A stretch of 60,115 nt of DNA, filler included, from Dugesia japonica (taxonomy: Eukaryota), in assembly GCA_001938525.1 (NCBI GenBank). It is 6 parts of 6 records of this genome, joined end to end, with 100 filler letters (N's around TTAATTAATTAA, not from the genome) between each part and the next. Parts side by side here need not be neighbours in the genome. Positions count along the whole stretch, not along the records: positions 51,316 to 60,115 come from MQRL01536308.1; 5 more parts are not named here. The stretch is one strand, 5' to 3'. Positions 1 through 60,115 of the stretch are shown piece by piece (within the stretch, counting starts at the first letter, position 1; the number at the start of each line of letters is the position of its first letter). Under the pieces are notes generated by a model, which saw nothing but the letters and a program-made list of their open reading frames with translations, made no database searches and was not told the origin of the DNA. The position numbers were made by a program, and so were the translations under genes.

Positions 1-480
1 CAATGAATGCAGTGATTGCGAAGAAACAAAAACCAATTTAAAAAGAAAATTTCTGGATGCTATTTATTGCGATAATATTAATTAAAGACATAGATTGTAA
101 TTTCTTTCAGATGTCCAATGAGTAAATTTATCGACCAAATCTTCCACTTTTGTAAAGAACACCTCAAGATCTTAAATGTTTTATTACATTTGCTCTTGCT
201 CTCAAAAGCTAATAGAAATCTCTCTCGATATCCACCTACTTTCTTCAATGTTTTCATATATGCTTCCATCAAATCTTCATCAAGCATACATATTATCAAA
301 CGCTCCTGATCTTTCTTAATAACGATGTTCTTCGCATCGAAAAAATATTTCACACCGTTTAATAAATTTCACTAGATCATCGCCTCTGCAAAATATTTTT
401 GGCATCAATATCTCTGTAACCGCATCGGTGTTTACCACTGCCACCATTTTAGATGAGTTTGAAGTACTCATCGGATCATT
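1..480 (-). pseudogene. Decayed Ty3/Gypsy gag N-terminus (frameshifted)
   Basis: ORFs 316..516 and 78..353 join across a frameshift into ILMPKIFCRGDDLVKFIKRCE/KYFFDAKNIVIKKDQERLIICMLDEDL, a PxxFxxGD..F...E capsid N-terminal pattern. It runs off the window start. Confidence 0.5.
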
Positions 481-2016
481 AATGTCAAAACTCATTTCCA
501 TAAAACATTTATTCACAAAACAAAAACTNTAAACATAAATTTGCTTTTTTGAAACAAATTTAAAAATTTATACTCAAAAACGGAAAATATTGAATACTAG
601 AATTTTGCGAAATATTTTTATTTAAAATTTGTTTAATGTCAATTTTAAAAATACAGTAAAAAATTCCATTTCAATGACAATATTTTATTTTCTATTTAAT
701 TTATAATTTTATTGTCAAATTTAAAAATACAGTTAACAAAAAATTTTAACAAAATTACAAAAATTTTAATACATTTTTATTTTATAAATTATTTTTATGA
801 TACAAATTTAAATATTTAACAAAACTGATTTTAATAAATTCCGCCTTAAAATACAAAAAATTCAAATTTGCTTTTAAAAACTATATTACAATTATCAAAA
901 ACAAATTTGAGCAAAGCTTTAATTTTAATGACTTCTGATATCCCCTAATCGTTTTTTCTGATGACCAAAGATATTGGTAATTATTAAATCTTTATTGAAA
1001 AACCATTGGTAGGCGAAAGATTTAACTGACGGACTTTTCCAAACAAATAAGTCTTGTATTTCAAAATAATTTTTATAATGAAGCTATTTTATATTTTTTA
1101 AATTCCTACAAATATTCTCATATAGAAAATTTTTATCGTCACTGTACCAATAATCTTCATGAAGCAATTATAATTGTTTCAGCTTTAAGCTGAACTCCGG
1201 ACAGAATGCTCATTAAGACAAAATTGTCATCATAGGATTCTTTTTTCAAGTCAAAAATTTTATATTAACTTTCTGGTATAAGAATTTGAATTTTCTTAGG
1301 CACATTAATATTATTATAAAGAGGTTCTATCCATCACAATACTTCTGTCAAAATTTGAGTTTTACATAACTACATAGTACTATTACTAATAATAATGAAA
1401 TTTCAAATTAGTGCAAAATAAAATTCCAATATTCCATTATAAAATTTCAAAAGTTACACCAAATCTAGTTATGAATAAAATACAAAATTAAAGATAAACA
1501 TTTATAGCTTAACATAAATAATTGTTGAAGGTCAAATTGAAAGTAGAATAATGTTCTATCTCTAATTAATGAATTTGTACTAATTATTATTGTATCATTT
1601 TAAAAATTCTTTTGAATGAATTTTAATAAATCTTAGCATTTAAAACCACGATAAAGAACATATGAGATCTTGCAAAGTACTTTAACAAGTTATAATTTCA
1701 GTAACTTTGGGAAATAAAATAAATCATAAAAATTCTAATTAAAATTCTTCTAGGACAAAATTTTGCAACTTTGAAACAAACCAAAGATACTCTGAAGTTT
1801 TTTTTTCCATTTGGTATTGATTTTTAATATTGAATAACAATATAAATGAATACAACTATTCTGTAAATAATATAATCAACAAATTTCATGTTTTTATTGT
1901 TTTTTTTTAAATTTATGCATTTTATATTTGAAAAATTAAATGAAAATATTTAAATAATTTGTAGAAAAACAACAATATTTAAAAATCAATAAAATTAAAA
2001 TAGTTAATAAATTAAA

Positions 2017-2817
2017 TCATGCTTTTCGTACTAATTTATATGGGATTTCTAGTTTTAATTTATAATTAGGTATAAAATGTTCATGGTAATATTTCACCAT
2101 TTCTATTAGGTTTGGAAATTGATTGAAATCACCCTGGATTGAGACTGTATTGTTTGAAGCATTTTTTACAACAATATATTTCACAATACTATTTTCCAGT
2201 TGTACAGTTAAAACATGTTTTCCATCATCTATACGAAGCAAAAATGAACCAATATGAAAACGTTTGGATAATTCTGCAGAAGCTTCATCTCTGTTTCCTT
2301 TGAAAATAAAATCATCAGTTGTCATTTTAGTATTAATGTAATCATCCGGAATTGATGGTAATTCATCTGGGATTTCATAATAAATATTTTCTACATTTCC
2401 ACTTGAATAAAAAGAAGTTGAAGAGCCTTTAGTATCAGGAAAATGAATTTCATTTGAAATTGAAATACCCCTTTTAAAGTCTTCAACAGTTTTATTCAAA
2501 TTTTGCTCAGATTGAACAGAAAATTTCATTAATGGAATTGTTTCTATGTTTAATTCCAAAACAAAAGTCCAAGGATGTGATTTATTTGGTCGTTTAAAAA
2601 TTTCAACATTTTTGATTGAGGCCAAAACATATGCTGATCTCGGTTTTTTTGATGATTTACTATCATAAATATAAATATTTCCATCTAGAATTATTACATA
2701 TGACTTTGTCCAGTAACGAACTAATGATTTTTCAATTTTCTGTTCTAAAACTCCAGAAAATATTATATTCGGACGATTTAATAATAACGAAGCTGAATCT
2801 TGTAATAAAGTTGTCAT
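2017..2817 (-). CDS. Intronless PH-domain + SH2-domain adaptor protein (SH3BP2/STAP-like architecture), 266 aa
   Basis: Intact ATG..stop ORF. N-terminal PH pattern (GVLEQK..YWTKSYVIILDGNIYIYDSKSSKKP..FSVQSE), Tyr motifs ENIYYEI and DDYIN, and a C-terminal SH2 with GSFLLR and FPNLIEMVKYY. Confidence 0.85.
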   Translation of the reverse strand: MTTLLQDSASLLLNRPNIIFSGVLEQKIEKSLVRYWTKSYVIILDGNIYIYDSKSSKKPRSAYVLASIKNVEIFKRPNKSHPWTFVLELNIETIPLMKFSVQSEQNLNKTVEDFKRGISISNEIHFPDTKGSSTSFYSSGNVENIYYEIPDELPSIPDDYINTKMTTDDFIFKGNRDEASAELSKRFHIGSFLLRIDDGKHVLTVQLENSIVKYIVVKNASNNTVSIQGDFNQFPNLIEMVKYYHEHFIPNYKLKLEIPYKLVRKA

Positions 2818-3237
2818 TTATTTAGTTAATTGAATTTCAAATAGAGTGTGGTTTAATTACATAATTGCTTAGTAAAGTATTGATTTTTTAATTTGTTCAT
2901 ATTTTTGTTGACTTATTTTTAAGCTGCAATATATAATTGGTTTAAAAACCAATAATTTAATTTAATAGATGTCTTAAATAAACTCAATGATTATGATGCT
3001 GTCATTTGAGTTACATATTTGAAGTATGATTTTGTACAATTTTTGTTTCATTTTAGCGCTATTTTCAAAATGATTTTATTTCCTGTACTATTTTTATTAT
3101 TGGTTTATTGATTAATGATTTGATTAAAAAATATTTGATAAATGTGGAAAAATGAATTTTATTTATTTTCAAAAAAGTATTTCATATTTATAGTTTTGAT
3201 TGGAAATGATAAAAATCATTTTAAAATTACTTTAATG

Positions 3238-4419
3238 TTAGGTCTACAAATAAATAATCCAAATTTTTCAGCTAATTTAAAATTTTATTTAAGAAAAAGT
3301 GACACAATTTTTTAAAGTAATCACCGTTGCTATTGATAACTTAAAGCCATTTTACAGAATGCTGATAAATTCCACCATGAAAAAATTCTGGTTGTTTAGA
3401 TGCGATAAACTCAACCCCTTTTAGGATGGCATCCGCTAATTGATAGTGCATCACACAAGGCGTGCTGCATCGATATGAACAAATGATAGTCAGCTGGGGC
3501 AATAACTGATGTTCTTTGTTTTTCAAGTAATATGTGGCGTAGCGTTGTCATGCAACAATTTCATAAAACTTTTTTCTTTTCCACAAAATTGGCGTTTCAG
3601 TTCCAAATGTTGTGTCAATCGGATTAATTGGTCTTAGTAGCGATTGGCAGTTTCCCCGGGTTTCAATAGGTCATAATATGGCACACTCTTAAAATCCCAC
3701 CAAATGCAGAGCATTACCTTTCTTAAAACGATTTGGCTTTGCAATTGATCTGGATGATTCCCGGGATTTACTCATGAATTCTTACGTTTCGAATTATCAA
3801 ATCGTATCCATTTTTCGTATCTCGTCACAATTTTCCAGAAGAACGACTTTTGATACTGTCTGTTGAAAAGAGAAAGACAGAATGATTTTTGTTAGATTGT
3901 GTGAGTTCATGCAGGACCCATTTCCCTTCTTTTTGGATCTTATCCATCTAATGCAGGTAGTTAAAATAGTATGCTGAGTTACTTAAAATTGTTTTGTAAG
4001 CTGCGTGTATGTTTGTATCGAATTATCAGAAAGTAATTCTTCCAGATCTCATTACTCCATATTCTAGTAGCACTAGGACGTTATTTGTCTGCGACACTGA
4101 AATCACCGCTTTTAAATCGCCTGAACCAAAATTTGCACACATCATACAACACTACATCTTTGGCAAGAACGGAACCAATGGATTCACATTTTTCCCCTGC
4201 TGAAATTAATGCAGAATACAGTATCGAATATGCACCTTATCTGCTCCCAAATAGGGCACTGTTGGACTGAAATATTCTGACTTTTCTGCTTGATTCTTTT
4301 CTTAACTAAATGACATCTTAATATTTGATTTGAAAATTGATTATAAATCGGGTAATTAAAGCAATTGCATTACTTATACAAGATCATAAAAAATATTGAC
4401 TATTTATTTGTAGGCTTAA
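3238..4419 (-). mobile_element. Mariner (Tc1/mariner) DNA transposon, near full-length, decayed
   Basis: Imperfect TIRs TTAGGTCTACAAATAAATAATC (3238) and revcomp TTAAGCCTACAAATAAATAGTC (4419). Minus-strand motifs in order: WFRRFKSGDF, GKWVLHEL, KIVTRYEKWIRFDN, KVMLCIWWD, LLHDNATPH, KWL*VINSNGDYF. Confidence 0.9.
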
Positions 4420-4422
4420 TAT

Positions 4423-4650
4423 AAGGTTGTCCCAAAGATTACATAGTAGCTTAAAAAAAACAAAAAAGAACAAAAACATAAAGAACACTTTATTGAATTT
4501 AAAAATAATAACTACTATTCAAAGTATAGTCCATCATTATTCAGCACTTTCTATCATCGATTCGAAAGTTTCTGAATCTATTCAAAGTACCAATCTGGTT
4601 TCTTCAAATGAAAGAATTGTTGACTCGCCTCTTCATCTTCTTCAAATTAT
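4423..4650 (-). mobile_element. 3' end of a second mariner element
   Basis: TIR-like TAAGGTTGTCCCAAAG abuts the first element. The minus strand reads QFFHLKKPDWYFE*IQKLSNR**KVLNNDGLYFE*, a mariner transposase C-terminus. Confidence 0.7.
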
Positions 4651-4654
4651 TCAA

Positions 4655-6608
4655 GTCATAACGTTTCAAGAATTAATGACAAACGTATTAGGAAAATTGA
4701 GAGGAACAATGGTATACATGGATGATATATTGATATTTTCAGAAAATCTAGAGCAACACTATAGAATTTTAGACAAAGTTTTTAAAAGAATTCAAGAATC
4801 AGGATTGAAAATTAATCCGGAAAAATCTCATTTATTGCAAGTAGAAGTCAGATGTTTAGGACATGTCATAGACAAGAATGGAGTTTGAACCGATCCAACA
4901 AAAATTGAAGCGATAAAAAATTTCGGAAGACCTAAATGTGTAAAGAACTTGAGAAGCTTTTTNNNNNNNNNNNNNNNNNNNNNNNNGTTTATCAATAATT
5001 ACTCAAAGAAAGCTAGAAGCTTGGAAGAGCTATGTGGAAGTAATAATACAAAACTTGTGTGGTCAGAAAGTAGTGATAAAGCTCTTAATGAGATGAAAGA
5101 GGCATTAACAAAAGCACCGATATTGAGTTTTCTGATATCAAAAAGATGTTTGTACTAGATACAGATGCGAGCTTTGATGCCAACGGAGCAGTTTTTTGGA
5201 AACTAGATAAAAGANGTGTAGAACAAGTCATTGCATATGGGTTACATGCAATGTCAGCTCATGAAAAGGGATATTGTATAACAAGAAAAGAATTATTGGC
5301 CATTTACTATTTTTGTTACCATTTTAAACATTATCTGTATGGAAAAAGATTTTTGGCGAGAACAGATCACAAGGCGATAGCATTTATGAAAAAGACAAAC
5401 AAGCCAATTACTTCGCAATTTCAGACTTAGATGAATTATCTTAGCATCCTAGATATGGTATTAGAATTTAGACAAGGTTCAAAACATACGAATACAGATA
5501 TGGTTTCGAGAATGAATTGTGGTACGTGTGTACAATACTTAACATATCATGTGAATCCAAATGAAGGAAAAATAAAAACAAGAACAATTAATGGTATATC
5601 AGGTTTAGATACATATAAATAGTAAAGTAATGCAGAAGAATTTGAACAGATATAGAATGATATAAAAAGTGGAATATGTATAAAGTTTCGATTAATAGAA
5701 GAAATAATAAAAACAAAATACGGCAAAATATAGATCCCATCAAAAAAGAAAATTCAAATGGTAAAAGAAATCCATAAATTATTGGTGCACNCAGGCACGG
5801 AAAAAGTCATAAATTATTTGAAAAACGAATATGATGTGAAAGAGTTAAGAGAAACTGAGTCAAAAGTAATTAAAGAATGTACAGCGTGTCAAATAAACAA
5901 GGTAACAACAATTAGAACGAAGGAGGAAACTATAAAATTAAAGACTAATGAACCATTTGAGAGTATTTATATTGATATCTGTGGGCCTTTCCAAGAAACT
6001 GTAGGAAAAAAAAGAGTTATTTGTGCCATAATAGATAAATTTAGCAGATACATTTGCTTAACAGCCCTTGTTTATTAAGAAAACGATTATGGATAAATGG
6101 ATACTAAGATTTGGTGCTCCGAAGGAGGTACATGTAGATTGTGGGAAGACCTTCGAATCGAAAGCCTTCAAAAAAATGACAGATTCAATGAATATAACGA
6201 TTTTCTTCTCAAGTCCATATCATCATNNNNNNNNNNNNNNNNNNNNNNNNNNNNNNNNNNNNNNNNNNNNNNNNNNNNNNNNNAACATTAAAAGATAAAA
6301 AGAATAAAAATTGGGCAGAGTTAATAACAGAAATCGAATATACTCTAAATGCAACAAACCAGAAGACTTTGGGTATAAGTCCAGCAGAAGTGATATTTGG
6401 TAGGAGGATAGATAGAAAACGATGGTTCCATAATGGAGAAAAGAAGGAAGAATCTGAAGAGTTAACACCAACAAAGAGACATTTTCAAGTTGGATACGAG
6501 GTGCTAATCAAGTCAGAAAACAAATCTGTCGACACCGGCTGAAGAGTTCAGAAGGCAAGAGGATTGAAAGAAATGTGGAAAAAATTAAACAGATTTTAAA
6601 GAGGGGGA
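4655..6608 (+). mobile_element. Ty3/Gypsy pol remnant (RT C-part, RNase H, integrase) ending in a polypurine tract
   Basis: RT YMDD; RNase H LDTDASF..ELLAI..RTDHKA; integrase H..H..CTAC, IDICGP and VHVDCG. PPT AAAGAGGGGGA at 6598-6608 is followed by TGT at 6609 (3' LTR start; its end was not defined). Multiple stops and frameshifts. Confidence 0.9.
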
Positions 6609-7332
6609 TGTGAGTATCGATTCAGGGAAAAAATATCTGAGATTTTTTAATTTTTGGGTATTGATTGGATTGAGTCAATAAAAATATCAAAACGAGCCGA
6701 AACGCCATCACTTTCAAATTTTTAAAATTTTATTAAGAAAATATTAGCTAATTAGGTGCTCCTTTGAATCTCATTCTGAATTAGTCATTTATCCTTATTG
6801 TTTGGTATATAAATCATCAACTGATATTCTTTTAGTATTTCTATATTTCTTTAATATTAAAATATAATTATAATATTAAAATTGGTTTTTTGAAACTTTT
6901 AAAATATAAAACAGGCTTTTTAAAATACAAATTAATTGGATAAATTCTATATATTATGCAAAATTATGAAAATATAAAAACTATTTTGTAAATTTAGGTT
7001 TAAAAATAATAAAATATATATGTTAAATAAAGATATTTTAAAATTAAAGTCAATGTGTTATATTATGTTAAATTATAAAATTATAAAAATTATTTTTTAA
7101 AATTAAATTTAAAAATAATTAAAGATACAGGTAAAAATAAAAGTATTTTGGAATTTATTTTTGAAAAATATTTTATTAGGATTTCTCAGATTATTTGTTT
7201 GAATATTGTGAATTGTTCTTTGTCATTTTTCATTTTAATAAAAGACTTGTAATAATCAATAAACAATTTATGGAGACTTTTGAGACTTTGAATTTTACTA
7301 ATATTCAAATTATTATAATATTAAATTATCCA

Positions 7333-8290
7333 TTGGAGAAACAAAATCCAATGGTGTAGGATTCCTCATCAACAACAAACTATACCAACAATACGATATC
7401 ACATTTAAAGGAATTAACAGCAGACTCGCCAAACTAGAACTCTACAAGAAGAACAAAAAAAATCAATAATTGAAAAACTCATCATATGCTATGCACCAAC
7501 ATAATGCAACAGCAGTGAAGAAGACATCCAGGAATTCTACAACAACTTAGCAATAGAAGCAAAAGAATACTAATCGGAGGTGACTTTAACTGTGGAGTAG
7601 GAAGAGATCAAAGAAACAATACATCAATAGGCAAATATGCAATCAGAGGGACAACAAGAAATGGAATGGCACTCATAGAATTCTGCGAGGAGTAAAAATT
7701 CAGATTAGAAAACACTTTCTTTATGAAAAAGAACGTAGATCTATCCGCCAACAGGAAAAGAGAGAATTTTATACTATTTCCTATCGAATAGTGAAACTAA
7801 AAGAGCAATAAAAAGCATAAAATTGAATAACTGAGCAAAAATAAGGAGTAACCACTTCCGTGTCATCGCAAGAACAAACGAAAAGAAAGGACTTATAAAA
7901 AGAGAGGCTTCCAAAACTTTAAAGAAAATAAAATACAACACCAACGATTTCAGGAAAAATGAAAAATCATATAACAAAGACGTCGAAAGAGAGATAGAAA
8001 CGAGAGTAGAGACCAAAGAAGGCTGGCCAGAAACAACAGAAATAATATCAAAATGCCTGAAGATAAACACAGAAAATATTAAGAAAACCAGAAAGTGGAT
8101 AGAAGAGCACGAAAAAGACATATCAAAACTACACGATAAAAAAAGACATGCAAAAATGAACTACCTTAACAACAAAAATGAAGCGAACAGATCAAGATAC
8201 AAAAACTCAAGAACGAAATTAACAAAATTCATAAAGAGATGCAAAGAATCATGGCTCGTAAAGAAAGGAACTGAAGTGGAACATCTTTTA
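7333..8290 (+). mobile_element. Non-LTR retrotransposon (RTE/CR1-like) AP-endonuclease fragment, decayed
   Basis: Plus-strand motifs NGVGFLIN, CYAPT, IGGDFNCGVG and NG..LIEFC..ENTFF, with an A-rich LINE-like strand bias. No RT seen. Confidence 0.8.
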
Positions 8291-8767
8291 TTAAATTATT
8301 ATGTATAGAATAAATGCAGTATAATTAGTGACTAGATTTACTCTATTAAATATTTTATATGACCAAACCAGTATTTTCTATGTTAAACTTTTATTTTCAA
8401 TAAATCCAAAACCTTTCTAGGATAAAGCTAGTCATTTCAATGACGAATCATTATTTTCTAATGATGAAACTCATATTTTCAATAACTAAACCATATAATA
8501 ATGTATAAGTTATATTCAAATGATTGATTTTACTGACTGATAGTTATGCATTTAAAAGATAAATAAATATATAAAAAACCAATGTGCATGTAGGTTTGCC
8601 AAGGCGCACATAGGGAACCAATGAGAAAGCAAAGATGAAGGCAAATAGTGAAGGATTTTATCGAATGGAATATCTATTTTTTACAAGATAAACCTATTAT
8701 TTTCATGAAACTTATATTGAACTCAAACTGTAATGGACTTAATCCTTCATTCAATAGAATAAACCAT

Positions 8768-8867
8768 NNNNNNNNNNNNNNNNNNNNNNNNNNNNNNNNN
8801 NNNNNNNNNNNTTAATTAATTAANNNNNNNNNNNNNNNNNNNNNNNNNNNNNNNNNNNNNNNNNNNN
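8768..8867. other. Artificial contig linker (N44-TTAATTAATTAA-N44)
   Basis: 100-bp spacer with stops in all six frames. Identical copies at 19088-19187, 29088-29187, 42071-42170 and 51216-51315. Confidence 0.95.
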
Positions 8868-10124
8868 ACCTCCTCCAGTGCATTAAGTAAATCCTTTACC
8901 GTCGTTCCTTTCAGTTTTAACACTCGTGGGATGTTCCACTTAGTCGCCACTGGGACTTTCTTCAAAACCTGGTCTATCGTAATGTATGCGGTTCTATCTT
9001 CATCCGGTCTCCAGGCTTTTATTGCTTTGATTGTATAATCCTCTACAGTTGTCTTTTCTAACAACTCTTTCTCATACTCAAGAATTATTGGTATCCACTT
9101 TTGATTGGTCAACGTGTCCATATGTCCTGGCTCCGCTAATTCAACTAAATGATTCATTAACTTCCAATACGTCTTTCTGGTTAATTCATATTTCAATAAT
9201 TTAGCATCCTTTATGACTGTTTCCACATAATTATACACTCTTGTTTTGTATCTAATCGGTGCTGTCTGATCTCCTTTACCACATCTGCCAGAAATCCTTG
9301 CTGTAATTTACATTTTCATTTTGGTTGTGGTTGTGGATTCCGTTCGTACTAACACCACGTACTTGTGATACTTCTTTTCAAACGATTTTACTATTTGCTC
9401 AGTTGTTCTGAAATCAAAATAATACCACAATGGTCGTTTAATGCGATGTATATCTACTAAATCTATTAACTTTATTGTTTTTTTACCTGACCAGACCCCA
9501 TATTCCGATATATGTGTTTTAGCATCGTCTTGTTCTATCACTCTGGTTCGAGAACACAAAACATNNNNNNNNNNNNNNNNNNNNNNNNNNNNNNNNNNNN
9601 NNNNNNNNNNNNNNNNNNNNNNNNNNNNNNNNNNNNNNNNNNNNNNNNNNNNNNNNNNNNNNNNNNNNNNNNNNNNNNNNNNNNNNNNNNNNNNNTAAGC
9701 ATTAATACTATAATCATCGGGTTTTGTATGACTACGAATTTCTGATTCGTATTCCTGCGCCTGAGGAAATCACACTTCACTGGTATACCTATCTAATTCA
9801 CCTGACTCTTTTAATTCCAATACATGGTTCATCATTGCCCAGTATGCTTCCCGGGAAACTACTGTCTTGAATGTTTGAATCATTGTGACTTTATCCTCCA
9901 CTTGTCTCGTTATCATTGCTCTTTTTGCTGTTAATCCTGCTGGTAGTTCTACCTCCATTGGCTGAGCTCTCATCATATTTATTCGTCCTTGATTATTATC
10001 TCGCTTTTGCATTCTCTCTCTGGCCACTTGCTGTTCTTCCAATTGTAATTGTAGATATTCTTGCTATTGTTTCAACTTGTCAAACACTCGCTGCTCTGTT
10101 TTATCTTGCCTCTATCTATCTTGT
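8868..10124 (-). pseudogene. Post-nucleocapsid polyprotein extension with a duplicated YWxxMNHxxEL domain
   Basis: ORF segments 9770..10042, 9308..9559 and 8816..9238 continue the gag strand. A 40-aa block recurs (15/40 identical, ungapped). Confidence 0.6.
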
Positions 10125-11475
10125 CTATATTGTTGCATTAGATTCACTTGATGTTGAGTTTGGTTTTGAGAGTTTTTTTATCTGGTTCCTTAATTTATCG
10201 TTTTTGTCCATCATTTTTCCAATGGCTTGATTGTTTCTCGATTTATTATTGTAATTTGTATTGGAATTGCCAAAGCCAGATCTCTGGTTATTCTGAAAAC
10301 AGTTTCTACTCGTGTGACCCGGTTTGTTGCATGTATAACACACTGGTGATTTTGTGATGAAGCAGTTTTGAGCTTTATGTCCTTGTTTCTGACAATTTGT
10401 ACATATCGTTGCTGATCTGCAATCTCTAGCATAATGACCAAGTTTACCACAGTTATAACATGTAATTCCCTGGGGTTGCTGCCACGATCCTTGTCTATTT
10501 CCTCCACTTGATCTTATATTAGTATTTGATTGTCGCGGTGCGGGTCTATTCTGACCTGGTGACAGCCCTCTCAATAATGGTTGAGTTCTGTCGGGTATAA
10601 AATCTGCAACTTTTGGTTCGCTTTTCCCTTCCTCTTTTTGCTCTTCAATTTTAAAAACACTAACTTGTTTTTTATTCATTTCCACTTTATGGGCTACCAT
10701 CGCCGCGTTTATTGCCATATCTACCGTTGTAGGTTGAGATAGATTTACCCATTTTTTCACTTCTGCATTTCTAAGTCCTTTAATAAAGATACCGAGCACT
10801 GTGGGATCATCCAACTTGTCCTTTGTTGCCAATTTGCCGAGTTTACGCAATTCTGTTGCGTATGCCTGAAAAGTTTCATCTTTTAGTTGTCTTCGCCCCA
10901 CAAACTCTTGAATTTCTTGTCCTTACAACATTAATGGCTTGAAGTTTTAAAACAACACTTTCTAAGCTTTTTCTCAGGTATTAACGGGATCTTGACGATC
11001 ATTAATTTTATCCCAATAAATAGTTTTAGCTGAATGCTTTAAATATAGAGGTAATCTATCTGCTGCTCTCTTGTCGCTCCATTGACAGGCTTGTATATGT
11101 ATCCCATATGCCGCAATAAGACTCCGAACTTGATTCCGAGTACTGGCGAATTCTACTTGACGCTCTTGTCGTAGTTATACTATCGGTAACTGATTTAGAT
11201 TCGTCTAAACTTTCTAGATCAATGTCTTCTAATCAATCGGCTCTTGAGTTGTTTGGTTCGGTTATGGTATCAAATTCTCCTGGTACGTCGTCGCTAGACG
11301 GGAATGAATTGGGTGATTTGGATGCTGAAATTGATAGAGATTGATTAAATTGTCGGGATGGCCTGTTGTAGGAGACCGATCGTTTTATTTTAGCTGAATT
11401 GGGTCGTTTACTTACAAATGACCTTCTATTTTCGGTACTTTCTCGAAAATTGTATCGGGATTCTTGATTATCTAT
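10125..11475 (-). pseudogene. gag: Gag (capsid + three CCHC zinc knuckles), decayed
   Basis: CA N-terminus QWSDKRAADRLPLYLKHSAKTIYW; MHR-like RQLKDETFQAYATEL..FIKGL; knuckles CYNCGKLGHYARDC, CTNCQKQGHKAQNC and CYTCNKPGHTSRNC. The presumed start reads ATA at 11475. Stops and frameshifts lie upstream of 10901. Confidence 0.9.
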
Positions 11476-12151
11476 GATTGTTTATTTGGTTGGTTCGTAG
11501 ATTGATTGGTTTATCGAATCTTGGAATATTGGAATGTTGATTGTTTTGGTTTCTGAAATTAAATAATATGGCCCTACGGCTTCTGCACGCATTCAAATAT
11601 TATTATCGTATTCATTAATTGACTACTGTATCTACTGTTATCTATTGATTGCTACCTCTAATCTCCCATTACTACTCTACAATACTTTAACACAATTTAT
11701 TTCTATTACATTAGCAGAAATTTTACAAACTTTACTATTATTCACTCATCATTTATTATACATATGCAACATTTTAGCAATTCAAAATTTATTAAACGTA
11801 CGCAGCACTTTCATTCAACAGGAGTATTAATTTCTATATTTACGATTCCATTTTGCTTTATTCAATTTCAGGTAATATTTAATAACTTCTATTTCATTTT
11901 AAAAATTCAGTTAAATTCACATCTACTATCCAAATTCACTAATCCCAAAGACTTCAACCCAAAGATTATTAACTCCACTCAATTTCTTGTTATTGTTATT
12001 ATCATTTCAAAATTTCCTCCGTTGAGTTCATTAATACATTCTATTTCTTCCTCCTGGAACATTCCCGCCTATTCTTGGCAAATCTTCATCAATGAAAGTT
12101 TTCTAATTTAGTGAAAACTTCAACTAGCTCATTACACAATTGATTACATCT

Positions 12152-12940
12152 CACGTGAGGACAATCCACCTGCCCCTGGTAGTTTATCCTCCGGATAAAC
12201 AATTTCACCAGTTTCTGGCAGTTTATACCCTTGATAAACTTTTACTGTCCATTAATAATTAATTTATCTTGCTTTACCTATACATTGGAACAATTCCGCC
12301 CGTTCCTGGCAATTTATCGCTCAAAGACAATTTTTCCCAATTGACGATTACTTCAATTCGACTCCTTTGCTCACGTTGGGACAATCCCACCTGTCCCTGG
12401 TAATTTATCCTCCGGATAAACTTTTAATGTCAATTAACACTTCTTTTGTTTCAACTCCTTTTCCACATGGAAACATTTTCGCCTGTTCCTGGCAGTTTAT
12501 ACCCCTGATAAACTTTTAATATCCCTTTACATTTGCTGCATCCTAACTTCATTTTCACGTGGGAACACTTTCGCCGGTCCCTATCAGTTTATACCCTTGA
12601 TAAACTTTCACTGCTAATCAATGATTAAACTATCTCCACTTTAAATTGTCCCTTTGTAGAACTATTTACTCAATTTCGTCACGGTTCATTTTTTTTAAAA
12701 TTATTTCAATTACCAATTTGTTAGCTATACCTTTCCTTTCACCACTTTACATTAGTACCTCTCAACATATACAATGGAACTCTTGTGCCAATTCCTGGTA
12801 AATTTCCTTGCGAAATTTGATAAGTTCAAAGCTCTCCCATAATAAATATCAATAAACTTCTCCTCAACTTATTCATTTTAACTATACACTCGGATAGTTT
12901 TCATTACTTCTCCAAATTTAACTATACACTTGGATAGTTT
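12152..12940 (-). repeat. Degenerate ~92-bp tandem array, each unit with a short stem-loop
   Basis: Units start near 12152, 12206, 12281, 12372, 12464 and 12556 (CACGTGGGAACA..CCTGG(C/T)AGTTTAT-N5-7-ATAAACT). Related hairpins at 12800-12818, 12880-12899 and 12920-12939. Confidence 0.8.
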
Positions 12941-15900
12941 TATCACTTTCGACCAGGTCTTCCTTAGTTCTCTTTTCGGTGGCCAACCGACAAAGTATCC
13001 GGAACGAATTACTGGTAATTAACTCGCTACTCCAATATTTGCTTCAATATATCTCATTTAATTCCATTATCCTCTTTCATTCAAATAAATTTAAATCTTT
13101 TTCGTACTAGTTTCTTTGCTTTGAACACTCTCTCTAGGTAGACGGTAGTCTATTATTTCAGCTCCAGCTGGGCGACAATTTCGATCCTCAATTTACACTA
13201 ATACTTCAATATCTCCATGCTTGAGTCAGTTGACAGTCTATTTCAATTCAGCTTCAACCGCTTGCTAATGTGAAGGCTCTCAGTCAGAATCCCATGATCC
13301 AGCTGATGTGTAACTACGACGCTATCCACGATCGCATTACCAAATTAATTTTCTAAAAATAAACAACACTACTGATGCCACACTTGGGGCTAACTATTGT
13401 ACCATCTTGTCAACACTGAGTCCTCCGATCGCAAGACACCACGGACAATTTGCGACCTTGTCCTACTGGGATGTTTCACCCTAAATCTAAAACTCTGTAG
13501 AGCTACGGGCAGTTAGATGTAGGAGTGAGTGTCAAGGCGCACTCACGCCAACCGAACGCCATAAGTGGTCAGCTTAATAGATGCTATGCTCATTGCCGGC
13601 TCCTACGTTGATTCCCCTGGAATTCGTGAGTTTATCTCGCTTGGACTAAACTCCATTCTCCCGGCGTGGAAGTCAGACAAAGTATCCAACTTCAGAGATC
13701 GGTACTCCTTATTCGAAGCGTTGAAGCTCGAAGTCCGTCCAAGCATATCCACGGAAGATCTTTCACTCCAATATCCACTTCAAAGATTCCTGTCCCTAGG
13801 TCAATAACAATTTCAATCATTTCAGTCATTAGACGATTATTGCAGCTGTCCCCTCAAAGTTGATCAGGTTTTTAGTTCGAGCTTACTAATCGCGGGCCCT
13901 ATTTTCCAAAATGACATCCATCATTATGACGTCTTTTCCTCGGGTGCTTTCACATATCTATGGTTACGCTCGAAATTGTCTCTCTCCAAATCACCAGCAT
14001 AAAATTCTCCAACAACACGTAAATCTAAATTCCAAATAGTTATCTCATATGAAACCCTCAAATAAATCACAATTAATATCAGTTCACTCTCGAACATTTA
14101 ATTTCCAATAATAGTCCACTACTCGATTATTGTTTCATATGACTCCGTAACCATAGAACCCCACTGTTACACCTCGTCCTCATTTCCGTTCATTTGTCGA
14201 TCGAATTCTTGGTTACCACTCACTTGGGTGGTCTCCCTGTCTTGAATGTCCGATACCCATCCTGCACACTTGATAAGGTATAGCAATTTCTTCCCCAAAT
14301 AAATTTCATTGATTAACCACATTAAAATATTTCAAATCCTTAGTCGCCTCCTCTTCTCCGCAAATTCCATTAGTTTATCGTCAATCAAAATCACCCTCTC
14401 ATCATTTTTTAATCTCATTACTTTCAGTTTCTATTACTCCATTAGCGGTACCATGTCATTACTACTCAAAGTATTCATTATTCATCAAAAACATTTTGCA
14501 TCTCGTCACCACTCTATTCCACCAAATTCAATCGTCATAACATTAATTACCATTGTCACTTATTATTCATCTTCAATTTATGCTTCGATTATTAGCTCAT
14601 CTCGTTTACCTAAATATTAATATTCATTCTAATTCATTACCACCTCCCGACAGGATACGTCTCGATACATTAATTTACTCCCAATATTCATTGTTTCACT
14701 TTCTCGATGGAGGCTTTAATCTCAATAATTCTTACTCTGCTTTAATATCCTTCCTTTGATTTATAGTCGTTATCGCTTCTACTTTATTAGTCATCTCTTC
14801 ACTAATTTATAATTTATTACTCGCTTCGTTGACTCTTATTTATTCATTCATTGCTGCATATCACTTTCAATTACACTTCTGTTACTATATTATTACTGTC
14901 ATGTGCGTCAATTTAATTTTCTTCGTTTTGGTTCTCATTTCTTGATGATAACGCGATATATATTTCATGATCAGCTGCACTAGCTCGAAATTGATGCTTT
15001 ACGCAATCTACTTGCTCTAATCATTATTTATTTATCGATTTATTCAATACATGATGCTAGAATTGAGGCGATCCGAATGAGAAGAGTTGCGAGATTCTCC
15101 TTCTAACCTCACCACTCTGCGCATTCGAAATCACTCCATCTTTAATAATCATTTATTTATTGTAACATTTACTCGCTCAATTGAAGCTCCATAACTTTTA
15201 ATCCGGAGATGCAGTGCGTGCGAGTCTGGATCTCTCTCCCACACACACTTCATTCCCAAATCACTTGATATACTAATATTTCTACATATTCATTTTATCA
15301 GTTAATTAGCCGATGTTCAATAAGGGTCGATCACCATACCTGGTGAGCGGTAGCTCTCATGACGCACTTTCTCGTACCAGCGATTTGGCTCACACTATCT
15401 TATACTCATTATTTACCATGGTAATTTTATTTACTTATCATTATTACGTCTCTACACAGTTATTTCGATTCTCGGTCCGAACAAGGTGAGCAGTCCTATG
15501 ATACCTCTGCATCTCATACAATCCTCATCATGGTGGTGCATATATCATGTTATATCCCTATTCTCGGCGTGCAATTATCAGATTGTTTTCAATTATTCTC
15601 CTCATCGGTTATTTGAATGCGTGCAATGTTCCTAAATCTCTGAATGTCTGTATCACTCATATTAGGTACTATACTACTCCATACCTCTGCTGTACTTTAA
15701 TTTTACTTTAATGATTATTATTTACCACTGGATTTTAAACTATCTAATTAAAAAATAAAAATAAAATTTTGAAATATTTTCAATATTTACTTTGTTTTAA
15801 TACTTTAAATTATAACATCTAGACACAGGTTAATTTCAAATTATTTATAAATTAATACAATACAATAATAATATAATCCTAATAATAAGCAATTAAAGAT

Positions 15901-16680
15901 AAAATAACGCAACTCTCTCCATGCTACGTTAATTAAATTCTTACACTAATATTAAACAAATTATTACCAAATTATTACAAAAATACAGCTTTAATCAAGT
16001 GATTTATTACACTTTACGAAAAGAAATTTACTAAAATCATTTACTGAAATCCGTTAATTAATTTATTTACTGCAGTTCCCTTACAAAAACTTGCTATACG
16101 AACAATAATAATAATCATAAAATAACTATTATTTATACTGCGCAAGTAAAAAGTACATTAATAAAATATTAATGCGCAAAAGTTAGAACATTATTAATTA
16201 ATGCACAAAATTAAATAAAACCTTACATGATCCGAGTGCCCCTTTTCGCATATATTTTCGAATAATTCATAAATTTAATCGATAGAATATTCATATTAAG
16301 CCAAGCCAATGATCGTACTCCCGAAACAATTTAAATTATAACTTATCACCTGAAATTTTCAATATTTATCAAATTCTGCTATATTTTTATCGGTTCTCAA
16401 AATTTCACTTTTCAATTAATCATTTATTTTCGTTGACCGGATTTAACACTGGCATTATTTTATCAATATCATAATCCGATCTCATACCAATTTAATGAAA
16501 AATTTCTACTTCTTACCCTTCTTGATCCATCAATCAACTTCTTGCTATCAGATCATAATGGTTTATACACGACAATTTTGTGCTCAAATCTCGTCTCATT
16601 AGTGTATNCTATATTCATTTGATAATTACTATCTATTTTATACAATTGAAACAGTTTTATTTTGAAATTTTGTTGAGACG

Positions 16681-16697
16681 ATCCCGGCTGAGCCCCA
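16681..16697 (-). promoter_or_regulatory. Primer-binding site, tRNA-Pro type
   Basis: Minus strand TGGGGCTCAGCCGGGAT is close to the canonical tRNA-Pro PBS TGGGGGCTCGTCCGGGAT, on the same strand as and upstream of gag. Confidence 0.75.
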
Positions 16698-17039
16698 AAA
16701 CACTTATTGAGTTTTTAGGATTTGGTATTCAAACTGCTAGCTTTAAATTCACCGCTCCCGTTTCCAATAATTTTATTGTATGTACCTGTCTAGGGACATA
16801 TCTAAAAACCACAAGCGTTTATGTCACTTCTGTGACATGCCCCTTTCTTTCCACGGGTTCAGCGCGACTTTGCGGTATCGCGTCTTACTCAAAACAAAAA
16901 GAAAACTGTGAACCCAGTCTATACTAATCTAACAAGCTCAGTAAAATAAATCTAGTTGATGCAAATAAGTAAGTAGTACTGTAATACATAAATCATTCAA
17001 ACCAACACTCACTAATATTTATTTTATAGTATACACCAT

Positions 17040-17360
17040 TTATTCGGCATCCAAATCGATCGTCGACTCCGTAATTGTGCTTGTTTCCTCTGGGGATAGG
17101 TAATTGAGCCATAATGTCCGCAGTGAAACGAACATGGAACCTTCTCGATCCGCATAAGTTTTAATTATATCGGCCATTAATCGATTGGCATGCTGAAGTG
17201 ACAGTTCCTTCTTCTTGATTTGATTATATTTGGAGGTCGATTTCAAGACCTGCCCCTTCAACCTCAAGATTTCATTTTTTAACTCTCGACGCTCCTCTTT
17301 CCATCTCTGTGGAGCGGCTTCCTCTCCTCTCGACAGCTTGGTATCTTTCGATTTATTCAC
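17040..17360 (-). CDS. LTR-encoded coiled-coil protein (gene C homolog), 106 aa
   Basis: Ungapped alignment to ORFs 42767..43057 and 47283..47531 (RW, RxK, SK, E, IIxxYxDRE conserved). Begins TTATTAG|TG; AATAAA overlaps the stop. Confidence 0.7.
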   Translation of the reverse strand: MNKSKDTKLSRGEEAAPQRWKEERRELKNEILRLKGQVLKSTSKYNQIKKKELSLQHANRLMADIIKTYADREGSMFVSLRTLWLNYLSPEETSTITESTIDLDAE

Positions 17361-17616
17361 TAATAAATATCAAAATTTAACATCTGCAACACTAATACGA
17401 ATATAATAAAGTGTAAATGAACTAAAGCAATACTCAAGTAAAGGAATCCAAACTTAATTAACGTTCACCGATGGTCATAAGAATACAAGAAAAATAACTC
17501 GATGTTTGGCTTACAAAAAGAATTTAGATCTGACACTATACATTTCTATCTACTACTGCCTCTGCAGATTTCACAAATTATAACCGTTGAGTGACATACA
17601 TATCACTTGGATCTCT

Positions 17617-18105
17617 TTAATAAAAAAAATATGAAAAAAAACAAGACCAAAAGCCCGTAATACCCAACATGTATTGATCCTTGGTCGCAAAGGACTCCAC
17701 TTTTACGATTACTAACTGCTGGACATCGCTCGACTCCTGGGAGCTTTCAGATGATAGTGCCAAAACCTGATCTTCGAGTTGACCCAATAATAAATTATGT
17801 TCTATCTGCTGCCGGATCAAGTTCTCCGTACTTTCCTTAATGGCCTGTCTTCACTGCCAGAGTCTATCATTTTCCTGTCGATATAACTGTAGTTTCGACT
17901 GGGTATCCATGAGCTGCTGTTTCATGCTTCGGAATTTAGTGACCAAATGACCTCCCTTATGTAGTAACTCCTTTTTTTCTTTTTCATTATTAGCTTTCTG
18001 TTCATCCAACAATTCAACGGTGTTCCTCCAGGGGATCCAAAACGTACCTTCATCCATGTCATTGGATAACACCAAGGGAATATGTGCATTGAAGTAAGTT
18101 GTCAT
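17617..18105 (-). pseudogene. LTR-encoded coiled-coil ORF (gene E) with one internal stop
   Basis: ORFs 17851..18105 and 17617..17820 share a frame and are separated by one TGA. The ATG is 3 nt after a TTTTTCTTATAG acceptor. Confidence 0.55.
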
Positions 18106-21100
18106 TGTCTATAAGAAAAATATTAACAATTATTTGAATTTCCGTCATTTATTTTAAACATATTCTTAAGTAACGAATTGAAAATAAGCTGCAATTAAAA
18201 CATCAACGTATCTTTGGCCTGCGGCCTATAGTCTCTGGTTCCACCGCCTCTATAGTACGAACCAGAGAAGATGTCCACCAAAGCAGCCATCTTTCCTAGT
18301 TCCCACTAATTCGAAGCTTTAACAAGAACTCCTTATCAGTCAGTTTCCTAAGAAATGCAAAATACAGGCAAATTGTAATTCCATAATTCTCGATATCTTT
18401 AATTTCTTTTAACGATCCGGGAGTACGAGTTGGCTGGCCGACGGGCACTCGAATTTAGGGATAGATTATACAAGATTTACCATATTAATATTAATGAAAT
18501 AAATATATTTTACTTTTAATTGTTCGGCTTCTTTTTAACTGGCAAAATTATCTTGCAAAACTTGATATATAATAGTAGCAATTATAACTTTTTCACAAAA
18601 TTTGATATATAATAGTAACGAATTCTAATTGAAAAATTTTTAATCACAAAATTATATGGTAATTTTTCTGACCAATTTTTCAGTGCAAACGAGTTTTATT
18701 TCTCGTTTGCACCCCAACTTGGAATTGGTTATTTGCTTACCAATNGTAGTCGTTTTTCGTCTAATCCGGATTTCTGATTGGTTGTTGTGTTGTTGTGCAT
18801 CTTTTCATTTTCATCTCAGTGAGAGATTGTGCACACAAACTTTATTTACTTCAAAATTATTCAGCAGGTCACCTCATATGACCTCTGAATAATCGGATGT
18901 TAATGTTACTAAGTCCTGGTTTAGCGCGAAATGATTCAGCTAATCTGTTGATGATTTTTCTTCAGCTAAACAAGGCATGATGACTGGACCAGACTTAATT
19001 AAATATAATATTATAATATTAAACGCTATACAGCGTTATTATAATAATGAAATTGGGTCGCAGAGACCTCTTTAATAACTTATTATANNNNNNNNNNNNN
19101 NNNNNNNNNNNNNNNNNNNNNNNNNNNNNNNTTAATTAATTAANNNNNNNNNNNNNNNNNNNNNNNNNNNNNNNNNNNNNNNNNNNNAAAAATGTCAATT
19201 TTAATACGTTCTTTAATTAATTTGTCAGATTTTTGAATTAAATGCAAAAACATGTTTAGGAAAATTAAAAAAATATTTAACTCTTTTAATGAATGCAATG
19301 CAAATTATATTTATTTTTTGATCAATTTACCGCTTACATCAGTTCAAATTCTCTAATGTCATTACTGTAGAATTTCATGATGTACTGATATTTAGAAAAC
19401 ATTATACCATTGAATTATTTTCATTTACATTTTTTATAATTCTATTTATNNNNNNNNNNNNNNNNNNNNNNNNNNNNNNNNNNNNNNNNNNNNNNNNNNN
19501 NNNNNNGTTCCTATAATAAAAAATATATCAATTTTATTAAATAACTATAATAATTTTTAACTGAAAATTACTTCACTTTTATTCATAATCTATTTTCACA
19601 TCATATTTATTACCACGCTTTTGTTTAAATGTGTCACATTTATTGATTTTATTAAAATTGATATTATACTACCTTTTTTACGTTTCATATTGATTTGTAA
19701 TATAATAATCTAATGAATATAAGTAAGAATTTCATAATTGCAAAAGATTTGTTTTAAATTATAAAAAATTAAAAATATTTTCAAAAAATACGAAAATAAA
19801 CTGAGGCTTAAATCAAAAAACAAGGTTTCAAAAAAATGTTTTTTTTTAAAATTTTTATTAAAGCTACAAAAACTTTTTCAAATAAACTTTATTGTTATAA
19901 ACGATTATTGTTACTTGATTTGAATTGTGTTAGATGAGTCTACAATGCTCACTGTGGAATTTNNNNNNNNNNNNNNNNNNNNNNNNNNNNNNNNNNNNNN
20001 NNNNNNNNNNNNNNNNNNNNNNNNNNNNNNNNNNNNNNNNNNNNNNNNNNNAATTTGAGATCCAGCTTTAATCTTAAAAGTTTTTTTTTATTATTTATTA
20101 ATTTCAAACTTTATCTTATTTTACTTAATTTATTTGAAAATAATTTCATATTTTTAAAATTAAATTTCGTTTTAATATATAAAATTCAAATCTCAAAAAA
20201 TTTGACTGTTCAATAATTATTTTCTTACAGTTTGTATCGTGTGTAAAACTTCATATATTGTTGGAACTTAATCAATTAAACGAACATGAGATGTGGAGTT
20301 ACAGATTTCAATAAATTTGTATTTGTTCTATAATAATCCAGCATTTCATTTATGATAAATTCGATATAAAAAAAACATCAATTCAGAAATAACTGCATTT
20401 ATTAATTTTTATTTCAATGTTTTTTTCAAATAACAATAAATTTATTAATAATTATAATTAAATTATAAATTCAAACTAAATTTTTATATTTTGTATCAAA
20501 TAATTTTTCGTTAAAATATGAAATATTGCTTATTAAATTAAAACAATACACATTGTTAGTTTTAAACATTAAAATATTTGCTAGACTTTCCGTGGCGACT
20601 TTTCCATTAACGAGCATTTAGTTTTTATAGTGACAATCTCGTATAGAAGAATCAATAAATAATATTTAATTTAATAATAACAATTTGAATGAAAACAATA
20701 TAATTATAAATTAAAATAATTATGATTATAATCTATTTTTTCTAAGCTTTATCTTGCTCTCCAAAAATATATAAAAGTTCCTTTAGTCATAAAAAGGATT
20801 AATCTTAGTTCAAAATTTCAAAAAGTGCAAGTATGCAATCACAGCAAGCACACAATAAAAACAAATAATGAAATATATTTTTCAAACATTTAAATTTTAT
20901 TTTAATTATTTATTATTTAGTTTTTGTTTGACAATAACAATTATTGCGAGAATAATTGTTTGGCGTAACCATTGATCGTTTTTTTTGGACGAAGACAAAG
21001 TCAAAAATCAGAATTATCAAAAAAAAAATTTTATTCGAAGTTTTTATTTTTTACTTAATTATTTATCATTTATTTGTTGTAAATTTCATTTTTTTAAAAT

Positions 21101-21644
21101 TTAAATTATATGGTGATTTTCAATTTTTTTTTGGCGTAAATTTGATTTTATGAAAATATTCCAGTCAATAATAATAAAACTGAAAGTGATTTATAAAACT
21201 GAAACAGTAAACAAATATCAATTTATTTATCAACTGGGTCGATTAAAGCAAAAATAAATTTTGAATTTAAGAATACTCTTATAAAAATTAAGGCTTTTTA
21301 TTTTATAAATAAAACTTAATCTAAGAGAATATAAAAAATATTTTTTTCAAAAATAAAATAAATTTAACAGTTATTATTACAGTTTAAGTATTACTTTGAG
21401 AAATGTGTTTAAAAATCAAATTTGGTAGAATCGAAGGTTAGATATACGTATAATGTTTCGTTTGTGTAACTGGATATCCAGGAACCAATGAAAATCAACC
21501 TAGAGATTTGATAAATGTGATGTNNNNNNNNNNNNNNNNNNNNNNNNNNNNNNNNNNNNNNNNNNNNNNNNNNNNNNNNNNNNNNNNNNNNNNNNTTTTA
21601 TTAACTTTCATTTAATATTTTTCTTATTTACTTAAATTTAATAG

Positions 21645-21734
21645 GTGAAAGGTAATATACGAATTCAAATCAATTCATTAATTCCTCAAATTCCTTTTTT
21701 TGGAGCAATCAGTTTCACTTTACTTCAGAATCCG
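21645..21734 (+). CDS. Internal exon of an extended-synaptotagmin-like (SMP domain) gene
   Basis: AG|..|GTAATT, 90 nt, phase 0, encoding VKGNIRIQINSLIPQIPFFGAISFTLLQNP. This matches the E-Syt SMP segment of type xHGxxRVxLxPLIxxxPxVGAxSxFFxxxP. Other exons were not confidently located. Confidence 0.7.
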
Positions 21735-22084
21735 GTAATTATACTAATTATTTATATACATAAATATTGGAAATATTATCATCAACTTATAAAAAAATTT
21801 CATCCATAAATTAAAATTTTTATTCGTAATTTTATTATATCAGTAACTTTGGTAAAAGTCAGAAATNNNNNATCGTTTAAAGACAATAAATTCTCATCTG
21901 GAATTAATACAATAAAATTAGAAAAACCATTATTGTTTAAAATGAATTATAAATTCTATTTATAGAATTCACTGCTTTTATAATGTAAATGAATTAATAT
22001 TACAACACTATAATAAACATCAGATAAGCAAGTCATATGTTAATGAAATGGTTTACGAATTTATGCTAATTGAATAAATTCTCT

Positions 22085-22360
22085 CTTATAAAGAAAAAAT
22101 TCATAAAATTCAACCTCGCATTAAGATCACCAAAATAATTAGGAATAATATCAAGTATTTCTTGTAAAGATTTTGGGCGATATCTACTTTTATTACCTGA
22201 TTTTATTTCTCTATCGGATTTAATGTGGAAGAATATGTATGAAGGAATTGAAAATCAATTGCATTTTTGTAAAACTTCTCTAATCTTGTATAGATAATGT
22301 GAGCAGTGTTGAAAAGCAAGTTGAAATTTTTGTGTGATTGGTGATCTTATTTTTAAAATA
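22085..22360 (-). mobile_element. Tc1/IS630-type DDE transposase fragment
   Basis: Minus strand FLHTYSSTLNPIEK resembles the LPxYSPxLNPIE motif; heavily decayed. Confidence 0.45.
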
Positions 22361-22944
22361 TTTGGTTTAAGGATAAATTAAAATTATTGAATATAAGTTT
22401 AACTTTTTAAATAAATAAAATTTTAAAGTAGTAATAATTTTATCGTAAATTTTTAAAGGACTATTAAGAAAATAAATAAAATGTTTTAAAATGGATCGAA
22501 TTAATTTTAATAAATAAAATTTTAATAGTTAAAATGTTGTCGCAAATTTTTAAAAATTAATCNNNNNNNNNNNNNNNNNNNNNNNNNNNNNNNNNNNNNN
22601 NNNNNNNNNNNNNNNAGATCACCAATTAAAAACACGGAATTTTATTTTGTTTGTTTAACGAATAATGTTGGTTAAAGTTTTGATTTTAAAAAAGTATTTC
22701 TTATGAATTCTAATTTTCATATTGATAATACGACGAGTGTTCCAAATCCAACTAACAGATAGATACTTAGAAAAATTGCTAAGCTTTTTTTCTATTGCGC
22801 ACGCATTCTTTCAATAATGACAAGTTGAATTTCTTTCATTACCACTCTTTGTTTTCTCACAGCCACATGATGAGTTTTAATATCAAATGTAACGCGGGAA
22901 ATTTGGCGCACTTATTGTACCATATAAAGTCTTTAATACGTTAT

Positions 22945-22971
<27 letters not shown>

Positions 22972-22975
<4 letters not shown>

Positions 22976-24250
22976 TGTAACGAATGTTCTGTTTGTTTAT
23001 TTGAAGTACAATTGTAAGATATAATAACTATTATTTATTTGGATTAATCTATAATAAATCTATGACATATCACTAAGTAATATCTCTTCTTTCATGCTAT
23101 GCAATAATTATCTTAATAAATCACTTTTGTATAGATCAAAATGTACCCTCCAAATGAAAGGCTAATACGGTATATTTTACTGTATGGATTTTAGCAGAAG
23201 ATGCTGCAAGTTTAGCAGCAAAATAATTAAAAAACACTTATGGAAATAAAGTGATAAATGAAAGTACATGCAGATAGTTTTCCAGTTTCGTAAATGGTGA
23301 TATCAATCTAAAGGAAAAATCACGAAAAAGCCGCCACAATGGTCTCAATTCTGAGAAATAGCAAACTGGGTTGAGGAAAATTTAACTACTTCATCTAAGG
23401 AATTCAAACAAAGAGTTCAATGTAAGCCATATGACCGCCTATCGTGAAATTAAAATGGTTTGATAAAGTCTCCAAGGCTGGAAGGTGGGTTCCACGTGAT
23501 CTTTCAAAAAACAATCGTAAACAACGTGTAGACTATTGTGTCGCATTGCATTATCGTCAACTTCAAATAACATTTTTAGACAGAATCATTACTGAAGACG
23601 AGAAANGGATCCTCTATAATAATGTTAAGCGTAAAAGACAGTTATTCAAGCCCCGAGGTGATCTGCATTTAAAGAAGATTCTTCTAAGTGTATGGTGGGA
23701 TTGGAATTTTTCATTATGAAATGTTACCTGAAAATCAATTAGTGACGGCTGAAGTATACTGTCAACAGCTAAGACTCTTAAAAACAATTTTACAATATAA
23801 ACGGCCTTCACTGATAAGCAGAAAAGAGGTGATCCTGCATCATGAGAATTCCAAATCCCACAGTGCAAGAGTGACTAAGAAGGTCATGGTGGGAAGAAGA
23901 ATAGCTCTTAATTTAATAAATAGCTCATAGAAGAATTTGACTNGGGAACTATGCTTCACCCACGATTCGATCTTTCATTAAAAGATTACCATCTGTTTAG
24001 AAGCTTATATAATAATTTTTCAGGACTTAGGCTAACTTCATGAGAAGATGTTGGAATTAAGCTAGATTCTTTTTTCAAGGAAATCCAAATGAATTTTGTA
24101 ACAAAGGCATCAAAACGCTGATGGGAAGATGGAAAGATGTCATTGTAAAGAAGGGNTGACTATTTTGATGATTAAATAAATATATTTTTTGGCTACGTTT
24201 TTATTTTTATTTCAATCGGAAAAACGGACAGAACCTTCATTACAACTTGA
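22972..24250 (+). mobile_element. Mariner transposon, full-length (~1.28 kb), decayed, adjacent to a (TA)n tract
   Basis: TIRs TGTAACGAATGTTCTGTTTGTTT and revcomp TGTAATGAAGGTTCTGTCCGTTT. Motifs WVPRDL, RIITEDEKxILYNN, ILLSVWWD, ILHHENSKSH and DYHLFRSL. Confidence 0.92.
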
Positions 24251-24850
24251 TATATAATTGTTTTTATTGCTTTTATATAATAGAATATTTCATTTTTAAC
24301 TAATGTTTTATTTATTCTTTCTTCTTTAATTTTACTATTTATGAAATTTAACTCTCAAAACAATAGTGAAATTACGAGTAAATTTAATGTTATAACAAAA
24401 CTCCATTTCTTATTATCACATTTTCCCTTTATTTAAAAATTATAAATTCCATTTACTGTCTTTTATAATACTGTATTTTACAATACTGCCTTATAAAATG
24501 GGTTTCGTGTAAATATGTTAATTCACCTGTCATAATTATGCCAATTATTTTCGAAAATTATTTTTAATAGTCAAAAACTCAATTAAAAGAAGTTTTTTGG
24601 TTTGAAATATTTGAAAACAAAAATTTATAATTCCTATTCAAAATTTGTTTATATTTATTTTTTATTAATTGACTAAATTTTAATTAAACTCGTTTTTAAC
24701 AATAAATAGTTTGTTGAAATAAAAAATTATTTGTTATTAAAAAAGAGTTTATTTATTGACAGATCAATGGTTTTTTAAAAAATAATTTTTTAAGTTTTTA
24801 ACAAAATTTAAAAAATAGATTTATAAATTTTAATTACTCAATTCCTTTAA

Positions 24851-25225
24851 CACATTGAGTGCCATTGGAATCACGTATGATTCACTAACGATTTAATCAT
24901 AGGGCTACGTTGCTTCATATTAATATTTACCGTTGTGGATCAGTTTGTCATGAATGTAGAACAGCACAATGAAATGCTAATATGAAATGATCGAGAATAG
25001 CCTAGAAAACAAAAATACTTACTTAGCCAGTGAGAAAATCTTATATAATACACCACAGGCTACCTGTTATATATGGAAATTCCACTTATTTATTATATCT
25101 AGTTTTGGTTAAAAAATAGGGTACTATGTTTTGAGTAAAACAATATTATTAGATTTATTATATATAAACAAAAAAAGAGTGGCTCTTAAAGTAAAAATAT
25201 TTTTAACATTGCAGCACTGAAAGTG
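24851..25225. mobile_element. Putative TTAA-target (piggyBac-like) MITE
   Basis: TTAA|CACATTGAGTGC ... GCACTGAAAGTG|TTAA: imperfect 12-bp TIR with TTAA on both sides and no coding capacity. Confidence 0.5.
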
Positions 25226-25589
25226 TTAAAAATATATCTCATTTTTAGTTTTTGTATTTCAAAACAATGTGNNNNNNNNNNNNNNNNNNNNNNNNNNNNN
25301 NNNNNNNNNNNNNNNNNNNNNNNNNNNNNNNNNNNNNNNNNNNNNNNNNNNNNNNNNNNNNNNNNNNNNNNNNNNNNNNNNNNNNNNNNNNNNNNNNNNN
25401 NNNNNNNNNNNNNNNNNNNNNNNNNNNNNNNNNNNNNNNNNNNNNNNNNNNNNNNNNNNNNNNNNNNNNNNNNNNNNNTTTTTTTTATTTGAAAATAGTT
25501 TTTTGTTTAACAGAAAAGAAATGAGCTGTGTTTTGTTTTGAGTTTCATTTATAATTAAATATTATTGCATTTTATTTCTTTTAATATAT

Positions 25590-26184
25590 TAACAAAAAGA
25601 TAGTTATTGTCATTAAAGATACGGAAGTTTGTATGTGAGCAGACTGGTACTAATGTGGATGCTGAAAGATTTTATACTTCAACTCATACAACCAACTTTG
25701 CGTTATTTTTGCAACATGTGGCTGGGAATTTTCAAGAGTAATAGGACAAATTCTATTGATTAATGCTCGACTAATGCTTGATTAAATTGTTCGATTTATC
25801 ATTGATATCTGGAGACGGACATCCACGAACTGTCAGTTCTTCTTCGTGTGTTAATCGTTTGAACCATCATTGCACAGTGCACTCATTTGGAGACATTTAA
25901 TCGAATAATTAAATATTTTGACATTACGAGTAACCTCTACGGCTCATTGACCTAGTTTAAATTAGTATAAATAAATAGAATACCTTTCAATTTTTCCATT
26001 TTTGAATTAGTCAATAAAAATGTGCACTTATCAATTAATATTTAAATAAAGACCAAATAAATATCATTTTAAAGTTTTTAAAATATTATTACTTATTTTA
26101 ATAAATAAATATTATTCGAACTTGAGTTTTTTGAGTTTGATATTAAGTGTTAAAAAATTACATTATTTTCTTACCAACGTAATA
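25590..26184 (-). mobile_element. Internally deleted mariner remnant
   Basis: TIR revcomp TATTACGTTGGTAAGAAAATAATG. Minus-strand FKLGQ*AVEVTRNV, ECTVQ*WFKR and PITLENSQPHVAK. Confidence 0.65.
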
Positions 26185-27464
26185 ATTAAATAATTAAATA
26201 GATAAATAAAGAATAAATGTAATTGAGGAAAAATCTGAGGAATTATTGCGTTGACCAAGAAATATAATATTACAATGTCTTCTTTTAGATATTTCTTGAA
26301 AAATACAGATAAATACACAAAAAGCGTTGAATATCACCAACGCCAACATGATATGATCTTGAATGTTATCTGCTTGTAGTAAAAATAAAAAATTTTGAGA
26401 GTTAAGTTATCTATTTAGTGAGAAAGAAGAATATGAATTGAAATTGAAATTTTTTGCCCCAAACAAATATTGACATTTTTGTTATTTTACCGATTGAAAA
26501 ATTGGAAATTATATTTGAATTAGATGATGAATTAATGAAAAGTAAATGAACATATTTAATATAAAATAGAAAAGAATTTTTTTTTTAATTATGTAAGAAA
26601 TTTATTTGGAATAATAAAGAATAATAGAAATTCTAAAAAAATATTTAAATATTGTTTCAGAAATTTATGGTTTTTTATTTAATTATAGTAATTCATAAAA
26701 TTAATTTCTAATTAAAATAATTTTTTGGTAATTATCAATTTATATATATTTATTAAATTATATGTAAAAGCATTTCTTTATTTTTAATGAGTAAATTTGT
26801 TTTTACACAAATCTCAATTTTATGTTACTTTTTTTACTTTACTTTTAAATACAAAATACATAAGCACATTGTTAAATAAATATTTATTCTACATGAATTG
26901 ATTTAGTTGGTTTTGTTAGTAATATCAATTGTTTTCAAACTATCATAATTGATAAATAAATCTTTGTAAACAAAATTAAGAAATTGAAATTTTATTCCAG
27001 AAAAACAAATTTGCTTTTACTATTTATCATAAATACCAAATCATTTAAAATACTTGACAACAATCAAATAAACATTCTTTATAAACAATCGTTTTATTGA
27101 AATCAATCGATTTTGAACTTTGAGATTTTTTGATATTAAATACAATATGCTAAAATTTAGTTATCGGTTTAATTAATATTTGTAAATTGAAAATTATTTA
27201 GTCTAATTTATTTAGTTCAGTGTTACTTATGGTACACCAAACTTGTTTCCAGAATCCTACAGAACAGCAAAAGCAAAAATATATAAAACATTAAAGCTTT
27301 TAATTTTAATAAGCAGAAATCACATTTACATATAACTTTGCCTATAATTAAATTAATAGAAAATTAAAATTTGCATTAAAATTTTAATTTTTATAAATTT
27401 TACACACAATAAGTATTTCCAAAGTTTTACAATAAAGTTATAAAAAAAACAGTTTATTATAGTG

Positions 27465-27761
27465 CAGCGGTTAACAACCTGTGGGTCACCTGAACCTTCT
27501 GCAAATTCATTTTGTTTAAATATTTACAAAAAAATAACAAATTGTTATGTTGATAAATTATTTTGATTCCATTATGTAAAATATGTAACTGAAAACATAG
27601 TGCCTATAAAATTGACTGGTTTTTTAGAAATAAAATACATAATAGTTATCTGCAACAATGTGGTGAAGGACGAGCAACCCAATTAATTTTATCGTAGGGG
27701 TCGCCACAACTTGGGAAATGGTATCAAGGGGTCACAGAACCAGAAAGGTTGGGAACCGCTG
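27465..27761 (+). mobile_element. hAT-Charlie (SPIN/URR1-like) non-autonomous element, 297 bp
   Basis: TIRs CAGCGGTTAACAACCT and AGGTTGGGAACCGCTG; perfect 8-bp TSD TTATAGTG (27457-27464, 27762-27769). Confidence 0.9.
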
Positions 27762-28841
27762 TTATAGTGTTTCATCATAGTATTTTTAGTAATCTAATTT
27801 TATTTAATTTTAAAATTTTAAAAATCGAAATTGAAAATCTCAAAAATTTAATAATTTACTCGGTAATTAATCTATCTTTAGAATATGACTANNNNNNNNN
27901 NNNNNNNNNNNNNNNNNNNNNNNNNNNNNNNNNNNNNNNNNNNNNNNNNNNNNNNNNNNNNNNNNNNNNNNNNNNNNNNNNNNNNNNNNNNNNNNNNNNN
28001 NNNNNNNNNNNNNNNNNNNNNNNNNNNNNNNNNNCAGTTATTGATCGACATTTTAGAAAATTGTTTCTTGTATAAATTCATAGTATTGATTACATATAAT
28101 TAAAACGACTGTTTATTAGAAAAATATATATTTAAAACAAACATTTAAATGAAATCATTTCGTTACAATTTAAAATTAATAATTTTCCTACCGGAAAAAT
28201 TTTCTAAAAATTATATGAAGAGTTTCTTCTGGTTAATTTATCTGATTTAATAAACATAAAAATCAATCATTTAAATTTAACAATCATTTTCAATTATTAA
28301 TATTTTTAAAAATTTCTATATAGCAAAATTCATTTTTAAAATATTGATTTTCAATAATATTTATTTTAATGTATTTATAAAATATTTCAGTTTCAACTTT
28401 TGTAATTTTTACTTGTATTTAATTTTAGATTTTTATTTTCGATTTTTAGAATTTTTGTAATCATCAACTTTATTAAATTTTTAATAATATTTATTTTAAT
28501 TAATTATTTTATTTTAATTGATTATGAAATTAATTAAATTTAACTTTTTATTTTCATTTATTGACAAGTAATAAATTTAAATACACAATAGAAGGAATTA
28601 TTCGTCTACTATTTTTTATAATTACTTTAAATGAAATATATTATTCAAGTTTCAGAATATAATTTGTTGTTTTTATCTGTCCCACTACTGCTAACATCGA
28701 CATTTATTAGCATTCAATTTTTAGATAAGAGTTAAAGAAATCTCAAAAGGTGAGTTGTATTCTAGAGGGAAATATTTTAGAAAATAATAATGAAGCAGTA
28801 ATAGACTAAAGATTTCAATTATTAAATATCATTTATTATTA

Positions 28842-29087
28842 TTAGGTTGGCAAGAAAGTAATATCGTTTTTGTATGCATTATAAATGGATTGTTTCTTTA
28901 TCAAGATGTTATCAACATCAAGTATCTCGTATCGTTTGTTTAAACTATATGCCTGACACTTGAATATTATTACAGATATTATGGATCTTTTTTTACACAT
29001 CTATTATGTTTAGATCCAAATATGTGACTAAAACCATTTGCGACACTGTATGTTATAGAAATTCTAGAAAGGTAGCAACGCAACTTT
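28842..29087 (+). mobile_element. 5' end of a mariner element cut by the linker
   Basis: TIR TTAGGTTGGCAAGAAAGTAAT; N-terminal HLRHCML*KF*KGSNAT. Confidence 0.75.
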
Positions 29088-29187
29088 NNNNNNNNNNNNN
29101 NNNNNNNNNNNNNNNNNNNNNNNNNNNNNNNTTAATTAATTAANNNNNNNNNNNNNNNNNNNNNNNNNNNNNNNNNNNNNNNNNNNN

Positions 29188-29640
29188 ATTTTAAATTACA
29201 AAATCTAACTGGCGACCATGTAGAAGTTAGTGCCATTACTAGGCAAAAGAAAGAATAGCGACAAAAGATTTTTTTAAATCTTCTACGAGCTACGCAAGAA
29301 ATGCTAATTCTGAAGCCTACATTCTTTGATGGTTCTTCAGACACTGCAGAAGATTGAATGCAAACCACTAANNNNNNNNNNNNNNNNNNNNNNNNNNNNN
29401 NNNNNNNNNNNNNNNNNNNNNNNNNNNNNNNNNNNCCAAGGAATTGTGGCAAGAAACGAACGCAAACGAGGATTTCAATTCAAATGAAAAGTGCGAAACT
29501 TGGTTTCTATCAACATTTATTAATGATAAATCTTTGGTTGATAAAATTACAGATCTATCATCAGTTAAACAAAGAATTGATGAAAAATTTGTTTACTTTT
29601 AAAATCGTATTTGGTCGATTAATAGATCTACATATGTAAG
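29188..29640 (+). pseudogene. Possible decayed Gypsy gag N-terminus
   Basis: LKPTFFDGSSDTAED*M resembles the PxxFxG....xxW capsid start; interrupted by N runs. Confidence 0.3.
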
Positions 29641-29918
29641 ANNNNNNNNNNNNNNNNNNNNNNNNNNNNNNNNNNNNNNNNNNNNNNNNNNNNNNNNNNN
29701 NNNNNNNNNNNNNNNNNNNNNNNNNNNNNNNNNNNNNNNNNNNNNNNNNNNNNNNNNNNNNNNNNNNNNNNNNNNNNNNNNNNNNNNNNNNNNNNNNNNN
29801 NNNNNNNAATATCAAATTAATAGATTTGTAATACAACAAATTGCCCAAAATTTTTCAATGTTTGAAGTTCAGGAAGTTTTTAACTTTGATCACATTTTCT
29901 AAATTTGGTTGATAAAAT

Positions 29919-31229
29919 GGTGCAGTCATAATTCTCAGAAACTTTTATTCTCAAAATTTTTGTTCTCCAAAAACCCGAATTTTCAAAATTTTTATTCTAC
30001 GAAATATATTTTCTTCAAAATCTATATTCTCCAAAAATTGAGTTTTCAAAGGATGTCAATTTATTATATAAAATAATTTTAAACTTTATACTGTTTTATA
30101 ACCTAAAAATTCACACTTACTAACTGTTACAATTATTTTAAAAAAATATTCGTGTTAATTTGTTTTAAAAATAAATTTTTACCTTTAAATTATGATGGAA
30201 CGGCAATCAGTTACCCCAAAACAACAGCAAGGTACCCAAATACCGCAACCTTGTACCTTAAAACAGCATGTAACTTTAATTGAATGTATACTCAGTAAAA
30301 AAAATATCAGAATACCTAAGATATGTTTTCCATACAATATGATAGGTGGTTATAAAGATTTAACATATTGGCAGTGTCAGCATTTTACTTGTAAAGCAGT
30401 ACTACATACAAGAGCTGAAAATTTTAAATCAATTAGTTTTGTTACTTACATTAAATATTGGGCTTTAAGTATGTTAAATCAATAAGACTCCATATGGCAC
30501 TCCATGGCTTCAAAGTTAAATGTAGATATTATTTAAAATATTGATTTATAAATAAAATAGAATAAATACATACCACAGTCTAATTAGTTATTATGAAATT
30601 CTATGAAAAAATATTTAAAAGANNNNNNNNNNNNNNNNNNNNNNNNNNNNNNNNNNNNNNNNNNNNNNNNNNNNNNNNNNNNNNNNNNNNNNNNNNNNNN
30701 NNNNNNNNNNNNNNNNNNNNNNNNNNNNNNNNNNNNNNNNNNNNNNNNNNNNNNNNNNNNNNNNNNNNNNNNNNNNNNNNNNNNNNNNNNNNNNNNNNNT
30801 TTCCGAATGTAAGCAAACTGAAGTATACTTCTAGTACATGTACATATGTAAATGATAAAATATGTAATATGCAAAAGATTATGCGATTTTGAAAATTTTA
30901 ATTATCAAAAAAGCCCAATATCAAAACTAATTTCATTCAAGCATTTGGAGAAATATTACCGGTATTTTCGGTTATACAATTTGCCAGTAAAACCAGTTTA
31001 TCGGTAAATCGTTTACCGGTAATGCAACCACTAGTTAAAGCTCAAATGTAGTTTATGCTTATTTTTTTTCAAATCATCATTTTTGGAGAATAAAGATTTT
31101 GAAGAAAATATATTTTGTAGAATAACATTTTGTAAAATCGAGTTTTTGTAGAAAAAAATTTTTAAAAATAAAAATTTGGGNNNAAAAAAAAATCCTGAGA
31201 ATAAAAATTTTTGAGAATCGTAAAAACAC
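29919..31229 (+). mobile_element. MULE/Mutator-like non-autonomous element with long TIRs and a FLYWCH remnant
   Basis: 9-bp TSD TGATAAAAT (29910-29918, 31230-31238); >100-bp sub-repeated inverted repeats (about 29920-30045 and 31075-31229); internal YWQCQHFTCKAVLHT. Confidence 0.75.
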
Positions 31230-32379
31230 TGATAAAATACATGGCAAATATAAACTTCTGATTATTTTGTCTATTTGGATTTTAAAAAATTTCTTTAAAT
31301 TTGATAACTGTAATCATTAAAAAACTATTTCATGATCCGTGTTAAATTTTTAATCATACGTCAGATTAATAATTTATAATTGGGACAGGAATAAAAGTGA
31401 GTTACCTGAAAAATTTAGATTTTAATTAATATCCTCAGTAAAACCTTATTTTATTGGTTGATGTTTTCCGGTCATTGTGTTGTTTCGTAGATGTGATCGA
31501 CAATGTTTTCGTGTGTTGATATACAAAATCAGAATATTTTTTAATATTCCATTTACAATAATTAGTAAGAATTCTTTATATTGTATGGGATTTCACTAAT
31601 TATTATTATATAATGAAAATATTGTTGCTGTAGACAGTTGAATTGTCCACACGAGTATGTCTGGAAGTGCAAGAGCAGATTGTTAAGGGTTGGAGTCGTT
31701 TAAGACTTTTAAAATATTATCGTCCATATTAGGTAGTAAACCCTGAACAACCATTGCCTTGAATACTTCTGTTTCCAGAACTAACGATGAGTATTTTGTT
31801 TGCAGATTAAATTCTTCTCACACGCTTGGTAAATATTATTTGTCTCCTCTGATATATTTCTTTATAATTTTGCAATAGAATATTCAAATTTTTGAAATAG
31901 TCATGGTTTTGTTAAACAGATTTTGTATTCAAACAAGGTTTAAACAATAAAACAAAGTTTTAGACTAACAAGTGTTTTGATATGGTTTTATTTATTTAAA
32001 TATAAATCCCATTTCTATAATTTATTAAGCTTTTTAGTCTCAAAGTTGACGCATGTAAGAGCGACAATACTTTTCCCTCAATCTAATTTCAAAAACAACT
32101 AAACATATTTCAAATTTTTAACATTTTAAAAATTATTTTAAAAGAGATTTAAAAGGTTTATTGTTGAAGATGGATTTAATTACAAAACAATAGCTAATAA
32201 AAATTAGTAAAAATAATTTTGTTTAAAGAAATNATTNTATCTATGTTATTTTATTTTACAAAATTATCGTTTAATTTTGTAAAAGTTAAATCAAAAGTCA
32301 AATTTATTCAATAAGTTCAAAATATAACTAAATATTAAACCATAATATTTAAACAAATATTTAGTGTTTAAAAATATTC

Positions 32380-35040
32380 AACTTCTCCTCTTGCTAGAAT
32401 CAGCATCTCTTTAATCATTCGATTATTCTAAATCTGGAACCTTATGGAATTTCTAACTTAACTTAGTGAGGTGTTAGAAATTCAGTAATTTTATAAGGAC
32501 TTTCATCGAGTAAATCATTCTTCTTTCGTTTTAGAAGGTCTTTCCTTACTAGCACGACTTCACCTATTTCGAATTCGCGACTAACACAGTTATTTTCTTG
32601 ATTTATCATTGTCTGCGATGCTCGTTTAATATTATCGTAAGTTTGTTTAAAATTTCATCCTNNNNNNNNNNNNNNNNNNNNNNNNNNNNNNNNNNNNNNN
32701 NNNNNNNNNNNNNNNNNNNNNNNNNNNNNNNNNNNNNNNNNNNNNNNNNNNNNNNNNNNNNNNNNNNNNNNNNNNNNNNNNNNNNNNNNNNNNNNNNNNN
32801 NNNNNNNNNNNNNNNNNNNNNNNNNNNNNNNNNNNNNNNNNNNNNNNNNNNNATTAAGCTTATCCATTAGATTTATGTTCATATGGAAATGTAAAGATCC
32901 ATGAAATATTAAGCTTGCTAGCTAGATTTTGTAATAATTTCACTTCAAATACTTTACCACGGCCTGACACGATTTTCTGTTGTTTTCCAAATTTATAAAT
33001 CCAGTGGTTTAATACAGTGCCTTTTACAGCGGTTTCATTTTGGTTGTTGTAGCAAGATTAATCATTTTACTAAATTGATGAATGATAACAATCATATATC
33101 TTTTATTTGATCGACCAATATCCATATATGCTTTATCAATAACGATTTGTTTCACAGGATTACTAATTTTGCTATACTATATTTAAACTCAAAATCATAT
33201 TCTGCCAATTCAGTATCCAGGTTTGAAATTGTTGCGTAAACAGTTTATGTGAATGCTTAATAAATTCCAAGGCCTTGTGATCGGTTCGTGCTACAAATCT
33301 TTTCCCAAATAAATAATGACGAAAATGCCAGATGAATTCATATAACGCCAGTAATTCTTTACAAAAATAAAAATTCACTTTGATATAGTTTACATTTATT
33401 TGGATTGATTTTGAGACCAGAATTCTGGATTCTTTGAAATACATTTTCAATTATTTTATTATGTTCTGATCCACATTTTGCAAATATTAAAATGTCGTCA
33501 ATATATACAGCTACACTTTTAAATAAAATCCCATCCAAAATTGTTTGCAATAATTTCTGAAATGTAGCTGGATCAGTTGAGGACCCAAATGCATATGATT
33601 GCAGCAATATTGTCCATTCTTTTTTGAAATGCTGTTTTAATCTTATTATCTTCGTTTAATTCTACTTGATAATGAGCTTATCCCGCATCCAAAGATGAAA
33701 ATATTGTACAATTACAAAGGTGATCAAACAAAGTTTGTGGATCTGGCATCGACAATGAAAACATTTTTGTAGAATTATCCAACGTTCTAAAGTCTTGGCA
33801 CATTCTGATCGCGCAATTTTTTTTACCTACAATTATCATCGGAAAATTTCAAGCACTTCTGCATTCTTTGATGATATTGCTTTCCATCAGTTGCTCAATC
33901 AATCCATCAATCTTCTGTTCAAGATGTATTGGTTGACGTCGAGGTTGTTNNNNNNNNNNNNNNNNNNNNNNNNNNNNNNNNNNNNNNNNNNNNNNNNNNN
34001 NNNNNAAGTATCTGCTATAAATATATTTGAAAACTTTAGAAGCATTTCTTTTAAATCATTGTTCTCGGTTTAAAAACTGCTAATGCTGCCTTAAAACTAT
34101 CATTTTCAGTAAATTTGCTGTTAATGTTCTCTGAATCCAAAATATTAACGCATTTTTAATTAAATATTTAATGTATTAAACATATCAATTCCACCAATAA
34201 ATTTTGGATTTATTCCATCAACAATCACAATGTAAATAATTCTCTTCACATTTCTAAATTCTATTTTAATTTTTCCAATTTTTGAACAATTCGCTGCTTC
34301 TTTTAAAAATGCACCACTAAATTTAATATTGCATCTATCCAAGGGGAAACATCCACACTCTCTTCATAACTTTGTATGCATCCCTGATATTGAAGCACCT
34401 GTATCTCACAACATTTTGACCATTTTACTTCTAACTTTGACCATACTCCAAATTCATATATCATTCTTCTCATACATATCACAATTCCAATTTCAGTTTT
34501 TATTGTATTGACTCCACCGACGAAACTAAAACAATGGAGTCTCTTTCGTTTAAATAGCTAACATCTTTATTTCTTTCATCCACATTATCATCTTCTTCTG
34601 AAATGCATTTCACGCAATTATTGTTGTGATATATCTGATTTTTGAATAATCACTAGTTTCTTCAGCTGTGACCCATTTTACCACAAATTAGGCAACATGA
34701 TTTAAGAGGATAGTTATTACGTATGTGACCCATAAGACCACAGCAAAGACATAAGCCTTTTTTTAATTTTGTGGAGGGAGCTCTTTTGATCTATTGTACA
34801 ATTTCCTTGTAATAAACTTCATGGAAACTGTTGGCATATTTTTATATTGACATTATCTGTTGTTTTTGGAATCATTTAATTCTTCAGCAATTGGAATTAA
34901 TCTTTCAATTTCATTATTCCTGGGTTTATGATAGCTAGAACCTTTTAAATCAATTTTCTTAATTTTTGGTCTGTAACCTGCTGCTGCCACTTTTGAGTAA
35001 GTTAGCTTATTTATCCGTGACTTACCAAAAATTTCATCAG
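32380..35040 (-). mobile_element. Decayed, internally deleted Ty3/Gypsy element (NC, PR, RT, RH, IN pieces)
   Basis: Minus-strand order: CLCCGLMGH and CLICGKMGH knuckles (~34750), ML*DTGAS (~34400), VYIDD (33359..33607), ELLA..RTDHKAL (33172..33450), and a purine tract AAGAGGAGAAG near 32385. Confidence 0.85.
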
Positions 35041-35279
35041 AAAGTATATGAAAGTGATTTCAAAAGGAAGTAGCCAAAATACAGAGCTCCACCAATAGAG
35101 GAGATGATTGGAGTCATCTAATGATAAATGAATTGATTGATTATCCTCAAATAGTCGAAAAGTGGAATGATATCGGAAAAATTACTTTGGTAGTATGTAG
35201 ATTCTAAAGAAGGAAAATTTTAAGTATAAAAATAAAATGGATTAGAACAATTGAAGCAGAACAGAAAACGAATACTTCG

Positions 35280-37050
35280 TACAATGCATTGCAAGACAGA
35301 CCATGCGTTACGGTATCAATACAAGAGCATAACTTTGGATGTCTTTTAGATAGAAGAGCTGAAATTAACGTTATTAGTTTCATTTGTTTTACTAAATTAT
35401 GAGAAATACATTTAGAAATGAGCAAACAAATTTTGAGGTATGGAAACATTTGCACACTTGAAATTATTGGGAAAGTTGGAACTGGAGTGACAATTGATGA
35501 AGTTTGAAAAGAGTTTATTTTCTTAGGGCAGAAAGAGTGGCACCAGATCTGACTTGTAGAAGACTTTTTGATATCAGCTTTTATGAAATGTGTACAATAA
35601 AACTGATGAAAAAGTTGACAATTTCATTTTTAATATTGAAGCTAAATCTAGGAGACAAATTAAAAATGAGAGCAATAAATAGTCTTAAGATTAAAGACGA
35701 TCAAAGGCTAATGAAAATGGTAAAAAATATTAAAAGATATTTTCATAGCAGATAAATGAGATTTAAGACGTACAAATATAACAAAACACAAGATAGTTAC
35801 AAGTGATGAATCGTTCCACGTAAACTCATAAAAACAACCAATGAACTTAGAAGTTAAAATTGAAGAGGGCATCCAAAACATGTTTGAGAGTAATATTATC
35901 CAGAAAACGACACACTGCGGAATACTCTACTAATTTGTGTTTGGAAAAAGAACAAAAAGAACATAAATATATGCCTGAATTTCAGACAATGGAATACAGA
36001 AACAAAAAAACGCTTTTCAAATGCCTAACGTTGATTAAATACTGGTTAAATTTATAATGATTTATTAAAATATCTCAACTCGTTTAATTTGGAAAATTCT
36101 TATTATCAAGTAAAACTTGTAGAGAAATCCAAAAAAGGGTTTTCAACGAAGCACGGGAAATTTGTTTTTCATAGGAATACTATTTGGCATAATAGTAACA
36201 CCGGATGCATTTCATGAGATGATAGCAAAAGTGGTAGGCGGTTTAAATGAAAACATGGTATATCTAGATGACAGTCTCGTATTTACTAACAAAAAAGATC
36301 AATACTATAAAGTAATTAATAAAGTATTAACCGAATGATAGAATTTTGATTAAGAGCAACCCTGGAAAGTGTCAGTTTCATCAACGCAAAGTTAAAGTTT
36401 TTGGACAAATAATTAGCAGAGATGGTGCTCAAACTTATCTATCGAAAATAGAAGCAATGAGAACATTTGGCAAACCTAACTACGTCACAAAGCTACAAAG
36501 ATTCTAAGGAATTTATAATTACTATAAAAAGTAGAAAGTTTATAGAAAACTGCACCAAAAAATTAGGGATCTTAGAACAGTTGTATAGAGGATCAAATAA
36601 TGAGAAATTAGAATGCACAGATAAAATAAACTATATTTTTGAGGGTACGAAGGAAGCTTTAATTCTGCTCCAATATTATATTTCCAGATATAAAGAGAGT
36701 TTAAACTAGACATGGACTCCAATTTTGAGTCGACCGGAGTAGCACTGCCACAGAGAGATTAAGAATGAAGAGAAAAGTTATTGCCTATGATTCTCATTCA
36801 GTNNNNNNNNNNNNNNNNTTGGCTGTTTACTATTTCTGCATGCATTTCAAGCATTACTTACTCAGTAGAATATCCACTCTTAGGACACATCATAAAGCTC
36901 TTACTTTCATAATGATGACGATGATACCAATAATTTCACAATTCCAGACATGGATTAATTATCTGAATAACTTGAATATGGTCTAAGAATATTAAAAATC
37001 AATTCAACATGTGAAATTGTGTACGATATCATATGTACTTTAAAAATACC
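35280..37050 (+). mobile_element. Decayed Ty3/Gypsy pol (PR, RT, RNase H), same family as 4655-6608
   Basis: CLLDRRAEINVIS (protease-like) and MVYLDD; the RNase H tract HFKHYLL..RTHHKAL..PIISQFQTWINYL matches the one at 5146-5622. Confidence 0.8.
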
Positions 37051-37997
37051 AAGAGTAAAGATTAAAAAATGAGTATTGAACACAATCGTAAATGAAGATA
37101 ATTAAACATTTCTATAGAAAAAATTGCACTTAAGAAAATATGAATACTGGATAACAAATAATAAGTAATGCAAGAAATTCACAAATAATTGTGTCACGCA
37201 TGAGTTGAAAATGTTTATACATATATGAAAGAAAAATACATTCGAGAAATTTTGTGGAGCCAAATATAAAAAATTATTCGTAAGTAAGTAGAAATTTGCT
37301 CAATGAGTAAGCTCAGAGTTCAGAATAATTGTTCTATACAAAAGTGGTTCAGTATCACTTATCAAATTTTGAGCTTGTGTGTATGACGCCTTATTGGTCA
37401 ATCAGATTGCAGGAAAGTTGTTACTAAAATAATAAGGGAATTTATGTGTATGACCTTGAAATGTGTATCTCATTTCACACCAATGAAACCGTAGGAAAAG
37501 TTATGTGTATGAAATTATTTTAGAAAGAATGAGTCATATTTAATAAACTATGATCCATAATTTAAGGAACAGAATTTATTTATACGTTTTTAGCGAGTTT
37601 AATTTATTGGTTTGAATAAGGTTTAATTTTTAAAATTTTTTGAAAATCTTTTTAAAAGAAATTTGAAAAAATTAAAAGTTAAAAATGAAAAATATTAACC
37701 AATTATAATTGTTTTACAGTTAAAATTATTTCCAGAATAATTGTTGGAAGCAACCATTAAATGTTTTTCAGAATTCATTAAAATAAAAACTTTGATCNNN
37801 NNNNNNNNNNNNNNNNNNNNNNNNNNNNNNNNNNNNNNNNNNNNNNNTCTTCGTCATGAATTGACTTTGACAAAAATTCAACTCCTGACGAAGACTTAGT
37901 CGAAAATCCGAATTATTATCAAAAACAAAAAATTTGATAAAAGCTTTTATTTTAATCAATAATAATTTGTTAAAGTAAATTGATATTTGGTCTAATC

Positions 37998-39219
37998 CAG
38001 GCATGTTTAACCGAAATGAATTTTGGAGCCACATTAGAAAAGGTAAAATAAAAAAGAGCCACTATTTCATAATTCATTAATGTTTTTATAATAAAACTAA
38101 AACATAAAAATAATATGTAACATTAGTTCATTGTTAAAAAACTATACAAATATTAATAACAGAACTAGAAAATTAATAATAATTAATAGAATCAATGGCA
38201 TAGCCAGGAATATATGAAGGAGGGTTTGGGTTTGAGATCTTTCACATACTAGAATATCAGTTGCTAATGCAGCTGCTGCATCAGGTTTAGGTGTATGAAC
38301 ACGTTTGAATTCAAAATAATTCATAATACTATTGCTCTGAAGTTTTTTTAGACATGGTGTTAATAAAATTGTCTTATTATTATTTATTATTATCTGTAAT
38401 AGAAATTTTACTAAAATTGTTTAATTGGTAGTACTTTTTTTAATGAGAATTATGTTTATCCTTTTTTTGATAGTAATTTTAAGTCAATTTCAATTTTTGT
38501 TGTACCCATACGCAGCTGGTTTACCATATGTATATTAAGTAATCTAATACTAGTTTTATTCTTACAAATTTTAATTTTAGGAAAAAAGGATTGGCAAAAA
38601 TAGCACATTATTCGTATTGCATGTCTCTTCAAATTTGGATATTTCGTCTTCGATTTATATTTTCTTTATAAAATTCAAACTTACTATTATCATTATATTT
38701 TGAAAATAATTTTTCTAAATCGTCGTGACATTGCAAATCAACAATTTCCATTTGAAGTTCAGATGGCGCTGTTATGACATCAACAGTAAATGGTGATGAA
38801 AAATTTTCGAAATTTTTCTCATATTTTTTAATTCTTTAATTGGAAAATCGAATTTTTTAGCCGAATTCTCAACATAATGTGCATATATTTTCACATCTTT
38901 ATAAACAACGTAAAAATTATTAAGTTCATGAAAATGTGTAGCATCATTTTCCATTAGTTGGTTTTCTACAAACATAATTTCAACTTAAATACCTTTATAG
39001 CGCAACAAGAGGTGACAATTAATATGTTTTCACCTTGAAGTAAAAGATTCAATTTATTAAAATGTTCACATATATAGACTAAAAAGCAGAAATCAATCAA
39101 ATATTTTTTCTAATGGAGATTATTGAATATTTGTTTTTTGAGCTGAACATAGTCTATATTATGGAAAATTATGGGAGCTGCAGAAAATTATTGGAAGAGC
39201 CGTGAGTTAAGCATGACTG
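37998..39219 (-). mobile_element. hAT-Charlie (GTF2IRD2/SPIN-like) deleted element, 1.2 kb
   Basis: 8-bp TSD GTCTAATC (37990-37997, 39220-39227); TIRs CAGGCATGTTTAAC and revcomp CAGTCATGCTTAAC; minus-strand FSSPFTVDVITAPSELQMEIVDLQC..YPNLKRHAIRI. Confidence 0.88.
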
Positions 39220-40090
39220 GTCTAATCCAATAACAAGAAAACAAAATTGAACAGTTTATCAGTGATGTCTTGTCTTTATTCATTGTCTTGACAGATGGCC
39301 ATCAACATTTATATTTAAAATAATTATTCATTACTTCAGATTTAATGGTTATTGTTATTTAATTTTTTTATTTGAAGAAAATTACTAATTATAAAACCTT
39401 AATAATTTCATATTTTCATAATCAGAACAGGAGTGTAAAAATGAGTAAAAAACATTTTGATGCTTAATTTTAAGAATTATTAAGTTAAAATTGTAAACCA
39501 TTTTTATTAATTCTTTAATTTTGCTAGAAATTGTTAAAAAATCATCAATTTTAATTAATTTTATATTTTGTTAAAGTTATAAATATCTTTTGTCATAGTT
39601 TCAATTATATACAAAGCGCGATGTATAAAAAAACAAGTAAATTTGTATTTTAATTTTTGTTAACAAATACTCATGTTTTAATAACATAGTTATGTTAAAA
39701 TTACTTGACTTTCAATTATACAATCATTCTAACCCTTGATAGATTCAATTACAATTTTAAATTTAATTTCAATTTTAAAAATTCGAAAACAGTAAAAATG
39801 TAGCATTTAATTCTAAATATATTAACCATATTAATATTACATAATAAAAAAATATTCTCATTGAATTTAATTTAAAAGTCAATAAATTATTGATTATTCG
39901 AATTACATAATTCAACAACCGTAATTATAAATATTGGAAATAATCGATCGGGATAGAAAAAGTTATTTCAAGTATATCATCCAATAGAAACAGACACACA
40001 TTTAGTAATTTTCTTTGCAAATAAGTAGTATATAAACTTTAAAAGTGAACTGATATTAGTTCATTTTCTGACTAATTTTAAATTTTAATA

Positions 40091-41236
<1,146 letters not shown>

Positions 41237-41529
41237 TGAATAATTTTCGAAATTTAAATTAATTAAACTTTTTAATTTTTGGGTGAAAAATTTAAATTTC
41301 AATTAAATATTATTTTTACAATTACAAATAGAATTATTACGAGAATAATTTTTAGACTTCACGATTGATCGTATTTCAGATTTCATTAAAATAAAAGCTT
41401 CCATCAAATTTATTTTGTTTTTTTTATTTTACGTATATTTTATTTTTTTTATTTCTTGAAAGTATTTCGTATTTTCGACTTTGTCTTCGTCAGGAATTCG
41501 AAATAAACAATATTTTGATCGAAACTTTT

Positions 41530-42070
41530 AGTTTAAATATTTTAAATTATTTTAAATAATATTTTCAATTATTTTAAATTATATTTTAATTGAATATATT
41601 AAATTAAATATTTTTTAATATTTTTATTTCAATATTTTAAATTTCAATTAAAGATTTTAATTTATTGTAAATTATATTTTCATTTATTTTAAATCATTTT
41701 AAATTATATTTTAAATTATATTTAAAATTATTTTTAATTATATTTTAAATTTTAATTGTAAATATTAAATTAAATATTTTGAATATTTTAAATTATTTTA
41801 AATTATTTAATTAATATTTTCAATTATTTTAAATAATATTTTAAATTATATTTTAATTGAATATATTAAATTAAATATTTTTTAATATTTTTTATTTAAA
41901 TATTTTAAATTTCAATTAAAGATTTAAATTTATTGTAAATTATATTTTCAATTATTTTAAATCATATTTTAAATTATTTTAAATCATATTTTAAATTATA
42001 TTTTCAATTATTTTAAATCATATTTTAAATTATATTTTAAATTATATTTTATATTATATTTTAAATTATA
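41530..42070. repeat. AT-rich low-complexity minisatellite (TTTTAAATTATA-like units)
   Basis: Directly visible degenerate 10-13 bp repeats with a ~270-bp higher-order duplication. Confidence 0.85.
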
Positions 42071-42278
42071 NNNNNNNNNNNNNNNNNNNNNNNNNNNNNN
42101 NNNNNNNNNNNNNNTTAATTAATTAANNNNNNNNNNNNNNNNNNNNNNNNNNNNNNNNNNNNNNNNNNNNAACTTTATGCAAGGTTCACACTCGTACACC
42201 TTTAATTCGCGTTCTTTGCTTTCTCTATTTCACAGTCAATTAATAAATCGTTAAAAATAATTTATATTTTATAATATA

Positions 42279-42641
42279 CTACATGAGATCCATAACATCT
42301 GGGTCTAACCACTGGGTGGGATCGTCAGCTAAAAAATTAAACGACGCTTCGTCGTCCTGGTCATTTCATTGTACCCAGGACGCATTACCAAGCTGGCGAG
42401 ATAAATCTGCAATATATCTCTTCAAAATATCGATTTTTTTCTGAAGAAGCTGTTTCGTCTGCTCGGCTAGATCTCCCTGCTTCTAAACGATGAGGTCTAG
42501 TCTTTTTATGAGTCTATTACGTTGTGCGAGATATTTGAGTAGAGCCCGTTCAGTTTGTCGTTTGAGGTAACGTTCTAGTAACAACTTAGTGATTAGTCGA
42601 TGACAACGACGTAGACTTGTCGGAAATCTAATTTGTGGCAT
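42279..42641 (-). pseudogene. LTR gene D (120 aa basic helical protein with acidic tail), two internal stops
   Basis: MPQIRFPTSLRRCHRLITKLLLERYLKRQTERALL..KIDILKRYIADL..DEASFNFLADDPTQWLD; homolog at 46759-47114. Confidence 0.75.
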
Positions 42642-42766
42642 TAAATAAGATTTATCATTAAATAAGTTAATCTCTTATAAGAGGTGATAATTAGCTAAGT
42701 AAATAATTTGAAAAGAAGAATTTAATTACACAAAGGAAAATCATTTATTTATAAAACCGAGAAAAA

Positions 42767-43121
42767 TTAAGGCCATGATGTCTGAATACCCTTATCTATC
42801 ATTAAATGTTCGAGGGGCATCGCAGTTTTTACTTTCAAAATTTCCTGGACCAGTTTATTCTCACGGTCTTGGTAGGACCGAATAATCTCTGTGAAAAATT
42901 CTATTTGAGCCTTCCACACTCTCTCTTGGGTGTGAGATGCTTTGGCTTTGGATTTGAACGCCATGCACTTATTTTTGTATCGCTTCACCTTACTATTGGC
43001 GTTCGCATTATCAGCTTCCCAGCGACGTTTAGCGAGCTTGTAAACGTCACAGGTCATCTCTAAGTCCCCAATGGACTCGCGGACTCTCTTGGGGCAGCTG
43101 CGCTATAAAAGGAGGAATACA
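42767..43121 (-). CDS. LTR gene C, coiled-coil protein (main ORF 42767..43057; 5' extension frameshifted)
   Basis: 47/82 aa identical to 47283..47531 by manual count; acceptor TTCTAG|TG at 43122/43121; AATAAA just downstream. Confidence 0.75.
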
Positions 43122-43360
43122 CTAGAATATAGAACATTAAACGAAATCTACGAAAACTAGATAAAAGAAGTGGCGAAGTGCACAAAACACCTACTCACAT
43201 ACGGTGATATTCATTCGAAACTCACTAATCATCAAATATACTTTTTCTTTTAACGAAAATTAATTTAACTGAGAAATAAAATTGAACTAAACGGATTTAT
43301 TATTAAACCTTAAAAAACTATTTATTCAGATTATAGTGAGACCATAAATGACATCGACTA

Positions 43361-43708
43361 TTACTGGTCGGTCTCCATGTTGACTATTGGTTCTATAATT
43401 TCCGAAATTTCTGCACCCGTGGGTTCTCTAATACCCCAGAGCAAGTTCGTAATAAAAGCTTGTACTGCTGGGGGCGGGACTGAATGTTGATAGCGGAATG
43501 GAGTTACGTGATTATGCACCGGTCCATTCCAATTCTGGTAATACTGTCGTTCCCCAAAATTCTGGATCCGTGCTACCATAATCTCTACTGGAGGTAGATT
43601 AGACTGGTCCAAAAGAATGCCCGCGTCTCGATTGTACGGGTTTATATGTCGTCGAAAAATCATACGACGTGTTCGTCGGTCGTTAACTCTTTCCCATACA
43701 AATTTCAT
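43361..43708 (-). CDS. LTR gene B, 115 aa, unknown function
   Basis: Intact ORF; DxRT..IFxR..NPYxRxAGxLxD and PP....AFI...LWxIR are conserved in 47777-48208. Confidence 0.75.
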   Translation of the reverse strand: MKFVWERVNDRRTRRMIFRRHINPYNRDAGILLDQSNLPPVEIMVARIQNFGERQYYQNWNGPVHNHVTPFRYQHSVPPPAVQAFITNLLWGIREPTGAEISEIIEPIVNMETDQ

Positions 43709-43865
43709 TAAATTTATTTGGTTCAGTAATAAATTGAAATTATAATCAATTTTAGCAATTTACTGACTAAGTTATTAAATGTGTGCTGTAAAAGAATTCA
43801 AAACTTTTAATCAAGACGTGTAATTTATATTTAACCTATATCAAAGATAAAACCAGATACGTCAG

Positions 43866-44051
43866 TCAATCTTCACTGTCTATATCGACAATACAACACA
43901 ATGGAAATAATTCGGCGAAGCATTGAAGATCCAGCTCATCAGGTGTAGGGACACAATCTGGGAAGAGAAGATGTGCGATTAACTGTTTTCGACGTATCCG
44001 CTTACGTTCTTGGCGAATAACGGTTAATGCGTTGGTTAAGATGTTTGACAT
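43866..44051 (-). CDS. LTR gene A, 61 aa, unknown function
   Basis: IR..RK..R.KQL.AH.L and PxExDxxCFxExFP....VDxDxE are conserved in 48372-48579; ATG 4 nt after TTCAG. Confidence 0.7.
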   Translation of the reverse strand: MSNILTNALTVIRQERKRIRRKQLIAHLLFPDCVPTPDELDLQCFAELFPLCCIVDIDSED

Positions 44052-46298
44052 TAATCTGAATGGAAATTATTAATGATAATAATCAATTCTCTTATTAATT
44101 GAATGTGAACGGGTGTTGATAATAAATATTTGGGTTTAATCTTCCTCGGGCAGTTAATCATACTCGTAACAATCAAATAATACTAGGCTACCCAATTAAC
44201 AATAGTTCTGATAATAGCAGTGGAGTTTATGAGATTATCGTGTTCCCTATCATCGTTGTCATAGAACAATATTAACAATTAAATTCTTAACAATAATGCC
44301 AGCAGAACCATCTAACCAAAAGAAAATATCACGCATGGTTAATCGGAATAGTGATATGCTAGCATCAATAGAACAATAATTAAATTCCTCCAGTTAACTA
44401 TCATAATAACAACAATAATAATAACATCATAGTGTTGGAATAACTCGTGCCAAAATCCCCGTAATAAAAACAAATGGTAACATTGGTCATGATAACAGAA
44501 TTGCTATATGTAAACAATTTATAGTAGTGTGTTCTTAATGATCGAGAAATCTCATCGCACAATGACAACCAAGTCCCATTCCGAAAGTCATGCTTATCTA
44601 CGTAATATTTGTTAGCGCTTATATGGGTTGGTTATCTAGTATGCATGCAGGGACACTATGAAGCATATACACGCACTTCACGTGCCTGTGTGTCGTTGAT
44701 TAGATGTGAGCAATTGACAACTTTAGACACTGATTAAAACCTGTGAAATTGAAAATTATCAAGACAAAAAGGAATTGTCGATATTTGAGGTTGCGGAAAA
44801 TGGATTGCTGGTAAGTATGCTATGTTCATTGCATAGAGCTTTCTTGGTTCGAGATTAAATCAGTTATAAATTCCTTGAGTCAGTTATTAACCATCTCTCA
44901 CCTAGGACATTTATGTCGATAATTTGTCAGTTACTTGCATTTGTGAGGTTTACAAAGGGAAGTTGCTGTTTCATGCCACAATGTCGCTCACTTTCTGGGT
45001 TGAGAATACGAGTAAACAATGAATGTGTGATAAATGAAAATTGATCAAATATTTAAACATCGTCAGCGGCCATCATGGCAGATTATTATCTCTTTTTATC
45101 GTAATATTAAAAATCATTTTTTATTAAATTTTATATTTATTAGCATAACTAACAATTTATATGAGGATTATTTTCTACATTCACATTTAATGATCAATAC
45201 ATATTCATTCGTTTATATTATGTCTATTTTCTAAATTACATTTAACGACAAAGACATATCTAATAATTAGCATTAAGATTATTTCTCAATTCACAAAAGT
45301 ATACTATATTATTGTCAAATTCTGCAACGAGGAAGTCCACTGACAGATTTTCCTTNNNNNNNNNNNNNNNNNNNNNNNNNNNNNNNNNNNNNNNNNNNNN
45401 NNNNNNNNNNNNNNNNNNNNNNNNNNNNNNNNNNNNNNNNNNNNNNNNNNNNNNNNNNNNNNNNNNNNNNNNNNNNNNNNNNNNNNNNNNNNNNNNNNNN
45501 NNNNNNNNNNNNNNNNNNNNNNNNNNNNNNNNNNNNNNNNNNNNNNNNNNNNNNNNACGCAGATGCTTAATTCACAATGATTAGATAATAGTTAATTTTC
45601 TGCCTAAAACTAGGGGGCTTAAATAGCATTTCTGATGACACCCCGATTTGCTCTGCATTGGCCAGCTATTTTTAATTCCAATTTTCTGTCTCTGATTGGT
45701 GATGATGCCAATTTTCAGAAGCCTTTGCAGATTTTTAGTACTCGTATTGGCCGTTATTTTTAGACCATCAGGTGAGATTTGGTTCTAATTTTTGAACCTT
45801 CGTCAAAACCCTCCCAATGGTGTTTCAATTTTCTGGATACAAAATCCCGATGCTCTAATACATTGTCTTCTCAAATTTTCTTGCACTGAGCTTCTATGAG
45901 TTTTCTGAGCCAAGATATTCGTAAAAAACGGATTTTTGACTAATTTTGACTTATTTTTTATTTAAAATTAATTAATGTTTTCTGATAATTAATTATTTTC
46001 CAGGAATGTTTTTCTTGTTTTTTATTTTTAATTTCATTATTTCTTTTAATTATTGTAATTGATATGGTCGGATTTGTTGACCCAAGATCTTCATCTCCAT
46101 TTCCTTTATATTTTTTATCTTTTATTAATTTAGCCCTACTGATTATTCTTAATTACTTTTCTTGTGGCTTTGACTATGTAACTTCATCGTAACTATGTTG
46201 TTCTTGATTGACTGTCCCTTCGGACCCCTTCCTTCATCATTTCTCCTTCTTGTGCCCTTGGCTTGATTTTTCTTTATAGACTGGGGGTTTCACCCTAA

Positions 46299-46300
<2 letters not shown>

Positions 46301-46360
<60 letters not shown>

Positions 46361-46464
46361 NNNNNNNNNNNNNNNNNNNNNNNNNNNNNNNNNNNNNNNN
46401 NNNNNNNNNNNNNNNNNNNNNNNNNNNNNNNNNNNNNNNNNNNNNNNNNNNNNNNNNNNNNNNN

Positions 46465-46517
<53 letters not shown>
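46301..46517. repeat. (TTA)n/(AAT)n microsatellite between two LTR ends
   Basis: Pure TTA repeats on both sides of an N run (46361-46464). Confidence 0.97.
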
Positions 46518-46518
<1 letters not shown>

Positions 46519-46758
46519 GTTGGGGTTCCGCCTGAGTTTGTGGTAGAAAAACGATGGCTGGGGAAAAACAGCCCTCACAGGACCCGTCCAAAAATTTAAT
46601 CGAAAGTCCCTCGTTTTGATTTTCATTGTAGGGCGGTTGACCTCCAACACTTACTTGAGGTACATACCCTTTAGTTTTTTGTTTCATTAGATAAAACCAA
46701 ACCATTGATAAAACCAAAACCAAAATTAAAACGTTGTTAAAAACAAAATTTTATTCTA

Positions 46759-47114
46759 TTAAACCGACGGCCCCTGATCAAGCCATTCGGAGGATTCATC
46801 GTCCATCAAATCAAATGCGGCCTCATCAACTTCAATGGCCAGTGCGCCCATTGCTCAATCTCTAGGCGAGTAGCTAGATCGGCGATATATTGTTTGAGGA
46901 AAGCGATTTTATTGATGAGAATCTTTTGAGCGCGCTTAATTTAACTCTTCTTCTTTCTTAACGATCAAACCAAGCCTTTTAATTAACCGATCACATTGCG
47001 TCAAGTGATGGAGCAAAGCGCGTTTAGTTTGCCGTTTTAGATGGCATTCCAGCAGGAGTTTCTGGATAAGTCTATGGGATCTGCGCAGACTAGTAGGGAA
47101 CCGAATACGTGGCA
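46759..47114 (-). pseudogene. LTR gene D, second copy (frameshifted)
   Basis: TTTCAG|TG-PRIRFPTSLRRSHRLIQKLLLECHLKRQTKRALL..KIAFLKQYIADL..DEAAFDLMDDESSEWLD; AATAAA near 46750. Confidence 0.75.
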
Positions 47115-47240
47115 CTGAAATAAAGAACGATAATTATCGTTGAAAAATGAAACAAAATTAACTTCAAAATAAATAAGACAACTAGAAAAAACACAGTTAA
47201 ATTAAGATAAAAAGCTTTTATTTACAAATCAACGGTGAAG

Positions 47241-47599
47241 TCACTGTCGTGAGGTTTGGATGCCTTTGTTGACCATCAAAGGTTAGAGGGGTATGGTCTT
47301 TCTTAGCAGCAAAATATCAGATATCAGTTTATTCTCACGGTCATGGAGGGACTGGGTGACTTCGGTGAAGGACTCAACCTGCGCTTTCCATACTCTCTCC
47401 TGCTCATTAGAGGTTTTGATCTCTTTCCGAAAATCAATATACTTTGCCTTGTATCTTTTTACCTTTGCGTCAGCATTAGCTACATCAGTCTCCCTTCTGC
47501 GTTTTGCAAGGCGATAGGGATCCCAGGTCATGTCCTGGTCCTCATTGGCCTCGCGTACTTTCTAAGTTGGAGCTGTGGAACGATTTAGAGAAGAATGCA
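47241..47599 (-). pseudogene. LTR gene C, second copy (two internal stops)
   Basis: TTACAG|TG-HSSLNRSTAPT*KVRE..MTWDPYRLAKRR..IPL*PLMVNKGIQTS. Confidence 0.75.
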
Positions 47600-47776
47600 C
47601 TGTAAATAATATCATCAAAAAACACCTGAACCTTAACGACTTATACTGTATGATAACTATGACAGAATGATTATTGCATTATAATTACTATAGAAGCCGA
47701 AAATATTACAAGTAAAACATAAATAAAACACAGGTACACGAAGTTAGTATTCTCTATTAAGCAATTTAGAAAATCA

Positions 47777-48208
47777 TTAGGTGGCAGATTCATTGTCTCC
47801 AATAACGTTAGAATTTTCGCAGCTTTCACCTTCCTCTTCGTTACGGATGTTCCAAAGATTGTCATGTATGAAGGCTGTTAAGTTCCAGGGAGGAGAAATA
47901 TGTGTGGCCGTGACACCTACAACTGATGGGCCTTCGTGCCAAGAACGAGTAATATGCAGTTCACCACTTGAGTCTAACTGGGTAGATAGGGTCGAATAAT
48001 ATACGGCGCGCCTACGGTCGGGGCCACTTAAAGCTTAGTATGCCTGTCGCTCACATGCGTCATATTCTCTCTCTTCTTCTGCAATCTCAACTGACACGTT
48101 CGCTCGATCTACCAGAACCCCGGCATTTCGATCATATGGGTTTTTGTACCTTTTGAAAATAGTACTTTTGGTTCTCTTATCCAATAAAACCTCTCATTTA
48201 TGCTCCAT
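47777..48208 (-). pseudogene. LTR gene B, second copy
   Basis: AACAG|AA-MEHK*EVLLDKRTKSTIFKRYKNPYDRNAGVLVD..HISPPWNLTAFIHDNLWNIR. Confidence 0.72.
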
Positions 48209-48371
48209 TTCTGTTAATGTTAAAATCATAATATTACTAAATAAAACGAAAAAGTATTTTTATTTAAAGATGTAGGAATCCATTAACGCTACTGAATTAG
48301 CATTTATTTTGCTACAATAAAATAAAACAATGAATTTTAATGATCAAAAATTGTCGCATAGGTTTATTGGC

Positions 48372-48579
48372 TTAGATATACAGAGGAATTATCAGGAACC
48401 ATTCTTCCTCATCCAAGTCAACTTGATATTTCGAAGGAAACATCTCGGTGAAACACTTTATGTCGGTTTCGTATGGATGTTCAACCTTACCCCGGGACAA
48501 AATGTGTGCTAATAATTGTTTTAGTCGAGTCGACTTACGCTGCTTTCGGATCAGACGTCTTTCTTAATTCGATTTGCAT
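48372..48579 (-). pseudogene. LTR gene A, second copy (frameshift near start)
   Basis: TTTAG|GAT-MQIELRKT/LIRKQRKSTRLKQLLAHILSRGKVEHPYETDIKCFTEMFPSKYQVDLDEE; AATAAA at 48363-48368. Confidence 0.7.
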
Positions 48580-49312
48580 ATCCTAAATAATATAAAGGTT
48601 AAAATCGGTTTTGAGCCGGTTCTTAATTATGCAACCCCCTCCCCCTGAAATTAAGTTAATCGGGACAAAATAAATAAAAATCTTAACTAAGAATTTGACT
48701 GCCTTCTTAATGTAATTGACGTTCCGGTAGTTAGTGGTAACCGATTTGACCTTACTTGGCACTCTATTGTTAATAATTAGGATTGGAACAGGGTAGTGAC
48801 AATCAGCAACATTATTAGTGCTCCTCAAGACCACAGCAACTATGGCGGCCAAAACTCTTATGAAGGGTAAGAATTTAAAAATAATGATATGGCTATCATA
48901 ATGATAATAGGTTTGATGATAATGATATTAATGCCAGCAATAAATAATATGAACGAACCGCTTATGATTACAGATGATGTTTTAATAAATGGAGGTAATA
49001 AAATTGATACTAGTAGCAACCATAAATAACCTACTACCATTGCAAAAAAAATAAAATGAATAATAATGACGACGATGATACCACCCATAGACTCGAATAT
49101 AATAATAAAATGCTTAAATAAAATGATGGTAAGTATGAATTTAAATATATTTAAATTCATGTAACTTGACTAATAAATATAATTAATAATCGTACCACTG
49201 ATCATAATTAAGAAAGGTATCATATTATTTATAATTTCTTCAATGGCTACAATACTAAGTCTAATTACGACTCTATTAATTGCGAGGAACCACTCATGAT
49301 TTATCTGGGAGC

Positions 49313-49347
49313 AAAACACAAACACAAACACAAACACAAACACAAAC
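49313..49347. repeat. (AAACAC)n hexamer tract
   Basis: About five to six visible copies. Confidence 0.85.
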
Positions 49348-51315
49348 TCGTTATTCCATTTTAATCAGATTGAGACTATTACTTGTTGACGGCACTCGTG
49401 TTGTTACCGATCCTGCTGGCGATGTTAAGTGTATTTAACTATGACTCGGTAGGTGTGCATCGCTATGACGCGGATGGAGAGAAAAAGTATCAACACCCCA
49501 TTTGGAGTAATGAATTTTAATATGACACATCTCTTGCTTGGAATCTATCAGTTACAAAATGAAAATCGATTTTAGACTAATTATATCTAGTGTTTAATTT
49601 CATTAATGTGGAATTTTCTTTATTAATGTTGTGATGCGGAATTAGACATTACCGAAAAAATTTCTATTGGCGTGGATGTATCATGGAATTATTAAATGGA
49701 ATTTGATATATCTGCAGTAGCATCTCTGCCTGGAACTCAGTTTTTTGCAGAATTTAATCGAATGGTTATTCATTGGTTATTACTAAATTATTATACTCAT
49801 TTCGTTATCTTTTTTCTAAAATTATTAACGGTGTAAATGTGATGGAATTTAATGTAACATACATTATTAATTTCACGATTTCTCATTTGAGCGGCTACCA
49901 ACTAATGTATCGATAAGTTGCATAAGAAATAATTTCATAAAATAAAATTTGTTTCTTTCCTATAATTGTCATTCATTAAAATTAAACATAAATTGATCTG
50001 AATTAAGGAAATATATTTATTGCATTTAAAATTCGTATCACAAAATAATTAACATCAAAATTACATTTTAAGTGTCTAGTTCAAGGTTCCTGTAACGGGA
50101 TTGTCGTAAAATTCAGCTTCTTGTTTTTCTGAATTAGCAATTTAAATTACGTTCCGCAAAAGTGTTATCGAGGTTTATTCTTGCTTTATCGATGATTATC
50201 CAACTAGTGATACGAGCTTTCCAACTTTTTAAGCTAAAATTTTCTTCCAAATTAAATTTTGTTATTTCCAGCAGTACAATGAAATTTTCTTTTTATAGAG
50301 TTTTCTGACCACGAGAATTAAATTAGTACCGTAATGGCATACCTATAATTTTTTTCTAAATTATAAGGGTTTATATACCCTTTTTCGATGCATCTCGACA
50401 CCATCGTCATTGGTTTCTATTTTTAATTTATGTTTTCTTGTTTTTATTGGTGATGGTGCCAATTCTTAGATTTTTTCTACGATTCTTTCATCTACCATTG
50501 GTGCCTATTTTTAGGGTACCATGTAGTTTTCTTGTCTTTGTCTTATTTTCTTTTTCTGGCTCCTTATTGGCCCACTCTTTAAATCCTTGTAGGGGTCTTC
50601 CTGATTGTGATAAGATTTTTTTATTGCAAAATCCTATTGCCCCTTGACATTTTCTTTCCAGATTTTCTCTTATTGATTCTTATGAGGGGAGTTATTCCCG
50701 AATAACTGATTTTGGCTTAATTTTAATTTATTTTCTCGATGAAATTAATTAATATTCCTTTATTAATTAATTATTATTTTCTTGATTATTTTTTTTTAAT
50801 AATCATAATTTTCTTAATTAATCGCGTGATTTGACCAATATTCAGTCATCTGATGCGTTCATTCTGCATTTTATCTTTTCTACTCGTCTTCCGTATTGAG
50901 GTAATTTTTTTATTGCATTTATTATGTTTAAACAAAGAATTACCAATGAAAACATGTTAATAACATAAAATAACACATTTTTAACCAATAAAATAAATAT
51001 ATACAAAGTTTACTTATCAAAACCTAGTATAAAAACGAATACGTGTAATAAACTTTCATTACTTTACTATGCAAAAACCTATTACTGTAACAAAAGATAC
51101 TGTTATGTCTATTATAGTAGATTACGGAAAACCTACTGAACTTCATGGAATACAAATGAAATTCTTTAAGAGATCAATAATTTATACGTTTCAGGTACTT
51201 TAGTTTTTTAATTTTNNNNNNNNNNNNNNNNNNNNNNNNNNNNNNNNNNNNNNNNNNNNTTAATTAATTAANNNNNNNNNNNNNNNNNNNNNNNNNNNNN
51301 NNNNNNNNNNNNNNN

Positions 51316-52750
51316 ATGTATGATATTGGCCGAGAATAAAGATTTTAACGGATTGAAAAAAGATCAAGATGAGGACGAAGAAGTGAAAAAATTCTTAGAA
51401 TATATATCTCACTTTGATTTTAGTAAAGTAGAGTGTAACAAAGCGATGAAGGAACATTGAAAGAAACGAGGCGGTAGATACACAGTGGTGAACGAATGAT
51501 TAATGATGTAGGAAGGTGATCAACTGTTATTGGTAATACCAAAATGTAGAAAAGCAAAAATACTGGAACAGTATCATAATGGAGTTCTCGGAGGTCATAT
51601 GTCAGCAAAGAAAACGGTATCAAAATTACGAGCAAAATATTATTGGCCTCATATTACAACATTTGTGAGAGAATGGATTAGTAAATGCGAAATTTGTGCG
51701 GCCAGAAAAGGAACTGGAAAGAAAATTAAAGTTCCGTTACAACCGATACCAGTGCCAGCGGCACCAATGGATATAATTGCAAAGGACATAATCGGACCAT
51801 TGCCACCAACGGACAGTGGAAAGGTATATATTTTGACAGTAGTGGATTATTTATCCAAATTTCCCGAGGCTTTTGCATTAAAAGATCAGAAAGCGTCGAC
51901 CATTGCTAGAGTATTAGTCGATAAACTATTCAGTCGATACGGCCCACCTAAAAAGATATTGACAGATCAAGGAAAGAATTTCATGAGTTAATTAATGAAA
52001 GAAGTGACTAGTTATTTTAATATTCATAAAGTGCGGACATTGGCGTATCATCCATAAACGGATAGGATGACAGAGCGATTTAATCAGACATTGACTAGAA
52101 TGTTATCGAGTTACGCGACCAGATCCCATAGAGATTGGGATAAGCATTTGAATTTATGTTTATTTGCATATAGAATGGGAGAACATCCCGCAACAAAAGC
52201 TTCACCTTTTAAACTAATGTACGGCCGAGAATGTTATATGCCAATAGATTTGGAGCATCAGCCACCGATATCGCAGTACATGGATGAGGATGATTACGTT
52301 ACCGGCATGAAAGAGATAATGCAAGAAATATGGAGATTGGCAGCATTAAATGCAAAATTTAATCAAGAGAGTTATAAGGAATTGTATGATCGAGATACAA
52401 AACCCCATATGTTCAAAAAGGGTGATATGGTATTAATTAATACACCAACAATCGAAATTAGAACCACGGAGAAATTAAAACGACCAAACAGAGGACCATA
52501 TTTAGTTTTAGAGACAACTGCAACAAATCTAAAAGTAAAGGAAGTGGGAAAACCACTTAAAAAGCCAAGTATTGTTCATGTATCGAGATGCAAACTAGCA
52601 GCAATCGAGGACGACAATGATAAAGAAAGCGATGAGGAGACTGTGGAAAGAGTGAGGCGAGTCTCAGTCAAACCAAAAATGGAGGATAAAGAGAAGGAGG
52701 TTAAACAAAAGTTGAAAAAGACAAAAAGAGTTAGTTTTAAAACGAGATAA
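51316..52750 (+). pseudogene. Ty3/Gypsy integrase (H2C2 zinc domain, DDE core, GPY/F module) with in-frame stops
   Basis: YHNGVLGGH..CEIC; KDIIGPLP..VVDYLSKF..ILTDQG..YHP*TDRMTERFN; GPYLV. Confidence 0.95.
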
Positions 52751-55700
52751 ATTGATGAGGAGAGTCGATATCCGATTAGATCCAGACAACAAATAATGAT
52801 GATGAACACGAAAACCAGCAAAACTAAAAGTAATATGGCTGAAATTCAAGAGGAGGAAAGTGTTAAACAAGAAGAGCGGTGTATATTTTGTAAGGCGACA
52901 AAACCAGATTCGGTACCATTAAACAAAGAGCTAATAGGAAAATCATGTTATCATTGCTTGTGAGGTATGTGTGATGATGTAGCAGAGTTAGTGGAGAATT
53001 TGAGTCGCGAATCTTCCCAGGAGGGAAGAGAAAAGTTTATCATGAACAAATTATCATGCGAATTATGTGGTCAGACATCAGTAAAATTACCAAGTGTCAC
53101 AAGTGAATACCAACAGTGGTGCTGAAGTTGTTTGAGCTTCGCACAAAGAATTTCTACGACAGAGATTAGGTGTATACATAAACACATGCAAGGGTTGACA
53201 GCCGCAAATCCTATTCAACAGAATATAGAACCAGCGTTGAATGAGATTGTGCAACAATATGAGGTAGATAATAATTTGGATATCTTTGAGAATGGCAGTG
53301 CCATGATGAGACAATATTACTCGTCTATAACGGAAGGAGTGACTCAAGGGAGTCGAACATGTAGTAATTCACAATGCGGACAGTCCGTCGAGAGAGGATG
53401 TCGCTTGAGTAATCTGGAAAAGCAGATATACGAGCCGTGTCTGTTGGTGATTCAAATAGTTACCAGAAAAAAGCAAGATCGGTGGATCTTAAACAGGAGC
53501 ATTAACGCTGAGAAAAACCTCAGGACTGTGGACGTCAAATCGAGTACTTTTAATTTGGAGAAGTTAGTCGTGCGATGCAAAATATGTTACAGTATCAGTC
53601 CTGTTGCAGTACCCTTGGATAAGATGCTCATGAGTAAAGCATGTTTCCAATGTTTACAATCGACTTATGACAACTTAACGTTGATGGAGAAGGGTGTCAG
53701 TCGAGAGTCAAAACGAGCGGATAGAGAGGGACGCAAGGATCCCCCATGTGAGCAGTGTAATGCAATATCGTGCAATATAAAAATAGACGCAGGACTATTC
53801 AAATAGTGGTGTAATCACTGTTTACGAAAGGTTAAAGAAATTATTAACCTTGAATTGGAGTGTGTACATGTACATAGGAGAGGATCGACAGCAGCCAACC
53901 CCATTAGGCAGTACATAGAATTAACTCATGAGGAAATTCTACAAAAATTTCAATTAAATGATCAATTAAATATTTATGAAAATAGACGAGATATGCTTAA
54001 TCAATATTATTCTTCAGTGACAGACGACTGGAAGAAAGGGAATCGAAAATGCGACAATCCGAGATGCGGAAGATATAACCTCAAAGGATTTATTCCCCAA
54101 AGCGGATGGAGACCATTATGCCAACCATGTCTGAGCGGTGTTCAGATAGTTACGACGAAGAATCAGGAGTATTGGATCTACAAGAATCAGCCGACATTTA
54201 AGGAAAACGACGAGATCGAACCAACAGTATGCGATAAATGTAGAGCATGGAGGCCTACCAGATGCCTAATCATTGTGACGGATATCATGAAGTTATGTAA
54301 ACAATGTTACCAAAGTGCGAAAAGTAGTGTTAAACGATCATTATTACAAGTCAAACGCAGAGGCCAATAGTTATTGGAAACGGGAGTGTGAGATAGTGCA
54401 GGTTGTGTCAGTTGTGTGAATGAAAAAGTCCAAGTGAAGTTGCCAGTACTGGAAACGGTATACAAAGAATTGTGTTTGGAATGCGCAATCGATATGCGTG
54501 GTCAATTGCAAGATGCAAAAAATGTGTTACATGGGGCCAAAAAACAGTTAAAGCTAAGCCAAACCACGCCAGTTAAAGGAGAACCTTTGACATCAATAGT
54601 ACGGAAGGAACGGTGGAGTGGGACTAAGAGTCAGATGCGAGGGATCGACGAGGACGTCGATTTTTTAAACAGGGGGAGTGATTGGTCTGAATTGTTGTTC
54701 AATGAGCGAATACGACGAATACACGAAGAATTAATTGATAAAAAACAAATAATGAAAGAGATGAGAGAGAGCAATAGTACATACTATGCTTTAAAGAAAC
54801 AGAACTTCCAATTAACGATATCAGAGGAGGATAAACGAACAATAAAAAATACGTGGGAAGCCTACAGCAAGCGCCAAGAAGAATACGAAGGACAAATAAA
54901 TAAAGAGGAATATAAAGCAGCGCAAGCCAAGCGGATGGCAGAGACGCAACAATTTATAAAAGAAAATGAAGGGCGAGGAAACCCTGATGTGGAACAATTA
55001 AAAAATGCGGTACAGTGGGTACAAACATTCGAACAAGTGGTGGAGAAATTAGAAAAAGATAAACAAGAGATTCAACAAAAAGCGGAGAAGCAACAAGAAN
55101 NNNNNNNNNNNNNNNNNNNNNNNNNNNNNNNNNNNNNNNNNNNNNNNNNGGAGAAATTAGAAAAAGATAAACAAGAGATTCAACAAAAAGCGGAGAAGCA
55201 ACAAGAAACGTTGGAGAGATTAAATAAAAAGAAAGCCCAAATGATAGAATCTCGTTCATGTCTGACGCAGAAACTAAATGTAATACAGAAAAACAACAAT
55301 GAACTGAAAAATTGGCCTAGTACATCGAACAAAAGTGAAAATCGTAGAAAGAGGGATAGAAAGAATAAAAATAAAAAATGGCAAGTTCGAAGCGCTACTA
55401 TGGAAATTGTGTATTCTTATTCAGATAACGATAATAGTGAAAAGGGTCACGATGCGCCAGAGGAAGTAATAAAAAGTGAATTTAGTGGACAACCGCCGCC
55501 GGCGGATGATGATGAGTCAACCAACTTCAGTAAATTAAAGGACGATTTATGGCACCAGTTGTTGACAAAGCGAGTAAAGTGCGAAGCAGAGAATAGTCAG
55601 AGAATCAAAACGGAAGGGGACGAAATATTTACTGCAGAAGCAATAGAAATGATACGAGCACACCAGGTAGGTGAAGAGGACATGCCAGCAGCAGTACTAG

Positions 55701-56962
55701 GAAAAGTTGAAGCTTATGGAGAAAGGTGTTACCAAAGATGGGTCCAAGAAAACAAGGAGGAGAGGAAGTCCAAAGGGCCGTTAGTAAATAAAGAGGAACA
55801 AAAATTTAAAGAAAAAGGAAAACCTGAAGAACCAGAACATAAAAATGAGACGAAGCCCGAAAAACAACCAATGGCGGAAGCGGAGCGAAAATTAAAGGAG
55901 GAAAACAAGGGAATAGAAACTGCAATACTATTAACGGTAGAAACAGTATTATGTCGTAAAAAGGATTTACCGAAAGATGAAGAGTTGGAGATGCAAGCAT
56001 ATTATCAATGTATAAGACGCAAATGGTGCGCTGATCGGCCAGGAGAAAAGGTCCCCACCATAAGAGATGGAGATAAGATGACGAGATGCCCGACAGATCA
56101 AGAATTTCATGTGTATCATGAACAGGAATATAAAAGAGAGTATGGTGAGTTACACAGCAAACTAGAGGAATATTTAAAAATTGAGGAATCGTACAACGNN
56201 NNNNNNNNNNNNNNNNNNNNNNNNNNNNNNNNNNNNNNNNNNNNNNNNAAAAGAGAGTATGGTGAGTTACACAGCAAACTAGAGGAATATTTAAAAATTG
56301 AGGAATCGTACAACGGAAAATCGCTTACCAAACAAGAGTGCGAAGAACGATTAAGAAGAAGTGAAGATATGGTTATCGAGTATCAGAGAAAAGCAGAAAT
56401 CTATCCACATCCAATGTTATTAGAGGAAAGTAAAGCGATGGAAAAATTATACCGTAAAGCACTAGACCGGAGAGCAAAACAAGAACAAAAACGGGATTTG
56501 AGCAAGCACCAAGGTCAAGTGGAGATGTTGAAAAGAGTACGGAGCAAACAAGTGGAAAAAAGGGATGGATTCATGAAACCAGAAACGGAAACGAAAACGT
56601 TAAAGGAAGCAGAAACGTTGAACTTTTGTGGGATTCTTGAGAGAGACACAAAAGATAATGAACAAGTCGAGGACAAGATAGTAGTAATTGGAATGATAGA
56701 CCTCAAGGGTAATGTCCTGTTTGAGATGCCTTTTACACCTGAGCTAATGGAAGAGATAAGAGCAGCTCAAGATAAACAAAAAACGCAGAAGTTTGAACCG
56801 GTAAGGTACGAGTGTGTGCTGAAAAGTAACGGGCAAGTAATAGAACAAGAAATTAACTTAATAAAGGATTAAGCAACAATTAAAGAACCGAGTCCAGGAA
56901 CTCCATTACCAGAACTACCCACGGTTGAAAATGATACGTCAGAAGGAAATTATGTATACGCG
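52751..56962 (+). pseudogene. In-frame post-integrase extension: ~2.5 tandem Cys-rich modules, then a long charged/coiled-coil region
   Basis: ORFs 51530, 52067, 53132, 53855, 54416 and 56963 all lie in one frame, separated only by isolated stops. TAANPI..QYYSS..C....CG..PCL..QIVT..WI recurs about 240 codons apart. Confidence 0.8.
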
Positions 56963-58935
56963 ATGACTAAATCCGAATCACAGGATCACATTTACGAAAA
57001 TGAGTCGGGAGATCTAAAGGTGGAAACAAAGCCGTCCGTTCTAAGAAATTTTCGGAAGACAATGTGGGCATGCTTAGCATTGATACCGGTGTCAATAGTT
57101 ATTTTTTTATTAGTAACGCTAACGGCGGTAGCATGGCCAACAACGGTACAAATGACAAATTTGTATGAGTTTAACGAGTCAACCACGATGTCTAGTGGGG
57201 CAAATAGACAAACCAAGCTAATGAGTAAATGGATATATGTCCTAATGGCGTTGGTTGCATACGAAGTGATAGGACTGGAGCGAGATTGGCCAACCAGACC
57301 AACCATTGTCGTAAGTCAGACGACTAATGATAATCGGAAACTGTTAATGATAATAACAGTAATAATGGCGTTAGCATTTGCAGTGACAATCGTAATCTTA
57401 GTAATGACAGTGAATAGACAAGCGCAACTACAGCTTGAATTTCAGCCTGACTTCGAGATTCAGAGGAACGGGAGCCCATTAACAATTCAATGGAACAAGT
57501 GGATGTATATAGTATTATTACTAATTGGGTTCAAAGTGTTAAGTGGAGAAGAGTGTACTGATTATGAGGATATTCATACGGAACATCGAATCTATATGAC
57601 TTACTATAAAACTTGGGAAACACACGACCTCTAGAATCATTGATAAAAACAAAACATCAATCGATTAAAGTGGATCTCTATAGATTCGCTTGGTCGCTAG
57701 ATATCAAGATCAAAGGTAGTAAGAAAGAGCAAGTTCGAATTGTCCTATACAACCATGAAACGTGGGGTGTTGTGGGGGATGAAGACATAATTCTTGCCTA
57801 CAACCAGAACTCGGGATTGTTCGAAGCCAACAGAGAGTGTAGTTTTTATTACTACCACTATATTCAGGTATTCTATTCTACGCGTGCCTGGTATGAGCCA
57901 GTTTGGCTCAGCTTCCGAGACAAATGTCGGAAGAAACAAGCGGGGTATATCTCGCAAGTCTGGAGAATTGAACCACGAGGAGTAACGGGAATTCAATGGA
58001 ATTAGTTTCCATTAGGTATTTGGAGACAGCATGCCGTCTTCCGAAGAGGAGAGTGGCCTATGATCGACGTGAAAATGAGTATAGTAGATAAAGAGAATCC
58101 AAGGACACCCCAAGATGCAGAAGTTACGTTCCAAGTAGCGCGTAGAAAATAATGGTTGTTTCGGATTAAGCAATATCGATCTTTAACATATTGGACGCAA
58201 GACGGGATGTTACAAGAGTATAAATGGAAACGTAATCAAAGCGAAATGATAATGAAACTTAATCGAAAAAATGGAGAGTGGTTAGAATTAGAATATATAT
58301 TAATTGACGAGGCATCCCAGGACAACAAGGCATTAACTGCCAAACCGACGACGAAAGGGAGGACAAAAACAAAAACTTCCTTAAAAACAACAGCGGCTAG
58401 GTCATCAACTGAGAGGTCGACAACCAGGGTGTATCCAAAGACGACAACGCCGGCGACAAAAACTATCATGAAGAGAAACACGAGAGAAACCAGTGTACGA
58501 AGCAAAAGGAGAAACCATGCGATAACGAGGTATGTGAAGACGATAACTGATAGTGAATCAACAAAGAAGCCATCGAATATTTTAAATAAACAACATTTTA
58601 ATGAAAAATTAATGAAAGAGTTGGTAAGGACCGGTTCACGAAGGACATTTCCGGCAAAGGCTAGGTTGAAGCATGAGGCANNNNNNNNNNNNNNNNNNNN
58701 NNNNNNNNNNNNNNNNNNNNNNNNNNNNNNNNNNNNNNNNNNNGCGGGCGTCATTACGATAATCATGATGACGATTATAACGATATTAATTTGTAAAGCG
58801 AAAAGAGGGCAGTATCCTAGACTGCGTTTAGAACCAGAATTAAGAGAGTTGACAGCGAAATATTTCCACCCGCTAAGAGTGTTGGTGTGGTCGAGAGTTC
58901 CTGAGGGAGGAACTGAGTCGTTGTGGAGTTATTGA
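56963..58935 (+). pseudogene. Membrane-protein end of the polyprotein: TM/signal repeats and Env-like type I membrane protein
   Basis: Four hydrophobic segments in 56963..57634, a frameshift near 57620, an aromatic-rich ectodomain, a Thr-rich stalk, RSKRR, TM AGVITIIMMTIITILIC and tail KAKRGQYPRL. Confidence 0.65.
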
Positions 58936-59123
58936 GGAGATTAGGGAGAGCAAAGTTGTAAATAAAGGTACAAAATTTAGTTTTGAAGTGGCTCGAAATG
59001 TAAAGTAGGGCATAGTTAAGTAAATTGAAATTAAAGTACCGTATAATTGAATAAATTTGATTTTGGATCACCATAGTGTTATCGTAGTATTTATTTAGTA
59101 AAATAGAACAAAAACAGATAACA

Positions 59124-59618
59124 ATGAGGGGACGGTTAACAGTAAACGTGGATCTAGACGACGTCGACAGAGCAATTACGGAAGAACCAGCACAAACGTA
59201 TACCCAACTGCTTAATCAACCTTTAAACCCTTATTTTACAATGGAAAACTTGTGGGACGAACACTGCCGGAGTGTAATGAGAAATTCAGATGTACTAAAC
59301 GAACAATTACAACAGACACGACAATTAAATGCAACCCTTGTAGAGAATCAAAATTTTCATGTGATGCAGATACACTGATTGAATAAAATATTGGAGAACC
59401 AGAGACGACAGATTACCGAGAATCAGAATTTTTACCTACAAACCTTGAGCGGAACTAACAAAATTTTAGAAGATCTGAGACACCAAGGGGAGGAGTTACA
59501 AGCCTATAATGCAGAGCTTATCCTATCCCAAATTAACCGATTACCAAGCGTATCTACAATCCTGAACACTATCGAGACTAGTGAGAGGATGTGGTATGGA
59601 GAAGAGAGTAACGTATGA
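59124..59618 (+). pseudogene. Separate ~164-codon coiled-coil accessory ORF downstream of the polyprotein (one internal TGA)
   Basis: ORFs 59124..59378 and 59379..59618 are contiguous and in frame; internal repeat ENQNF......NKILE. Confidence 0.6.
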
Positions 59619-60115
59619 CAACGGATGCCAAGATGTACAGTATTGTAAAATATGTGTTAAATAGTAACTGTGTTACTATGCAAAAAAAAAACTTTGTATT
59701 AAAAAAATCAAAAACAGTGCAAGTATCGTATAAGTAGAGTGGCAATAATGTTTATTTAATCAGTGCGTGATCAGAATAATTCCGATGTATATATACAATG
59801 CATGAGTATTTTCGAAAAGTGTGAAGTGTTGATGTAGAGGTGATAATTAGGGAGAAGTCAAAATTAGTATGTAAATGGCCAATGAGGAGTGGCATGTGGT
59901 GTATCCATGAGTGTGATACCCGGTAAATTGTAAATAAATAAAATCAGGATACAGTACAGTAACAGTAGTAAGGAGAACAATATTAAACAATTTGTAAATA
60001 TCAGTCACAATTAAAAATTTGATTAATCAGTAAATTTGTTTTAATCAGTACTCCCAATGTCTTAATGTATAAATATTCCATATTACCTGTATTTTAATTA
60101 AGAGAATGGCATCCA

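Follow-up and report, generated by a model that had tools for sequence, protein, structure and literature searches.

LTRs are treated as non-coding, and the known exceptions involve single genes. Small accessory proteins that lie in or overlap an LTR and are expressed by splicing include MMTV sag and foamy virus bel2, and in the planarian element Burro an LTR of approximately 5 kb is joined to a giant polyprotein. HIV nef is a further accessory protein of this type (PMC10186651). LTR lengths of 1.9 to 6.5 kb are given for Ogre elements (PMC7264820). The published description of Burro/GYPSM1, a giant Gypsy element of planarians, likewise combines long LTRs with a three-CCHC gag, tandem repeats, and accessory ORFs, and it records decayed fragments from Dugesia japonica (PMC6431247). 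We analyzed a window of 60,115 nucleotides of D. japonica DNA, in which an anatomy of the Burro/GYPSM1 kind is seen at 8800-16000 and 51316-60115, each the site of an element, and compared two repeat units lying between them, each with the same four small genes.

Two diverged units with four genes in common

Both units are on the minus strand and each has a single visible end. Unit 1 extends from 46301 to 42171 or beyond and has an N gap inside it, and unit 2 extends from about 50890 to 46518, giving lengths of at least 4.1 and 4.4 kb, respectively; they are separated by an (AAT)n microsatellite (46302..46517) that itself contains an N gap. The original prediction that two diverged units of more than 4 kb carry the same four ORFs in the same order and on the same strand was confirmed, with A, B, C, and D all present in both. 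In unit 1, A (43866..44051, 61 aa) and B (43361..43708, 115 aa) are open, C (42767..43057, 96 aa) is basic and likely to form a coiled coil, and D (42279..42641, 120 codons) has two stops. In unit 2, every ORF is broken: A (48372..48579) is frameshifted near its start, B (47777..48208) has two stops and is 28 codons longer than in unit 1, C (47244..47531) has one stop, and D (46759..47115) is frameshifted. Thus, five of the eight ORFs are broken, and D, which had been put at about 60 codons, is actually about 120 codons long and broken in both units. Unit 2 also contains a hydrophobic 100-aa ORF (48858..49160, minus strand) with no clear counterpart in unit 1, a possible fifth gene.

The protein sequences have been kept despite near-saturated silent sites. 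Across 315 codons compared between the units, pS was 0.84 and pN was 0.30, with a bootstrap pN/pS of 0.29 to 0.42; identities at codon positions 1, 2, and 3 were 0.62, 0.77, and 0.37, and identity was 0.30 at 57 fourfold sites. The codon pair previously quoted for the peptide IRFPTSLRR is present in the sequence, and the reported 47/82 identity of C holds when counted to the unit 2 stop, the overall value being 55/94. The annotated frame had the lowest pN/pS of the six frames in the four regions tested, except for A, where the antisense mirror frame roughly tied with the annotated frame (0.41 versus 0.43). These results support A to D as real coding genes under purifying selection.

The stop-to-start spacers of units 1 and 2 measure 157 and 163 nt between A and B, 303 and 245 nt between B and C (to the Met of C), and 125 and 128 nt between C and D, values that correct the about 125 to 240 nt given earlier. 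The spacers had also been called unalignable, which held for two of the three, whose alignments scored no better than shuffles, but not quite for C-D, which scored slightly better and was matched by 10 of 500 shuffles. An AATAAA lies within 70 nt downstream of the stop in five of the eight ORFs, as the claim that they are mostly followed by this signal would have it, but compared with the 0.24 to 0.28 per 70 nt of host AT-rich DNA this is a modest excess (P of about 0.03, calculated by hand); depletion of AATAAA was seen on neither strand, which counts against the LTR reading set out below.

Proposed LTR identity and orientation of the units

The visible ends, one from each unit, are of the TG...CA type and form a short inverted repeat. 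The 5' end, TGTTAGGG, is taken from unit 1 (46294..46301, minus strand), where it starts directly after (AAT)n, and the 3' end, CCCCAACA, is at 46518 in the tail of unit 2 (46518..46758, minus strand), which carries an AATAAA at 46755, 237 nt ahead of the unit's end, and is followed by (AAT)n, without a PBS. At the 5' side, a conserved non-coding block of unit 1 (45593..46052, minus strand), a candidate U3, has 61% DNA identity to 50346-50820 in unit 2 (E 2e-26) and is A-rich on the minus strand, as are the sense strands of both neighboring elements. It contains a promoter-like cluster (45619..45750, minus strand) with CCAAT/ATTGG motifs at 45750, 45712, 45699, 45682, and 45661 and a TATA-like box at 45625. 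The corresponding cluster of unit 2 (50371..50501, minus strand) has such motifs at 50501, 50463, 50450, and 50413 and a TATA box at 50377, and four motifs and the TATA-like box are equally spaced in the two units (offsets of 4751 to 4752). At least four CCAAT/ATTGG motifs within 150 nt occur only in these units and in a third, described below, within the 60 kb, and 3 of 300 shuffles reached this cluster count. This CCAAT/TATA block sits approximately 0.7 kb from the unit 5' end and points into the genes, which places A to D downstream of it. By motif content alone, the repeat would hold a Pol II promoter and a polyadenylation signal.

We infer that units 1 and 2 are probably LTRs, either solo or truncated, from two distantly related families of giant Ty3/Gypsy elements, with four selected genes behind a promoter-like block and expressed by splicing. 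The LTR would consist of a short U3 of about 0.7 kb, with the CCAAT boxes and TATA at its end, and an R-U5 of more than 3 kb containing the cassette. The earlier identification of the units as LTRs is partly supported by their LTR-type ends, promoter signature, and multicopy nature, but no gag-pol flanked by a pair of such repeats was seen within the window. No PBS after unit 2, PPT before unit 1, or target-site duplication was found in flanks that consist of (AAT)n or N gaps; the missing PBS and PPT at the visible ends and the abutting (AAT)n are expected if the units are solo LTRs. The sequence at 50890-51215 had no similarity to the 3' region of the right element beyond AT-richness, and the terminal stretches of the units folded no better than shuffles. 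The proposal that these LTRs are large because of the cassette goes too far, since the cassette occupies 1.8 kb, less than half of the unit length, and cannot be the whole reason for unit size. An R-U5 of more than 3 kb would require a very long strong-stop DNA, which counts against our preferred explanation; we know of no precedent for strong-stop DNA of this length.

Unit 3 is the only link between cassette-type units and a gag, and it is a weak one with respect to C. Its minus-strand features are a promoter-like cluster (18571..18781) with four CCAAT/ATTGG motifs and TATATA at 18611 and 18571, two small ORFs (18296..18448, and 17617..18105 with one stop) in which no resemblance to A, B, or D was detected, and a 106-codon C-like ORF (17040..17360) that starts at TTAG|TG. 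The homology of this ORF to C is weak: tblastn gave an E of 6e-4, its score against C of unit 1 was reached by 0 of 2,000 shuffles but that against C of unit 2 by 196 of 2,000, and it ranked above 991 other ORFs in a C profile search, yet with an E of only 0.076. Downstream on the same contig and strand are a PBS-like TGGCG site (13546..13561), with no tRNA match in the supplements searched, and a broken gag (10125..11592) with a Ty3 capsid-like part and three CCHC knuckles. At 15610..15625 (minus strand), 4 kb upstream of the start of gag, is a 16-nt stretch that is perfectly complementary to that start region (expected 5e-5); it is U5-AUG-like and implies that an RNA extends 2 kb or more upstream from the PBS-like site. 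As a candidate LTR, unit 3 measures 5.5 kb, and its candidate ends, ATAAGT..ACTTAT, are unlike those of the other two units; alternatively, it may be a nested insert that terminates at CTCAACA (16671; 32 of 1,000 shuffles).

If the LTRs were read in the opposite direction, the genes would lie antisense in a long U3, behind an antisense or bidirectional CCAAT promoter, as in HTLV-1 hbz or the Grande and RIRE2 antisense ORFs (PMC7264820, PMC10186651). Such a layout would restore a conventional long U3 and short R-U5 and keep acceptors and polyadenylation sites off the genomic RNA, and it agrees with the symmetry of the unit ends and with the plus-strand integrase that follows unit 2 across a gap. 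We regard it as unlikely, however, given that the unit 3 ORFs run in the same direction as the gag of their contig, that neither unit 1 nor unit 2 has a plus-strand AATAAA in its terminal block, that the A-rich strand of this block is the minus strand, and that no PBS was seen where unit 2 ends on the right. Equally improbable in our estimate is a mobile element of another class, either a non-autonomous TG..CA DNA transposon or part of an integrated DNA virus or of a Polinton-like element bearing small genes. Co-oriented small genes with AT-rich spacers do resemble DNA-virus gene blocks, and units 1 and 2, with one end each seen, are without flanking gag-pol, but domain searches found no transposase or viral hallmark, a scan of IMG/VR found no relative of C, and no BFVD entry matched the D fold. 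A single promoter cluster per unit and an ORF lacking an ATG better suit a spliced Pol II unit, and unit 3 precedes a PBS-like site and gag. A Penelope/Terminon assignment was also considered and is counted against by Rfam and ARAGORN, which found no ribozyme and no tRNA.

Proposed splicing and expression, and the multicopy family

Most of the ORFs begin at splice-acceptor-like sites. A TTYAG lies within 4 nt of the ATG of A in both units (TTCAG 4 nt before it in unit 1, TTTAG 3 nt before it in unit 2; chance of less than 0.02 per position), and in unit 2 a CAG lies 2 nt before the ATG of B, whereas no acceptor-like site adjoins the ATG of B in unit 1. For C, an acceptor-like site near 43121 is common to both units; between-unit similarity reaches approximately 10 codons upstream of its Met, and the stretch upstream of C differs in frame between the units. 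D of unit 2 begins at TTTCAG|TG with no in-frame Met upstream, and the contig comparison of run X1 showed that both the first stop and the ATG of D in unit 1 are private to that copy, the ATG being absent from contigs making up 1,144 of a depth of 1,162. Since most copies of D are without their own start codon, the earlier picture of self-standing genes, each with an ATG and a polyadenylation signal, needs revision. The start codon created by splicing in gypsy env is a precedent.

With the units as LTRs in sense orientation, transcripts would carry a leader exon spliced to the acceptor before each gene and would end at nearby polyadenylation sites. D would gain its start codon, or an N-terminal exon, through this splice, and genomic RNA would arise by read-through beyond the last polyadenylation site. 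No conserved splice donor was found in units 1 and 2, part of the unit 1 leader lying in the gap, and three RNA runs of 10 to 14 million reads each gave 25, 32, and 18 partial matches, none of at least 95% identity and none with splice joints. Loose poly-T ends near 46009-46048, present to either side of a T-rich patch, were taken to be artefacts.

The succession of stop, AATAAA, T-rich tract, YAG, and start, in which spacers do not exceed about 300 nt, is the arrangement by which flatworm operons are recognized (PMC12582326), and the cassette might accordingly be an operon carried in an LTR and resolved by spliced-leader trans-splicing. In line with this, A, as well as B of unit 2, has its ATG just behind the acceptor. 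However, flatworm spliced leaders end in ATG (PMC12582326), and at the acceptor of D such an ATG would open the wrong frame, yielding unrelated peptides of 16 and 26 residues, and we consider this arrangement very improbable.

The units belong to a dispersed multicopy family. In run X1, 3,375 contigs matched unit 1, 2,563 of them at less than 95% identity, and the median summed depth was 1,236 in 8 coding bins versus 88 in 9 middle bins and was also high over the 5' block, although sums of contig depth do not give copy numbers and X1 was itself found with the present sequence. Copy-private changes occur across all codon positions, with 12 of the 16 inside ORFs falling at positions 1 and 2 among the changes listed (40 of 422), and the unit 1 copy has decayed neutrally. 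The strong purifying signal between units could also be expected of host or domesticated genes selected at the locus, but this idea is largely refuted by the five broken ORFs among eight, the copy-private changes at all codon positions, the multicopy state, and the near absence of RNA.

Searches with the four proteins and comparison with known systems

As originally stated, the four proteins went unrecognized in the protein libraries searched. Gene C had no homolog in 5.8 billion clusters or 1.84 billion representatives, an alignment search with B gave 60 candidates but none at an E of 0.1 or lower, and an atlas search with A and B gave no usable match. Pfam matches for A to D were all below threshold, PDB sequence matches for the cassette proteins were no better than E 0.012, and metagenome scans with C and D found nothing. 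These blanks are weak evidence of novelty, since the collections also lack the exact gag, integrase, and host PH-SH2 protein of the window, and an exact look-up of window proteins found 0 of 10. The predicted fold of B is unreliable (pLDDT 45), and that of D consists of a pair of long helices followed by an acidic tail (pLDDT 81, pTM 0.40) and matched no known fold in Foldseek. A weak match of D to NOD1 (E 0.62) raised a CARD death-fold, which was rejected because the model is not a six-helix bundle.

Our best guess at function, and a rather doubtful one, is that C and D, which are basic and helical, act as Rev- or CERV-like nuclear regulators of the switch to genomic RNA. The model for this role is CERV of the C. 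elegans Ty3/Gypsy element Cer1, a lineage-specific protein made from a spliced mRNA and needed to export unspliced genomic RNA (PMC10309623). Planarian PIWI proteins repress such elements tissue-specifically (PMC8532177). It is conceivable, though we would not call it probable, that the LTR is an autonomous multi-gene unit, with a CCAAT/TATA U3, an R-U5 of 3 to 5 kb, and at least four lineage-specific genes as alternative last exons, one with a splice-made start codon; each solo LTR would then spread an expressible module whose proteins steer the genomic-RNA switch or influence stem-cell silencing in the host.

If the units are LTRs, a stretch of the element that is normally non-coding would be a multi-gene unit in its own right. 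A conserved multi-gene cassette behind an LTR promoter would call for solo LTRs to be annotated differently, with expressible genes potentially present in thousands of them, and would probe how far strong-stop reverse transcription can go. A to D would supply four new protein families. No description of an LTR-borne four-gene cassette was found in the literature covered, a scope outside which Repbase and the original Burro paper lie. According to a review, the accessory content of Burro/GYPSM1 is in a polyprotein or an internal ORF, and LTR genes do not figure in its account (PMC6431247); the likeness drawn here is one of anatomy. Extra ORFs of the plant elements Ogre, Grande, RIRE2, and Retand are conserved and of unknown or regulatory function, as is HTLV-1 hbz (PMC7264820, PMC10186651). 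In complex retroviruses, the LTR gene is single and lies in U3, upstream of the promoter, whereas here four genes apparently lie downstream of a promoter-like block, so that promoter and genes would stay linked in a solo LTR.

Coding evidence for the four-gene cassette

Four small ORFs, A to D, are common to the two candidate giant LTRs, unit 1 (46301 to 42171 or beyond) and unit 2 (approximately 50890 to 46518), and their order and strand were found to be identical in the two, as originally noted, with the minus strand used in both. A, B, and C are open in unit 1, where D carries two stops, and all four are broken in unit 2. The proposal that protein is kept despite near-saturated silent sites was upheld by a comparison of the units over 315 aligned codons, with broken genes split into separately aligned pieces and stop codons left out, which gave a saturated pS of 0.84 and a pN of 0.30. 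Identity was 0.62, 0.77, and 0.37 at codon positions 1, 2, and 3, respectively, and 0.30 at fourfold sites (n = 57). The spacers had been described as unalignable; two of the three scored no better than shuffles, and the one between C and D scored slightly better. AATAAA, said to trail most of the ORFs, did follow five of the eight stops, but its excess was only modest. The coding cassette is real and, judged by sequence comparison, A to D are genes that were formerly under long purifying selection. Upstream of A in unit 2, 48858 to 49160 hold an open, very hydrophobic ORF of 100 aa, a possible fifth cassette gene.

Unit architecture and a candidate third unit

Unit 1 starts at 46301 with TGTTAGGG, unit 2 ends at 46518 with CCCCAACA, and both adjoin one (AAT)n tract containing a gap; their remaining ends are lost or diverged. 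Two diverged units were thus seen at the same tract (46302 to 46517, across the N gap), and the contig of unit 3, a candidate third unit on the minus strand, begins TATAATAA; microsatellite-targeted integration of these units is possible. Units 1 and 2 are antisense to a host adenylate kinase gene (plus-strand exons, 40160 to 41234) and lie directly downstream of its exons or within an intron.

Outside the genes, the sole clear DNA common to units 1 and 2 was a 460-nt noncoding block near the 5' end (45593 to 46052 and 50346 to 50820; 61%), a candidate U3. At its end, both units have four CCAAT/ATTGG motifs followed by a TATA-like box, with equal spacing. This promoter-like layout is directed at the genes, approximately 0.7 kb from the 5' end of the unit, and if it is the LTR promoter, the genes lie in R-U5 and not U3.

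A whole-window scan for at least four CCAAT/ATTGG motifs per 150 nt gave only unit 1, unit 2, and a site at 18781 to 18676, and the clustering was matched by 3 of 300 shuffles. In unit 3, this last cluster precedes TATATA, a pair of unrelated small ORFs, and a C-like ORF opening at TTAG|TG. The similarity of this ORF to C was weak (E = 6e-4, uncorrected), its score was equalled by 0 of 2000 shuffles against C of unit 1 and 196 of 2000 against C of unit 2, and it ranked first among 991 other ORFs (E = 0.076). Further along the same contig and strand are a PBS-like site (13561), which had no tRNA match in the supplementary files searched, tandem repeats, and a broken gag with three CCHC knuckles (10125 to 11592). 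The leader repeats, at 12150 to 12635, are about 91 nt each. After gag, in place of protease, 8870 to 10012 hold a duplicated, unassigned domain (9922 to 9764 versus 9247 to 9089, 30% identity), as in giant polyproteins. The gag start (11584 to 11599, covering the start codon) has a perfect 16-nt complement 4 kb away at 15610 to 15625 (expected 5e-5); such pairing would resemble the HIV-1 U5-AUG helix, as outlined in PMC3794615, and would span an unusually long leader. Unit 3 can be read as a 5.5-kb 5' LTR (19083 to 13562) with a long R-U5 and the cassette sense to gag, or as a nested unit with an end at 16671.

Antisense genes inside a long U3 would be mechanistically easier and have precedent in what PMC7264820 and PMC10186651 outline, but unit 3 and the strand skew point the opposite way, making this arrangement improbable. 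A mobile element other than the LTR type, with which the lack of a flanking pair of units in the window would agree, also seems unlikely. The units are likely LTRs.

Gene starts and splice-like signals

TTYAG precedes the ATG of A by 4 nt in unit 1 and 3 nt in unit 2, and CAG lies 2 nt before the ATG of B in unit 2. Because conservation of D in unit 2 begins exactly at TTTCAG|TG, with no in-frame Met upstream, and the ATG of D in unit 1 is absent from contigs totalling 1144 of a depth of 1162, D probably depends on a phase-1 exon further upstream or on a start codon formed at the splice junction. Splicing makes the start codons of gypsy env. Counting against splicing, B in unit 1 has no acceptor adjacent to its ATG, the frame of the region upstream of C differs between units 1 and 2, and a conserved donor sought in both was not found. 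A spliced-leader (SL) operon is quite improbable, as it fails at D: the flatworm leader, in the account of PMC12582326, ends in ATG, and at D's acceptor it would enter the wrong frame.

Copies, decay, and possible roles

Four runs were aligned to 42171 to 46310. Run X1 gave 3375 contigs, mostly 85 to 95% alike, and its summed depth, which does not equal copy number, was about fourteen-fold higher in coding bins (median, 1236) than in the unit middle (88) and was high over the 5' block as well. The 40 of 422 difference rows listed included 16 copy-private changes inside ORFs, 12 of them at codon positions 1 and 2. Since the genes appear to be selected between families and to decay neutrally once inserted, the pattern is that of a mobile element and not of host genes, an origin we regard as very improbable. 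In the three RNA runs, partial reads numbered 25, 32, and 18, none of them reached 95%, and splice joints were absent.

The AT-rich, gapped eukaryotic DNA of the window contains the adenylate kinase gene, a single-exon 266-aa ORF with PH and SH2 domains (2017 to 2817; possibly a retrogene), and many retroelement remnants. Its composition, its (AAT)n tracts, and the anatomy of its elements suggest that the host is a planarian. The plus-strand 3' half of a giant Ty3/Gypsy element (51316 to 60115) encodes an integrase (49% to protein P0001), its only Pfam domain above threshold, and a tandemly duplicated Cys-rich domain (52877 to 53518 versus 53573 to 54208). Its other ORFs are a long coiled-coil one, hydrophobic ones, and a small one at 59124. 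The three remnants of ordinary Ty3/Gypsy pol (4646 to 6226, 32875 to 33947, and 35200 to 37240), all decayed, are mutually related, as are two decayed transposase remnants (23100 to 24200 and 3690 to 3890) that we take from their motifs to be mariner-like.

A description of a multigene cassette inside an LTR was not found in the literature searched, which did not include Repbase or Grohme 2018 and its supplement, sources that may bear on novelty. None of A to D had a significant match in Pfam or among PDB sequences, or a transmembrane stretch. Nothing was found for B and C in large protein collections, for A and B in the atlas, or for C and D in metagenome contigs, collections that seem not to include this genome. 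With 20 and 21 K+R, respectively, C and D are basic proteins. D is predicted to form two long helices and a disordered acidic tail; the model is not that of a CARD and had no fold match. Genomic RNA from a leader packed with acceptors and poly(A) sites would require a switch, and C or D could tentatively be guessed to serve as one, by analogy with CERV, which supplies that switch for Cer1 in the account of PMC10309623. The main alternative role for either protein is suppressing host silencing. Burro LTRs are about 5 kb long, and MMTV sag and foamy bel2 are precedents for LTR genes. Whereas nef and sag are in U3, A to D would occupy R-U5 if the CCAAT/TATA block is the LTR promoter.

Follow-up and report, generated by a model that had tools for sequence, protein, structure and literature searches.

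Closest described systems

The adenovirus major late unit combines one promoter and a non-coding leader with alternative 3′ splice sites and several poly(A) signals. MMTV sag, HIV nef and foamy bel are accessory proteins made via spliced RNA from ORFs that lie in an LTR or overlap it; these ORFs occupy the U3 region of the 3′ LTR, ahead of the promoter copy.

A start codon made by splicing is already known from the env gene of fly errantiviruses: in the springer subclade, the methionine codon is described as completed by splicing (Senti et al., bioRxiv 10.1101/2023.08.03.551782). A flatworm spliced leader with a 3′-terminal AUG is described as contributing to the start codon (PMC12582326). Planarians harbor giant gypsy-like elements, Burro/GYPSM1 (PMC6431247). 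In relatives of the present species, such elements are expressed under piwi knockdown (PMC8532177).

We analysed a stretch of 60,115 nt of Dugesia japonica DNA (the window). It is very probable that in LTRs found here one promoter and a single leader, poor in ATG and with A as the last base before its donor, serve four genes (A–D), each with an acceptor, and that the start codons of genes C and D are made by splicing of this leader. As in springer env, an upstream exon gives part of the AUG of an LTR-retroelement gene, here seen in genomic joins; the springer gene, as far as it is described, joins AU to G in one gene downstream of pol, whereas here A is joined to UG in at least two LTR-internal genes, and the leader serves at least three acceptors. 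The adenovirus late unit is similar in leading one non-coding leader to alternative acceptors (here it was found joined to B, C and D); it belongs to a DNA virus, has a three-part leader and a whole AUG for each gene, and is used as a working analogy, not as a sign of kinship. Unlike sag, nef and bel, the four genes are located downstream of the TATA box; therefore, a solo LTR retains promoter, leader and genes together. A four-gene shared-leader cassette within an LTR was not found in our literature search; PMC13524379, 10.1101/2025.03.14.642691 and PMC11410931 yielded nothing relevant to it.

LTR anatomy and host element

The earlier note had listed genes starting at AG|TG (17359, 43121, 47599 and 47114) and ORFs with an ATG shortly after an AG (18105, 44051, 48208 and 48579, with spacing of 3, 4, 2 and 3 nt, respectively). 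All these sites are present as described, and the quoted peptides are correct; the sites lie on the minus strand, a point absent from the note, and within long LTRs. The LTRs and associated features are as follows.

46518..51215, minus strand: family-1 LTR, unit A; 3′ end 46518, no 5′ end found
Unit A features, minus strand: TATA 50377, motif 50099-50088, decayed donor 50065|50064
Unit A gene starts, minus strand: A 48579, B 48208, C 47599, D 47114
42172..46300, minus strand: family-1 LTR, unit B; decayed copy with TG start at 46300, 3′ end lost at contig end
16706..19087, minus strand: family-2 LTR, unit C; 5′ end lost to a gap; genes at 18105 (own ATG) and 17359-17040 (from AG|TG)
18514|18513, minus strand: candidate donor after A in unit C, a guess
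16681..16698, minus strand: tRNA primer-binding site 3′ of unit C; the same motif follows 108 family-1 LTR ends (exact junctions)
10125..10922, minus strand: gag fragment with three CCHC knuckles, on the contig and strand of unit C; Pfam zf-CCHC E 2e-17, Retrotrans_gag weak

The family-1 element is present in thousands of copies, with solo LTRs in the majority, and has 4-bp target duplications and a tRNA primer site. Its LTR (3.9-4.7 kb in most full copies) contains the promoter, a leader of ~300 nt that is poor in ATG, a long intron and the four genes; short inverted repeats mark its TG...CA ends, and the 4-bp target duplication flanks 12 of 14 full copies. The assembly consists of 648,594 contigs, and the copies sampled were the best-scoring ones, not random ones.

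In a first listing, the primer-site motif followed 7 of the 100 listed LTR ends, with a spacer of 7 nt. Patterns for the primer site that allowed a gap of 0-4 nt had given one match each and a reading as a TIR transposon, which was dropped in view of the 7-nt spacer. The genome contains 3′ halves resembling tRNA-Pro that are complementary to the site, one of them with a TGG anticodon; the isotype was assigned by eye because ARAGORN called a whole tRNA-Pro gene nowhere. No polypurine tract was noticed in the LTR left flanks listed.

Downstream of the primer site, gag is also found in L284 and L303 (36-38% alike to the window gag, 10922-10125). In both of these long internal regions it is followed on the same strand by PF24664, a mononegavirus-type fusion domain (E 2.5e-19 and 7e-9); the contigs stop before pol. 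Judged by anatomy and described features, the host element appears to be a Burro-like, env-bearing Ty3/gypsy element: the order of CCHC-knuckle gag and same-strand fusion domain, the thousands of decayed copies and the multi-kb LTRs all resemble what is described for Burro. Burro elements have MATH, BIR, BCL2-like and ankyrin domains in the polyprotein, a fusion (env) domain located after gag and before pol, and a total length over 30 kb; in two decayed copies, nine ORFs within the first 7.6-9.4 kb showed none of the MATH, BIR, BCL2-like or ankyrin domains. The Burro review (PMC6431247) describes no LTR-internal genes, leader or splicing, whereas here there are four genes and a leader. The PH-SH2 ORF yielded no homologue; the signs of a planarian origin in the sequence itself are the Burro-type anatomy, AT content and genome size.

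Genes A–D and the probable split start codon

The genes of unit B are located as follows.

43869..44051, minus strand: gene A, ~60 codons, own ATG 4 nt past the acceptor
43361..43708, minus strand: gene B, 115 codons, own ATG; acceptor decayed in unit B
42767..43121, minus strand: gene C, ~119 codons, coiled-coil-like, AG|TG start; early frameshift in unit B
42279..42641, minus strand: gene D, ~120 codons, basic N-half and acidic C-end; AA|TG here, AG|TG in relatives

AG|TG stands at codon 1 of gene C in 60 of 71 copies and in 22 of 23 unrelated intron-end types; for gene D these counts are 64 of 72 and 18 of 19. As a chance background, TG follows 69 of the 1152 minus-strand YAG in the window (6%). 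In both genes coding constraint begins at the AG|TG site, from codon 2. For gene C, pN/pS is 0.28 at codons 2-23 (1.07 and 1.13 in the other frames), 0.27 in the remaining gene and 0.90 in the four codons upstream; for gene D, it is 0.32 at codons 2-14, 1.42 and 1.23 in the other frames and 2.07 upstream. The peptide MPQIRFP at 42641, previously taken as an ATG-bearing comparator, does not serve as one: the ATG is a change present in just 2 of 61 copies and hence not an intact genomic start.

Genes A and B have start codons of their own. Most of the 63 listed gene A copies have YAG, 1-5 nt and ATG; relatives of gene B have ATG 0-15 nt past AG, and one lineage has AG|TG. Between B and C, AATAAA occurs in 42 of 46 copies, a weak signal in AT-rich DNA, and the RNA data showed no ends there.

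No relatedness between genes C and D was detectable, and no Pfam family scored above cut-off for genes A-D or the family-2 genes. Gene B has one 94-aa unnamed relative and one repeat-driven match among 1.84 billion proteins; its structure model has pLDDT 53. Our guess is that the A-D proteins are small regulators of the element.

Promoter, shared leader and donor

Upstream of gene A, unit B contains two further features.

45619..45625, minus strand: TATA-like box of the predicted promoter, with CCAAT ~35 nt upstream; spacing equal in 22 promoter matches
45305..45595, minus strand: shared leader exon, partly N, final A at 45305; donor decayed in unit B

The unit B leader has a conserved CCGTTGCAG-type motif at 45331-45320, and in L080, the closest relative of unit B, the leader ends at a canonical donor. 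A search for the motif followed by 8-36 nt and GTRAGT produced 856 matches vs 9 for the control. In 98 of 100 listed copies A directly precedes the donor GT, while the spacer is just 38% A and variable in length. The leader is depleted in ATG (20 observed in 27 sequences vs 89.6 +/- 7.3 in shuffles), the intron side is not (142 vs 131 +/- 9). In one listing, 6 of 13 leader ATGs came from L110, whose promoter pairing proved false.

Genomic copies with the leader joined

Patterns that left the junction base free gave 6 matches for joins of the leader to gene C (1 in the control) and 7 for gene D (0 in the control). Twelve of these 13 contain real genes: they are LTR copies that lack the intron, the leader being joined directly to C (L213, L215-L218) or D (L219-L225), and in all 12 A precedes TG, the join reading ATG. 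The false join, L214, has no gene C downstream. Since L220 and L224 are 97% alike, the 12 copies may represent 11 events. The donor comparison does not count L220 and L224, for which wrong donors had been picked. The leader end of L216 is in register with the A|GTAAGT donors of 8 of 8 relatives; that of L221 matches the donors of 6 of 8 listed relatives, with decayed donors in 2; and that of L225 is in register with the donor of a 97% relative. Each of these three copies (2140, 1550 and 1634 nt, respectively) retains both LTR ends and shows a 4-bp duplication. Joins of the leader to gene B gave 8 genomic matches, 7 of them carrying a gene B match. Joined copies are rare in total (20 real matches vs 856 unspliced donors). 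We infer that they arose by reverse transcription of spliced RNA of the element, a reading consistent with the three copies complete with LTR ends and duplication.

The earlier note had left a shared leader, a local mini-exon or a spliced leader as candidates for the piece joined at the acceptors; the joined genomic copies point to a shared cis leader. For C and D, its idea of a non-coding leader that ends in A and so completes A|TG is supported by the conserved A|GT donor and the 12 of 12 joins, although the local donors it named were the wrong ones; for the gene at 17359, it is conservation that speaks for it. At the RNA level, no read or contig with a leader-to-gene junction was present among the matches listed for eight runs in two mappings, which contained unspliced forms only; X13 and X15 gave no matches, and 13 and 109 loose-end rows fell outside the listings. 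The ATG-reading junction is documented in genomic joins. At the acceptor of gene C, three X8 reads and several X14 contigs still contain the end of the intron and represent unspliced RNA or DNA (X14 is RNA by guess). The mappings were of low depth, with reads all from other copies, <95% alike in one mapping.

Alternative explanations

Local mini-exons just upstream of each gene, with the donors near 43235 and 44163 suggested earlier, have only a very slight chance of being the source of the A. Such donors exist (TTA|GT at 43226|43225 and CGA|GT at 44164|44163), and TTA|GTGAG ~104 nt upstream of gene C recurs in several copies of the largest subfamily. However, they are not conserved: a donor-like motif near gene C occurs in just 23 of 46 copies, preceded 18 times by T and 16 times by A, and CGA|GTATGA ahead of gene A in 2 of 47. 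The mini-exon sites are situated behind the AATAAA of the previous gene, without a promoter or acceptor of their own, and every joined copy uses the distant leader, which largely refutes this explanation. A leader RNA trans-spliced at every acceptor has next to no chance of being correct. Flatworms do trans-splice, with leaders able to supply a start codon, but the leaders reported in the source (PMC12582326) end in a whole ATG and would shift AG|TG genes out of frame, and the LTR has a cis leader and donor of its own, the same piece that is found joined.

Expression without splicing, by translation from GTG, from an in-frame ATG at −15 of gene C or from an internal Met, is highly improbable. 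The −15 ATG is present in 39 of 71 gene C copies, both window copies among them, codon 24 is ATG in 56 of 71, and the RNA seen at the gene C acceptor is unspliced only. Yet pN/pS in the four codons past the −15 ATG is 1.37 vs 0.10 for codons 2-5; among intron types, just 7 of 23 for gene C and 3 of 19 for gene D contain an upstream ATG; 50 of 72 copies of gene D lack a Met within 40 codons; and the invariant A and the joined copies would be left unexplained. It is also extremely unlikely that the short LTRs arose by deletion at the DNA level, or belong to an older lineage free of introns, and are no record of RNA splicing. Other internal deletions are known (L033, L083 and L091), and among the matches listed no RNA junction was seen; against this, in unrelated subfamilies the breakpoints coincide exactly with a GT donor and with three different AG acceptors, each short form being nearest to long relatives, and short joined LTRs are rare.

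Proposed expression of the LTR genes

Transcription from the LTR promoter would produce the leader, ending in A at the donor, for joining to the alternative acceptors of A-D; the A with the TG of C or D would form the ATG start codon, and a separate poly(A) signal would serve each gene. The same scheme probably applies to gene A and, in family 2, to the gene at 17359. Given the AG|TG starts and the ATG-reading joined copies, the C and D proteins are predicted to be made from leader-spliced RNA only. The split start may have originated by an ATG sliding onto the junction, with a fresh instance in one gene B lineage; after the slide, the last base of the leader would be locked as A.

More tentatively, and with the odds somewhat against it, the LTR could be a four-gene operon, self-contained within a complex retrovirus-like element of invertebrates, the split start tying two regulatory proteins to splice-site choice. 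If so, the thousands of solo LTRs would each be left in the host genome as complete expression units, as promoter, leader and genes are all inside the LTR. LTRs are usually treated as non-coding promoters, whereas here a multi-kb LTR contains four protein families under purifying selection, expressed, as proposed, from a single leader much like a viral late unit. These giant elements would gain an accessory layer like that of complex retroviruses, and the same anatomy is predicted in the described Burro LTRs. Two of the gene families are invisible to ORF finders because their ATG is absent from the DNA. Rare intron-less LTR copies can map transposon splicing without RNA data.

Gene A and the gene at 17359

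A leader-joined copy of gene A was found in 0 of 4 pattern matches in the genome, and one of the gene at 17359 in 0 of 7 matches with a non-G start, a tight pattern giving 43 GTG; as joins have a frequency of ~1%, this says little. In 26 of 28 copies AG|TG stands at codon 1 of the 17359 gene, and this conservation suggests a splice-made start; 3 copies have AA|TG in an unspliced context. The ESM Atlas gave no match for the protein. Its homology to gene C, as claimed earlier, holds as a weak likeness (BLASTP E 0.38) between proteins of separate LTR families; profile searches gave a best E of 1e-4 and a median of 0.006-0.035.

LTR identity and element structure

Genes A–D, four small genes, lie within a repeat for which first-look searches gave 6,600–11,400 candidates per gene in this 854-Mb AT-rich genome. 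Full family-1 copies extend from TGTTGGGG to CCCCAACA, mostly over 3.9–4.7 kb, and 12 of 14 carry a 4-bp target duplication. Exact matches to the 3′ end number 3,344 genome-wide; among 100 ends listed, seven were followed by a common sequence, a tRNA primer site (108 exact LTR-primer site junctions), and tRNA-like halves complementary to this site are present. Given the defined ends, the target duplication and the primer site after the 3′ end, the repeat is an LTR, mostly in solo copies. On two long contigs (L284 and L303) the primer site, gag and a mononegavirus-type fusion domain follow one another on one strand; gag followed by such a domain is a hallmark of planarian Burro elements, according to the accessible text of PMC6431247.

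Features of the window (all on the minus strand)
42172–51215: two family-1 LTRs (units A and B), head to tail, decayed
Family-2 LTR (unit C), decayed, with a primer site (16698) and then gag (10922) after it on one contig
45331–45320 and 50099–50088: CCGTTGCAG motif, 10–40 nt before the donor

At 46300–46518 the two head-to-tail LTRs sit within an AAT microsatellite, and AAT/ATT runs flank many other LTR copies. The 5.7-kb primer site-gag region of the family-2 element holds four copies of a ∼92-nt repeat (12197–12635). In two further copies (L210 and L211) tRNA T-arm sequence extends the LTR end and primer site, as if the primer tRNA had been copied further.

Start sites and coding constraint

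The coordinates given in the earlier note were all correct and all refer to the minus strand. The AG/TG that it placed at 17359, 43121, 47599 and 47114 was confirmed, as was the ATG located 2–4 nt past an AG at 18105, 44051, 48208 and 48579. Within the window YAG is followed by TG in 69 of 1152 cases (6%). AG/TG is the start of gene D in 64 of 72 copies, covering 18 of 19 intron-end types. For gene C the counts are 60 of 71 copies and 22 of 23 types, and for the 17359 gene 26 of 28 copies; a tight genome pattern for the last gave GTG 43 times, TTG once and ATG never. The ATG at 42641 (gene D) did not hold up as an intact genomic start, being found in 2 of 61 copies.

Constraint on genes C and D begins at the AG/TG site. 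For gene C, pN/pS (pairwise proportions across related copies, not tree-based rates) was 0.28 in codons 2–23 (1.07 and 1.13 in the other frames), 0.27 in codons 24–50 and 0.90 in the four codons upstream of the start; for gene D it was 0.32 in codons 2–14, with 1.42 and 1.23 in the other frames and 2.07 upstream. The products of the genes matched no protein family; their basic N-terminal halves and coiled coils, and the acidic tail that D carries, prompt the guess that they are regulators.

At genes A, B and 18105 the whole ATG is retained, a few bases past YAG. The exception is one gene B lineage (copies L058, L055, L068, L018 and L014) with AG/TG at codon 1, where the split start arose afresh; other gene B lineages have the whole ATG 0–15 nt past the acceptor. 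In another copy (L036, ∼6150–6400, plus strand), an ORF begins just past the primer site at an ATG 5 nt after YAG; the layout of one acceptor per gene may therefore extend into the element interior.

Leader and donor

The local donors proposed earlier were not conserved: a donor-like word precedes gene C in 23 of 46 copies (preceding base T in 18, A in 16), and CGA/GTATGA precedes gene A in 2 of 47. A conserved CCGTTGCAG word followed by a donor is instead located ∼240–400 nt past a CCAAT/TATA promoter; this pair has 856 matches genome-wide versus nine for the reversed control. Among 100 matches listed, the base preceding the donor GT was A in 98 and G in two (counted by eye). The spacer between CCGTTGCAG and donor is 38% A, with lengths in all three frames. 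Across 27 sequences, the 230 nt upstream of the donor contain 20 ATGs versus 89.6 ± 7.3 after dinucleotide shuffling; across 22 sequences, the 230 nt downstream contain 142 versus 131 ± 9. The ATG depletion and the nearly invariant A mark this stretch as a non-coding first exon with a terminal A, as the earlier note had supposed. CCGTTGCAG, the sole conserved leader word, is retained in intron-less copies and is therefore exonic. Within the leader intron, low-complexity frames rich in ATT/AAT lie at 48858–49169 (minus strand) and in the equivalent part of other copies; one strand gives hydrophobic frames and the other Asn/Asp-rich ones, and they vary between subfamilies.

Intron-less joined copies

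Any past reverse transcription of spliced element RNA should have left LTRs that lack the intron. A pattern of leader word, free gap and gene start, with the junction base left open, matched six times for gene C (control 1) and seven times for gene D (control 0); with gene B's own ATG it matched eight times (control 0). A real gene lay downstream in five of six, seven of seven and seven of eight cases, respectively, the remaining B match running into a contig edge. One gene C candidate (L214) was rejected, as no real gene C lay downstream. At the junction, each of the 12 joins to C or D reads ATG, in agreement with a start codon completed by the leader (A/TG). Three joined copies (2140, 1550 and 1634 nt) are complete at both LTR ends and flanked by a 4-bp duplication. 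Genome pattern searches found no join for gene A or the 17359 gene.

Leader ends were compared with unspliced relatives for three joins, the other nine having no close relative among the sampled loci. The end matched the relatives' donors in eight of eight cases for L216 and in six of eight listed for L221. For L225 it aligned base for base with a 97% relative, which itself has T as the last base; among relatives possessing a donor, the last leader base was A in 12 of 14. Two joins (L220 and L224) may represent a single event. The joined copies presumably derive from RNA.

RNA and mechanism

Transcription from a single promoter would yield an RNA, the leader of which is joined by splicing to any one of four acceptors, and for genes C and D the start codon would be created only by this join; for these two genes a splice-made start is well supported and very probable. 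Gene A and the 17359 gene probably follow the same route, and separate poly(A) signals may be in use.

One result counts against the spliced-start reading: reads of eight RNA runs, out of 24 listed, displayed no leader junction. The window copy itself was present in none of the RNA runs. Three reads of one run (X8) and several contigs of another set (X14) still carried the end of the intron at the acceptor of gene C. Unspliced-only RNA fits a background of thousands of dead copies read passively within host transcripts, together with piwi silencing, which the accessible part of PMC8532177 reports for such elements in planarians. Present-day spliced expression thus stays a prediction.

There is no need to see a designed switch in the split start, since unspliced RNA has many other upstream ATGs. 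A likelier history is that the ATG moved onto the junction, a step repeated in a gene B lineage, with the final base of the leader becoming fixed afterwards.

Relation to known systems

Single ORFs are known in retroviral LTRs, and the adenovirus late unit combines a shared leader with alternative acceptors, a design that the family-1 LTR resembles. No description of a retrotransposon LTR with a multi-gene, shared-leader cassette was found in the accessible parts of the literature searched; Grohme et al. 2018, its supplements or the Repbase entry may mention LTR ORFs. As proposed for genes C and D, splicing completes the start codon (AU + G) of the springer errantivirus env, according to the portion available of Senti et al. 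(bioRxiv 10.1101/2023.08.03.551782).

Other features of the window

An intronless 266-codon ORF (2017–2817, minus strand) has PH and weak SH2 domains; a homologue search found none. At 51512–58935 (plus strand) an integrase is followed by ∼2,000 codons of ORFs without assigned identity, containing CxxC repeats, a coiled coil and several hydrophobic segments; this region is a candidate for a second unusual large gypsy-like element.

Follow-up and report, generated by a model that had tools for sequence, protein, structure and literature searches.

A decayed Ty3/gypsy copy from Dugesia japonica whose pol frame probably ran some 2,000 codons beyond integrase into a predicted membrane protein

The integrase frame and the segments behind it

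The window analyzed here is a stretch of 60,115 nucleotides, filler included, from the genome of Dugesia japonica (GCA_001938525.1), in which six parts of six records are joined end to end. It is AT-rich (15 to 42% GC per kb), and a PH-SH2 ORF was recognized elsewhere in it by Pfam. The last part (MQRL01536308.1) starts at 51316; therefore, gag, protease, reverse transcriptase (RT), and the 5′ LTR lie outside the window, and only the end of pol is visible. The following features were assigned, with positions counted along the window.

51216-51315 (no strand): gap, a run of N's plus a 12-base linker; nothing upstream of integrase is present on the contig
51317-52750 (+): decayed Ty3/gypsy-type integrase, from Pfam and stops at 51458, 51497, 51509, 51989, 52055, and 52748
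52748-52804 (+): integrase-tail junction, with copy-specific stop 52748, an RYPIRSR motif, and three Met codons
52877-53518 (+): Cys-rich repeat unit 1, with stops 52961 and 53123, from alignment to unit 2
53573-54208 (+): Cys-rich repeat unit 2, with stop 53804, from alignment to unit 1
54230-54484 (+): partial third Cys-rich unit with two CxxC-CxxC pairs, from a weak alignment
54485-56872 (+): charged, probably helical, partly coiled-coil region, from composition; two 50-N gaps with duplicated flanks lie inside
56873-57607 (+): membrane-entry region, from hydropathy
57608-57634 (+): frame change, the two frames overlapping, from ORF and stop positions
57610-58332 (+): predicted orphan ectodomain (~240 aa), with stops 58003 and 58150, from the reading frame
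58333-58509 (+): Thr/Ser-rich stalk (43% Thr/Ser over 46 aa), then RSKR at 58498
58744-58935 (+): C-terminal transmembrane segment, basic stop-transfer residues, and short tail, from hydropathy; behind a 63-N gap
59124-59618 (+): separate downstream ORF (~164 codons, one stop at 59376), coiled-coil-like, in the same repeat
Stops in the integrase frame (+): 51458, 51497, 51509, 51989, 52055, 52748, 52961, 53123, 53804, 54368, 54389, 56870, 57632
Internal stops in the second frame (+): 58003, 58150

Six ORFs (51512-51991, 52058-52750, 53126-53806, 53807-54370, 54392-56872, and 56873-57634) share one plus-strand frame, and two more (57610-58005 and 58153-58935) lie together in the next one. The original prediction of six in-frame ORFs from integrase to 57634, followed by two after a single frame change to 58935, was thus borne out by position, and a shuffle test agreed. 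Over its 2,106 codons, the integrase frame is interrupted by 13 stops. The 1,628 codons between 52751 and 57634 contain 7 of them, whereas the other plus-strand frames contain 145 and 133 and 500 shuffles average 119, never falling below 89. In the second frame (57610-58935), 442 codons contain 3 stops, where shuffles average 29 and never fall below 16. Coding length beyond the GPY/F module, up to 58932, amounts to ~2,070 codons (1,706 + 441, less 75 for two gap artifacts), consistent with the roughly 2,000 extra codons claimed. The accompanying statement that the frame is broken only by point stops held in part: stops are few, but they number 13 + 2 rather than the five named, and three N gaps (55100-55149, 56199-56248, and 58681-58743) also interrupt the tail. 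The first two gaps have identical flanks of 58 and 67 nt and are read as unmerged overlaps, not rearrangements.

Because five stops fall within the integrase region itself (51458-52055), we regard the copy as decaying. Stop density is uneven, with 11 of 89 at-risk codons hit in 51317-54391 versus 0 of 77 in 54392-56869 (P = 0.0009), suggesting that the assembled stretch is possibly a mosaic of copies.

The integrase comprises an H2C2 zinc domain (~51536-51709; PF17921, E = 9.5e-17), an rve core (~51761-52054; PF00665, E = 8.6e-12), and a GPY/F module at 52493, the three marks of a Ty3/gypsy integrase, followed by a charged linker. The RYPIRSR motif (~52766-52786) and, directly behind it, the three Met codons (52796-52804) lead into two Cys-rich units of ~215 aa each. 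Units 1 and 2 are 36% identical over 212 aa (score, 384; shuffle maximum, 57), and unit 1 consists of two CxxC-x~18-CxxC pairs and a further Cys-containing module. The third unit is weak (63 versus a shuffle maximum of 61 against unit 1; 45 versus 52 against unit 2), and stops 54368 and 54389 fall in the spacer between its CxxC pairs. Together, the units hold 13 CxxC motifs and are predicted to bind zinc. The charged region behind them (~800 codons; E+K+R+Q, 40 to 42%) has no stop before 56870 and, judged from its motifs, probably forms a coiled coil in part.

In the membrane-entry region, Tyr motifs (56951-56993) precede two strong hydrophobic segments (57074-57130 and 57347-57406) and two shorter, signal-like ones (~57218-57277 and ~57503-57559); the short ones align with each other (score, 48; shuffle maximum, 40). 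Four being an even number, simple alternation would leave the ectodomain on the wrong side, so that one segment must not cross. The last signal-like segment ends ~20 codons before the frame change, and the second frame has neither a Met for 150 codons (the first is at 58060) nor a signal of its own. A programmed frameshift at 57610 was considered, and no slippery heptamer was seen by eye. The RSKR at 58498 is what we take to be a furin-type motif. The short C-terminal tail carries YPRL at 58813 and ends at stop 58933; the roles of such Tyr motifs in a membrane-protein tail are presumed here from their general meaning. The topology, predicted from motifs, makes the end of the tail a candidate signal-cleaved type I membrane protein. 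The separate downstream ORF gave a V-SNARE_C match (E = 2e-4) below the curated cutoff (Pfam), and two 11-nt purine runs, noted in looking for a polypurine tract, lie inside it.

In integrase and tail together, Pfam matched only integrase domains, and nine tail pieces gave nothing below E = 0.02; in particular, Pfam found no BIR, MATH, BCL2, ankyrin, or SUMO-like domain in the visible tail, and neither the whole tail nor the nine pieces matched an F-type or class III fusion glycoprotein. Homolog searches with the tail were blank for residues 480 to 1100 among proteins of 1,158 to 3,686 aa, for the Cys-rich part (52751-54370) among 1.84 billion representatives, and for the tail among 78 fetched proteins and 81 loci. 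The segment 53807-54367 had no homolog in metagenome or viral contigs either, and against the Atlas it reached a best score of 0.89, below the lead threshold. For the coil, membrane, and ectodomain parts, the search covered Pfam, the 78 proteins, and the 81 loci. Single-sequence folds of Cys-rich unit 2 (pLDDT 35) and of the ectodomain (pLDDT 32) were uninformative.

The tail in other copies of the repeat

Other copies were read from public DNA-type contig runs (X1, X3, X4, and X8). All 30 bins of 51317-60115 were covered in four of four runs by 11,586 contigs (X1) and by 5,697, 5,522, and 1,396 contigs in the others, most of them 90 to 99% alike. Coverage in every run indicates a high-copy repeat family that includes the tail; it persists to the window end and takes in the downstream ORF in all four runs. 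The family is dispersed and multicopy, as Ty3/gypsy elements are. No second copy of this DNA was found within the window, and RNA runs, searched with 341 bases only, yielded one read less than 90% alike (X17) and none (X18).

According to the original prediction, stops fixed across young copies would imply separate genes. Three of the nine internal tail stops were readable in other copies, and all three were private to this one. At the junction stop, 52748, other copies carry a different letter that makes no stop in 15,227 of 15,233 depth (31 contigs, X1) and in 5,599 of 5,599 (14 contigs, X4). Stop 52961 differs in 3,714 of 3,768 (X1) and 1,280 of 1,326 (X4) depth, and stop 58150 differs in 17,676 of 17,770 depth in X1 and in all depth in X3, X4, and X8; the latter was the one difference on a stop among 40 of the 977 differences listed for the whole stretch. 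The comparison over 52660-53000 took in all 30 differences at 35% or more; by eye, the remaining 28 create no in-frame stop, and no indel between copies is listed there. Opposite stops 53123 and 53804, the sister Cys-rich repeat has sense codons.

Other positions were less uniform. Coverage is thin at 52804-52850, where the linker varies among copies, and copies differ in length near 56924-56936. No indel near 57610 appears among 12 of the 19 indels listed. One contig in X4 (depth 372) and another in X8 both start to align at 57609, with 27 unaligned letters ahead of that point, which bears on the frameshift only as a hint. Among the longest contigs, none spans the integrase core to Cys-rich unit 1.

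Relatives with fused tails and alternative readings

Among proteins of 1,158 to 3,686 aa, an integrase search gave 71 matches, of which 64 were Cordylochernes gene models (33 to 36% identity). These often join several integrases or other genes; they were set aside and excluded from the tail-length count. Proteins of 3,687 to 5,000 aa gave only seven integrase matches, all of them Cordylochernes gene models. The six best remaining matches (44 to 49% identity) extend 371 to 498 aa beyond GPY/F, in the order RYxLR-like motif (resembling the window's RYPIRSR), hydrophobic signal-like stretch, ectodomain, and strong anchor. The signal-like stretch was above threshold in 5/6 and visible by eye in P0024. 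The seventh match, P0065 (34% identity), ends 103 aa after GPY/F without an anchor. Of 541 confirmed stretches from a metagenome scan with an integrase alignment, 80 were retained; a viral scan added one. The best of these, L001 (47% identity), has an intact ORF spanning at least 2,368 aa, of which 1,188 aa lie beyond GPY/F. This extension contains, in order, a second protease-like domain, ankyrin repeats, a signal-like helix, an ectodomain, a Thr-rich stretch, and an anchor; an additional RNase_T exonuclease ORF lies downstream.

The seven closest relatives (the six matches and L001), all intact ORFs, continue 371 to 1,188 aa past GPY/F and end in a terminal transmembrane helix. Across the 81 loci (24 without a recognizable GPY/F, 2 off the contig end, and 55 measured), the median was 49 aa past GPY/F; 50 of 55 had 150 aa or fewer, and the longest after L001 had 266. 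In a quick, midpoint-rooted tree without named references (30 rows, among them 20 of the 81 loci and 9 of the 78 proteins), the window and its seven tailed relatives fell together on one side of a branch with SH-aLRT 97; a smaller tree recovered the same branch (SH-aLRT 88). The order protease-RT-RNase H-integrase holds in the relatives. A class III fusion glycoprotein lies between gag and protease in P0030, P0032, and P0065; it is PF24664 in the first two, which are 2 of the 7 branch relatives, and the sequences of the other five begin at or near the protease.

Tail homology was detected within two pairs, P0023-P0024 and P0028-P0030, and a 95-aa two-Cys domain is common to P0023, P0024, P0032, and L001; in a leave-one-out comparison, 6/7 copies of it beat 200 shuffles. 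The window ectodomain had no match in the relatives' tails (nine-sequence set; best E, 0.035), nor did the window tail match a profile of the 95-aa domain. By eye, the relatives' ectodomain resembled fibronectin type III, which found no support in Pfam, the Atlas, or a PDB sequence search (best E in the latter, 0.07, treated as chance). As far as sequence can tell, the tail layout is common to the branch and the cargo is not.

The locus is best read as a decayed member of a high-copy Ty3/gypsy family, with a pol frame that likely continued unbroken for ~2,000 codons past integrase. We are highly confident of the fusion of integrase to the Cys-rich repeat; continuity through 56870 and the frameshift is likely. 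That the ancestral tail was fused behind integrase, as first proposed, is supported by the private junction stop and by seven intact relatives with fused, membrane-anchored tails. An integrase-fused, predicted membrane tail is a real, branch-wide feature, of which the window holds the longest and least recognizable example.

The continuity of the tail's second half bears on a reading with two genes, in which a pol including the Cys-rich and coiled parts ends at a true stop at 56870 and an env-like ORF3 is made from spliced RNA. Stop 56870 lies outside the set read in other copies and is the sole stop to follow 826 open codons, two Met codons (56963 and 57062) stand ahead of the first hydrophobic segment, and rotifer LTR elements have separate, usually spliced ORF3s with transmembrane segments, as described in the accessible text of PMC5408684. 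However, the membrane protein lies within the integrase ORF in 7/7 clade relatives, and 3/3 tail stops read were private; we therefore consider two genes unlikely. It is less probable still that the frame is continuous but the tail is produced chiefly from a separate start, at Met 52796-52804 on a subgenomic RNA, with the fusion incidental. The position of these Met codons right behind RYPIRSR and the copy-variable linker that follows them fit such a start, but a stop would then be free to arise at the junction, where none is common, and the fusion is kept in seven diverged relatives. Such a start would also be compatible with an unbroken frame rather than exclusive of it.

The assembly could in principle be a mosaic of copies or subfamilies, no single element having this full length or order, as its three N gaps (two with identical flanks), uneven stop density, and high copy number might suggest. 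This is very improbable, since a single piece without gaps (51316-55099) carries integrase, the two Cys-rich units, and the coil's first 236 codons, identical flanks imply overlap, and the overall order agrees with that of L001. Capture of a host gene behind a single insertion, for which no evidence was found, is scarcely credible given that thousands of diverged contigs cover the tail, that it has no introns, and that its Cys-rich part lacks a homolog among the 1.84 billion representatives.

Possible use of the tail and comparison with known systems

If pol did run on into the membrane protein, a single polyprotein would be translated from genomic RNA, and the element's aspartic protease would cut integrase free near the linker with RYPIRSR, leaving the Cys-rich and coiled parts in the cytosol as accessory cargo. 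The late hydrophobic segments would direct the ribosome to the endoplasmic reticulum, where host signal peptidase could release a glycoprotein consisting of ectodomain, Thr-rich stalk, anchor, and Tyr-motif tail. The Pol precursor would thereby be tethered to the membrane, with a surface protein supplied in step with Pol; in members with an upstream fusogen, the fused glycoprotein would be a second surface protein. We infer these steps from the layout and by analogy to Atlas virus.

The stretch that separates integrase from the membrane protein behaves like a slot for cargo: it is short in most relatives, holds protease-like and ankyrin parts in L001, and holds orphan Cys-rich repeats and a coil in the window. 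Tentatively, the lineage may represent undescribed complex invertebrate retroviruses within Ty3/gypsy that draw two surface proteins from one polyprotein: a class III fusogen placed between gag and protease and, fused behind integrase, a second, fast-changing glycoprotein for attachment or host modulation. The slot ahead of that glycoprotein would carry exchangeable accessory proteins. The window family would then be the extreme case, with ~1,400 aa of zinc-type and coiled cargo and a multisegment membrane region.

Gypsy pol usually stops soon after integrase, yet all eight sampled branch members run on into a predicted membrane protein. Such a polyprotein strategy is known from Belpaoviridae and RNA viruses, and none is described for Ty3/gypsy in the literature searched. 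The fused tail is a testable candidate for the means by which elements with env before pol attach to cells or bring Pol to membranes, and it marks a defined place for the gain of new protein domains by retroelements. The window itself adds ~2,000 aa of orphan sequence in a high-copy family.

In the literature searched (most subscription journals and Repbase notes lay outside it), we came across no Ty3/gypsy element described as having a membrane protein fused to integrase and no layout closer than those of Burro, GAG-ENV-POL elements, and Atlas virus; the accessible portions of PMC11410931, PMC8532177, and PMC13238120 contain nothing further on it. The original comparison with Burro was apt in kind. 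Burro/GYPSM1, giant gypsy-like elements of planarians, have a very long single polyprotein with extra domains, as the window's element probably did, and both are seen in decaying copies with stops and frameshifts. Burro elements exceed 30 kb in total and have long LTRs. The positions differ: in the available text of PMC6431247, Burro has an ORF of 4,873 aa in which env stands in frame after gag and before pol, and env, MATH, SUMO-like, and BCL2 parts lie upstream of the protease; that text says nothing of what follows integrase and lists BIR and ankyrin repeats without a position. Two relatives share with Burro a fusion glycoprotein between gag and protease, and L001 shares ankyrin repeats. 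In contrast, the window tail, compared over the last 8.8 kb, has no BIR, MATH, BCL2, or ankyrin match. Since the ankyrin repeats of L001 lie behind integrase, Burro may already show such a tail; no Burro sequence was among the integrase matches of the protein, metagenome, and viral searches.

GAG-ENV-POL errantiviruses of nematodes, bryozoans, and flatworms are described in the accessible part of PMC13524379. P0030 and P0032, of the window's integrase branch, are like them in carrying PF24664 between gag and protease; however, that part of the source names only chromodomains C-terminal to integrase and no fused membrane protein. By Pfam, the window tail also shows none of the fusion glycoproteins that mark an env-bearing errantivirus downstream of pol. 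In Metaviridae, env, if present, is a gene downstream of integrase (PMC7879559). The window resembles this arrangement in having membrane and accessory coding sequence there, but the canonical gene is separate, whereas in the seven relatives and probably in the window it lies in the pol frame. The downstream RNase_T ORF of L001 resembles the DEDDy ORF3s among the separate ORF3s of rotifer elements (PMC5408684, as far as accessible).

Belpaoviridae differ in content and, if the window's frame ran on through 56870 and 57610, agree in layout. Their env is of the phlebovirus-like GN-GC type in the accessible text of PMC9094657, and the window ectodomain matches no known fusogen. The window integrase is gypsy-type with GPY/F, and the relatives carry gypsy-type gag, protease, and RNase H models, features in which BEL/Pao elements differ; no BEL/Pao-type pol was seen, and Pfam gave no phlebovirus- or gB-like env in the tail. 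The single-ORF layout would be alike: Atlas virus, a belpaovirus, makes a single 2,828-residue Gag-Pol-Env with one terminal transmembrane helix, its glycoproteins standing behind pol in one polyprotein that is cleaved by host proteases, which makes it the closest working model for the window and its relatives (PMC9094657, accessible text).

Stop-free stretch and tyrosine motifs in the tail

Within the tail of the decayed Ty3/gypsy copy, positions 54392-56869 held no stops among 77 at-risk codons, compared with 11 of 89 upstream. Candidate explanations for this stop-free stretch are mosaic assembly and recombination between copies. Directly ahead of the first hydrophobic segment, three tyrosines lie in an acidic context (56951-56999; EGNYVYA and DHIYENE), and these motifs resemble SH2-docking motifs. 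Under the proposed topology, they would be on the cytosolic side.

Other elements and coding units in the window

Further retroelement sequence, coding units, and the scaffold joins were as follows.

8816-11100 (-): a further retroelement; gag with three CCHC knuckles
4400-6542 (+), 32875-33655 (-), 36192-37031 (+): fragments of decayed pol from a different gypsy family
42468-44021 and 46942-48554 (-): coding unit in two diverged copies
2017-2817 (-): single ORF of 266 codons; PH (E 3.7e-7), weak SH2 (E 4.6e-4)
8768-8867, 19088-19187, 29088-29187, 42071-42170, 51216-51315: five scaffold joins

Behind gag, the retroelement at 8816-11100 continues up to a scaffold gap as broken ORFs that contain an internal repeat and gave no family match; upstream are 92-nt spaced repeats (12198-12635). 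This sequence might belong to a giant element, as its 5' half. The three pol fragments are mutually similar. Copies of the twice-occurring unit, which includes a coiled-coil-like ORF, match at best 57% over 104 aa. The PH-SH2 ORF is apparently intronless and was absent from the protein collection by exact look-up. Each scaffold join consists of N runs flanking a 12-base palindromic linker, and the joins produced false repeats in the window repeat scans.

Protease duplication and cargo in relatives

Protease domains were duplicated in two proteins matching the window integrase, P0029 (both copies ahead of RT) and P0030 (the second after integrase, by eye), and in the metagenome locus L001.

L001:3-11517: intact relative locus

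The integrase frame of L001 runs on through the second protease domain, which is aspartic-protease-like, then through ankyrin repeats and into a predicted membrane protein. Past the polyprotein are separate ORFs: one with an RNase_T exonuclease (E 1.5e-11), another resembling it by eye, and one with weak ubiquitin-like similarity. The cargo of L001 is Burro-like, resembling that of the giant gypsy-like planarian elements.

Follow-up and report, generated by a model that had tools for sequence, protein, structure and literature searches.

Post-integrase membrane module of a Dugesia japonica Ty3/gypsy element, most likely a second surface glycoprotein rather than an Env

The membrane block at positions 57074 to 58935 of the window (the whole 60,115-nt stretch of Dugesia japonica DNA analyzed here, filler included) closes the polyprotein of a Ty3/gypsy element that is decayed and present in high copy number. 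It occupies a slot after the integrase, laid out as an internal signal-like segment, a small ectodomain, a stalk, one anchor, and a short tail, and this layout characterizes a whole integrase clade. A preliminary description had called the protein Env-like on account of its position, a furin site, and a YxxL motif; this is not supported, as the fusogen of the clade sits between gag and protease and the motifs are at chance level. Because the three relatives readable that far upstream carry a class III fusogen in that position, the window protein is most probably not an Env but a second surface glycoprotein with no role in fusion. The same description had also proposed a non-canonical surface protein processed from the polyprotein, unlike F-type Env, and this is supported; the protein is a fixed part of the element and not a host fragment of a single copy.

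The window is AT-rich with many N runs (GC 0.18 to 0.39), and the 3' half of the element spans from the N gap at 51216-51315, where its 5' part is cut off, to the window end; no LTR pair is found within the window, from which the element's 5' half is absent. All features of the element are on the plus strand. The pol end (51320-52750) codes for a Ty3/gypsy integrase with H2C2, core, and C-terminal modules, recognized by Pfam and tblastn and interrupted by two in-frame stops. The Pfam matches within 51512-52750 are to Integrase_H2C2 (E = 2e-18) and rve (E = 1e-10), and tblastn between the window and its relatives matches from 51326 onward. These relatives come from an integrase search (59 proteins, P series) and a metagenome scan (39 loci, L series); assignment to Ty3/gypsy is based on the H2C2 and core domains of the integrase and on the PR-RT-RH-IN order in the relatives. 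The pol frame continues for ~1,600 codons beyond the integrase before a frame change at 57610-57634, with nine stops in ~2,000 readable codons compared to 19 to 69 per segment in the other frames. A giant single polyprotein with extra domains is thus seen in the window, as it is in the three loci that reach far upstream (L001, L002, and L003), which are single frames of 3,184 to 3,703 aa.

Two extra regions lie in the pol frame between the integrase and the membrane block. The first (52751-54391) is Cys rich, with two ~205-aa tandem units and a partial third (self-match E = 5e-46), 11 CxxC pairs, and several stops; it matches no Pfam family and nothing in the 39 relative loci, and by its sequence pattern the tandem units are a candidate new zinc-binding accessory domain. 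The second (54392-56872) is long, charged, and coiled-coil-like, with 826 open codons across two assembly gaps. We note that exact 58- and 67-nt repeats flank 50-N gaps at 55042-55207 and 56132-56315; they look like unmerged contig overlaps, and the scaffold gap lengths, including that of 58681-58743, are therefore unreliable. Downstream of the polyprotein is an accessory coiled-coil ORF (59124-59600) that is part of the element, with one stop and a V-SNARE_C match below cut-off (E = 2e-4); many copies cover this interval. One or two accessory frames are also located 3' of the polyprotein in L001 to L004 and L006 to L009, and these are DEDD exonuclease-like (e.g., L001 12169-13470, Pfam RNase_T, E = 9e-4) and recall the exonuclease ORF3s of rotifer elements.

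Elsewhere in the window there are short coiled-coil frames on the minus strand at 47283-47561, 42767-43102, and 17040-17369; the first two form a related pair (DNA 69% identical across 153 nt) and resemble by eye the accessory frames 3' of the L001 and L002 polyproteins. Other, more distant retroelement fragments are present at 4400-6540 (+), 8816-11120 (-), 32860-33950 (-), and 35730-36510 (+), consisting of reverse transcriptase, RNase H, and integrase pieces and a gag with three zinc knuckles. A 266-aa open frame at 2017-2817 (-) codes for PH (E = 4e-7) and SH2 (E = 5e-4) domains and is an adaptor-like, apparently intronless host gene, and 12198-12635 has about four diverged repeats at ~92-nt spacing in strongly negative GC skew.

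The element is present in many copies. Contigs of two DNA runs (12,260 and 4,239 placed, mostly 90 to 99% alike) cover all 30 bins from the integrase to the window end. None of the contigs over position 58003 (31 and 6 in the two runs, respectively) carries the stop found there in the window, as judged from the 40 listed of 1,169 contig differences. No indel is seen at the frame change at 57610-57634 among the 12 of 16 indels listed; one deep contig spans 57609-57902 without a gap. The preliminary description allowed that the region might be a host gene fragment in this copy only, and the deep multi-copy coverage of the whole block rules this out. Either such a capture by the window copy or a chance reading of decayed DNA is very improbable as an account of the block; the lack of any homologue found and the broken frame speak for it, but it fails against the coverage, the 2 stops in this frame compared to 30 to 40 in the others, and the same layout throughout the clade. 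It is likely instead that a host gene fragment was captured anciently by the family, and this is part of the explanation we favor. Matching RNA reads are few, with 11 of 10.5 million and 274 of 13.6 million in two runs, mostly <90% alike and, in the larger run, in both mate directions. RNA depth is lower over the ectodomain than on either side, and the reads are mostly from diverged copies; no RNA-supported splice joint is seen among the 15 of 83 joints listed, with reads that are very sparse.

The surface protein has all of the parts that had been described for it, although its reading frame is not intact, being broken by the frame change between 57610 and 57634, by stops at 58003 and 58150, and by an N gap (58681-58743) that lies directly before the TM and includes the anchor start. 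We see by eye no in-register slippery heptamer at the frame change. From ectodomain to tail the frame has 2 stops in 420 codons, with 40 and 30 in the other two frames, and this decay equals that of the integrase (2 stops in 412 codons). The anticipated ~250-aa aromatic-rich ectodomain is present as an orphan beta-rich domain of ~245 aa (57551-58341), probably two beta-sandwich domains, with 14% F+W+Y, two Cys, and one sequon; relatives carry two to nine sequons, and the two halves of the domain do not match each other in self-comparison. The Thr-rich stalk was also correctly recognized (58342-58680; 112 aa, S+T 29%), but it is Lys/Arg rich as well (K+R 27%), and the A-rich strand here (42% A) inflates the K, R, and T content. 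The TM helix and tail reported after the stalk are confirmed: the anchor (58744-58794) is followed by a Cys and a basic cluster, with the C terminus inside, and the 46-aa cytoplasmic tail (58795-58935) ends at the polyprotein stop at 58933-58935.

The short motifs are a different matter. RSKRR is indeed located in the stalk (58498-58512), but it is ~78 residues before the TM rather than near the membrane, and R-x-K/R-R sites turn up by shuffling the stalk in 34% of cases but exist in just 1 of the 13 relatives with fully open modules. Similarly, YPRL (58813-58824) is the one YxxL in the tail, and a YxxPhi motif arises in 55% of tail shuffles and is present in 6 of the 13. Both are at chance level and neither carries weight. 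The absence of a fusion peptide after RSKRR, as originally reported, is borne out by the lack of a hydropathy peak between this motif and the anchor. The tails of 3 of the 13 relatives have PPxY, a budding and sorting motif.

Four hydrophobic segments precede the ectodomain at 57074-57550, where a duplicated anchor/signal pair had been proposed. Segment 1 (57074-57136) is a full TM-type helix with a basic N-flank (4 K/R) and an A-x-A end, and is signal-anchor or signal-like; segment 3 (57341-57406) is the strongest TM-type helix. Segment 2 (57227-57280) is short and marginal and is a probable duplicate of segment 4 (57497-57550), which is internal signal-peptide-like with an acidic C-flank. 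On a hydrophobicity scale with an ad hoc weighting, segments 1 and 3 reach the level of full TM helices, and segments 2 and 4 that of short signal-like cores, with scores within the range of the relatives' signal-like segments. The duplication itself is above chance in shuffles of units that were picked after inspection, with only 8 to 9 of 2000 block shuffles reaching the observed score for the segment pairs, and 0 of 5000 motif shuffles doing so for two short motifs of the units.

The proposed release by repeated TM plus signal units is particular to this family, the 13 open relatives having one signal-like segment ahead of the ectodomain. Two literal anchor plus signal pairs amount to four crossings from a cytosolic Pol, which would leave the ectodomain in the cytosol. 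Given the single segment of the relatives, one or three of the four window segments must cross. Segment 4 has the position of the relatives' single signal-like segment, and we infer that it is likely the release point of the surface protein. Hydropathy and charge fit a type I layout at segment 4 and at the anchor, whereas the four segments pose a parity problem; all four have basic N-flanks, in conflict with any simple alternating topology, and both sequon-bearing short loops would be luminal in a four-pass reading. It is unlikely that all four segments cross, with the beta domain and basic stalk cytosolic and the block acting as a membrane tether or scaffold of the polyprotein. The even number of segments, the sequons in loops 1 and 3, the few sequons and Cys in the domain, and the 27% K+R of the stalk are as expected for a tether, but segments 2 and 4 are marginal, the Cys and basic cluster follow the last TM, and the strand composition accounts for inflated K, R, and T. 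Moreover, the single signal-like segment in the 13 open relatives gives odd parity, and their ectodomains bear sequons.

The comparison with relatives places this anatomy in a fixed position. In each of the four closest proteins (44 to 48% integrase identity), the open frame goes on past the integrase through a signal-like segment, ectodomain, and Thr-rich stalk to a single anchor and a tail, and the surface module is thus present in 4/4 of these versus 1/55 of the others (P0051, with a signal-like segment plus anchor); two of the other 55 have a lone hydrophobic stretch. Among the 39 loci, 14 have at least 44% identity, two of which end inside the integrase, and all 12 that pass the integrase end have a signal-like segment and ectodomain in the same slot. 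The whole module is open in nine (L001 to L009), giving 13 fully open modules together with the four proteins; L010 has the module but changes frame immediately past the signal, and in L014 and L029 the signal and ectodomain are present but the sequence is broken or cut off ahead of the anchor. None of the nine more distant loci examined has the module. In an integrase tree of 48 rows (including 29 of the 55 distant proteins and four distant loci, with a midpoint root and some long outgroup branches), the window groups with 14 relatives in a clade supported at 100/100, within which it is sister to all other members (100/97). The integrase profile has no match in viral contigs. Additional domains are inserted between integrase and surface module in some loci, with extra aspartyl-protease-like domains in L006, L008, and L009, and, in L008 and L009, ankyrin repeats immediately ahead of the module. 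We note that P0051 is a tardigrade Pol outside the clade; the 1,360 aa beyond its integrase include a domain of ~500 aa with a signal-like segment before it and an anchor after it, and this region has no Pfam fusogen match.

The slot is constant and its content is not, with at least four ectodomain types that do not match each other. Type 1, the commonest, is a ~95-aa repeat in P0004, P0005, P0007, L001, L002, L007, L008, and L009, and fits L005 weakly. A profile of 11 type 1 repeats matches fibronectin (E = 3e-4), and 33 of its 37 PDB matches are to named surface proteins that bear FN3 domains. Type 2 is a ~180-aa beta-rich unit in L003, L004, L010, L014, and L029, and type 3 a ~100-aa Cys-rich domain in P0006 and L006; neither has a significant PDB match. 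The P0004 ectodomain has no usable ESM Atlas match. L002 has a second module of signal, FN3, and anchor at ~4750-5320, upstream of RT and after two protease-like stretches.

Type 4 is the orphan window domain. No homologues of it are found by word search of longer proteins or by HMMER against 1.84 billion representatives, and there is no match in PDB sequences, Pfam, metagenome contigs, or viral contigs; as it matches no relative either, homology with the clade covers the layout only. Assignment to the FN3 type was tried and rejected (hhalign 0.2% and 0.1%; 201 of 500 shuffles score as well), and a by-eye likeness to the L003/L004/L010 unit failed profile tests. The suggested AlphaFold and Foldseek comparison yields an all-beta domain with jelly-roll-type matches, none of which is significant. 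AF2 models of the ectodomain, made on single sequences with no alignment, have no long helix and low confidence (pLDDT 36 and 44), so that all fold matches are leads only. The best matches of the first domain are to a carbohydrate-binding module (Z 6.5 to 6.8, rmsd ~3, 92 to 95 residues aligned), tied with unrelated sandwiches and none significant; at Z 6.8 the rmsd is 2.9 over 95 residues. With the low-confidence model, Foldseek ranks the GnT-IV C-terminal domain first and C1s CUB chains 2, 3, 7, and 13, all with E >0.09; CUB chains are not in the best 50 of either VIA list, and there is no Pfam CUB match. The domain also bears a by-eye likeness to CUB, and a CUB or lectin jelly-roll type is no more than a lead.

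The clade's fusogen is seen in the upstream parts of the relatives. A Monjiviricetes-type class III fusion glycoprotein is encoded ahead of the protease in 3/3 relatives readable upstream (PF24664; E = 1e-79 in L001, 3e-94 in L002, and 6e-84 in L003). L001 and L003 start with gag, and L001 has a ubiquitin-like domain ahead of the fusogen. The P0007 frame begins before its proteases and has no fusogen in it. L001, L002, and L003 hold the fusogen upstream and the module after the integrase, and the post-integrase protein therefore coexists with a true fusogen. The relatives' fusogens as queries have no match in the window, from which the 5' half of the element is absent; by extension from the relatives, the window element presumably has a class III fusogen of its own. 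The window domain does not resemble either class of Env. At 245 aa and two Cys it lacks the ~500-aa Cys-bridged ectodomain of class III Env (PF24664), and there is neither a furin site with a hydrophobic fusion peptide nor, in Pfam or among PDB sequences, any homology to gypsy Env or baculovirus F. It is improbable that the window family uses the protein as its own Env, a new fusogen type that replaced the class III protein. The classical env position after pol and the furin-like motif would suit this, as would the placement of the window family as sister to the rest of the clade with its 5' half unseen. However, the protein matches neither F nor class III fusogens, lacks any hydrophobic stretch from 57610 up to the anchor, and is modeled as all-beta with no long helix, in addition to having a furin motif at chance; furthermore, the relatives hold the slot module and a separate fusogen at once.

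We return to the second surface glycoprotein. There is an even chance, in our estimation, that it is the last product of a Burro-like giant polyprotein, a type I glycoprotein that signal peptidase releases and that partners the class III fusogen in attachment. Segment 4, as internal signal, would thread the C-terminal part of the polyprotein into the ER, and signal peptidase would free the surface protein from Pol without the element's protease. The protein would then reach the surface of the cell and the envelope of particles. There, its host-like beta-sandwich domains may bind a cell-surface ligand and make it the attachment or tropism partner of the fusogen, with the ectodomain as a swappable cassette. 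Since the signal region is duplicated in the window family, an odd number of the four segments would cross the membrane, for example with segment 1 going in, 3 out, and 4 in, and segment 2 left out. We infer cleavage, surface display, binding, and the fusogen partnership alike.

Two-component entry is familiar from paramyxoviruses, with F and H/HN/G, and from herpesviruses, with gB and gD. A conserved fusogen accompanied by a distinct surface protein that varies and stands on a Ser/Thr-rich stalk would be an analogous arrangement, although the likeness comes with no sequence or fold link to the window protein. It is less likely than not, but conceivable, that entry in this lineage of giant LTR retrotransposons has two components as in free viruses, a conserved class III fusogen and a separate attachment protein cut from the polyprotein end, in which swappable captured host adhesion folds (FN3, jelly-roll/CUB-like, and others) set the cell type entered, such as stem or germ cells. 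The work on gB-type elements (PMC13524379) mentions gD/gH/gL, and their entry mechanism is stated there to be unknown.

Rather doubtful is that the same surface protein is a host modulator of the producing cell instead of a particle attachment protein, either mimicking host adhesion and immune receptors or serving as a decoy for them, or as a superinfection receptor blocker. The ectodomains are host-like (FN3) with free turnover, L008 and L009 have ankyrins directly before the module, and a class III fusogen such as rhabdovirus G is able to both bind and fuse on its own. A host-modulating role would also agree with other host-manipulating domains of Burro-like elements, which are described as carrying BIR, BCL2-like, and ankyrin domains (PMC6431247). 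Cotranslation with Gag and Pol, in contrast, suits a particle component, as do the PPxY motifs in 3 of the 13 tails.

The element type and the presence of TM ORFs after pol (in rotifers; PMC5408684) are already known. Planarian Burro elements have one giant polyprotein with a GAG-ENV-POL layout and extra domains (PMC6431247), and Burro/GYPSM1 shares with the relatives here gag, a ubiquitin-like domain, an in-frame mononegavirus-type fusogen, protease, RT, RNase H, integrase, and ankyrins. In contrast, the available text of that source describes neither a module of signal, ectodomain, and anchor after the integrase nor FN3 repeats, and what follows the integrase in the window is a set of Cys-rich repeats and a coiled coil, with no Pfam BIR, BCL2, or ankyrin. 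The likeness to Burro rests on the described layout, and the clade in the 48-row tree contains no named Burro1-4 or Smed errantivirus. Platyhelminth GAG-ENV-POL errantiviruses have an HSV/gB-type env between gag and pol (PMC13524379), which is where the fusogen is in the relatives here, and the Smed_errantivirus_1 env in the accompanying supplement resembles the L001 to L003 fusogens by eye; no second membrane protein is described in the accessible portion of that work.

The F-type Env of insect errantiviruses (gypsy) shares with the window protein its post-pol position, signal, ectodomain, and anchor. The window protein differs in having no conserved furin site with fusion peptide and no helical stalk, in its much smaller ectodomain, and in being cut from the polyprotein, whereas F-type Env is a separate spliced ORF. 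Post-pol membrane proteins without Env homology are also seen in rotifer TM ORF3s (PMC5408684) and in Drosophila env-less LTR elements (bioRxiv 10.1101/2025.03.14.642691), but as these sources present them, they are separate, short, and in elements with no canonical fusogen; the window clade has a folded ectodomain in frame with Pol, plus a fusogen. The rotifer study also cautions against calling an ORF env solely on the strength of TM, sequon, and RxxR motifs. We found no description in the literature of a clade-wide post-integrase surface module with exchangeable ectodomains, although primary Burro papers or errantivirus supplements may contain one.

Labeling any post-pol membrane ORF as "env" can be wrong even where a true fusogen sits elsewhere in the element. 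Release by signal peptidase would let a retroelement append surface modules to Pol. A second surface protein with a fixed position and a variable fold is a candidate for the unexplained cell choice and entry of gB-type errantiviruses, or, alternatively, is a candidate new class of host-surface modulators, and RNAi in planarians would make the role of this surface protein testable.
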